Assembly (NCBI GenBank): GCA_019057865.1
Contig: JAHLWP010000052.1
Span: forward strand, 1 to 22,065
DNA length: 22,065 nucleotides
Source: Promethearchaeota archaeon
GTDB taxonomy: Archaea; Asgardarchaeota; Lokiarchaeia; Sigyniarchaeales; SOKP01
Direction: 5' to 3'
This document shows, piece after piece, positions 1-22,065 of the stretch (the first letter of the stretch is position 1; every line of letters starts with the position of its first letter). The notes under the pieces are model-generated. The model was given only the letters and a program-made list of their open reading frames with translations. It did no database searches and was not told where the DNA came from. The position numbers were made by a program, and so were the translations under genes.

Positions 1-142
1 AGTATTTAGCTTTTTCGTGTTATAGGGTTTGTTAGATTAGGATTAGGCTTGTTTTTTAAGATAAGTTATGCATGCTATGGGTTTGAGTATTTAGCTTTTT
101 CGTGTTATAGGGATTGCTAGATTAGGATTGGACTGTTTTTGA
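1..142. repeat. Non-coding direct repeat, 85-bp period, two visible copies (may continue upstream of the window)
   Basis: AGTATTTAGCTTTTTCGTGTTATAGGG is identical at 1-27 and 86-112, followed by near-identical tails (tttgttagattaggattaggcttgttttt vs attgctagattaggattggactgttttt). Confidence 0.85.
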
Positions 143-301
143 ATGTTGATATAAGAGGATATGATATTTATAGAGCTAGATTAGTCGAATAAGGTTAGCC
201 ATAGCGAGATTTTTTACCTATTTGCTGCGAAATTCACCCTATAATAAAAAAAAGGTGATAAAAAAATTATAAAATATTCAACTTATAAGCCTAATATTAT
301 A

Positions 302-682
302 ATGGATGTGTCTAACGTGGCATTTAATAGAAATTTAGATATTCCTCCAAAAGTAGGAAACATAAACATCGGCTTTTATACATTTGTAAAAATAGGATAT
401 TATGTTATCGGGATTGCAGATAAATCTTTAAAATCCCATCTTGATTATCCTAATTGGTATAAAAGTAAATATATCGCTAATAATTACTTTACTGAAGTCG
501 TCTACGCAGACCCAGTAATTGTAGGTCTGTCTTATATATTTAAGTGCCCTATAATAACGAACGATAAATATAGACAATATGAGGGAACAGAGTTGGAAGA
601 ATGGTTGAACAAGGTATTAATTCCCTTTAAAATTATTGACGGCAAGTTTAATTTGGTTGCAAAAAGAGACTCTTACGATTAA
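302..682 (+). CDS. Zc3h12a/Regnase-like NYN/PIN-domain ribonuclease (true start probably about 266)
   Basis: Motifs (NII)MDVSNVA (cf. vIDGSNVA), IADKSL, YAD and IITNDKYRQY carry the acidic PIN catalytic residues. The frame is open upstream to 248 and supplies the first beta-strand; AGGTGA RBS at 253-258. Confidence 0.75.
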   Translation: MDVSNVAFNRNLDIPPKVGNINIGFYTFVKIGYYVIGIADKSLKSHLDYPNWYKSKYIANNYFTEVVYADPVIVGLSYIFKCPIITNDKYRQYEGTELEEWLNKVLIPFKIIDGKFNLVAKRDSYD

Positions 683-688
683 ATTTGC

Positions 689-925
689 TTACTTTTTTTT
701 ATATTTTTCAAATAAATCTATACTTTCGTATTTTCTATTAGGATTAATTTTAATCTTGTCATTTAATTTGATTTCAACAGTTTCTTTTATATTTTTAGGG
801 ATTTCCTCTTCCCACCAATCTTTCCTATAGAATGAATTCAATTTGTCTTTAATTGTAGTTCTAATTTTTTTCTCAAATATAAATATTTGAGACATTACTT
901 TATCTATTGTACAGGAATTAAGCAC
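689..925 (-). pseudogene. Truncated N-terminal half of a Swt1-like HEPN domain
   Basis: IFIFEKKIRTTIKDKL..FYRKDWWEEEIP matches the Swt1-HEPN pattern E..lR..I...L....WW...ip. It stops before any RxxxxH motif. Confidence 0.6.
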
Positions 926-1045
926 ACAACGATTATAGAAGATGCAAAATATTTTGCCAAGGAATTGAGGGATTCTTGAATCATCCTAATGAATTCAATG
1001 AAATTAAAGGATTTTGAACCTCTCACGCTTTAGAATCCCATGGAA

Positions 1046-1092
1046 AATCTTATTCAAACGGCTGATTAATCTTATTCAAAATGGCTAATTAA
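1046..1092. repeat. Short tandem duplication (22-bp period)
   Basis: aatcttattcaaa occurs at 1046-1058 and 1068-1080, each followed by ggct(g/a)attaa. Confidence 0.6.
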
Positions 1093-1106
1093 GAATATTA
1101 GAAATC

Positions 1107-1590
1107 TCAAAGATTAAATCCATATATCAATTTTACTCGTTTTTTAAAATCTCTTAAAAAAACCTGAACTCTTTCGGCGGCAACCATATTATCCCAACCC
1201 ACTCTATATTTTTCCTTTTGTTTGAATAAAGGTTTGATGTCAAAAATATTCTCTACACCTAGCGAATGCAAAGGAATTACTTATTAATTCTAAATGTCCT
1301 GTACCCATTTCAATTTTAGTAAATAATTTGTTGAATATTTCTTTGAAATCACCATCATAAAACCTATTTAATATAGCTTCATAATCTTTTAGAGAAATTC
1401 TGTCTATAAAGAATTCAATTTCACTTTTTGGATCTAAGGGATATTTGGGTATATCACTTTTAGGAATTATGCTATAATTTGGTTTAGGATTTAAAATGCC
1501 AATTTTATCCATTAATTGATGCAAGATTTGAACATATAATCTTGCCTGGGGTTGCCTTATTCCTAATCCAGTAAAACTTAAAAAAAACGT
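1107..1590 (-). pseudogene. Frameshifted Swt1-like HEPN protein (includes ORF 1240..1524)
   Basis: DRISLKDYEAILNRFYDGDFKEIF...HLELISN resembles the HEPN core. A second frame from about 1278 continues IPLHSLGVENIFDIKPLFKQKEKYRVGWDNMVAAERVQVFLRDFKKRVKLIYGFNL* (TGA at 1109-1107). Confidence 0.45.
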
Positions 1591-1627
1591 AAAATAAATA
1601 ATAATCCTTTATTTAACCAAAGATATA

Positions 1628-2599
1628 GTGATAACTATTAATTTTCGAATTAAGGGTAAAATAATTCCTATAGAAAAGAAACCTATAACTCCCAAAGAGA
1701 TGAAATTATTCGAGACTATACGCATTCCTATAATTAAAGTCATCCGCCAACCGGAAAAATTTCATCTCGATACCGAGTTAAATGTTAATGTAAGTTTTGT
1801 TCCCTTTAGAAGTATTGCAGATGAATTACTTCTAGATGAAAGGCTAGTCTCAGATAACAGAAAAAAAGAGAGCTTCAATAAATATAAGGAATTTAAAGGT
1901 ATTACTTTTTATAATTCAGGAATAGTTGGTGATGTTATTAAGGAAGAGTATAGCGATTTTATAATATGTTATATTGCTATTCGCCCAACATATCCGGTTC
2001 TAATATTTAGGACATTCCTTCATGAACTTGTTCATGTAAAATTTAGAGAAAAATTTGAAGAATGGCAAACTCCCCTCGATGATGACCATTATTATGTAGA
2101 CTATACAGGATATATAAAATATAGTGTTAAAATAATCATAGGGGAATATCGAGCACATTATTTATCCAATTTCATTATTTTAACTGAGTTTATGATTGAG
2201 AATAAAGACCAAAATATACCTATTATCAAAGAAGACGCTTTAAATGTACTGTTAGATTATATTGAGAAAATTCCCAATGAAATGGAATTACTCGCAAGAT
2301 TAGATATTGAAGATGTAATAGATTATATTAGAGAAGTCTTGATCAAAATAGTAAATTTTATTGGTGTATGGAATGCATTTCATAAAACCAAAATTAAGTC
2401 AGAAGAATTTCCAAAAGTATGGGAACTTTTTTTAAAAAGTCTAATGAATACTCCAATAAAACAGGTCGCAAATGATTACTTTAATCTATTTAATGATGTA
2501 AAAGAAGAAATCGAAAATATAGATGAAAAAGTTTGTGTGTCCGCATTTACAAAAATATTCAATAAATTAAGAAAGAAAAAAAATATATCTGAGCTGTAG
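1628..2599 (+). CDS. HExxH zinc metalloprotease-like protein (zincin fold)
   Basis: 323-aa ORF with RTFLHELVH and a downstream GEYRAH supplying a possible third ligand (Glu). Confidence 0.65.
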   Translation: MITINFRIKGKIIPIEKKPITPKEMKLFETIRIPIIKVIRQPEKFHLDTELNVNVSFVPFRSIADELLLDERLVSDNRKKESFNKYKEFKGITFYNSGIVGDVIKEEYSDFIICYIAIRPTYPVLIFRTFLHELVHVKFREKFEEWQTPLDDDHYYVDYTGYIKYSVKIIIGEYRAHYLSNFIILTEFMIENKDQNIPIIKEDALNVLLDYIEKIPNEMELLARLDIEDVIDYIREVLIKIVNFIGVWNAFHKTKIKSEEFPKVWELFLKSLMNTPIKQVANDYFNLFNDVKEEIENIDEKVCVSAFTKIFNKLRKKKNISEL

Positions 2600-2616
2600 A
2601 ACAGTAAAGATATTAT

Positions 2617-2850
2617 ATGAAATCAAATATATTATATGAAATCAGAGATACAAGGGATTATGAAATGGGTATAGATAAAATCCTTTCTAAAATCATTAAT
2701 TTAATAAAAAAAATAACAGGTACAACAAATATAGAATTTCAATATTATACAACAAAGATGAAATTTAAAAAATTATCGGGAAAATCTCTAAAATTTATTA
2801 TTCCTGCTATAGTATCAATTATGTCGTTTGTTATTAAGTTAATATTTTAA
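2617..2850 (+). CDS. Small hypothetical protein with a hydrophobic C-terminal helix
   Basis: ATG 17 nt after the previous stop; C-terminus FIIPAIVSIMSFVIKLIF. Confidence 0.4.
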   Translation: MKSNILYEIRDTRDYEMGIDKILSKIINLIKKITGTTNIEFQYYTTKMKFKKLSGKSLKFIIPAIVSIMSFVIKLIF

Positions 2851-2913
2851 TCAATTTCAATAATTAATTTAAAGTTGTTTAATTATTTAATCAGGTATAT
2901 TAAGAAATAGAAG

Positions 2914-3159
2914 TTGATTTTATATTTTAGAGAAAAATTTGAAAATTTAGACTTAATTTTAGATTTAGATCAAAAAAAAGTTCTTTTTATATATTCTCTT
3001 TATTCTAGTGAAGAAAAATTAGAGTTTCTTCAGTATACTGGAATACTGGCTATTTGTTACTATTTAATGAAAAATGGTATCTTTCCAAATTATAAAGAAC
3101 TAGTATTAATATATGATTATAAAGATTCTAGACGTTATTTATGGGAAGATAATATTTAA
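2914..3159 (+). CDS. Hypothetical protein
   Basis: 81-aa TTG-start ORF co-oriented with its neighbours; no motif recognised. Confidence 0.4.
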   Translation: MILYFREKFENLDLILDLDQKKVLFIYSLYSSEEKLEFLQYTGILAICYYLMKNGIFPNYKELVLIYDYKDSRRYLWEDNI

Positions 3160-3164
3160 AAAAA

Positions 3165-3542
3165 CATTTGGCAAACATCCATAACATAAGTATAAATTGG
3201 CATAAATGTCCTCATTGCGACTATAAGGCTAAGCAAAAACCGAGCATAACAAGACACTTGGCAAATATCCATAGCATAGGTATAAATTGGCATAAATGTC
3301 CTCATTGTGACTATAAAGCTAAACAAGAATCGAACTTAACACAACATTTAGCTAATATCCATAACATAGTTATAAATTGGCATAAATGTCCTCATTGTGA
3401 CTATAAAGCTAAACAAAAATCGAACTTAACACAACATTTAGCTAATATCCATACCATAGGTATAAATTGGCATAAATGTCCTCATTGTGACTATAAGGCT
3501 AAGCGAAAATCTCATTTAACTATCCATTTAACTCGGAGTCAT
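3165..3542 (+). repeat. 90-bp coding tandem repeat (about 4.2 copies) encoding the zinc fingers
   Basis: tataaattggcataaatgtcctcattg recurs at 3191, 3281, 3371 and 3461. Confidence 0.95.
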
Positions 3543-3572
3543 GATTCAAGTACTAAAATTAAAAATGATTGA
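3168..3572 (+). CDS. Tandem C2H2 zinc-finger protein (four complete fingers plus a partial one at the N-terminus)
   Basis: Four units of C-x2-C-x12-H-x4-H (e.g. CPHCDYKAKQKSNLTQHLANIH) with a 30-aa period. Confidence 0.9.
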   Translation: MANIHNISINWHKCPHCDYKAKQKPSITRHLANIHSIGINWHKCPHCDYKAKQESNLTQHLANIHNIVINWHKCPHCDYKAKQKSNLTQHLANIHTIGINWHKCPHCDYKAKRKSHLTIHLTRSHDSSTKIKND

Positions 3573-3592
3573 AATTAGAGCTAAAATGTTTC

Positions 3593-3614
3593 TCGTGAAA
3601 GCGCCATTTTACGA
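3593..3614. terminator. Possible hairpin between convergent genes
   Basis: tcgtgaaa-gcgcca-ttttacga forms an 8-bp stem with one G-U pair, between the zinc-finger gene and the PRTase gene. Confidence 0.25.
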
Positions 3615-3670
3615 AATTTCATCTATACTTCAATTGTGATTATGAGAAGATTATTATGATTCAATATCAT

Positions 3671-4420
3671 CTAAGGTAGATTTGGATATTTTAAATATAA
3701 TGGATGTTTTCCTCTGCTTGTCCTAACAAATACAAGCCCAATTAACTTTTTTGGATGAAACTCTTGAATTATCTCAAAAATCCTACCAATTGTGTAGCCT
3801 GTATGTATTAAATCATCAATAATTATTCCAATATCATTATTAATAACTTGACTTATTTTTGGATTATATGAATCTTTTAATTTATATTTAATTTTAACAT
3901 AATTTTCTTTATCCTCAATTCTATTTATTTGGTTGTCAGTTTCTATAATTTCTAACGGATTTACCATTATTAAATTATTATCTAAAATTAGATTTTGAGC
4001 AATTCTCAAAAGAAGCTGATTTGATGTAGGAACCCATGATCCCCATTTTATATTAATTTTTTTTTTAATATTTTTAAATAGGGTGTTTAAAATAAGAAAT
4101 AATTCTTGGTAATATTTTTGTCCCTCTGCTATTCTCATTTTAATAATTCGTTTAGTAAATTTATTCAATGGATTGCCGGTATAATCTGTTTGGTAATATC
4201 CTACAAACTGAATTAAATAGTTTAATTCTAATCTTTCTAATCCTTGATGATGGGCACATTCTTCATCATTTTTTAAAGGATATCCACATATTTTACAACC
4301 CTTTTGAATAGGTCCACTAATTGTATAATAGACTTCCCATTTCTCGTTAATTTTTTTTGATAAGACGTATCCCTGAGAGGGAGTCATTTCAATTTTTAAA
4401 TTTCTAAAAATCATTTGCAT
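3671..4420 (-). CDS. ComF-like type I phosphoribosyltransferase with an N-terminal zinc-binding motif
   Basis: PRPP-binding loop IIIDDLIHTGYTI; CKICGYPL....ECAHH zinc motif; WVPT loop and C-terminal LVFVRT typical of ComF. Confidence 0.8.
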   Translation of the reverse strand: MQMIFRNLKIEMTPSQGYVLSKKINEKWEVYYTISGPIQKGCKICGYPLKNDEECAHHQGLERLELNYLIQFVGYYQTDYTGNPLNKFTKRIIKMRIAEGQKYYQELFLILNTLFKNIKKKINIKWGSWVPTSNQLLLRIAQNLILDNNLIMVNPLEIIETDNQINRIEDKENYVKIKYKLKDSYNPKISQVINNDIGIIIDDLIHTGYTIGRIFEIIQEFHPKKLIGLVFVRTSRGKHPLYLKYPNLP

Positions 4421-4425
4421 AAATT

Positions 4426-5160
4426 TTAATTTATGGAGTTCGATAGAATAATTAAAAGCCTATTAACAGATTCTTTTGAATGGTTTCCGTAGATCAATAG
4501 ATTCCCAGAAGAATCTAATCTTGCGGTCAGATCTTTCATTCGATTACCTTCTGAATCAGCGATATTCCATCTTATTCTAAATGTTATAACTTTAATCTGT
4601 TCTGAATCTTGAATTAATTGGTTAAAATAACCAATATTCTGTACATCATTAGTGCTTAAATTCAATTCTTTAATTAAATCGCCCTCTAAATATACTTTAT
4701 ATAAAATTAGTCTATGTAATTTTATACCATAACCTTCTTCAAGACATTGGCTTTTTAAGTTATTCCAAGTTTTTATTAATTTCTTGGGTTTGAAATCTTT
4801 TGGTAATATGTCAATATTGCTATTAAGATATTTTTCTATTAAATATCGTATTTCTCCTTGACCTCTTGCAATATATAACAAAATATCTTTTTGAATTAAA
4901 TTAATATCCTCTGGCACCCACACCTTAGTTTCTCCTGGCAATTGCATATTGTATTGATATCTAAGAGTATACGCGTTATCTGCTAAATTTTCATTTACAA
5001 GAATGTTGGGAGTTTTTATGTTTTTCTTTAATCTATCAATCTTCTGATTAACAGACTCTAGATCTCCTCGTACAGACTTAACATCATCCAACCACATAGA
5101 AGAAAATAAGCTTTTTAAATCAAATTTTTGTTTAATTCCATAAATTTTGTAAGATGGCAT
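4426..5160 (-). CDS. Hypothetical alpha/beta protein (operon gene 4)
   Basis: About 244 aa. The ATG at 5160 follows a GGAGTG RBS, so the GTG at 5169 used by the track is part of that RBS. C-terminal ITFRI...LTARLDSSGNLLIYG beta-meander. Confidence 0.8.
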   Translation of the reverse strand: MPSYKIYGIKQKFDLKSLFSSMWLDDVKSVRGDLESVNQKIDRLKKNIKTPNILVNENLADNAYTLRYQYNMQLPGETKVWVPEDINLIQKDILLYIARGQGEIRYLIEKYLNSNIDILPKDFKPKKLIKTWNNLKSQCLEEGYGIKLHRLILYKVYLEGDLIKELNLSTNDVQNIGYFNQLIQDSEQIKVITFRIRWNIADSEGNRMKDLTARLDSSGNLLIYGNHSKESVNRLLIILSNSIN

Positions 5161-5175
5161 ATTTTTCACTCCTAC

Positions 5176-6750
5176 TTATTGTATTGTTAATAAATATTCA
5201 TAAAAATCATTATTAATAGAAACGAGACTAACAGGATTATAGTCTAGTCGAACATTTGGTTCCCGTGTCGCATCATAATTATAATTGAATATATTCTGTC
5301 TTAAATAATTAAAGTTTGGATGGTTCATAGCTGTTTGATGGCCAATTATTATTAACTTTTTTTGAGCTCTTGAAAGACCTACTAAAATTCGATGCCTATT
5401 TTGCATGAATCGAGATCTTACATCCGGTTCTGCAAATGTTAATGAATAAAATACAATTTGTGCTTCCTGACCTTGAAATGCATCGACTGTATTAGCATTT
5501 AATCCAGTTGCTCTCCTTAGTCTTCTAGCTTGAGGCTTATAAGGAGTTACTATCTTCACATTATCATTATTAATTTCTAAGGTTGGAAAGGCTCTTTGAA
5601 GTAATATAGACAAACTACTTACAATTTCAACTTCCCTAATGTTTATTCGAGAGCTTCTTACTCTTGTATCCAAACTTATATCACCCAAGTTCGAAGTATC
5701 TATGACTACAACTGTTTTTTGTGGATTGAAAATACTATCTAAAAGATCTGAATATGAATCACTTTCAAAATTTTGATAATCTGGTAATAAATAAGAAGGA
5801 GCAGTAACATTCTCACTATCTCTTATCATCACTATTCTTCTAGCAAATCTAGATGATATATCTCTAATTGCAGGATGCATACGATATTGAATATTTAAAG
5901 TTATTTGTCTATTTTCAGGAATCCTAGAGTTTTCATATTCAGGAAGTCCTCTTAAGTAATCTATACAGCTATGAGTTAAAGGTTCCAATGATGAAATGGG
6001 GGATAATTGACAATCATCACCAATTAATCCAAAGGATCTTATTGAAGGATTTTGTGATATTGGAAGATACATTTCTGCAGGAGTCAATTGACTGGCTTCA
6101 TCAAAAAGAACTGTCTGCGATCTTATAGGATTTGGTAATCTAAGTAAATCATTACATGCATATATAGTCCCTACAAATACTATTCCATTATCTAACTGTT
6201 CTTGATGGACTCTAGGATCTTCATTACTAAATGGTCTGGGTCTGATAATATGGTTCCTAACAGATTCTGAAATATCTTCTTCATTGACGGTTTGAGCAAT
6301 AACTCTACGAAAATATATTTCCCATCCACGAATTCCAATGATGTTTAAAATCTCAAGAATTTTTTCAAAAATTCGATCTGCTCCATAGTTAGATGAAGTA
6401 CATAAAAATACTCTTGGCGAACTTGCTAGATATTGAGGATTACAGACGTATAAAAGTGCACCATATGCAATAACAGTAGTTTTTCCTGTTCCTGGCGGAC
6501 CAATAATAATACAACTTGAGAACTGTTGACGAGTTGGAGGATCAATTACATAAAATCGATCTGAACCTATAAAACTATCTAAAGTTGTGCTTTGAGTTCT
6601 CCTTATTCTTGTAGGAAAAACACTTGCTCTCCAAATTCTCCTAATTGCCTGTTTTTGACTATCATTTAAAGCATTCTCTAAATCACTAGACTCATTCAAC
6701 TTCTCTTGTATATAATCATTGATTCTATTAGTTATAATTTCCCACGACAT
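5176..6750 (-). CDS. Superfamily 1 helicase, UPF1/Dna2/NAM7-like (AAA_11/AAA_12)
   Basis: LNDSQKQA (Q motif), GPPGTGKT (I), TSSNYGAD (Ia), FDEASQ (II), GDDCQLSP (III), QYRMHPAI (IV), TVDAFQGQE (V), VGLSRAQ (VI). AGGTG RBS upstream. Confidence 0.93.
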   Translation of the reverse strand: MSWEIITNRINDYIQEKLNESSDLENALNDSQKQAIRRIWRASVFPTRIRRTQSTTLDSFIGSDRFYVIDPPTRQQFSSCIIIGPPGTGKTTVIAYGALLYVCNPQYLASSPRVFLCTSSNYGADRIFEKILEILNIIGIRGWEIYFRRVIAQTVNEEDISESVRNHIIRPRPFSNEDPRVHQEQLDNGIVFVGTIYACNDLLRLPNPIRSQTVLFDEASQLTPAEMYLPISQNPSIRSFGLIGDDCQLSPISSLEPLTHSCIDYLRGLPEYENSRIPENRQITLNIQYRMHPAIRDISSRFARRIVMIRDSENVTAPSYLLPDYQNFESDSYSDLLDSIFNPQKTVVVIDTSNLGDISLDTRVRSSRINIREVEIVSSLSILLQRAFPTLEINNDNVKIVTPYKPQARRLRRATGLNANTVDAFQGQEAQIVFYSLTFAEPDVRSRFMQNRHRILVGLSRAQKKLIIIGHQTAMNHPNFNYLRQNIFNYNYDATREPNVRLDYNPVSLVSINNDFYEYLLTIQ

Positions 6751-6760
6751 TTCTTACACC

Positions 6761-8506
6761 TTAAATGAATCGTACACGATTTCCAAAAATTCCTTCCCCT
6801 GCCCTTCTATCATTATTAGTTAATCTTTCTTCTAATACTCGTAACTCATATTGTTCAATAGTTTCACTTTCATTTTGGGTTGTCATAAAATTGGAAGCAC
6901 GCCATATTGCTGATTGTTGTCTCCTTAAATTTCTTATATACTCCTCAACAGGGAATTCACCAATAATAATTGGTAAAAGTTCATCTTGAGAAAAATATTC
7001 AAATATATCATTCAGATTTTGTCTTTTATTTGGATTTTCTGAAAAGTCAGTAATAATCGTTCCAATATCCTCATCAATTAATCTAACTTCAAGATCTAGA
7101 AGAAACATAAAAGGACTCCAAAAAGTAATATATAACTTCTGCTCTCTGGGTATATCATCTTCAAAAATATGATTTTGAAAAAATAAAATATTATCTCTTC
7201 TCTCAACCTCTCCAACCCAGATTCCAATATGATTTTTTAATTCTAAAAGATTATTCAAGAATAAAAATAAATAATAAAATCCGCTAGAATTGAGTGTGAT
7301 TTCGTCTCTAATATATTTTTGAAATGATAGTACATTTTCCACTACAACCGCTGGAGGGATTTGCACATAATCTCTCATGCTACATCCAAGGTTCCATCGT
7401 AAGCCACAAAATTGTCCTCGTAATTCAGCTACCAAGCAATCAAAATCAGTATTTAATATTAGGTTGGGTCTTCTTCCATGTAATAATTTCAGCATTAGTA
7501 GTGTTTGTGCGGTTCTAAGAGGTAAATTTACTCCAAATTCGACTAGATAATTTTCTGTATAAGTTTGATCCAAAGTTTCTAATCTTAAATTAAACCTTGT
7601 AAAGTCATGAGGAGAAGGAATTTCTTCTCTTAAAACCGATTGAAAAATATTATTATTGGCAAAGGATAAATTAAACTCCTGTAAAAATTCAGGAGCTAAT
7701 GTTGAAAGAGCAAGTCGCTTTAACCACAAATTATGTAAATTAGGAATAATAAACATTTGATTTTCATAATTTGTGAAATTTTCATGCTCAGGTTCGAGTC
7801 TAATAAAGTCTCGTGAATAGAATAAATAAGAGACAATTTCATTCCTATCAAAATTAATTTCATTAATTTTTGAATAGCCTGGAAAAGGGTCAATCCATCG
7901 AAATCTGTATGGATTTGGATTTCGTTCGGTTCTTCTTAGGGCTATTTCATATGGCATTCCATCATCAGAGGGTGGTAAAGTTATGTGTGGATTAAATAGT
8001 TGAAGATTAAAGAAGATATTACCTATAGAATCTCTGTATCTATTAAGGGTGCCTTCATCTTGTAACCTTTGAAATAACCTTAAAATATAAGGTATAGCAT
8101 CTCCATTCTCATGATCCAAAAACAGATTAAAAAGGTTCCTCCATTGAATAGATTCTAATGGTTGGTTTATTAGACGCCAAGCTTCATTATTCCAAACAAT
8201 ATATTTTAATACATCAATAACAGTTGAATCGAATGCTTTTTTATATCGATAATAATTTCTAAAAACATTTTGATCATCCACATCCTGATCAAACGCTCTA
8301 AAAATTACATGAGGTTGAGGTCTTCTTCCTTTTATATTTTTTAAGAAAAGGAATTTTGGACAGAAGGGTTGACTTAAGTCTTTAAGAGCAATTATTGGAT
8401 CAAAGGGAGGAACCCGAGGATTCCATAGGTTATATCTTAAATCTGATTCATTTGGATAATTAATTGAACGAGTTCGATCTCTATAGTTAATTCTTTCATC
8501 TATCAT
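6761..8506 (-). CDS. Putative Fe-S 'iron-staple' Cas4/Dna2-like nuclease-fold protein, probably catalytically degenerate
   Basis: Exactly four Cys in a 1+3 arrangement: C49 in IALKDLSQPFCPKFLFL (Cas4/AddB-like N-terminal motif) and C357, C367, C375. Lies immediately upstream of the Dna2-type helicase. No clear PD-(D/E)xK residues. Confidence 0.55.
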   Translation of the reverse strand: MIDERINYRDRTRSINYPNESDLRYNLWNPRVPPFDPIIALKDLSQPFCPKFLFLKNIKGRRPQPHVIFRAFDQDVDDQNVFRNYYRYKKAFDSTVIDVLKYIVWNNEAWRLINQPLESIQWRNLFNLFLDHENGDAIPYILRLFQRLQDEGTLNRYRDSIGNIFFNLQLFNPHITLPPSDDGMPYEIALRRTERNPNPYRFRWIDPFPGYSKINEINFDRNEIVSYLFYSRDFIRLEPEHENFTNYENQMFIIPNLHNLWLKRLALSTLAPEFLQEFNLSFANNNIFQSVLREEIPSPHDFTRFNLRLETLDQTYTENYLVEFGVNLPLRTAQTLLMLKLLHGRRPNLILNTDFDCLVAELRGQFCGLRWNLGCSMRDYVQIPPAVVVENVLSFQKYIRDEITLNSSGFYYLFLFLNNLLELKNHIGIWVGEVERRDNILFFQNHIFEDDIPREQKLYITFWSPFMFLLDLEVRLIDEDIGTIITDFSENPNKRQNLNDIFEYFSQDELLPIIIGEFPVEEYIRNLRRQQSAIWRASNFMTTQNESETIEQYELRVLEERLTNNDRRAGEGIFGNRVRFI

Positions 8507-8521
8507 TTTTAATACCTAATT

Positions 8522-9316
8522 TTAATAAATCAACCAAGGTTCGATTTTTATTTCAAATCCTTCAGTTTTATCATAAATATCATTATAAATTTCATTAATG
8601 CTTAATTTGCTTACTGGCTCACTATTGTTATCTATTTCTCGTAGGATATTAGCCAATGATTCGAAAATCCTTAAATTTATTAATGGTAAATTTTCTACTG
8701 TGATGTAAATAATTTCATTTGAAGATTTAAGTAATTTATTTAAATTCCCCCAGAAACAAAACCCAAGAAAAAGAACTTTGATTTCAAGAAGATCGAGTTT
8801 ATAAAAAAAATCATTTAAAGCCATTTCAATTTTTTCTAGATCTCCTCTAAATAAGTTATCTGTAACAATATTATTTTCTAAGTTTGCATTAATGAGATCT
8901 TCGATTTTATTTATTTTTATACAATAGTTCAATTTATTCCATTTCAGAAAAAAAAGATAACCTTCATTTAAATTATCTTTTAACTTTTTTTTATATATAA
9001 TTTCAGAGATTATAGAAAAGAGTTCAAATAAACGATGGATGTATAAATTATCTAAACTTCCATTAGTCAATCTAACTTTATGCTTCGTTTCCTCTTCTGC
9101 TGCTACTATTTCTTCTATAGTTATTATATGTTCAATTACTTGTCGAAATATGGAAGGATTCACTCTTTCTAATACATATAATAATTCTTTTAATCTTATC
9201 TTAAGTTGTTTTACAGGACCGTTTAATATTTGTTCCTCCAATGAATAATTTTGAAAATTTTGAGGAAGTAAATTATTGATATGTTGACTAATGTCTATAA
9301 CTGTTGCTTTTTTCAA
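8522..9316 (-). CDS. Hypothetical helical protein (operon gene 1)
   Basis: 264-aa ORF with a TTG start; ends 15 nt before the next gene; no motif recognised. Confidence 0.75.
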   Translation of the reverse strand: MKKATVIDISQHINNLLPQNFQNYSLEEQILNGPVKQLKIRLKELLYVLERVNPSIFRQVIEHIITIEEIVAAEEETKHKVRLTNGSLDNLYIHRLFELFSIISEIIYKKKLKDNLNEGYLFFLKWNKLNYCIKINKIEDLINANLENNIVTDNLFRGDLEKIEMALNDFFYKLDLLEIKVLFLGFCFWGNLNKLLKSSNEIIYITVENLPLINLRIFESLANILREIDNNSEPVSKLSINEIYNDIYDKTEGFEIKIEPWLIY

Positions 9317-9628
9317 CCTTTTAATTTTTTGGTCAATGATTTTAAATTGATGACTAATTTAAGATCCACCCTTAATTATTATCTATTATACATGATTATT
9401 TAGCCCTACCAGAAATATAAAATTGTTCCTATATTTGAATTAAAATATTTGAATTTATTTGTCTATCTAACTTAAAGATTTTTCCTATTAATATATATCC
9501 TATATTTAAAGAAGAAAATAGCGGTTTTTTTTAATAATAAAAGCGTCAATCATTCATTTTAACACTATTTCTTTAAAAGATGGTATAGGATTTACAGAAT
9601 ATACGACTATTAAACAATTTAAATTGTA

Positions 9629-12600
9629 TTATTTATTTAAAAAGTGATTATCAATAGTTTTAATAAACTCATAAAACTCATAAAATCCTCTATCTGTCAA
9701 TAATTCTTCAATATTAGTTACTTCTCTATTGAAATCTTGTATGCCATATTTTTCATTGACAAGCTTAACTATCTCTATAATATCATTTACATTCTTTTGG
9801 AAAAGCCAAGAACTGACACGTCCTTTTAATAACTTCTCAATTACATTAAGGACACTTTTAGGATTAAGCTCTATGTATTTTTTTAAAATATCAAATATAA
9901 AATTTGTAGAATTCCCTAAATTTCCTTTTGTTAATTCTAACACCTGATTTAATAAATCTATATATTTTTGCTGGACTTCCATTTTCTGAAATAAATTTCC
10001 ATACCAATGAATTTCTTCATAAATTTCATCAACTGTAAGATTTTGCTTTTGCTTTAAATATTCTATTACATATTCCCAAAGATATAAGATCCGTTTAAGT
10101 ACTTGTTCTTTCTCACTAATATCTTTATTTTCAATGTAAATTTTATTAGTAAACCACATCATTTTTGAACGCATTTTTGATGAAGCATTATTTAGAAATG
10201 AATAGATTAATGAGTTTTCACTTAAATCTTCGAGTTCAAAAACATATGCAAGAACCATATGAGATGATAGTCCCTCAAGTGATTTGTACGAGAAAACTAT
10301 ATTTTCGACAAGCATTTCAATAGCTCTTATATATTCATTCCGTAAATGAGAGTATATTTTTGAATTCAATTGATTATAAGAAATATAGCTTTCCCATGCA
10401 ATTAGCCATAAATCTTGGTTTTCTTTTAGAAAAATAATTGGTATTTTAGAAACAGCCCACTGCTCGTCTAAATAGAAAATATTATATAAATTATATGAGA
10501 TAATTGACCAAATTATTCTAGCAGAATTATGTTTAGGATCAAGTATTTCATCTAATTTTTCCCTTACTTCAGGAACCATTCGATGTTGTGGGGGTAAGTT
10601 TGAAACACTCGCATGGTGAAGTGCATATGCAATTATGAGTAATAATACAGAACCCGTATAAGTATTAATCGAAAAATGCATATAATCCCTGTAATGGGAA
10701 TCTTGTGCCTTTGATCTAGGTTCATCTATAGATAAAAATAATAAAATGACCCCCCAAATATCATTTAATAAAGTTTCTTTTAGCTTAATAGTTCTTAATG
10801 CCAAACATTCTCGAAAATAAGAAATAAGGACACGCCAAAGACTGAAATTATTCAATAATTTCTCATCACCCATATATCGTCTTGAGATCTGAATCATAAT
10901 CTGGGTACATTCCTCGATATTAAATTCATCTGACTTTTTTATTGCACGAGTAAAACCCTCTATAATATGCTTAATATAATAAAAAGTAATTTCCGAGTAT
11001 TTTAACAGTAAACCAATATACTTGGAAGGATTCTCAAAAATCATATCCCTCAGTAAATATCCTAAACTTGCATTTTCTGGATGCTCAACGATATAATCAA
11101 TTAGTTCTTCAACTTCTAAATTTTTGATTTCTTCTGTATTTAATTCTTTTTTAAGTCGAAGTTTTACTTTCTCGACTTCTGGAGTGATCTTATCGTATAT
11201 CTCTTTTATTTCTGGAGGTAAGACATTTACTATTGGCTTTGCTTTTTTTTTCACCCAATTTATTCTAAATCTTTCTTTATATTTTTCAAATTCATCTTGA
11301 TTTTCAAAAAGATCAAGTGTAATTCCAAGTTTTGAATAATTAGGACCTCTTTTTATCCAATCTAAAATTTTTTCTTGAGCTTTGAGAGAAATTCGAGTGA
11401 AATTTTGGTTTAACAATTCAGAATATTCATTCCAATAATTGTCATTCTCAAATATTTCAAAGTTAATCAGATATGATTCAACTTCATTTGTGAATATATC
11501 AGAATAAGTCTTTAATAAATACAGTTGGATTCTAATGAAAATAACCCATTTATACCTTGAAATAATTAAAAACTTTGATTTGAGAGTATCTATATCTTTT
11601 GCTGCTATTTGCTTTAAATATCCTATTATTTCATTCACTAATTGGTTTCTAATATCTTCACTAGACTTAACTTCGATAGAAGGTTTCCATATCTCAGAAT
11701 AGTCCTTATAATTATCATTAATACTAAATTCATTTTCAAAATATTTTGACAAACTATCGATTAAAATTTCTAAGTAATTACTCGAGTTCGTTGTTAAATC
11801 GATGGTTATTAGTTTTTCTCTAATATCATTATATTCTGAAAATATAAAATAAAATTTATCAAGGAGGGTATCATATTCATTTCTAATTTCTGGTTCATTT
11901 ACAGAAAAAATTATAGATAAAAACTCAAAAGCTTTATCATTTTCCCCTTCATCTAAAATTTTTTTTATCAATTCCATAATTTTTGCTAATATTGGTATAG
12001 AAATGAAATATGACATCCATTTCTTTATGATTGGAATACTCTTCTGAGATACTTCCACAGGCATATTATAAAGACACTCCATTAGTGGCCAGTATATCTT
12101 ATAATTTTTAGAATCTGATAATGATTGAATAATGGAAAAGACATCTTTTGGTCTTACACTAGAGATTTTTATTAAATAATTCACTTGAGGCCATATTGAA
12201 ACCATCAGAGAGCCCTCGACTGCCTCAGTTCTGGGTTCTGTAAAAAAAGAATTTTTAAGAAGTATATTAAACCAATTTGGAGATGAAAGTCTGGTAAAAA
12301 AATATTGAGAATGAGATGGTTTACTTAATAATTGAAATAAAAGTTCAATATCCTTATGATTAGGTGTTTCCTTTTCAAGTAACTTATCTAGTTCTCTCAA
12401 GATTTCAATATTTGATTTTAAAATCTCTGAAATAATTATTTGAAATTCTCGAAATTTTTCTTCAAATTCTTCTTTATTAGTTCTTTTTAAGCCGCTTGAA
12501 ATGTTAGAAAAGAAACTACATAAATTTGATAATTCATCGAAAAGTCTGTTCTTAAGTTCCTCTGATTTTTTGGGCAAAATCTCTACATTTTTGAAAAAGT

Positions 12601-13687
12601 CTTCTTTTAGTTTCTTTAGAAAATTACAAATAAATGAAATCGAAAGAGATGATTGAGAAAATCTCACTGAGAGGCTCGTATTACGAAATGTTGAAATCGC
12701 ACCAATAAAGTGATTTGCAATATCTTCATCCAACTCCAAAAGCGTAAGAAACAAAGTTTTTTCTTCATTTGACATCTTATCAGTTGGAATTTCAAGTTCT
12801 TTTAGATTTCTCTCATAGTATAATTTTAATTCTCTTTTTACCTCTTGAAAGGATCCATATCTATCAGCAGGGTCTTGTCTTATCATCTGGTCTATAATAA
12901 TATCAAAAAGAACACCATAATTTGGATTTTTATCACTTATACTTTGTCCCGTACCTCTTGGTATTTCACCAGTTAATAATTCATAAATAACATATCCTAA
13001 AGAAAATATATCAAACCTTTTATCAGGATTTTTCTCGGGTGCATAGTATTTTCGGTTCTTTGGTATCTTTTTTGGATCAGTTTCAACTCCTTCTACTTGA
13101 AATTCTTCACGGAGATGTGCAATTCCGAAATCAGCAACAATGGCACGGTTATTTTCTCCCATTATTAAAATATTCTCTGGTTTTATATCTCGGTGATAAT
13201 TAACTTCCTCATCATCTTCATGTTTTTTTCCTTTATCATGAATATATATTAATCCCTCAATTATTTCAAAAAGAATCCGTCTAAATTCATCAGAATTATT
13301 TTTCAAATCTATTTCTTCTGAAAATTTTCTTAAATCACATTTTGCCTTAGGCATTACATAAAATGGAAGGAACTCATAGGTTTCATAGCTAATCTCTCCC
13401 TGGTTAATAGCTTTAAGAACATTGGGGTGATCTGAATTTATTGAAAAATCAATTTCATTTTTAAATCTCGCTAAATTTTCAGCATATGGTTCTTTTATTC
13501 GTGCAAATATTTTTAAAGCTAATTTTTTTCCCTTTGAATCCTCACATCTGTAAACCTTTCCTCCGCCACCTCTCCCAAGTTTATCCCCTGTAACTTTATA
13601 AATCTCTCCATGCTTACCTTCAAATTCTATAAGTTTCAATTTTTCTAATTCAAATTTGATCTCACTTTCCTTTCTTCTTTGTGCCAT
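9629..13687 (-). CDS. Hanks-type Ser/Thr kinase fused to a degenerate HEPN-like domain and a long alpha-helical (sensor-like) region
   Basis: Intact GRGGGGKV, ALK, HRDIKPEN, DFG, APE and DIFSLG within the first 290 aa; then LDEDIANHFIGA...; then YFFTRLSSPNWFNILL...WPQVNYL and about 900 aa of helical sequence. AGGTG RBS. Confidence 0.88.
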   Translation of the reverse strand: MAQRRKESEIKFELEKLKLIEFEGKHGEIYKVTGDKLGRGGGGKVYRCEDSKGKKLALKIFARIKEPYAENLARFKNEIDFSINSDHPNVLKAINQGEISYETYEFLPFYVMPKAKCDLRKFSEEIDLKNNSDEFRRILFEIIEGLIYIHDKGKKHEDDEEVNYHRDIKPENILIMGENNRAIVADFGIAHLREEFQVEGVETDPKKIPKNRKYYAPEKNPDKRFDIFSLGYVIYELLTGEIPRGTGQSISDKNPNYGVLFDIIIDQMIRQDPADRYGSFQEVKRELKLYYERNLKELEIPTDKMSNEEKTLFLTLLELDEDIANHFIGAISTFRNTSLSVRFSQSSLSISFICNFLKKLKEDFFKNVEILPKKSEELKNRLFDELSNLCSFFSNISSGLKRTNKEEFEEKFREFQIIISEILKSNIEILRELDKLLEKETPNHKDIELLFQLLSKPSHSQYFFTRLSSPNWFNILLKNSFFTEPRTEAVEGSLMVSIWPQVNYLIKISSVRPKDVFSIIQSLSDSKNYKIYWPLMECLYNMPVEVSQKSIPIIKKWMSYFISIPILAKIMELIKKILDEGENDKAFEFLSIIFSVNEPEIRNEYDTLLDKFYFIFSEYNDIREKLITIDLTTNSSNYLEILIDSLSKYFENEFSINDNYKDYSEIWKPSIEVKSSEDIRNQLVNEIIGYLKQIAAKDIDTLKSKFLIISRYKWVIFIRIQLYLLKTYSDIFTNEVESYLINFEIFENDNYWNEYSELLNQNFTRISLKAQEKILDWIKRGPNYSKLGITLDLFENQDEFEKYKERFRINWVKKKAKPIVNVLPPEIKEIYDKITPEVEKVKLRLKKELNTEEIKNLEVEELIDYIVEHPENASLGYLLRDMIFENPSKYIGLLLKYSEITFYYIKHIIEGFTRAIKKSDEFNIEECTQIMIQISRRYMGDEKLLNNFSLWRVLISYFRECLALRTIKLKETLLNDIWGVILLFLSIDEPRSKAQDSHYRDYMHFSINTYTGSVLLLIIAYALHHASVSNLPPQHRMVPEVREKLDEILDPKHNSARIIWSIISYNLYNIFYLDEQWAVSKIPIIFLKENQDLWLIAWESYISYNQLNSKIYSHLRNEYIRAIEMLVENIVFSYKSLEGLSSHMVLAYVFELEDLSENSLIYSFLNNASSKMRSKMMWFTNKIYIENKDISEKEQVLKRILYLWEYVIEYLKQKQNLTVDEIYEEIHWYGNLFQKMEVQQKYIDLLNQVLELTKGNLGNSTNFIFDILKKYIELNPKSVLNVIEKLLKGRVSSWLFQKNVNDIIEIVKLVNEKYGIQDFNREVTNIEELLTDRGFYEFYEFIKTIDNHFLNK

Positions 13688-13806
13688 AATAATAGTTACA
13701 CCTACACATCTTTCTAATTTTGTATTTAAAAAATTAAGTCTTTTTCTTTATATATCTTCTCAATAAATTTTTTTATCATAAACTTTGCTGCTTATTTTTC
13801 TCGATG

Positions 13807-16800
13807 TTATTTTCCTACAACTTCAGATATGAGATTTTGAAGTAGGTTTAAGTCTTTTTTTAGTTTATCCTTATTATTATTAATTTTTTTTGCTAAGGCA
13901 ACTACTTTTTGATGTGTTGGATTTGAATGATTATACCTAGGAATTTTCATTTCTGAGATTAATTTTGTTGTAGTAGATGTCTGCAACTTTTTAGTTTGAA
14001 TGAAATCTCTAACCTCTGAATAATTCATTATACTCGCAACGAAATATGCTTTATTTTCATCATTAAAAGGAATATACATGTTTTTATTATTTGTCATTGG
14101 TAATTTCTCCCCAAGATATTGATCATTAATCTTTTGTACGACTACACAACCAAATTCTCCCATTTCAGACCAAAAAATTCGATAAGGATAAAAAAGCCTT
14201 TTTTCTACATTATAAATAGCATAAAATGGTCCTTTAGATCGAAAATATTTTTTATAACCTGAACGTGTTATTAAAACTTCTTTAAACTTTAATAAATAGT
14301 TATACGTTTTAGGATACTCAACTTTCATTCTAGATAATGGTATTGCCTTTCTTGTAGCAGGATCATTTGTAATTATAATATATATGTTATCTGTATGATT
14401 TAATTCCCATATACCAACGTCTCTACCTCTTATTAGAGGGTAAACAAGATCTGGTTCAATCTTAGCCCTAACAAGTTGTACCTTTTTTTTACCTATTGTA
14501 TTTAAGTTTTCAATTAAAATCTTGCCATCAGGATAAGTCTGTAAGATTTTTACATAATAAACACCATTCATCCATGTGGTCACACCTGCTTTCCCTAAAT
14601 ATGGAGAAGAACCAGAGTATTTTTTCACTAACTCAGGAAATTTTTTATTTGCTGCAGAAAATATTGCCCATGGTGAGCCAGTTTTTTTGGATGATGGCAT
14701 TGCTAAAAATTTTTCAAGCTTTACTTTACTTTTTACATCTTTATATAACAATGAATTATCAGTAAGGTTCACCTTTTCTTTTTTACTCCAAATATTATAA
14801 TTTATAGGATATTCTGTTTTTTCACCTTTTTTACAATAAATAATTGCTGCTTTATTAGTAGCATGAAATGCTTTTAATTTATTAATATCATCAACTTTCC
14901 AAACATTGAAAAACTCTTTAGCAGAAATTCTAAATTTTCTAAAACCCTCACCTGTTTTAACAGACTGGAAAACTGTTTGTGTAATTAAAAAAATAAGTTC
15001 TCCTCCTTCTTTAAGATAAAAATCTATACATCGGTGTACAAATAACATTGCTATATCTTTTTTACCTCCACCAAGCTGAGCTTCAGTCCCACTTTTTAAT
15101 GAAAATAAATAATATTTCTTCCATAAATTTTGCGTATTTTTTCTATAACCTTTAGGGAGATTTTCCCAAGCAATCCAAGGAGGATTTCCTATTATATAAT
15201 CAAATTTGCCAATTGTAAAAGGTGCAAAAATATTTACCAATAAACGTGTCCAAATTCGATTTTTTCCCTCTTTTTCTAACTCTAAAAATTTTTGATATAA
15301 ATTTCTTAAATATTGTAATTGATCTTCAGGAAAATATTTCTTTAATCGATCTCTAAATTCGTTAAAATTACATTCAAGTTTAATACATTCTTCAAGAATT
15401 TGAAAAAATATTAATCTATGATTACTCTCAATAAAGACATTAGGAATATCAAAATTCCCAACTGTAGTAGACATAATATATGTGTCCCCTACAAGCGTCC
15501 TCTGTTTGGTCGAGGCAATAGAGTCAGATAAATAAATTGGGATAAAAATGGAACCTTTTGAAAAAGATATTAACTCCTTAATCGCCAATAGATAATTTGT
15601 TCTAGCTGTTATAGTGGCAATTGGATTCAGATCAATACCTTTAAAAGATTTCGTTATTCTGTCTAATAATTCTGATTCTTCAATAGTTGAGCTGAATTTA
15701 TTAATATATTTATGTATTGATTGAATAAGAAAGGTTCCAGAACCACATGTAGGATCCAATATTCGTGTATCTTTGTTAATATTTATATTATTTATAATAT
15801 ATTCAGCAATCCAATTTGGAGTATAAAACTCTCCTAAATCATGTCTTATCTCACGAGGAATCAAATCCTCATATAATTCTTTTAGAACATCTTCTATATT
15901 TCCTTCATAAACAGAACTGCTAGCAGGTTCATATTTATTTAATCGCTCTAATGCATTTATAATAGATTCTTCTAATGTTAATGTCCATTCTTCAGTAAAC
16001 CACCAAAAAAAATCACCTTCTAAAAAGTTATTTATTCCTAGATTTTCAAAGATACCTCCTTCAATCATATTATCAAAATTTCGCTTTAATTCATCTTTAC
16101 TACAATTTAATAAATATTCTAAGTACCCTTCAAATGCCGCTACAGTTCGAAGTGAAACTATTTCAGATGCTAAAAGAGTTAAAATTAGTGAAAAATATGT
16201 TTGAAGGCAAAATATGCATTCAGCCGTTTCATTTTTTGTTAAACCGAATTTCTTTGCAAAATTAATTAATTTTATTTTTGGATTTTTAAAATCATAACCA
16301 CAGGATTCATTATAAAATTTTTTCCACTCATTAAAAAGTATTTCAGTATGTATAACTTTTCTATTTTTTAAACACTTTATTAATTCTTTCATCATTTTTT
16401 TACAAATATCTGATGTAATCCCTAAAAATCTAGTTAATGATTTAGATGTTAATGGTTCTCGATAGAGTCCCCTAAAAAATTCAAGTAATTGGGGCATTGA
16501 TCTTAAGTTAATTTCATACATCCGAGATATTATCCAATTATCTCTCCATCTAATATAAATAATATTTTTACCATCTAAAGCTATTCCAAATAAAGATTCT
16601 TTCTTTACTTTAATTTCTTTAGCAAGCTTATTTATATAATCTTTTACTTGACTTATTGCATGATTACGTACTGATATTCCATCCATTGCTTTTGGTGATT
16701 CATATTCAACTATAAGAAATCCATATAGTGCATCAATTCTTCCTCTAAAAACACTTTTTTCATATTTAGGTTCAATTGTTATACCATATTTTTCAAAGAA

Positions 16801-16914
16801 TTGCTTTAATGCACTTTCAATTGCAATTTTCAAATCTTCTTCATTATCAGATTTGCTTGTTGCCTTTTGGAATGATTCATATATTTGTTTTAGATCATTT
16901 ACGTTATAACTCAT
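13807..16914 (-). CDS. Type IIG-like fused restriction-modification enzyme (endonuclease + N6-adenine methyltransferase + target recognition domain)
   Basis: N-terminal RGRIDALYGFLIVEYESP (PD-(D/E)xK-like, E at the K position); LGEFYTP; motif I ILDPTCGSGTFL; motif IV IIGNPPW; C-terminal TaqI-like TRD region (YPLIRGRD). Confidence 0.9.
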   Translation of the reverse strand: MSYNVNDLKQIYESFQKATSKSDNEEDLKIAIESALKQFFEKYGITIEPKYEKSVFRGRIDALYGFLIVEYESPKAMDGISVRNHAISQVKDYINKLAKEIKVKKESLFGIALDGKNIIYIRWRDNWIISRMYEINLRSMPQLLEFFRGLYREPLTSKSLTRFLGITSDICKKMMKELIKCLKNRKVIHTEILFNEWKKFYNESCGYDFKNPKIKLINFAKKFGLTKNETAECIFCLQTYFSLILTLLASEIVSLRTVAAFEGYLEYLLNCSKDELKRNFDNMIEGGIFENLGINNFLEGDFFWWFTEEWTLTLEESIINALERLNKYEPASSSVYEGNIEDVLKELYEDLIPREIRHDLGEFYTPNWIAEYIINNININKDTRILDPTCGSGTFLIQSIHKYINKFSSTIEESELLDRITKSFKGIDLNPIATITARTNYLLAIKELISFSKGSIFIPIYLSDSIASTKQRTLVGDTYIMSTTVGNFDIPNVFIESNHRLIFFQILEECIKLECNFNEFRDRLKKYFPEDQLQYLRNLYQKFLELEKEGKNRIWTRLLVNIFAPFTIGKFDYIIGNPPWIAWENLPKGYRKNTQNLWKKYYLFSLKSGTEAQLGGGKKDIAMLFVHRCIDFYLKEGGELIFLITQTVFQSVKTGEGFRKFRISAKEFFNVWKVDDINKLKAFHATNKAAIIYCKKGEKTEYPINYNIWSKKEKVNLTDNSLLYKDVKSKVKLEKFLAMPSSKKTGSPWAIFSAANKKFPELVKKYSGSSPYLGKAGVTTWMNGVYYVKILQTYPDGKILIENLNTIGKKKVQLVRAKIEPDLVYPLIRGRDVGIWELNHTDNIYIIITNDPATRKAIPLSRMKVEYPKTYNYLLKFKEVLITRSGYKKYFRSKGPFYAIYNVEKRLFYPYRIFWSEMGEFGCVVVQKINDQYLGEKLPMTNNKNMYIPFNDENKAYFVASIMNYSEVRDFIQTKKLQTSTTTKLISEMKIPRYNHSNPTHQKVVALAKKINNNKDKLKKDLNLLQNLISEVVGK

Positions 16915-17109
16915 TTTTTTGATAATTGTATACTGTGATTTTGGTCTATCATTATTAATAATTATTATTAAACTTAAATTTATAATGTATGTTAATCGGA
17001 TATTTAAACTCTAATCTTATTAAGTAAATAATTTATTTTTGATTTTTTCTGTTCCTTCTCACACAATTTATTAATATATATTTTCAAATTTTCAAAAGTT
17101 TCACAGAAC

Positions 17110-17532
17110 TTAGTTTGGTAGGAGAATAGAGATATCCAAGTACCATTCAGTTTTACCATCTTCAAAGACAATAAAAGAACCATTGATTTCATAATCAATT
17201 TCAAAATTTTCTTGCAATTCTATAAAGTTTTGAAAGTAAAACATGGAAAATCTCTGTGATTGAAGGCATTTGATTACATTATCAATTATTTGAACTACTT
17301 GCTCTTGCCATATGAACGGAATATGGGTTAATGCATACGTGAGAATCTGAATTTTAGGGAAATCTAAGATATCTTTGGTAGCTTCTTCTATAATTTCAAG
17401 TAATAACGTGGATAACTTTATATTATCGAAAAGTATTACAATTGAGACGTATGATTTAATACCCGAAGCTCCTTCAAATACATGATTTGGATTTTATTCC
17501 GGTAATGTTTCGATTAGTGGGAGTGATAATAT
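17110..17532 (-). pseudogene. Start-less gene remnant with an internal stop, not in the ORF track
   Basis: 127 open codons from 17493 to 17113 (NPNHVFEGASGIKSYVSIVILFD...EWYLDISILLPN*), preceded by an in-frame TAA at 17496-17494 and ILSLPLIETLPE. Confidence 0.5.
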
Positions 17533-17719
17533 TACCAGTTATAAAATAAGAGTATGGGTTGATTGGCCTAAAAATCCACCAAGAGACCCGAAAGGAATTC
17601 AATATACATTTGGGGATTCTGATGGAGATAACCTTACAGACTTATTTGAGATTGATCATGGTCTCAATCCACTCACAAATGATACAGATTCTGATGGGTT
17701 GGATGATTATTATGAGTAA
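17486..17719 (+). pseudogene. Fragment of a protein with thrombospondin type 3-like (TSP3) Ca-binding repeats
   Basis: Open frame lacking an upstream start reads ...GDSDGDNLTDLFEIDHGLNPLTNDTDSDGLDDYYE*, matching the DxDxDxxxDxxE repeat consensus. Confidence 0.75.
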
Positions 17720-17879
17720 CTTCCTTGTAAGAACACAAAGCAGAAATAGATGTTACCCGCCAAAGCGGGCATTTGTTAGTTCCCAAATGTGAACCCTTTC
17801 AGTACCAATATCACTTAATTTCATACTGATAGAATACTGCAATCTGATATTTAAGTGTAGCGGAAATATATTTTCAAGT

Positions 17880-18143
17880 CTATTCACTTAGTATATTATC
17901 TAATACTTCAGGATTCCAAATATAATCACAGATTTTCTGATATAATACCTGTCTAGTATCTAAATCAATCTTCTTAAATTTCTCATGTGCTTCAAAAGGT
18001 AAACCACTTTCTTTTAAAAATTTTAAAAAAGATGGATTTTTATCATAACAATTTTTATTTAGTGATTTTGCGAGTATATTTTGACCAAAATATTCTACAA
18101 CCTTTTTAAATAAGAGTTAAAAGAATAATAATAATCCTATTAA
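17880..18143 (-). pseudogene. C-terminal remnant of a GmrSD-type (DUF262/DUF1524) modification-dependent nuclease
   Basis: Frame 18116-17880 reads KVVEYFGQNILAKSLNKNCYDKNPSFLKFLKESGLPF...KKIDLDTRQVLYQKICDYIWNP. Shifted frames just upstream give IGLLL and FNSY, like the DUF1524 motif IGxLLLL...FNxSY. Confidence 0.6.
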
Positions 18144-18145
18144 AT

Positions 18146-18412
18146 ATGACCAAAAAAATTAAAAAAGCAAAGGAAAATCTTTCAAATCTTCCCTCAAAAG
18201 ACGGGAACTATAATCTTTTTAATAGAAAAGGAGAGATGGTCTATACTGGACAAGGAAACATAAAAGATAGAATCTCTACCCATTCCAATGAGCCAGATAA
18301 ACCATTCACATCATTTACATATAATCTAGAACCTTCTGCTAGAAAACGAAAACAGACCGAGGAACAGAGAATAAAACGTTATAAGCCACCTCTGAATAAA
18401 CAAAAAAAATGA
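18146..18412 (+). CDS. Stand-alone GIY-YIG nuclease domain (UvrC N-terminal-like)
   Basis: LPSKDGNY...GEMVYTGQGNIKDRISTH...EEQRIKRYKPPLN matches LP...GvY...G..iYvG...l..R...E...I....P.yN; TATA-like TTTTTAAATA at 18103-18112. Confidence 0.85.
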   Translation: MTKKIKKAKENLSNLPSKDGNYNLFNRKGEMVYTGQGNIKDRISTHSNEPDKPFTSFTYNLEPSARKRKQTEEQRIKRYKPPLNKQKK

Positions 18413-18531
18413 TTTTAATGAATCTATAAAGATAAAATAAAAATTCTATATTATTAATATTTAAAAAAAGTGAAATTATTGGCTAAGAAACGAATTGGAA
18501 AAGCCAAAAAAGTAAAAAATTAATGGTGGGT

Positions 18532-18816
18532 TTAATGATAACGAAATAAGTCATCGCAATATATATGTTTTTCAAACTTTTCTATATTAAATGATGGTGG
18601 TACATCTTTAAGGAACTTCATAAGTTCTTCTCTTTTCTCTAATATTAATCTAATAATACCATTCTTTTCGCTTTTTGTACGGTCTATGGTCGACCAGCTC
18701 AACGCTTTGCATATATTATTAGCAACATCCATGACAAGTTCATACTCAACAGCATCTTCTATATTAGAATGTTCGGTATTATATTTGGTCTTATATTTTT
18801 TTATTTCTTCGGGCAT
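18532..18816 (-). CDS. Hypothetical protein (about 94 aa; likely start MPEEIKK)
   Basis: ATG at 18816 lies about 26 nt downstream of a BRE-TATA-like element, consistent with a leaderless mRNA. Confidence 0.65.
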   Translation of the reverse strand: MPEEIKKYKTKYNTEHSNIEDAVEYELVMDVANNICKALSWSTIDRTKSEKNGIIRLILEKREELMKFLKDVPPSFNIEKFEKHIYCDDLFRYH

Positions 18817-18841
18817 TATAAATAGAGTTAACAAAACGAGC

Positions 18842-18860
18842 TTTATAAATATTTTTGCCC
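18842..18860 (-). promoter_or_regulatory. Archaeal BRE + TATA box
   Basis: Minus strand reads GGGCAAAAATA-TTTATAAA at canonical distance from ATG 18816. Confidence 0.5.
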
Positions 18861-19108
18861 CTAAATAAAAAAATAATAAAAAAATTAGGATTTAAGATAT
18901 CGAATTATCAATTCTAGTTTATCGGTAGGAAGAGCAGATTCTTTTTTAAGTAAATATAAGACAAGAATTAAAGGATAAAATTTGATATTCTAAAGTTAAG
19001 TTTTCAATTTCTTTAAAATTTTTTATATAAATTCTTTTATTTCTTTTATTTTCTGATTTTTTATTTATAAATACTCAACATTAGTTTATTCAATTAAAAT
19101 TAAAAAAA

Positions 19109-21265
19109 TTGGTGATAATAGTAAAACCCGAATTTTATCATGCTGTTATAAAAATAACTCAAGTTCCCAATGTGAATAATAAAAGTGAAGATAACATATC
19201 GTGGTTATGTGACCCTTTTATCGACGGTTATGTATATGGTACCAAATTTACAATAGACAATGAATATTTTTCATGGAAATTCTTTATAAAAGAAAACTCC
19301 AAAGGAGAAGCTCTCAAGAGTGGGTATAAATTTTTGGATTATTTAAAAGAAATATATCCAGGATTATCAGGAAATGTGAAAGTAAAACCAATATACTCCA
19401 AAAAATTAAATGAAAAGAAAATCTTTTTCGAGGTTGTACTCCCAACACCCCCATTCAATAAAAAGGTAAGTCTTTTTAAAAAAATCCTTAATCTTTTTAC
19501 CTTTAATAACAGACACTCAATTAAAATATATGTTTTATGGCAAAAAGATGACTCTATCTTAGGAGGGGGTATTGAAGAGACAGAATTAGAAAAGGAATAT
19601 AAGCTTGATGAAAATTATAAAATAAAAATTTTTGTTTCTATAATGCCAAATTTCGATGAAAATTTAGATAATGAAGAACAAATGCAAAAACTGAAAGGAC
19701 ACATAGAATATTTAACAACAGATATCCGCAATACCAATGGTGTGAAAGCTTTCATTAAACAGGCATCAAATGAGACATGGGAAAACATATTAAATGGAAG
19801 ACCTTTCTGGAAGAACATTTTAGGTAAGGTAACAGGAAGGTATTATAGAGGTATTCAGGATCAAATTTCAGAAGATAAAATGCCTGGATTTGTGAATCCA
19901 GAAATTGTGGATTTTGAAATTCCTGAACATATACTAATTGATAAAGCAATTCATGTAAGAAATGAAAATATAAGTTTTACTCAAAGACCTAATAAAAATG
20001 ATATATCTCTTGGGTATTATATAAGTCGTGGAGTAATAACGAAAAGAATTGCTACCCTCCCAGTTAATGATCTCGCTCGTCATGCTCATATAGGAGGTAA
20101 AACAGGAGTTGGAAAAACCAGTTTTATAAATTCATTACAGTGTGAGATATCTAAAAAAAATCCTAAATGTGGAGTTTTGATCATGGGTCTGAGGAAAAGT
20201 AAAGAAGATATTCCCTATAATTTGGATATAACATTAAGATATGGAGATCCAGATTTTAGAGTTCCCTATTTTTTTAAAGGAGAAAATCTCGAGGTTACAT
20301 TTGAACAAACAGCAGCCTTAATAGTATCCTCAATGGGATTAAAACAACCAGTTGACCATGCCATGTACAATGTAATGCTTGAATATTTTAAAGAAAATAA
20401 AGATGTTCCACCGTCATTGAAGTCTTTGTTTGGAAAACTTCTTAATTGGTTTAAAGCCCATCCCTATCATAAAAAATACCAGACCAATATCATAAATGCA
20501 ATTAATAATCGTATCCTTAGATGGGTAAAATCTCCAATCTTAGATAAGATAACAAGATTACCTTCTATCAAACCGTATTGGTTTATTGAATGGATGAATG
20601 GTAAAAACGTTTTCATTGATATATCTGAATCTATTTGTAATAAATTTATGAAAAAACTATTAATCAATTTAATATTTCAGATGATACGAATTTTTTTTCC
20701 AGAAATTAAAACTAATGTATTAAGGAACTTAGTTATTTTAGATGAAGTGGGAGTTATCTTAAAAAGACCCTCTACTAATATAGCTCGTGATGATGATTTT
20801 GTATCACAATATTTTCTAGAAGAAGTATTTTGTAATTTCTTAGAATCGTTTAGAAGTAGAGGAATTGGTCTTATAACTACTGCTCAACTACCCTCTCAAC
20901 TATTCGAATCGATATATACCCTTCCAAATATTCATATTTTATTTACATTAGGACATAGTTGTACTAAATTATTTACGAATGACAGAGAAGAACAAGATTC
21001 CCTAATGCTTTTAGGAAAAAGAAAGGCGATAGTAAAAGATGGGATTAATAGCCGAAATTTTGCAATTTATACCATAGATTTTGATTATGAGAAAGTACCA
21101 TCCCAGTCTATAAAGAATCCCGAGAAGTTATGCCCTTTATGTTATAATTACATAGAGTCTTATGAAAATTTTTGTAGTGCCTGTGGGATTCCCTTAAATT
21201 CAGATTCTAAGTTAAGCATTGATAATCTAGATGAAGATTCTACTAAACTTAAAGAGAAAAATTGA
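19109..21265 (+). CDS. HerA/FtsK/VirB4-superfamily (DUF87) ATPase with a C-terminal double-CxxC zinc ribbon
   Basis: RHAHIGGKTGVGKT (Walker A), LVILDE (Walker B), FRSRGIGLITTAQLPS (arginine finger and conserved Gln), CPLC...CSACG. Confidence 0.9.
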   Translation: MVIIVKPEFYHAVIKITQVPNVNNKSEDNISWLCDPFIDGYVYGTKFTIDNEYFSWKFFIKENSKGEALKSGYKFLDYLKEIYPGLSGNVKVKPIYSKKLNEKKIFFEVVLPTPPFNKKVSLFKKILNLFTFNNRHSIKIYVLWQKDDSILGGGIEETELEKEYKLDENYKIKIFVSIMPNFDENLDNEEQMQKLKGHIEYLTTDIRNTNGVKAFIKQASNETWENILNGRPFWKNILGKVTGRYYRGIQDQISEDKMPGFVNPEIVDFEIPEHILIDKAIHVRNENISFTQRPNKNDISLGYYISRGVITKRIATLPVNDLARHAHIGGKTGVGKTSFINSLQCEISKKNPKCGVLIMGLRKSKEDIPYNLDITLRYGDPDFRVPYFFKGENLEVTFEQTAALIVSSMGLKQPVDHAMYNVMLEYFKENKDVPPSLKSLFGKLLNWFKAHPYHKKYQTNIINAINNRILRWVKSPILDKITRLPSIKPYWFIEWMNGKNVFIDISESICNKFMKKLLINLIFQMIRIFFPEIKTNVLRNLVILDEVGVILKRPSTNIARDDDFVSQYFLEEVFCNFLESFRSRGIGLITTAQLPSQLFESIYTLPNIHILFTLGHSCTKLFTNDREEQDSLMLLGKRKAIVKDGINSRNFAIYTIDFDYEKVPSQSIKNPEKLCPLCYNYIESYENFCSACGIPLNSDSKLSIDNLDEDSTKLKEKN

Positions 21266-21308
21266 TTAATGAGCGATTTTATCAATATAATTTTAGAGGA
21301 GATTATCT

Positions 21309-22065
21309 ATTAGTGAATCTGGTGAGGAATACAATGAAGGAGAAACGGAAAATGAATCAGATGGTGATGGTGAGGAGGAATTTGATCCAGATGAAGATCA
21401 TGATTGGAGTGATAATTTTGATCCAGATGAAGATCATGATTGGAGTGATAATTTTGATCCCAATGAAGAATATGACTGGGGTGAAGAAAATGATAATGAT
21501 CAAGACACAACATCTGATAGTAATGATGATGGGGAAACCACATCTGATAATAATGAGGATAAGAATGATGAGGAGGATATAAACGATACTTATCACCCAA
21601 ATCAAGGGAGGAGCGGAACTGTAACAGTTATGCTACCTCCTGAAACTGAATCAGTAGAAGAAAATACTAATGAATCTGTTGATAGTCCTGAAGAAGAATC
21701 CGAACAAGAAGAAATCCCAGATGCAGAGAATGATTGGGAGCTTGCTGGCGACGAAATACCAGGGATCCCGATTCCAGATGACTGGGTTGAAGAAGTAAAT
21801 GAACCTGATCAAGAACCTGATCAATGGCCTGATGGAGATTGGGTGGATCCTGAAGATCTAGCTGGTGAGGAAATATCAGAGATTCCAATTCCTGATGATT
21901 GGGTTGAAGACGTAAGTGAACCTGATCAAGAACCTGATCAATGGCCTGATGGAGACTGGGCAGATCCTGAAGATCTAGCTAGTGAGGAAATATCGGAGAT
22001 TCCAATTCCTGATGATTGGGTTGAGGTTGTAGAGGAACCAGATCAAGAACCTGAAAATATTCCTG
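21309..22065 (+). CDS. Highly acidic, Trp/Pro-repeat, low-complexity protein (incomplete at the window end; not in the ORF track)
   Basis: Frame open from 21297 to the end: SESGEEYNEGETENESDGDGEEEFDPDEDHDWSDN...IPIPDDWVEEVNEPDQEPDQWPDGDW. GAGGAG at 21296-21301 precedes ATT 21309; the first in-frame ATG is at 21630. Confidence 0.8.
   Translation, partial: MSESGEEYNEGETENESDGDGEEEFDPDEDHDWSDNFDPDEDHDWSDNFDPNEEYDWGEENDNDQDTTSDSNDDGETTSDNNEDKNDEEDINDTYHPNQGRSGTVTVMLPPETESVEENTNESVDSPEEESEQEEIPDAENDWELAGDEIPGIPIPDDWVEEVNEPDQEPDQWPDGDWVDPEDLAGEEISEIPIPDDWVEDVSEPDQEPDQWPDGDWADPEDLASEEISEIPIPDDWVEVVEEPDQEPENIP
21381..21488 (+). repeat. 36-bp coding tandem repeat (FDPDEDHDWSDN x2 plus one degenerate copy)
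   Basis: tttgatccagatgaagatcatgattggagtgataat is identical at 21381 and 21417; third variant at 21453. Confidence 0.9.
21741..22055 (+). repeat. 117-bp coding tandem repeat (39 aa, about 2.7 copies)
   Basis: Units start at 21741, 21858 and 21975 and read approximately LAG(D/E)EI(PG/SE)IPIPDDWVE...EPDQEPDQWPDGDW(V/A)DPED. Confidence 0.9.

Follow-up and report, generated by a model that had tools for sequence, protein, structure and literature searches.

Eukaryotes read DNA in a programmable manner mainly by means of tandem arrays of classical C2H2 zinc fingers, and the finding of such an array among defence-type genes of an Asgard archaeon raises the question of where the array came from and what its product might do. 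The window, that is, the whole stretch of 22,065 nucleotides that was analysed, is an entire contig (C51) of a 4.26-Mb, 99.7% complete genome that contains archaeal SSU rRNA and four actin-family genes (best 444 bits), which identify the host as an Asgard archaeon.

Structure and growth of the C2H2 array

Tandem Repeats Finder identified a 90-bp tandem repeat of 4.0 copies (89% matches, 0% indels) on the forward strand, and a second repeat search recovered the same units in the same register (family D1), in agreement with the four near-identical 90-bp units noted in a preliminary description of this DNA. The features of the array are the following:

3156–3511, + strand: 90-bp repeat, 4.0 units, each running from a helix end through a linker of 8 residues and a C-P-H-C beta-hairpin into the first part of the following helix
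3168–3572, + strand: C2H2 array ORF, 134 aa, with a TTG start and a TGA stop at 3570–3572
3207–3272, + strand: finger 1 (Cys1 to His2), helix positions −1, 2, 3, 6 = Q, P, S, R
3297–3362, + strand: finger 2, helix positions −1, 2, 3, 6 = Q, S, N, Q
3387–3452, + strand: finger 3, helix positions −1, 2, 3, 6 = Q, S, N, Q
3477–3542, + strand: finger 4, helix positions −1, 2, 3, 6 = R, S, H, I, with a tail of 9 residues after it

The array ORF has no in-frame ATG, and the TTG at 3168 is its only start. It encodes four complete fingers (WHKCPHCDYKAK-x7-HLANIH) with the spacing C-X2-C-X12-H-X4-H and a period of 30 aa, connected by the 8-residue linker x-I-x-I-N-W-H-K. Re-reading of the sequence returned exactly the helix residues given previously (QPSR, QSNQ, QSNQ and RSHI) as well as the replacement of TGEKP by this linker. 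The TGE[KR]P motif is absent from the window protein and from its archaeal relatives, and the window protein has neither a Krueppel-type 7-residue TGEKP-like linker nor a 28-aa period. One difference from public data was found in finger 3, where position 3417 is A in the window and G in a public contig, resulting in a change from K to E at helix position +1.

Both the tandem ligand spacing and above-cut-off profile scores identify the ORF as classical C2H2 (Pfam PF00096 / PF13909), with four stretches matching zf-H2C2_5 (76.2 bits, cut-off 27, E=1.4e-21) and four matching zf-C2H2 (53.2 bits, cut-off 25.2, E=2.5e-14). An AlphaFold2 model built from a 16-row family alignment had a mean pLDDT of 83.6 and contained four beta-beta-alpha units (E-E-H) with block pLDDT values of 85–93, residues 1–10 being predicted as disordered (pLDDT 56). 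Foldseek matched this model to CTCF, Aart, ZBTB7A and WT1 with probability 1.0; the model superposes on DNA-bound arrays, with TM-scores of 0.71 for the designed six-finger Aart (PDB 2i13) and 0.6–0.65 for CTCF, its closest solved structures, and a phmmer comparison of the window protein with CTCF gave E=1.4e-16. As modelled, the ORF product is a canonical classical C2H2 array of four beta-beta-alpha fingers, and the modular, eukaryote-type tandem array proposed earlier is borne out by Pfam, AlphaFold2 and Foldseek alike.

The array resembles eukaryotic CTCF ZnF3-11 and Aart in ligand spacing, hydrophobic core, beta-beta-alpha fold and variability at positions −1, +2, +3 and +6. On the other hand, the eukaryotic arrays have a 28-aa period, H-X3-H and TGEKP, whereas the window array and its relatives have a 30-aa period, H-X4-H and an 8-residue I-G-V-x-W-H-x linker; the window protein also differs in a shifted post-Cys2 aromatic residue (C-D-Y-K-A), the lack of an effector domain and its archaeal host. 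With the prokaryotic Ros/MucR proteins it shares the Cys2His2 ligands, but these proteins have a single domain instead of a tandem array; Malgieri reportedly described this domain in 2007 as larger and differently folded. By sequence and by structure alike, the window protein is matched best by classical eukaryote-type arrays and not by the single-domain Ros fold.

Changes among the four units are unevenly distributed. The 23 scaffold and linker codons contain 7 synonymous and 4 non-synonymous changes (pN/pS 0.11), the latter all at two linker positions, and the 7 helix codons (−1 to +6) contain 2 synonymous and 9 non-synonymous changes (pN/pS 1.1). The recognition helix, where the preliminary description had located most amino-acid changes, holds 9 of the 13 non-synonymous changes in 7 of the 30 codons (binomial P=4.4e-4), and 7 of the 11 scaffold changes are synonymous (P=5.7e-4). 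A similar pattern was observed in 39 fingers from nine related archaeal arrays, with the window excluded: entropy per finger position was highest at −1 (3.69 bits), followed by +2 (3.39 bits), and +3 and +6 were also within the seven most variable of the 30 positions, with conservation of L/I at +4, Y after Cys2 and H/Y/F before Cys1. The proposal had been made dependent on homologues varying at the helix positions, and such variation is indeed enriched in them. The window fingers are more similar to each other (mean identity 72%, maximum 90%) than to any outside finger (67% at most), so the array expanded or was homogenised in place, in line with the recent expansion already suggested. The array grew via duplication of 90-bp units, during which selection preserved the scaffold and tolerated substitutions at those helix positions that contact bases. 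Animal KZFP genes evolve by array growth with change at base-contacting residues; what the window adds is a clean case of growth by 90-bp units, a KZFP-like mode of evolution, in an archaeon.

The binding site that the preliminary description had derived from the zinc-finger code found no backing. The sequence GGAAAAAAGNA occurs 0 times in the window, where 0.33 matches would be expected, and its 77 matches in the genome, compared with 48–91 for eight permuted controls, indicate no enrichment; the code itself is uncertain here because the linker is non-canonical.

The 5′ junction and the contiguity of the locus

The open frame starts at 3153, directly 3′ of an in-frame TAA, in the middle of a finger. 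Two features define this junction:

2914–3159, + strand: upstream ORF of 81 aa in another frame, with no Pfam match; junction partner, outside the array
3150–3197, + strand: 5′ breakpoint and remnant, with TAA at 3150–3152 followed by LKKHLANIHNISIN, a finger helix end and linker

The segment LKKHLANIH, encoded at 3156–3182, is what remains of a finger helix, its C-terminal half, and lacks a preceding Cys pair. Homology to the repeat sets in abruptly at 3156, the DNA 5′ of this position being unrelated in all three frames, and in alignment A1 the match of the ORF to relatives combining TniQ and zinc fingers (TniQ-ZF) begins no earlier than the helix of their first finger. The modular array of the preliminary description stands, but its truncation in mid-finger had been missed. 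A related contig (runs X3/X4) matches positions 2902–3152 with 8 substitutions and 2 indels and continues with unrelated sequence exactly from 3152, which indicates that the junction is a recombination breakpoint. The piece of ~250 bp with the upstream ORF stands there, on a contig from another sediment metagenome, in a different context. The remnant of this initial helix (unit 0) retains a perfect scaffold, so the cut is probably younger than the divergence of the units.

A fusion of the array with the 81-aa upstream ORF, broken by a frameshift or a sequencing error, was considered and rejected: the two ORFs are in different frames, a slippery heptamer is absent, nothing in the upstream ORF resembles TniQ or fingers, and a 264x public contig is identical to the window at 2700–3304.

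Contiguity was assessed with public k=31 contigs of the sediment runs holding the locus; none of the public runs listed as containing it is an RNA data set. The 264x contig, of 2,042 nt and from an independent assembly, spans 2700–3304 with zero differences, which shows that the unusual 5′ junction exists in the DNA and did not arise during assembly. A second public contig bridges 3393–4000. The k=31 contigs break inside the repeat and leave 3304–3377 unbridged, so that the unit number of four is not spanned; the depth of a 42-mer common to units 1 and 3 (550.8 vs 264.2 in the flanks) is consistent with four units. The contiguity for which the preliminary description had asked is borne out at the 5′ junction. 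It is very improbable that a eukaryotic or giant-virus zinc-finger piece was misjoined to an archaeal contig by chimeric assembly or contamination. This explanation could draw on the breaks within the repeat, on the 5.15% CheckM-type contamination of the metagenome-assembled genome, and on the presence of the same linker subtype on giant-virus-like metagenomic contigs; it is opposed by the identical bridging of 2700–3304 and by the bridge over 3393–4000, by a uniform GC content of ~27%, by the identity of 79–92% between parts of the contig and other contigs, both in this genome and in congeners, and by the location of the nearest relatives on Asgard and not viral contigs.

Relatives in Tn7-like operons, and debris in the host genome

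Tn7-family elements in archaea have been described by Thesier, Hsieh, Schargel, Wingo and Peters (bioRxiv 10.1101/2025.07.27.667033), who found five archaeal TniQs with tandem C2H2 fingers, belonging to Asgard archaea and Hydrothermarchaeota (clades VII–X), and none among thousands of bacterial TniQs. These authors inferred that the finger arrays read the attachment site and argued that TniQ co-opted host DNA-binding domains; orphan tniQ genes were set aside, and TniQ-less arrays and giant viruses are unmentioned.

A word-indexed search of 5.8 billion proteins returned one near relative of the window protein, P0001 (63% identity), which is encoded by the last of three genes on an ENA contig (ERZ26661968), following Mu-transposase_C/rve and TniB (AAA_22). 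An exhaustive HMMER search against 1.84 billion representatives yielded 16,513 matches, most of them eukaryotic ZNFs with TGEKP linkers and ZAD or THAP N-termini. A distinct subset, with units of 30/32 aa joined by the linker H-[DN]-I-G-V-x-W-[HYF]-x-C, occurred in two contexts, Tn7-like operons vs giant-virus-like contigs; relatedness among arrays was judged by identity tables and by this linker signature, since single fingers of 30 residues are too short for a reliable rooted tree. Besides P0001, the Tn7 context comprises P0132, whose TniQ-ZF gene follows a TnsA-N/rve fusion and TniB; P0021, preceded by TnsA-like, Mu-transposase_C and TniB genes; and two Asgard genes combining the TniQ N-domain with zinc fingers directly after TniB (G038:C179, 55% identity, and G047:C74, 45%). 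Intact relatives in this context consist of a TniQ N-domain of ~80 residues and an array of 5 to 10 classical C2H2 fingers that repeats every 30 aa. Their N-domains align mutually, hold the TniQ position in the operon and have in common the signature PxHPxP..IGxWIExLAxAN...LTG...NEF. The Pfam TniQ match of the P0132 N-domain is weak (E=0.003, below the curated cut-off), and this was counted against deriving the window array from a TniQ protein.

Judged by sequence homology, the window array is a member of the TniQ DNA-binding-domain family. It is not an invention of this locus, a point missed in the preliminary description: it belongs with the TniQ target-selector arrays (bioRxiv 10.1101/2025.07.27.667033) and differs from them in the missing TniQ domain. 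PF06527 (TniQ) is absent among the best 25 of the 61 Pfam matches of the ORF, and a TniQ N-domain profile (A2) had no match at E<=1 on the contig. No tnsA, tnsB or tnsC (TniB) was found in the window, and no TnsA-N, family TniB or TnsB in the 99.7%-complete genome, where the sole Pfam match to TniB was discarded as Cdc6/Orc1. With both the TniQ domain and the tnsBC linkage missing, we regard the array as derived and orphaned, and do not class it as a TniQ. The same genome contains related debris: a two-finger fragment (C58), upstream of which the first finger has degenerated and contains stops, a 49-codon TniQ N-domain fragment (C33, LPLHPPPNLQETIGEWIDRW...), and a separate short orphan TniQ (C28, Pfam 74 bits). 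Scans for direct and inverted repeats over all 22 kb of the contig detected no convincing terminal inverted repeats or ~20-bp site arrays, only AT-rich chance pairs; that no transposon ends turned up in the window was likewise counted against deriving the array from a transposon. A search of the window for a tRNA or Rfam element as a possible attachment site found none.

The distribution of these arrays is patchy. Among 60 relatives, only two genomes, G038 and G047, both of the same order as the host, carry one, and among 53 other congeneric genomes only two do: G061 has an orphan 401-aa gene with a TniQ N-domain and nine fingers but no TniB in the genome, and G076 has a stand-alone 157-aa array with an ATG start that begins at a linker (41% identity to the window array). 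In a phylum census, the TniQ N-domain subtype was found in 9 of 400 genomes and arrays at E<=1e-8 in 25 of 400, a count that includes conserved distant arrays (~30% identity) in 17 of the 31 genomes of one genus (g41). The census was based on genome-set searches because the pattern of the contig scan with alignment A1 was too narrow; that scan gave a single locus, a one-finger fragment in a Promethearchaeota metagenome-assembled genome (L011). A further finger fragment, in the Asgard metagenome-assembled genome G245, has 3 TAA stops. Tandem C2H2 arrays are thus rare but not foreign in Asgard archaea, and to call them a hallmark of eukaryotes and their large viruses, as had been done for this locus, is too strong.

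Origin and possible roles of the array

The array lies in an accessory region full of defence-type genes, as the preliminary description had recognised, and congeners lack almost the entire contig. The genes of this region include:

contig C51: type IIG restriction-modification enzyme (PADLOC E=2e-265)
contig C51: Ser/Thr kinase fused to a Dsr1-like region
contig C51: SF1 helicase resembling MkoA
contig C51: PRTase-like protein
contig C51: NYN RNase
contig C51: HerA-like ATPase

On the finger protein itself, PADLOC gave marginal matches to Cas10_Id and DrmB (E ~0.003, with no stretch passing alone), which were dismissed as cysteine/histidine noise. In Tn7-like elements tniQ is followed by cargo, often defence genes. 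The defence genes to the right of the array, which is on the + strand, may be former transposon cargo, an arrangement compatible with a decayed element.

The ORF is probably a recently 5′-truncated orphan array of the TniQ DNA-binding type, derived from an Asgard Tn7-like transposon and located in an accessory defence island. The C-terminal array of a TniQ-type target selector would have grown by duplication of 90-bp units and would afterwards have lost the N-terminal TniQ domain and the transposase partners. Reading of the attachment site by Tn7 TnsD/TniQ is established; by analogy, the fingers of the intact element would read the attachment site and its TniQ domain would recruit TnsC and TnsAB. 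Since the array has no TniQ domain and the genome no TnsC, the present product would at most bind DNA and could not direct transposition. Several observations point to the orphan array. The arrays of P0001, P0132, P0021, G038 and G047 sit behind a TniQ N-domain, after TniB, and TniQ-C2H2 fusions are documented in Asgard archaea and Hydrothermarchaeota (bioRxiv 10.1101/2025.07.27.667033). The window frame opens in mid-finger after a TAA, with only a TTG start, at the very position where the related contig diverges. The TniQ N-domain and TnsA/TniB/TnsB are missing while TniQ and finger debris sits in the same genome, and the distribution is patchy, with 2 of 53 congeners positive and most of the window unconserved. 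The window array shares with the archaeal Tn7 TniQ-C2H2 fusions the host phylum, the tandem classical C2H2 array, 45–63% identity and the linker signature; it differs from them in starting mid-finger and in lacking both the TniQ domain and tnsA/B/C. The direction of descent, from TniQ fusion to orphan, is our inference on the basis of the mid-finger start; no rooted tree underlies it.

The gene may instead still be in use, a reading that we consider possible but clearly less probable than decay. Its product would then be a stand-alone DNA-binding protein translated from the TTG at 3168, acting as a regulator of the island or as a domesticated TniQ DNA-binding domain on the former attachment site, for instance blocking re-insertion. 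The intact 134-codon frame in DNA of 27% GC and the scaffold pN/pS of 0.11, which speak against a mere orphan, would also fit a gene in use, with the scaffold under purifying selection and the contact positions free to change; the confident four-finger model superposes on DNA-bound arrays, the array of G076 with its ATG start suggests that TniQ-less arrays may be a legitimate form of the gene, and the fusion gene of G061 stands without a neighbouring TniB. Yet the signal of selection may predate the truncation, as the useless helix remnant of unit 0 is still intact, the only start is a TTG right after the stop, and the 10 residues left over at the N-terminus are predicted to be disordered. Moreover, the gene is missing from 51 of 53 other congeners and is not kept beside the neighbouring five-gene operon in G012, a congener that has this operon, and the code-derived site is absent from the window. 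There is a small chance that the TniQ-less array has been kept as a decoy, which would occupy or titrate the attachment site and so block re-invasion by Tn7-like elements with the same code. If so, a defence island would house transposon immunity based on a decoy, the specificity of which would be retuned by in-place finger duplication and helix substitution.

It is similarly improbable that the array descends from a free-standing ancestral zinc-finger gene of the host, of a type later captured by Tn7-like TniQ. Stand-alone Asgard arrays do exist, including the conserved ones of g41, and the co-option of host DNA-binding domains by TniQ has been argued (bioRxiv 10.1101/2025.07.27.667033). Nevertheless, the window array is closer to TniQ-fused arrays (45–63% identity) than to those of G076 (41%) or g41 (~30%), it starts mid-finger with no usable N-terminus, TniQ N-domain debris is found in the same genome, and the gene is absent from nearly all congeners.

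Asgard C2H2 arrays on Tn7-like selectors bear on the origin of the zinc-finger module and represent a naturally zinc-finger-guided transposon; their discovery is already published in the 2025 preprint. To the growth of the array by 90-bp units, the orphan array would add that such arrays are left as fragments upon transposon decay. In relation to viruses, the linker subtype common to Asgard and marine giant-virus arrays hints at exchange between gene pools. None of the three additions alone changes the current picture.

The arrays on giant-virus-like contigs (P0008/P0152, P0076 and P0033/P0153) are like the window array in the H-D-I-G-V-x-W-H-x-C linker, the 30-aa period, H-X4-H and 43–47% identity, and have no TniQ domain either. 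They are unlike it in having 7 fingers and in their neighbours: P0152 adjoins PolB, an NCLDV major capsid protein and topoisomerase II, P0076 adjoins PCNA, and P0153 is near RNR and YqaJ. A higher similarity among fingers of the same array was likewise observed in P0021 and in the giant-virus arrays.

TniQ genes and finger fragments in Asgard genomes

The closest relatives of the four-finger array are TniQ-ZF proteins, Tn7-like target selectors in which an N-terminal TniQ domain precedes the C2H2 fingers. A group II intron reverse transcriptase (RVT_1, GIIM, HNH; L006:4863-5699) was encoded directly behind the TniQ-ZF gene of one intact Tn7-like element; it represents either an intron inserted in the transposon or transposon cargo. 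Additional TniQ and finger pieces were located in the window's own genome (G000) and in its congener G061:

G000:C33:7969-8091 (-), fragment of a TniQ N-domain, 49 codons
G000:C28 (L025:1114-1647) (-), intact, separate short TniQ, 176 aa, Pfam 74 bits
G000:C58:53685-53957 (-), second finger fragment, two fingers, with stops upstream
G061:C38 (L022:6148-7967, region including the neighbouring ORF), orphan TniQ-N plus nine-finger gene, 401 aa

The 176-aa TniQ was found without Tn7 partners, and no TniB of the TniQ-ZF-associated family was present in genome G061. The nine-finger gene is adjoined by a 203-aa ORF in the opposite orientation, containing a SWIM-like Cys/His motif followed by a second TniQ-N-like domain, and also by genes for a 975-aa ResIII/SNF2-type helicase and ParB-like proteins.

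Arrays of probable host type and of giant-virus-like contigs

Genus g41 of the Asgard family f13 carries two adjacent C2H2-array ORFs of ~150 and ~390 aa, which share about 30% identity with the array of the window, as in these examples:

G115:C68:52495-53433, array pair
G099:C49:117937-118722, array pair

The pair is conserved in 17 of the 31 genomes of this genus. It resembles a host zinc-finger gene passed on vertically rather than a mobile one. Seven-finger C2H2 proteins were encoded in giant-virus-like marine contigs:

L008:10001-11200, seven-finger protein
L028:1125-2327, seven-finger protein
L029:3954-5165, seven-finger protein

The linker H-D-I-G-V-x-W-H-x-C and the 30-aa period are common to these proteins and the Asgard TniQ arrays, and the neighbouring genes encode PolB, NCLDV capsid protein, topoisomerase II, PCNA and RNR. 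This giant-virus link of TniQ-type fingers is not mentioned in the preprint on archaeal TniQ-zinc-finger proteins (Thesier et al., 2025, bioRxiv 10.1101/2025.07.27.667033).

Sequence variation and small ORFs around the array

A piece of ~250 bp at window positions 2902-3152, carrying an 81-aa ORF of unknown family, recurs with 8 substitutions and 2 indels in a contig from sediment metagenome runs X3/X4. Both flanks of this near-copy are unrelated to the window; the piece behaves as a small mobile cassette would. Within the array, position 3417 is A in the window and G in a public 260x contig; with G, finger 3 has Glu in place of Lys at helix position +1, and repeat units 1 and 2 end identically. 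The difference is due to strain variation or, alternatively, to a small mis-assignment of repeats in one of the assemblies. An antisense ORF of 56 aa spanning the array (3156-3326, minus strand) is not a gene but arises as a by-product of the repeat; an equivalent antisense frame is also present over the finger fragment in locus L011.

Repeats and multicopy blocks elsewhere in the window

Two further regions of the window contain repeats:

1-140, direct repeat of 55 nt at the contig start, copies 89% identical and 85 nt apart
17330-21220, inverted repeats of 32 nt within this region, 84% complementary, on either side of a gene for a 718-aa HerA/mad8-like ATPase

Downstream of the direct repeat lies an NYN/Zc3h12a-like RNase gene, and block 34-754 is multicopy, with 79-80% identity to copies in contig C36 of the same genome and in congeners. 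The 5′ part of the ATPase gene (19051-20000) showed 91-92% identity to contig C70 of the window's own genome and to congener G012; these copies, together with the flanking inverted repeats, suggest that the ATPase region is a mobile or recently duplicated module.

What the first reader, a model, noticed from the sequence alone, without database searches (positions are those of the whole stretch)
3671..9316. Candidate undescribed five-gene system: unknown + Fe-S nuclease-fold protein + UPF1/Dna2 helicase + unknown + ComF-type PRTase
Seen: five co-oriented genes separated by only 15, 10, 6-15 and 5 nt, several with their own AGGT/GGAG RBS, downstream of a kinase-sensor gene and a type IIG R-M gene. 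Known: UPF1-like helicases (Mokosh, Hhe) and PRTases (DprA-PRTase) each occur in anti-phage systems, and ComFA/ComFC pair a PRTase with an SF2 rather than an SF1 helicase. I know of no described system with this combination. Inference: a nucleic-acid-sensing helicase complex coupled to a PRTase effector that consumes PRPP/nucleotides or modifies a target. A DNA-processing or recombination role is the alternative.
Basis: partly seen in the sequence, partly recalled or inferred. Interest (0 to 1): 0.85.

Follow-up and report, generated by a model that had tools for sequence, protein, structure and literature searches.

The report
Asgard split-Dna2, RdgC-like, PRTase operon
A rare five-gene operon found only in Asgard archaea joins a Dna2-like DNA motor split into two proteins, a ring-type DNA-binding protein, a toxin-like phosphoribosyltransferase and one unknown protein; it looks like an undescribed antiviral defence system, but its function is untested.

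Summary
Five co-oriented minus-strand genes (3671-9316) are separated by 15, 10, 15 and 5 nt, downstream of a kinase-sensor gene and a type IIG R-M gene.

- g2 (581 aa) models as a Dna2/AddB/Cas4-type nuclease fold with four invariant Cys plus a 1B barrel. The canonical catalytic Lys is absent in every member.
- g3 (524 aa) is an intact UPF1/Dna2-type SF1B helicase that starts at the LNxSQ motif. g2+g3 therefore form a Dna2 split at the stalk/1A boundary.
- g4 (244 aa, pLDDT 92) has the RdgC / CENP-L(Iml3) / RexA DNA-binding fold.
- g5 is a Cys/His-cluster plus PRTase protein closest to the defence toxins ShosT and PsyrT.
- g1 remains unknown.

The cassette recurs in the same order in every locus with enough room, down to about 21-25% identity. 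In the two most divergent loci g5 is inverted but still adjacent. Flanks differ and often carry defence genes. The g2 family has only 26 clusters among 1.84 billion proteins and occurs in 4 of 400 genomes of the phylum. It was not found on viral contigs and matches no PADLOC system.

g2 and g3 are the two most lysine-depleted large ORFs in the genome.

Best reading: a new PRTase-effector defence system analogous to PsyrTA/ShosTA. Defence function is inferred, not shown. Earlier scan notes only cover this same stretch.

The parts
9317..9628 (-). Upstream intergenic region with the likely promoter (TATA-like TTTAAATATA at 9501-9510) and a 5' leader
   Evidence: Sequence read. No Rfam family matches anywhere in the window. 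The promoter assignment is inferred from the archaeal TATA consensus and has not been tested.
8522..9316 (-). g1: 264-aa Lys-rich, acidic protein of unknown fold with a conserved C-terminal 'IYDKTEG..IKIEPW' motif. The start codon is uncertain; the open frame runs to 9358.
   Evidence: alignment A3, 8 sequences, 23-55% identity. No hit in Pfam, PADLOC, NCBIfam, PDB or the protein atlas. A homologous or positional equivalent lies upstream of g2 in all loci.
6761..8506 (-). g2: 581-aa Dna2 N-terminal-half-like protein. It has a PD-(D/E)xK (RecB/AddB/Cas4/MGME1-type) fold with four invariant Cys (C49, C357, C367, C375), then a 1B-type beta-barrel and stalk helices, then a conserved C-terminal 'RRAGEGIFGNRVRF' tail.
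   Evidence: AF2 model (pLDDT 66.8, pTM 0.74). Foldseek top hit is Dna2 5eax (E 2e-4, probability 0.99). VIA gives AddB Z 10.7, MGME1 8.8 and Dna2 Z 8.4 over model residues 21-526, and ZNFX1/SETX barrel Z 4-4.5 at residues 418-519. There is no sequence-level hit in PDB or Pfam.
5176..6750 (-). g3: 524-aa SF1B UPF1/Dna2-like helicase core (domains 1A and 2A) with all motifs intact. It begins at the 'LNxSQxxAI' motif.
   Evidence: Pfam AAA_12 3e-27 and AAA_11 8e-14. PDB profile hits to Sen1, SETX, UPF1, IGHMBP2 and Dna2 at 1e-27 to 4e-20. Invariant GPPGTGKT, DEASQ, GDxCQLxPI, QGQE and LSRAQ motifs. PADLOC MkoA matches the helicase part only (1.6e-37).
4426..5160 (-). g4: 244-aa protein with the RdgC / CENP-L (Iml3) / RexA fold, built from two TBP-like alpha/beta halves; a predicted DNA-binding subunit
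   Evidence: AF2 pLDDT 91.9, pTM 0.87. Foldseek PDB: CENP-L 2e-5, RdgC 1e-4, RexA 7e-3. VIA: Iml3 Z 9.7, CENP-L 8.6, RdgC 8.3 with 200 residues aligned. Phage RdgC proteins 1e-6. ESM Atlas: a GapS4b-family cluster at TM 0.65 and a DEAD-box helicase fusion at TM 0.61.
3671..4420 (-). g5: 249-aa protein with an N-terminal Cys/His cluster (C42, C45, C55, H58) and a type I PRTase domain. The PRPP loop 'IIDDLIHTGYT' has invariant DD and T.
   Evidence: Pfam Pribosyltran hits 6 of 10 family members (best 1.2e-5). PADLOC PsyrT hits 8 of 10 (best 8.6e-6) and ShosT 7 of 10 (best 5.2e-9). HGPRT PRPP loop 7e-3 in PDB. Invariant residues.

Best explanation
The five genes form one self-contained accessory operon found only in Asgard archaea, most likely an undescribed antiviral or anti-MGE defence system.

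Shown:
- g2 and g3 together reproduce the architecture of Dna2: a nuclease fold with a four-Cys cluster, a 1B barrel and stalk, then an SF1B 5'-3' type motor. The break falls exactly at the stalk/1A boundary.
- g4 has the RdgC/RexA/CENP-L DNA-binding fold.
- g5 is a PRTase with an intact PRPP loop, closest to the defence toxins ShosT and PsyrT.
- The five genes are inherited together.

Inferred mechanism:
1. The g2-g3 motor, perhaps with g1 as an adaptor, loads on free ssDNA or DNA ends produced by an invading or replicating virus. The nuclease-like domain probably acts as a threading or end-recognition module rather than a cutter.
2. g4 binds DNA and, like the DNA-binding antitoxins ShosA and RqlI, keeps the PRTase harmless in uninfected cells.
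3. When foreign DNA engages the motor or titrates g4, g5 is released. It then consumes or misuses PRPP, disturbing purine and nucleotide metabolism, or acts on DNA delivered by the helicase. Either route stops growth of the infected cell.
For: - Gene order g1-g5 is conserved in all loci with room, at g2 identities from 86% down to about 21-25%.
- In the two most divergent loci the PRTase gene is inverted yet still abuts g4.
- Pairwise divergences of the five genes are correlated (rho 0.60-0.75).
- Flanks differ between loci and often carry defence or MGE genes: type IIG R-M and kinase-Dsr1-like, PLDc_2, NTPase with LRR repeats (NPHP3_N hit), HNH, nSTAND3 with HerA, a D12 methyltransferase, HEPN_AbiV, RT with Mrr, Tn7-like genes with KwaA, and BrxL with a DEAD-Mrr fusion.
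- Occurrence is patchy: 4 of 400 genomes in the phylum and 2 of 53 others in the genus. The g2 family has only 26 clusters among 1.84 billion representatives.
- Folds and domains: g2; g3; g4; g5.
- Precedents from the literature: ShosT is a PRPP-dependent PRTase toxin countered by the DNA-binding protein ShosA (PMC11961720, PMC12961424). RqlH/PsyrT is a helicase-PRTase fusion whose PRTase is genotoxic and is countered by the DprA-like RqlI (PMC4670107). RexA, the DNA-binding component of the lambda Rex exclusion system, has the RdgC fold (PMC11077077).
Against:
- Defence context was not scored against a background, and some loci lie next to housekeeping genes: RadA in L012/L019, enolase and RFC in L010.
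- PRTase hits to ShosT and PsyrT are weak for the window's own protein (1e-3 to 6e-3).
- No physical interaction or toxicity has been tested.
- The g2 model is only moderately confident (pLDDT 66.8), and the Cys-cluster region (344-418) is below 50.
- The role of g1 is unknown.
- The antitoxin role of g4 rests purely on analogy.
Confidence: 0.55

Rival explanations
1. The cassette is an accessory DNA-repair, recombination or end-processing module rather than immunity. A Dna2-like motor resects or unwinds DNA ends, the RdgC-like protein modulates RadA-mediated recombination as RdgC does for RecA, and the PRTase-like protein acts as a ComFC-like ssDNA-handling partner rather than a toxin.
For: Dna2 and RdgC are recombination and replication-fork proteins. 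The g2, g3 and g4 folds match them. Two loci place the cassette within a few kb of radA. The ComFA/ComFC precedent pairs a helicase with a PRTase-like DNA-handling protein (discussed in PMC4670107).
Against: The cassette is present in only 4 of 400 genomes of the phylum, and different subtypes occur within one genus. Flanks are variable and mostly of defence or MGE type. The nuclease catalytic Lys is absent. The ComF model is not matched, whereas ShosT and PsyrT are. The strictly conserved PRPP-loop residues argue for an enzyme.
Confidence: 0.2
2. The system is a direct nuclease-helicase restriction system of the Nhi, Hachiman or AddAB type. In this reading g2 is an active, non-canonical nuclease that degrades foreign DNA threaded by g3, and the PRTase and g4 are regulators.
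For: g2 has a PD-(D/E)xK fold with a four-Cys cluster. An acidic residue persists at the motif II position: E216 in the window's clade and D at column 218 in the distant clades. W261 and R264 are invariant on the helix that carries motif IV in RecB-type nucleases. GAPS4 uses PD-(D/E)xK domains and senses DNA damage (PMC13748975), and its GapS4b cluster resembles g4 in shape.
Against: No conserved (D/E)xK exists: the Lys position holds V, I, R, F or T across the family, and E223 is not conserved. There is no sequence match to any nuclease family. PADLOC returned no Nhi, Hachiman or Gabija-type hit beyond generic P-loop matches.
Confidence: 0.12
3. The cassette is an addiction (toxin-antitoxin) or maintenance module of mobile elements. 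The PRTase toxin and its partners stabilise an integrated element rather than defend the cell.
For: The cassette is adjacent to Tn7-like tniQ, tniB and transposase genes in L013. Occurrence is patchy. The effector resembles the PRTase toxin ShosT.
Against: The cassette was not found on viral contigs. Most loci show no integrase or transposase nearby. A five-gene, 5.6-kb module with a helicase is large for a pure addiction module. TA and defence roles are not mutually exclusive.
Confidence: 0.08
4. The system marks self DNA and restricts non-self DNA. The PRTase-like enzyme modifies DNA or nucleotides to mark self, and the Dna2-like motor reads the mark.
For: A direct action of the RqlH helicase-PRTase on DNA has been speculated (PMC4670107). 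The helicase-PRTase pairing recurs.
Against: No evidence for any modification exists. No second enzyme typical of modification pathways is present. The nearest relatives of the PRTase act as toxins through PRPP (PMC11961720, PMC12961424).
Confidence: 0.05

Closest known systems
Dna2 nuclease-helicase (eukaryotes and archaea; PDB 5eax, 5ean)
   Same: The domain order matches: PD-(D/E)xK fold with one N-terminal and three C-terminal Cys, then a beta-barrel and stalk, then SF1B domains 1A and 2A. g2 aligns to Dna2 residues 62-571 (Z 8.4, 327 residues; Foldseek probability 0.99). The g3 profile hits the Dna2 helicase at 3.8e-20.
   Different: The protein is split into two genes at the stalk/1A boundary, and no fused form appears among 1.84 billion representatives. 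The canonical catalytic Lys and ExK motif are absent. Cys spacing is about C-x9-C-x7-C rather than C-x2-C-x5-C. g2 has no sequence-level similarity to Dna2. The genes sit in an operon with a PRTase and an RdgC-like protein. Both proteins are extremely lysine-depleted.
PsyrTA / RqlHI (RecQ-like helicase fused to a PRTase, plus a DprA-like partner)
   Same: A helicase is combined with a PRTase whose PRPP pocket is the toxic element, together with a DNA-binding partner (PMC4670107). Eight of ten g5 family members hit the PsyrT PRTase region.
   Different: Here the helicase is SF1B and Dna2-like, not SF2 RecQ. The PRTase is a separate gene. The partner has the RdgC fold, not DprA. There are five genes rather than two, and the system is archaeal.
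ShosTA (Shosta) defence system
   Same: A PRTase-type effector is paired with a recombination-associated DNA-binding protein encoded next to it. Seven of ten g5 members hit the ShosT model (best 5.2e-9). ShosT toxicity needs PRPP binding (PMC12961424) and disturbs purine metabolism (PMC11961720).
   Different: There is no DprA-like ShosA. The cassette adds a Dna2-like motor and g1. g5 carries an N-terminal Cys/His cluster.
ComFA/ComFC of natural transformation
   Same: A helicase or translocase is paired with a protein combining a Zn-binding N-terminus and a PRTase domain.
   Different: ComFA is an SF2 DEAD-box protein. The ComF model (TIGR00201) scores 13.4 bits against a cut-off of 233.55. 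No competence genes lie nearby.
RdgC / lambda RexA / CENP-L-CENP-N (Iml3-Chl4) fold family
   Same: The whole of g4 superposes on Iml3 (Z 9.7), CENP-L (Z 8.6), RdgC (Z 8.3) and phage RdgC proteins (E 1e-6), as shown. All of these bind DNA, and RexA belongs to a phage-exclusion system (PMC11077077).
   Different: g4 has no sequence similarity to them (no Pfam RdgC hit). It is shorter than RdgC (244 against about 300 aa). No RexB-like membrane partner is encoded. Its oligomeric state is unknown.
Mokosh (MkoA/MkoB, MkoC)
   Same: g3 matches the UPF1-like helicase part of MkoA at 1.6e-37 and of MkoC at 1e-18.
   Different: Only the helicase core matches (MkoA profile positions 795-1080 of 1112). 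The cassette contains no PLD nuclease and no MkoA N-terminal region.

Membership tests
Dna2 nuclease-helicase family | PD-(D/E)xK nuclease domain stapled by a four-Cys Fe-S cluster (one N-terminal and three C-terminal Cys) | tested here: met
   The fold matches AddB, MGME1, Dna2, Cas4 and Exo5. C49, C357, C367 and C375 are invariant in 17 sequences down to 21% identity. The identity of the metal has not been determined, and Cys spacing differs from C-x2-C-x5-C.
Dna2 nuclease-helicase family | Catalytic D ... (D/E)xK residues in the nuclease core | tested here: not met
   The strand at residues 223-227 reads E-I-V in the window. The Lys position holds V, I, R, F or T across the family, and E223 is not conserved. 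Only the motif II acid persists, as E216 or as D at column 218. Residue mapping relies on the model's secondary structure, not on a residue-level superposition.
Dna2 nuclease-helicase family | SF1B helicase domains with Walker A, Walker B and motifs III, V and VI | tested here: met
Dna2 nuclease-helicase family | Nuclease and helicase on one polypeptide | tested here: not met
   The two are separate genes with a 10-nt gap in the window and are separate in all loci. No longer fused relatives appear in the exhaustive profile search.
ShosTA | ShosT-type PRTase toxin | tested here: inconclusive
   The PADLOC ShosT model hits 7 of 10 family members (best 5.2e-9), but the window's own protein scores only 5.8e-3. 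The PRPP loop is intact. Toxicity has not been tested.
ShosTA | DprA-like antitoxin ShosA encoded next to the toxin | tested here: not met
   No PADLOC or Pfam hit for g1, g2 or g4. The neighbouring g4 has the RdgC fold.
PsyrTA / RqlHI | RecQ-family (SF2) helicase fused to a C-terminal PRTase | tested here: not met
   The helicase is SF1B (AAA_11/AAA_12) and is a separate gene from the PRTase. Only the PRTase part of the PsyrT model is matched (profile positions 544-687 of 689).
ComF (ComFC) family | Match to the ComF model TIGR00201 above its cut-off | tested here: not met
   13.4 bits against a cut-off of 233.55 bits.
Mokosh | MkoA-type helicase together with a PLD-family nuclease (MkoB, or fused as in MkoC) | tested here: not met
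   Only the helicase core matches. None of the five proteins has a PLD domain. A PLDc_2 gene occurs near one locus only (L002).
RdgC / RexA / CENP-L fold family | Two-domain TBP-like alpha/beta architecture that superposes over the whole protein | tested here: met
   Iml3 Z 9.7 (171 aligned), CENP-L Z 8.6 (187), RdgC Z 8.3 (200). Foldseek probability 1.00. Model pLDDT 91.9.
RdgC / RexA / CENP-L fold family | Sequence membership in Pfam RdgC (PF04381), and ring-dimer DNA binding | tested here: inconclusive
   No Pfam hit at E<=1. Oligomeric state and DNA binding cannot be tested with these tools.
Any catalogued PADLOC v2.0 system | All core genes match the models of one system | tested here: not met
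   g1, g2 and g4 match no model at E<=1. g3 and g5 match only the shared domains of MkoA/MkoC and of PsyrT/ShosT. DefenseFinder and PADLOC versions after 2023 could not be run.

The most novel reading that the evidence does not exclude
The cassette may be a new type of Asgard immune system in which the Dna2-like sensor-motor has evolved as a 'lysine desert'. g3 and g2 rank first and second of 1592 large ORFs for the lowest K/(K+R), and g3 has a 214-residue stretch without Lys. The depletion would let the motor escape lysine-directed tagging, for example by host or virus ubiquitin-like conjugation, or lysine-reactive chemistry produced by its own PRTase effector. Its RdgC-fold subunit would then be an archaeal relative of the fold that became the kinetochore proteins CENP-L and CENP-N.
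Probability: 0.12. Interest if true: 0.85.

Novelty: new variant of a known kind. Interest (0 to 1): 0.66.

Why it matters
If it is a defence system, it adds a third and architecturally distinct case in which a helicase, a DNA-binding recombination-type protein and a PRTase effector are combined. The first two are PsyrTA/RqlHI and ShosTA. That would strengthen the idea that PRPP-dependent enzymes are a general immune effector class coupled to DNA sensing, and would extend the class to archaea.

It also provides a natural 'split Dna2' with an apparently inactivated nuclease site. That is useful for separating the threading and Fe-S functions of the Dna2 nuclease domain from cutting.

The conserved replacement of Lys by Arg in just these two proteins, in genomes where Lys is about 9% of residues, is a clear and testable anomaly. 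Asgard archaea have ubiquitin-like systems (from general knowledge, not tested here).

Finally, g4 is an Asgard protein with the RdgC/CENP-L fold, which bears on where that kinetochore fold came from.

Tried and rejected
- Sequence searches of g2 against PDB found nothing relevant with either the narrow or the wide profile. Pfam, NCBIfam and PADLOC also gave nothing. The nuclease assignment therefore rests on the predicted structure only.
- g1 gave no usable hit in Pfam (single protein or all members), PDB, NCBIfam, PADLOC or the protein atlas.
- The atlas feature search for g4 gave only weak CENP-L and RdgC leads, later confirmed by the fold searches.
- The search for related loci on genome contigs and on viral contigs found no relatives.
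- No Rfam family and no meaningful repeats occur in or around the operon, so an RNA component is not supported.
- Horizontal transfer from a GC-rich donor was rejected as the cause of the lysine depletion. GC3 of g2 and g3 (0.19 and 0.16) equals that of their neighbours, and Arg is mostly encoded by AGA.
- A paralogue control for the helicase composition was not possible, because g3 is the only AAA_12 helicase in the genome.
- Linkage with the upstream kinase gene was rejected: none of the other loci examined showed a kinase gene beside the cassette.

Full report
**1. Observation**

The window is a whole 22,065-bp contig of a 4.26-Mb genome. The relatives that carry names are Asgard archaea: Promethearchaeota, Helarchaeota and Odinarchaeota.

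Five minus-strand ORFs occupy 3671-9316. I call them g1 (8522-9316), g2 (6761-8506), g3 (5176-6750), g4 (4426-5169 or 5160) and g5 (3671-4420). The gaps are 15, 10, 15 and 5 nt, taking g4 from ATG 5160. That ATG is preceded by GGAG and gives the same N-terminus as all homologues. AGGT and AGGTG precede the starts of g2 and g3.

The g1 start is uncertain. Codons homologous to the N-termini of its relatives continue upstream of the TTG as far as a stop at 9359-9361, with no canonical start codon.

A 312-nt AT-rich spacer with a TATA-like box separates g1 from the upstream gene. That upstream gene is a Ser/Thr kinase fused to a Dsr1-type C-terminal region (PADLOC Dsr1 3.8e-37). The next gene upstream is a type IIG R-M enzyme (1e-265), as shown.

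**2. What the proteins are**

*g3.* This is a compact UPF1/Dna2-type SF1B helicase. Pfam gives AAA_12 at 3e-27 and AAA_11 at 8e-14. The family profile hits Sen1, SETX, UPF1, IGHMBP2 and Dna2 in PDB at 1e-27 to 4e-20. All helicase motifs are invariant. The protein begins at the 'LNxSQxxAI' motif. From my knowledge of the family, that motif opens domain 1A in UPF1-like helicases.

*g2.* It has no sequence match anywhere. An AlphaFold2 model built from 12 homologues reached pLDDT 66.8 and pTM 0.74, with residues 80-345 mostly at 70-94.
- Foldseek's best PDB match is Dna2 (5eax, E 2e-4, probability 0.99), followed by Cas4-family ACE1, AddAB, AdnAB, MGME1, RecE and Exo5.
- VIA-align gives AddB nuclease Z 10.7, MGME1 8.8, and Dna2 Z 8.4 over model residues 21-526 (327 aligned). 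The 1B beta-barrels of ZNFX1 and SETX match residues 418-519.
- Four Cys (C49, C357, C367, C375) are invariant in 17 sequences down to 21% identity. They sit where Dna2, AddB and Cas4 carry their one-plus-three 'iron staple', although the spacing differs.
- The canonical motif III (D/E)xK is not conserved. The Lys position holds V, I, R, F or T. The motif II acid persists as E216 in the window's clade, or as D at column 218 in the distant clades.

I therefore read g2 as the N-terminal half of a Dna2-like protein whose nuclease site is probably inactive (about 65% likely). Together g2 and g3 make a Dna2 split at the stalk/1A junction. No fused form was found in an exhaustive profile search of 1.84 billion representatives.

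*g4.* The model is excellent: pLDDT 91.9 from 19 sequences.
- VIA: Iml3 (yeast CENP-L) Z 9.7, human CENP-L Z 8.6, E. coli RdgC Z 8.3 with 200 residues aligned.
- Foldseek: CENP-L 2e-5, RdgC 1e-4, RexA 7e-3.
- Phage-encoded RdgC proteins: E 1e-6.
- ESM Atlas: the shape recurs in a GapS4b-family cluster (TM 0.65) and fused to a DEAD-box helicase (TM 0.61).

RdgC, RexA and Iml3-Chl4 are an established DNA-binding fold family (PMC11077077).

*g5.* It has a conserved Cys/His cluster near the N-terminus and a type I PRTase domain. Invariant residues are D202, D203, T210, R233, T234, K178, Y179, T78, P84, N86, P131 and N134. Family members hit Pfam Pribosyltran (6 of 10), PADLOC PsyrT (8 of 10, best 8.6e-6) and ShosT (7 of 10, best 5.2e-9). 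The ComF model is not met.

*g1.* It is Lys-rich, acidic and has no detectable relatives outside the cassette.

**3. Conservation and distribution**

The g2, g4 and g5 families are small and specific to the cassette. Word-based searches found 14, 21 and 19 proteins respectively, and the exhaustive g2 profile search found 26 clusters.

Every locus that could be fetched was scanned with HMMs of the five families. All loci with enough sequence show g1-g2-g3-g4-g5 in that order. Two cases look decayed or mis-assembled:
- L010 has a truncated g3 next to enolase and RFC genes.
- L029 has a frameshift in g2.

In the two most divergent loci (L030, L031) the PRTase gene is inverted but still abuts g4. 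Linkage that survives a rearrangement is strong evidence for functional coupling. Pairwise divergences of the five genes are correlated (rho 0.60-0.75).

Within the phylum, 4 of 400 species genomes carry the cassette. Genomes of the window's own genus carry a different subtype, at about 25% g2 identity. No copy was found on viral contigs.

Flanks differ from locus to locus and frequently contain defence or MGE genes:
- type IIG R-M and a kinase-Dsr1-like gene;
- PLDc_2, an NTPase gene with LRR repeats (NPHP3_N hit), HNH, and nSTAND3 with HerA;
- a D12 methyltransferase and HEPN_AbiV;
- a retron-type RT with Mrr;
- Tn7-like genes with KwaA;
- BrxL with a DEAD-Mrr fusion.

I did not compute an enrichment statistic. 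A few loci adjoin housekeeping genes (radA, enolase and RFC).

**4. Lysine depletion**

- g2 and g3 have 2.4% and 1.7% Lys against 8.8% and 9.0% Arg. g1, g4, g5 and all neighbouring genes have about 9-12% Lys and 3-4% Arg.
- Among 1592 ORFs of at least 300 aa in the genome, g3 and g2 rank first and second for the lowest K/(K+R): 0.16 and 0.22, against a median of 0.71.
- GC3 is native (0.16-0.19) and Arg is mostly encoded by AGA. The depletion is therefore a protein-level trait, not a foreign composition.
- It holds across most subtypes, including the most divergent. It is relaxed in L006, L019 and in g2 of L013.
- g3 has a Lys-free stretch of 214 residues, from 131 to 344.

Lysine deserts are known to protect proteins from ubiquitin or Pup tagging (PMC10169902, PMC10665810). 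Whether that applies here is speculation, and the trait remains unexplained.

**5. Mechanism**

Shown: the domain identities, the split-Dna2 architecture, the intact helicase and PRPP-loop motifs, the missing nuclease Lys, and the joint inheritance of the five genes.

Inferred by analogy:
- ShosT is a PRPP-dependent PRTase toxin that disturbs purine metabolism. It is countered by the DNA- and RecA-binding ShosA (PMC11961720, PMC12961424).
- RqlH/PsyrT is a helicase-PRTase fusion whose PRTase pocket is genotoxic, and it is countered by the DprA-like RqlI (PMC4670107).
- RexA is the RdgC-fold DNA-binding component of the lambda Rex exclusion system (PMC11077077).

I therefore propose the following. 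The g2-g3 motor recognises or threads free ssDNA or DNA ends of an invader. The RdgC-fold g4 binds DNA and restrains the effector. The PRTase g5 is the growth-arresting effector. g1 is an adaptor of unknown role.

My confidence in this reading is about 0.55. The rivals are a recombination or repair module (0.20), a direct nuclease-helicase restriction system (0.12), an MGE addiction module (0.08) and a DNA-marking system (0.05).

**6. Comparison and novelty**

The cassette fails the membership tests of several families:
- Dna2: it is split and lacks the catalytic Lys.
- ShosTA and PsyrTA: it has no DprA-like partner, no RecQ helicase and no helicase-PRTase fusion.
- ComFA/ComFC: it scores below the ComF model cut-off.
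- Mokosh: it has no PLD nuclease.

No PADLOC v2 system matches. Full-text searches found no description of this gene combination. Those literature searches are keyword-based and cannot prove absence.

The cassette works on the same theme as PsyrTA and ShosTA, namely a helicase or DNA-binding protein combined with a PRTase. It uses different, mostly new protein families, and is so far restricted to Asgard archaea. I rate it a new variant of a known kind, at interest 0.66.

Earlier notes of this scan concern only this same stretch of this genome. The scan has not reported the system on other DNA.

Noticed in passing
window 5176-8506 (g3, g2): g3 and g2 are the two most Lys-depleted, Arg-enriched ORFs among the 1592 ORFs of at least 300 aa in the genome (K/(K+R) 0.16 and 0.22, median 0.71). 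Their codon usage is native. The trait is conserved in most homologous cassettes but relaxed in L006, L019 and in g2 of L013.
   Followed up: yes
window 9629-13687 (-): This 1352-aa protein has an N-terminal Ser/Thr kinase (Pkinase 3e-27; PADLOC PD-T4-6 and mad6 at about 1e-29). Residues 428-1323 match the C-terminal part of the defence-associated sirtuin Dsr1 (3.8e-37). It looks like a Dsr1-type sensor with a kinase in place of SIR2. It is not linked to the cassette in other loci.
   Followed up: partly
window 13807-16914 (-): A complete type IIG restriction-modification enzyme (PADLOC REase_MTase_IIG 1e-265; Eco57I and N6_Mtase domains).
   Followed up: partly
window 3168-3572 (+): A 134-aa protein made of four tandem C2H2 zinc fingers (zf-H2C2_5 1.4e-21), convergent with g5. 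In L013 a C2H2-containing TniQ-like gene lies near the cassette.
   Followed up: no
window 19109-21265 (+) and 302-682 (+): A 718-aa protein with a weak HerA/DUF87 P-loop hit and a C-terminal zinc ribbon, and a 126-aa NYN (Zc3h12a-like) RNase (5.7e-6). These are further defence-island-type genes on the same contig.
   Followed up: no
L013:1-5429: Tn7-like genes (TniQ with C2H2 fingers, a split TniB, and a Mu-type transposase) lie directly upstream of a divergent cassette, and a KwaA (Kiwa) gene lies downstream. The cassette may be transposon cargo here.
   Followed up: no
L019:14096-16590 and L012:703-3098: A retron-like reverse transcriptase (PADLOC RT_XIII 7e-83) lies beside radA (Rad51 4.6e-70), a few kb from the cassette, in two related loci.
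   Followed up: no
L010:4796-7371 and L029:1178-2351: These cassettes are degraded or chimeric. In L010, g3 is cut to 190 aa and followed by enolase and RFC genes. In L029, g2 is split by a frameshift.
   Followed up: partly
window 6761-6830 (C-terminus of g2): A strongly conserved C-terminal tail 'RRAGEGIFGNRVRF' (R568 and G575 invariant down to 21% identity) follows low-confidence helices. It may be a docking peptide for g3 or another subunit.
   Followed up: no

Follow-up and report, generated by a model that had tools for sequence, protein, structure and literature searches.

Lysine depletion in two adjacent Dna2-like genes of a five-gene cassette from an AT-rich Asgard archaeon

Why should two adjacent genes of an AT-rich genome encode proteins with very few lysines, when their operon partners are rich in this residue? 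The question is raised by a 22,065-nucleotide stretch of DNA from a Promethearchaeota archaeon (GCA_019057865.1, JAHLWP010000052.1:1-22065), referred to here as the window. Its minus strand carries a rare, accessory cassette of five genes, found in Asgard archaea and surrounded here by a defence island. The genes are, in order, g1, a Dna2-fold putative Fe-S partner (g2), an SF1B helicase (g3), an RdgC-like protein (g4) and a zinc-ribbon phosphoribosyltransferase (PRTase; g5). The two lysine-poor proteins are g2 (6761..8506, 581 amino acids, 14 Lys and 51 Arg) and g3 (5176..6750, 524 amino acids, 9 Lys and 47 Arg). An earlier note on this DNA had counted these lysines by hand, together with 25 in 247 and 26 in 249 residues for the two downstream genes, and had proposed selection against lysine as the reason; exact counting returns the same numbers.

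The depletion is extreme within the genome. Among 2,999 open reading frames (ORFs) of at least 150 amino acids, called over the whole genome of 29% GC, g3 has the lowest K/(K+R) (0.16) and g2 the third lowest (0.22). The genome median is 0.71 with a standard deviation of 0.10, and the two proteins lie about 5 standard deviations below the mean. The genome-wide comparison that the earlier note had suggested thus places both outside the usual spread, with binomial tails, at the genome-wide lysine share, of 3e-17 and 3e-16. Lysine makes up about 1.7% of g3 and 2.4% of g2, and arginine 8-10% of both. The remaining ORFs with low values are ABC permeases, ribosomal protein L10e and a zinc-ribbon protein, most of which are poor in lysine and arginine alike. 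No other soluble enzyme-type protein of this genome comes near them in being lysine-poor and arginine-rich, and this includes the ubiquitin, E1 and E2 ORFs beside the ubiquitin operon.

Base composition does not explain the trait, as the earlier note had maintained, since at 29% GC the mutation pressure toward AT favours lysine. The GC content at third codon positions (GC3) of g2 and g3 (0.16-0.19) equals that of the neighbouring genes, synonymous codon usage is likewise that of the neighbours and the host, and among the arginine codons AGA dominates, as in the host. In total GC the two genes slightly exceed their neighbours (0.305-0.32 vs 0.24-0.28); this excess sits at codon positions 1 and 2 and is therefore a consequence of the change from lysine to arginine, not its cause. 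Both lysine codons are depleted, AAA 4.8-fold and AAG 3.8-fold, while AAT and CAA are unchanged. The share of AAG among lysine codons is 0.25 compared with 0.21, which is no move toward AAG. The equal depletion of both codons indicates that selection sees the amino acid rather than a particular codon; an AAA-codon-specific mRNA nuclease of the HigB/YafQ type was rejected on this ground. Because g2 and g3 are purged while their AT-rich, lysine-rich neighbours are not, we consider it very probable that natural selection acts against lysine itself in these two proteins.

The trait is a protein-wide depletion rather than a single desert. It spans the full length of both proteins except residues 51-100 of g2, where lysines occur at normal density and at non-essential positions. 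The longest lysine-free run comprises residues 131-344 of g3 (214 residues, 41% of 524), and that of g2 has 111 residues (19% of 581). By the absolute definition of a lysine desert, a lysine-free run of at least 150 residues, g3 contains a desert and g2 alone does not; by the relative definition, in which the run covers at least 50% of the protein, neither does. Lysine-free runs of at least 150 residues occur in 32 of the 2,999 ORFs, and many of the longest are in proteins low in both lysine and arginine. The lysines that g3 retains occupy conserved motif positions, with the exception of K17 and K33, which are non-conserved and lie within the first 33 codons. Among 45 lysine-poor homologues, the Walker A lysine K90 is retained in all 45, K465 in 44 and K130 in 40; K464, K345 and K399 are each retained in part of them.

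The fold of the two proteins supports the name Dna2-like that the earlier note had given them. The helicase g3 is of the Upf1/IGHMBP2/Dna2 type, with the Pfam domains AAA_11, AAA_12 and UvrD_C_2; its helicase motifs are complete, and the Walker A/B, Q and R motifs are invariant. Its partner g2, on a separate gene, gave no match in Pfam, NCBIfam, PHROGs or a sequence-profile search of the PDB, and its family consists of 31 clusters among 1.8 billion representatives. The AF2 model of g2 (pLDDT 79, pTM 0.86) has Dna2 as its best Foldseek match (PDB 5EAN, E 5e-5, prob 1.0), followed by matches to the Cas4-family protein ACE1 and to the nuclease domains of AdnAB/AddAB/RecB. Judged from this model, g2 has the Cas4/RecB-type nuclease fold of Dna2, with four cysteines and a putative Fe-S cluster. 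The cysteines, C49, C357, C367 and C375, are invariant in an alignment of 14 sequences, and the C-terminal tail is conserved. In the same alignment no lysine is invariant, nor is any acidic residue of the core strands (residues 160-230), so that the conserved catalytic Asp/Glu/Lys residues of the PD-(D/E)xK nuclease of Dna2 are missing and the nuclease of g2 is probably inactive or non-canonical. Together, g2 and g3 look like a split Dna2-like machine, and by analogy with Dna2 they may associate physically. A complex prediction of g3 with residues 110-581 of g2 gave a score of 0.00, which counts neither way on association. A search for longer, fused forms of g2 found none, which is weak evidence.

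The other three genes are lysine-normal. Gene g1 (8522..9316, minus strand, 264 amino acids, 23 Lys and 8 Arg) has no match in Pfam, NCBIfam or PHROG and no usable match in the ESM Atlas. Its position and its C-terminal IEPW motif are kept in 8 loci, and its K/(K+R) is 0.64-0.84 in every locus compared. Gene g4 (4426..5169, minus strand, 247 amino acids, 25 Lys and 11 Arg) is present in all cassettes. Its AF2 model (pLDDT 90) has an RdgC-like / CENP-L/N-type DNA-binding fold, with Foldseek matches to E. coli RdgC (2OWL, E 5e-6), CENP-L/Iml3 and lambda RexA; the PDB sequence-profile search, NCBIfam and PHROGs returned nothing for it, and the ESM Atlas unnamed clusters only. Gene g5 (3671..4420, minus strand, 249 amino acids, 26 Lys and 9 Arg) has an N-terminal Cys/His zinc-ribbon motif followed by a PRTase domain with a PRPP loop (DD..HTG.T), and both motif and loop are conserved in the alignment. 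Its profile matches in the PDB are HGPRT-type PRTases, and weak matches were obtained to Pfam Pribosyltran, to PsyrT/ShosT and to comF (TIGR00201, 13 bits for a cut-off of 234); from its sequence, the architecture appears ComFC-like. With g4 RdgC-like and g5 a PRTase, no lysine-directed enzyme fold was found among the cassette proteins. A search of sequencing runs listed the window in four sediment-metagenome DNA runs of one study and in no RNA run. A scan of the window for bacterial-type promoters and terminators was uninformative, the models being bacterial and the host archaeal.

Homologues of g2 and g3 are lysine-poor down to about 30% identity, in contexts that are likewise AT-rich, and even where dS is saturated above 1, which strongly supports the selection proposed earlier. 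In the lysine-poor cassettes compared (those of the window, of L003, L005, L007 and L008, and the deep sister cassette L013), K/(K+R) is 0.16-0.29 for g2 and g3 and 0.5-0.88 for g1, g4 and g5. Values of 0.30 or below are found in 45 of the 63 ingroup helicases, across all major clades, and distant g2 members are also lysine-poor (P0154, 0.15; P0157, 0.19). The purge is thus long-standing and has been maintained very long in evolution, with g1, g4 and g5 untouched.

The lysine-poor state has also been relaxed repeatedly, by at least 5-6 changes under parsimony, usually in both g2 and g3. The two sisters P0028 and P0030 differ in K/(K+R) (0.61 and 0.25), and lysine-poor and lysine-normal versions co-occur within one genus, which indicates an accessory or extrinsic factor. 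General decay of the lysine-normal copies is ruled out by their dN/dS of 0.19-0.22, a sign of purifying selection. Relaxed members have unchanged helicase motifs and keep all five genes and the PRPP-loop residues, and among the conserved residues of g1, g4 and g5 none was found changed in all four relaxed lineages. In part of the lysine-normal clade the zinc ribbon of g5 is lost (L009, L010 and G182) and g4 is truncated in G182; this loss was rejected as the cause of relaxation, since L001, L011 and L046 are relaxed with full-length g4 and g5 and without it. The values of g2 and g3 are correlated with each other (Spearman 0.85, n=14, not corrected for kinship) and neither correlates with those of g1, g4 and g5. 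Only three independent contrasts bear on this coupling, two concordant and one in the helicase only, too few for the sign test to be significant.

These comparisons bear on a compositional legacy, the possibility that g2 and g3 came from a GC-rich, arginine-rich donor and are incompletely ameliorated. The slightly higher GC of the two genes would fit such an origin. However, their GC3 and their synonymous and arginine codon usage are those of the host, close and distant homologues alike are lysine-poor in AT-rich contexts at saturated dS, and lysine has returned within the distance of a sister pair once the constraint was lifted. Moreover, only L011 lies in a context of higher GC, and this copy is lysine-normal. 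We therefore reject a transfer legacy, which had been named earlier as the alternative to selection and is now extremely improbable.

As to the cause, we tentatively favour lysine-directed tagging or modification, a possible explanation of the purge. The pressure on g2 and g3 would be extrinsic and variable between lineages. Each exposed lysine on a g2-g3 complex would be a liability, through which a promiscuous lysine-directed covalent attack could inactivate or destroy the complex. The most plausible attack would be ubiquitin-like tagging leading to degradation, or alternatively acylation by a host accessory factor or a virus-encoded one; where the attacking factor is absent, AT mutation pressure would restore lysine. 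The host of the window's cassette, G000, encodes ubiquitin, E1 and E2, with the ubiquitin/E1/E2 operon at about 62-66 kb of C41. However, genes for ubiquitin and E2 are found in hosts of lysine-poor and lysine-normal cassettes alike, including hosts of the same genus, so having the system is in itself no explanation of the trait, and lysine-directed modification such as ubiquitin-like tagging, one of the two causes offered in the earlier note, is not confirmed. General promiscuous tagging in the cell is not evident either, since the genome has no other enzyme of this composition, and our search identified neither a ligase or acetyltransferase directed at lysine nor a viral factor of this kind. 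It is conceivable, if rather doubtful, that the purge is the footprint of a virus or element adaptor, or of a host accessory ligase, steering lysine-dependent tagging at a Dna2-like defence machine. The machine would then have escaped degradation by shedding lysines and regained them where the attacker is absent. If such a conflict is real, there would for the first time be evidence of proteolytic targeting of the ubiquitin type at work in the archaeal relatives of eukaryotes, and of its hijacking in host-virus arms races. The ubiquitin machinery of these Asgard hosts resembles that of eukaryotes, and with g2 and g3 there is a concrete pair of substrates on which its role can be probed. The family also provides natural controls, in the relaxed cassettes of the same genus and the lysine-rich partners of the same operon, which make the cause experimentally approachable.

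Other pressures on lysine have to be weighed against lysine-directed tagging. Arginine could be preferred intrinsically for nucleic-acid grip, fold stability or packing of the Fe-S domain, with relaxation where the biochemical role shifted. The high arginine content of two nucleic-acid enzymes would agree with this, as would the lysine-normal clade with its remodelled g5 and, in G182, truncated g4. But at positions that carry lysine in lysine-normal relatives, only about 20% have arginine in the lysine-poor proteins and the rest have Q, N, P or E, which means that lysine is avoided rather than arginine required; the sum of lysine and arginine is greater in the relaxed relatives. The helicase motifs are the same in relaxed members, three relaxed lineages retain complete g4 and g5, and a Prometheus-type Dna2/helicase protein from a genome of the same family is lysine-normal (0.73), so that enzymes of this class are not lysine-poor as such. 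We consider such a preference unlikely. An intrinsic chemical hazard would place the threat in the machine itself: if it handles DNA or sugars in a form that reacts with lysine (for instance abasic sites, activated C1' sites or PRTase products), lysines on DNA-threading proteins would form Schiff-base DNA-protein crosslinks and be selected out. Crosslinking of lysine to abasic sites is established chemistry, the purge is limited to the two DNA-translocating proteins, and among their fixed partners are a PRTase and an RdgC-like DNA-binding protein. These partners, equally near the DNA, are nevertheless lysine-rich, and the depletion covers whole proteins, beyond any DNA path. As relaxed cassettes are intact, PRPP loop included, and constrained, the hazard would have to be still there in lineages that regained lysines, and we find it improbable.

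Two further accounts turn on the contrast within the operon. In one, g2 and g3 avoid lysine codons to stay translatable when charged tRNA-Lys is scarce, because of anticodon nucleases (PrrC, PARIS AriB), of a virus attacking tRNA-Lys or of lysine starvation; such avoidance could act as a switch, the helicase pair still being made while the lysine-rich partners stop. A protein-wide depletion that spares essential lysines fits this as well as it fits a pressure on the protein, the lysine-poor and lysine-rich genes of one operon could encode differential synthesis, and PARIS has been reported in 43 Asgard genomes (PMC13700489). Defence nucleases such as PrrC/RloC and AriB would indeed make lysine codons a liability. 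Yet AriB (DUF4435) has no match in the hosts of lysine-poor cassettes G000 and G241 (99-100% complete) and is present in the lysine-normal G182, PrrC-type AAA_13 has no match above cut-off in lysine-poor hosts, and no cassette gene resembles these families. There is no shift to AAG although tRNA-Lys(CUU) and tRNA-Lys(UUU) both exist, in a tRNA set that is incomplete (ARAGORN, 13-18 tRNAs in the assembly). In addition, the three operon partners contain 9-15% lysine, 9-14 lysine codons are left in g3 and g2, including the early K17 and K33, and residues 51-100 of g2 keep theirs. Cleavage of tRNA-Lys, the second cause offered in the earlier note, is weakened by these findings, and scarcity of tRNA-Lys has little probability. 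If it or the chemical hazard were the cause, the purge would still reveal a design principle of a five-gene cassette, as yet undescribed, for DNA processing or defence. The other account is a differential stability similar to that of toxin-antitoxin systems, in which the lysine-poor pair is long-lived and the lysine-rich partners are short-lived regulators under the lysine-dependent proteolytic tagging of the host, so that a shut-off of synthesis in infection frees the stable pair. The sharp within-operon contrast of every lysine-poor cassette, the defence-island setting and the ubiquitin, E1 and E2 genes of the host agree with it; toxin-antitoxin-like defence systems with a PRTase exist, and g5 is weakly ShosT/PsyrT-like. 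On the other hand, g1, g4 and g5 with about 9-12% lysine are not enriched relative to the genome (9.4 +/- 2.9%), and in the relaxed lineages, whose hosts have the same ubiquitin genes, the cassettes are intact and still constrained. We regard differential stability as quite improbable.

Lysine deserts and lysine-poor proteins are known among eukaryotic ubiquitin-proteasome components and the A chains of ER-translocating AB toxins (reviewed in PMC13696103). The eukaryotic deserts show the same gene-specific loss of lysine with retention of arginine, read there as denying a promiscuous lysine-directed tag (PMC13696103), and the 214-residue run of g3 falls within their absolute definition. In contrast, the present case is in an archaeon and concerns two adjacent subunits of a DNA-helicase machine in a defence island rather than a ligase, receptor or toxin, and the depletion is protein-wide, incomplete (1.7-2.4% lysine) and repeatedly reverted in relatives. 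An actinobacterial lysine signal from 2023, as far as it is discussed in that review (PMC13696103), likewise involves a prokaryote, a lysine-dependent proteolytic tag and host-virus conflict as a possible driver; as presented there, it is a proteome-wide tendency confounded by high GC, whereas here two proteins are affected at 29% GC, with AT pressure toward lysine. Studies of prokaryotic lysine deserts have been dogged by this confound, and the purge of g2 and g3 provides clean evidence of selection.

The cassette also differs from known systems that contain similar parts. The Dna2/Cas4-type fold and four Fe-S-type cysteines of g2, with g3 as the matching SF1B helicase, are shared with Dna2 (PDB 5EAN), but are distributed here over two genes of a fixed five-gene cassette and lack the conserved PD-(D/E)xK residues. 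The Prometheus defence protein combines DUF4011, a Dna2 nuclease, a helicase and DUF3320 (PMC13700489); g2 has no Pfam match and g3 has helicase domains only, neither DUF4011 nor DUF3320 occurs in the cassette, and the whole of G000 has no DUF4011 match. The PADLOC match to Mokosh MkoA covers only the helicase core of g3 (profile 795-1080 of 1112), and no other cassette gene matches a Mokosh model, as the partner MkoB would. The similarity of g5 to Shosta ShosT and PsyrTA is weak, with matches below the curated cut-offs. Like ComFC with ComFA, g5 joins a zinc-ribbon motif to a PRTase next to a helicase; unlike in ComFC, ShosT and PsyrTA, its partners are a Dna2-fold protein, an RdgC-like protein and g1, with no DprA-like component.

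The earlier note had counted lysines by hand in a helicase gene, its upstream partner and two downstream genes, and arginines in the helicase, and these counts proved exact on recount. The helicase (g3; 5176-6750, reverse strand) has 9 lysines and 47 arginines in 524 amino acids, the partner (g2; 6761-8506, reverse strand) has 14 and 51 in 581, and the two ORFs downstream of g3 have 25 lysines in 247 and 26 in 249 amino acids. The lysine ratio, K/(K+R), is 0.69-0.85 for the remaining ORFs of the window, except for two towards its right end: 21262-21582, with 0.50, and an acidic ORF, 21630-22064, that has neither lysine nor arginine. This acidic ORF (forward strand, open at the window end) has 58 Asp or Glu in 145 residues, a net charge of about -58 and a GC1 of 0.76, and it is located just downstream of a HerA-like ATPase gene (19109-21265). 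As genome-wide background, 2,999 ORFs of at least 150 amino acids were called in the 4.26 Mb genome (87 contigs, 29.1% GC), giving a median ratio of 0.71 with a standard deviation of 0.10. The check proposed earlier places both proteins outside this distribution, g3 having the lowest ratio (0.16) and g2 the third lowest (0.22), with binomial tails for lysine scarcity of 3e-17 and 3e-16, respectively. The other low-ratio ORFs checked, which include ABC permeases, ribosomal protein L10e and a zinc-ribbon protein, belong to ordinary categories and are mostly poor in lysine and arginine alike.

The helicase comprises AAA_11, AAA_12 and UvrD_C_2 domains and is of the Upf1/IGHMBP2/Dna2 type. There is no sequence-family match for g2, and an AlphaFold model was made from 14 homologues (pLDDT 79, pTM 0.86). 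Its best structural match is Dna2 (5EAN, E 5e-5, prob 1.0), followed by the Cas4-family ACE1 and then by the nuclease domains of AdnAB, AddAB and RecB; this fold supports the label "Dna2-like" given to the two genes, as a split pair, and g2 and g3 most likely function together as a single Dna2-like machine. Cys49, Cys357, Cys367 and Cys375 of g2 are invariant in the alignment, in which no invariant lysine or acidic residue of a PD-(D/E)xK site was found, and the nuclease centre is probably inactive or non-canonical. Both genes belong to a five-gene cassette whose gene order and gene sizes are kept wherever a locus extends far enough: g1 (about 270 aa), the partner, the helicase, g4 (about 240 aa, RdgC-like fold) and g5 (about 245 aa). 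In L013, a deep sister, a variant with four genes is found. The g4 model (pLDDT 90) matches RdgC, CENP-L/N and lambda RexA, while g5 has a PRTase domain with a PRPP loop behind a zinc-ribbon motif, an architecture that is ComFC-like. Asgard genomes have been reported to carry Prometheus, composed of a Dna2 nuclease and a helicase, and PARIS (PMC13700489). The domains that define Prometheus, DUF4011 and DUF3320, are absent from the present cassette.

Lysine depletion is a trait of the g2/g3 family. In the window, g1, g4 and g5 have ratios of 0.74, 0.69 and 0.74. The ratios of g2 and g3, followed by those of g1, g4 and g5, are 0.19 and 0.16 (0.81, 0.74, 0.69) in locus L003, 0.21 and 0.20 (0.74, 0.76, 0.72) in L005, 0.21 and 0.18 (0.84, 0.78, 0.66) in L007, and 0.29 and 0.20 (0.80, 0.88, 0.81) in L008. 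Even in L013, whose helicase is about 30% identical, they are 0.23 and 0.18, with 0.64 and 0.50 for the other cassette genes. A helicase ratio of 0.30 or less is seen in 45 of 63 ingroup members and in every major clade of the tree, and the most distant full-length g2 members are also lysine-poor (0.15 and 0.19). A Prometheus-type Dna2/helicase protein of 1,515 aa from a genome of the same family has 173 lysines and 63 arginines (0.73), which indicates that the purge is specific to the g2/g3 family.

The depletion has been relaxed in several lineages, with intermediate or lysine-normal ratios for g2 and g3 of 0.47 and 0.61 in L001, 0.46 and 0.63 in L011, 0.50 and 0.47 in L045, 0.52 and 0.36 in L046, 0.69 and 0.61 in L009 (genome G179), 0.68 and 0.70 in L010, and 0.64 and 0.65 in genome G182; in L012 only the helicase is relaxed (0.28 and 0.41). 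Parsimony on the helicase tree implies no fewer than 5-6 switches of state, and lysine-normal members adjoin lysine-poor sisters. The relaxed cassettes show no decay: comparison of G179 with G182 (dS about 0.2) gives dN/dS values of 0.22 (g2) and 0.19 (g3), equal to those of lysine-poor pairs. The ratios of g2 and g3 correlate with each other (Spearman 0.85, n=14), and no correlation with those of g1, g4 or g5 is seen for either, which is suggestive of coupling; with no more than three phylogenetically independent contrasts, of which two are concordant and one is helicase-only, this is not proven. One genus holds both the lysine-poor cassette of the window's genome, G000, and the lysine-normal ones of G179 and G182, therefore the determinant is not a genus-wide host property. 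In the fully lysine-normal clade (L009 10355-11119, L010 9818-10566, and L019 of G182, 9651-11135), g5 is without its N-terminal zinc-ribbon part, being 153-178 aa long after a gap of 230-300 nt; g5 is full-length in L046, which belongs to the same clade, and g4 of G182 is also N-terminally truncated (140 aa).

Base composition does not explain the depletion, as the earlier note had stated. The GC3 of g2 and g3 (0.16 and 0.19) equals that of neighbouring genes, synonymous codon choice matches the genome, and arginine codons are host-like, with AGA dominant. A slight GC excess is located at codon positions 1 and 2 and is therefore the result of amino-acid change. A compositional legacy is excluded, since the lysine-poor homologues are all in AT-rich contexts and synonymous divergence is saturated (dS >1); neither values within the genome distribution nor high-GC donors, the two outcomes raised against selection, were found. 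AAA makes up 1.75% of codons in six lysine-poor cassettes instead of 8.3%, and AAG 0.59% instead of 2.3%; the share of AAG (0.25 vs 0.21) does not differ significantly, and the A-rich non-lysine codons AAT and CAA are unchanged. G000 encodes both tRNA-Lys(UUU) and an intron-containing tRNA-Lys(CUU). Had a single isoacceptor or the AAA codon been the target, AAG would have offered a way out, and it was not taken.

The depletion spans the full length of both proteins, except for residues 51-100 of g2, where lysine density is 6.4% in lysine-poor and 7.0% in relaxed members and individual lysine positions are only about 50% conserved. This sole segment of normal lysine density in either lysine-poor protein adjoins Cys49, the first cysteine of a putative Fe-S cluster. 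Among lysine-poor helicases, the Walker A Lys90 is retained in 45 of 45, Lys465 in 44 of 45 and Lys130 in 40 of 45, and Lys464, Lys345 and Lys399 are partly retained. Sites that are lysine in lysine-normal relatives are arginine in only about 20% of lysine-poor cases, and otherwise Gln, Asn, Pro or Glu; K+R is somewhat lower in lysine-poor than in other members. The pattern is one of avoidance of lysine and not of a requirement for arginine.

These data show long-term, lysine-specific, protein-wide purifying selection on g2 and g3, confined to these two cassette proteins and lifted repeatedly in lineages that are otherwise constrained. The selection against lysine proposed earlier is upheld by a family-wide trait with host-like codon usage and depletion of both AAA and AAG. 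Each lysine in a g2-g3 complex would carry a cost. Because this cost would not depend on position, would fall on a single complex and could be switched on or off between close relatives, the best fit as its source is an extrinsic, accessory, lysine-directed covalent attack on the complex, a reading that we hold tentatively, as possible rather than probable. The attack might be ubiquitin-like tagging, the obvious candidate in Asgard hosts, or alternatively acylation. The ubiquitin cause named in the earlier note was not confirmed, as ubiquitin, E1 and E2 are present in G000 (an operon on contig C41, the window being contig C51) and in G241, with lysine-poor cassettes, and also in G179 and G182, with lysine-normal ones, so that having the system does not distinguish the two states. 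No lysine-directed enzyme fold was found among the cassette proteins, none of the conserved residues in g1, g4 and g5 varies with the lysine state, and relaxed cassettes retain all five genes and their motifs. Robustness of translation to scarcity of tRNA-Lys or lysine remains as a rival, but the codon result, the lysine-rich operon partners and the 9-14 lysine codons left argue against it. G182 has AriB (DUF4435), which G000 and G241 lack, and no PrrC-type AAA_13 match over the cut-off was found in G000, G241, G179 or G182, so that the tRNA-Lys cleavage suggested earlier is weakened as a cause. An intrinsic chemical hazard, a toxin-antitoxin-like asymmetry in stability and a purely functional preference for arginine also remain as alternatives to covalent attack.

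The ubiquitin, E1 and E2 ORFs of G000 are themselves lysine-normal (0.62-0.91). Directly after them is an ORF of 389 aa (C41:65200-66369; L035 7201-8370) with no Pfam match, 21 lysines and 34 arginines; its ratio of 0.38 is among the genome's 15 lowest. In G241, a ubiquitin/ThiF-E1/E2 cluster (L008 1-1650, about 63.9-66.0 kb of contig C43) is located 3.7 kb from the lysine-poor cassette, a proximity seen at only one of about 14 loci and possibly due to chance. Lysine deserts are known from eukaryotic ubiquitin-system components and toxin A chains, and in Actinobacteria and mycobacteriophages they have been discussed as a GC-confounded hypothesis (PMC13696103). Full-text literature searches found no report of them in Asgard archaea or in defence proteins.

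The window is a defence island, with genes for a Type IIG restriction-modification enzyme, a kinase fused to a Dsr1-like scaffold, a HerA-like ATPase and an NYN RNase. On the downstream side of the cassette are a four-finger C2H2 zinc-finger protein (zf-H2C2_5, zf-C2H2; 3168-3572, forward strand) and the Zc3h12a-type NYN RNase (302-682, forward strand). The cassette is rare and patchy: 4 of the phylum's 400 species genomes carry it, within the genus of the window the figure is 3 of 53 species, and it is represented by 31 clusters in a set of 1.8 billion protein representatives. In L046 (1-3447) it directly adjoins Tn7-like transposition genes (TniQ with C2H2 fingers, TniB and a Mu-type transposase), which suggests that it is carried there as cargo of a transposon; its other flank has a KwaA (Kiwa) gene. 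A module of three genes (reverse transcriptase, Rad51/RecA-like ATPase and metallophosphatase) recurs beside the cassette in L009 (11757-14695) and L012 (288-3226), on opposite sides of cassettes from two different clades, and may mark a shared defence-island hot spot. The L011 cassette (5392-11119) has 34-42% GC and is next to a DDE transposase, while the surrounding ORFs (583-1113 and 14610-15209) have 62-68% GC and a GC3 of 0.8. The cassette appears to have been transferred recently to a host of higher GC content, and its g2 and g3 are lysine-relaxed (0.46 and 0.63).
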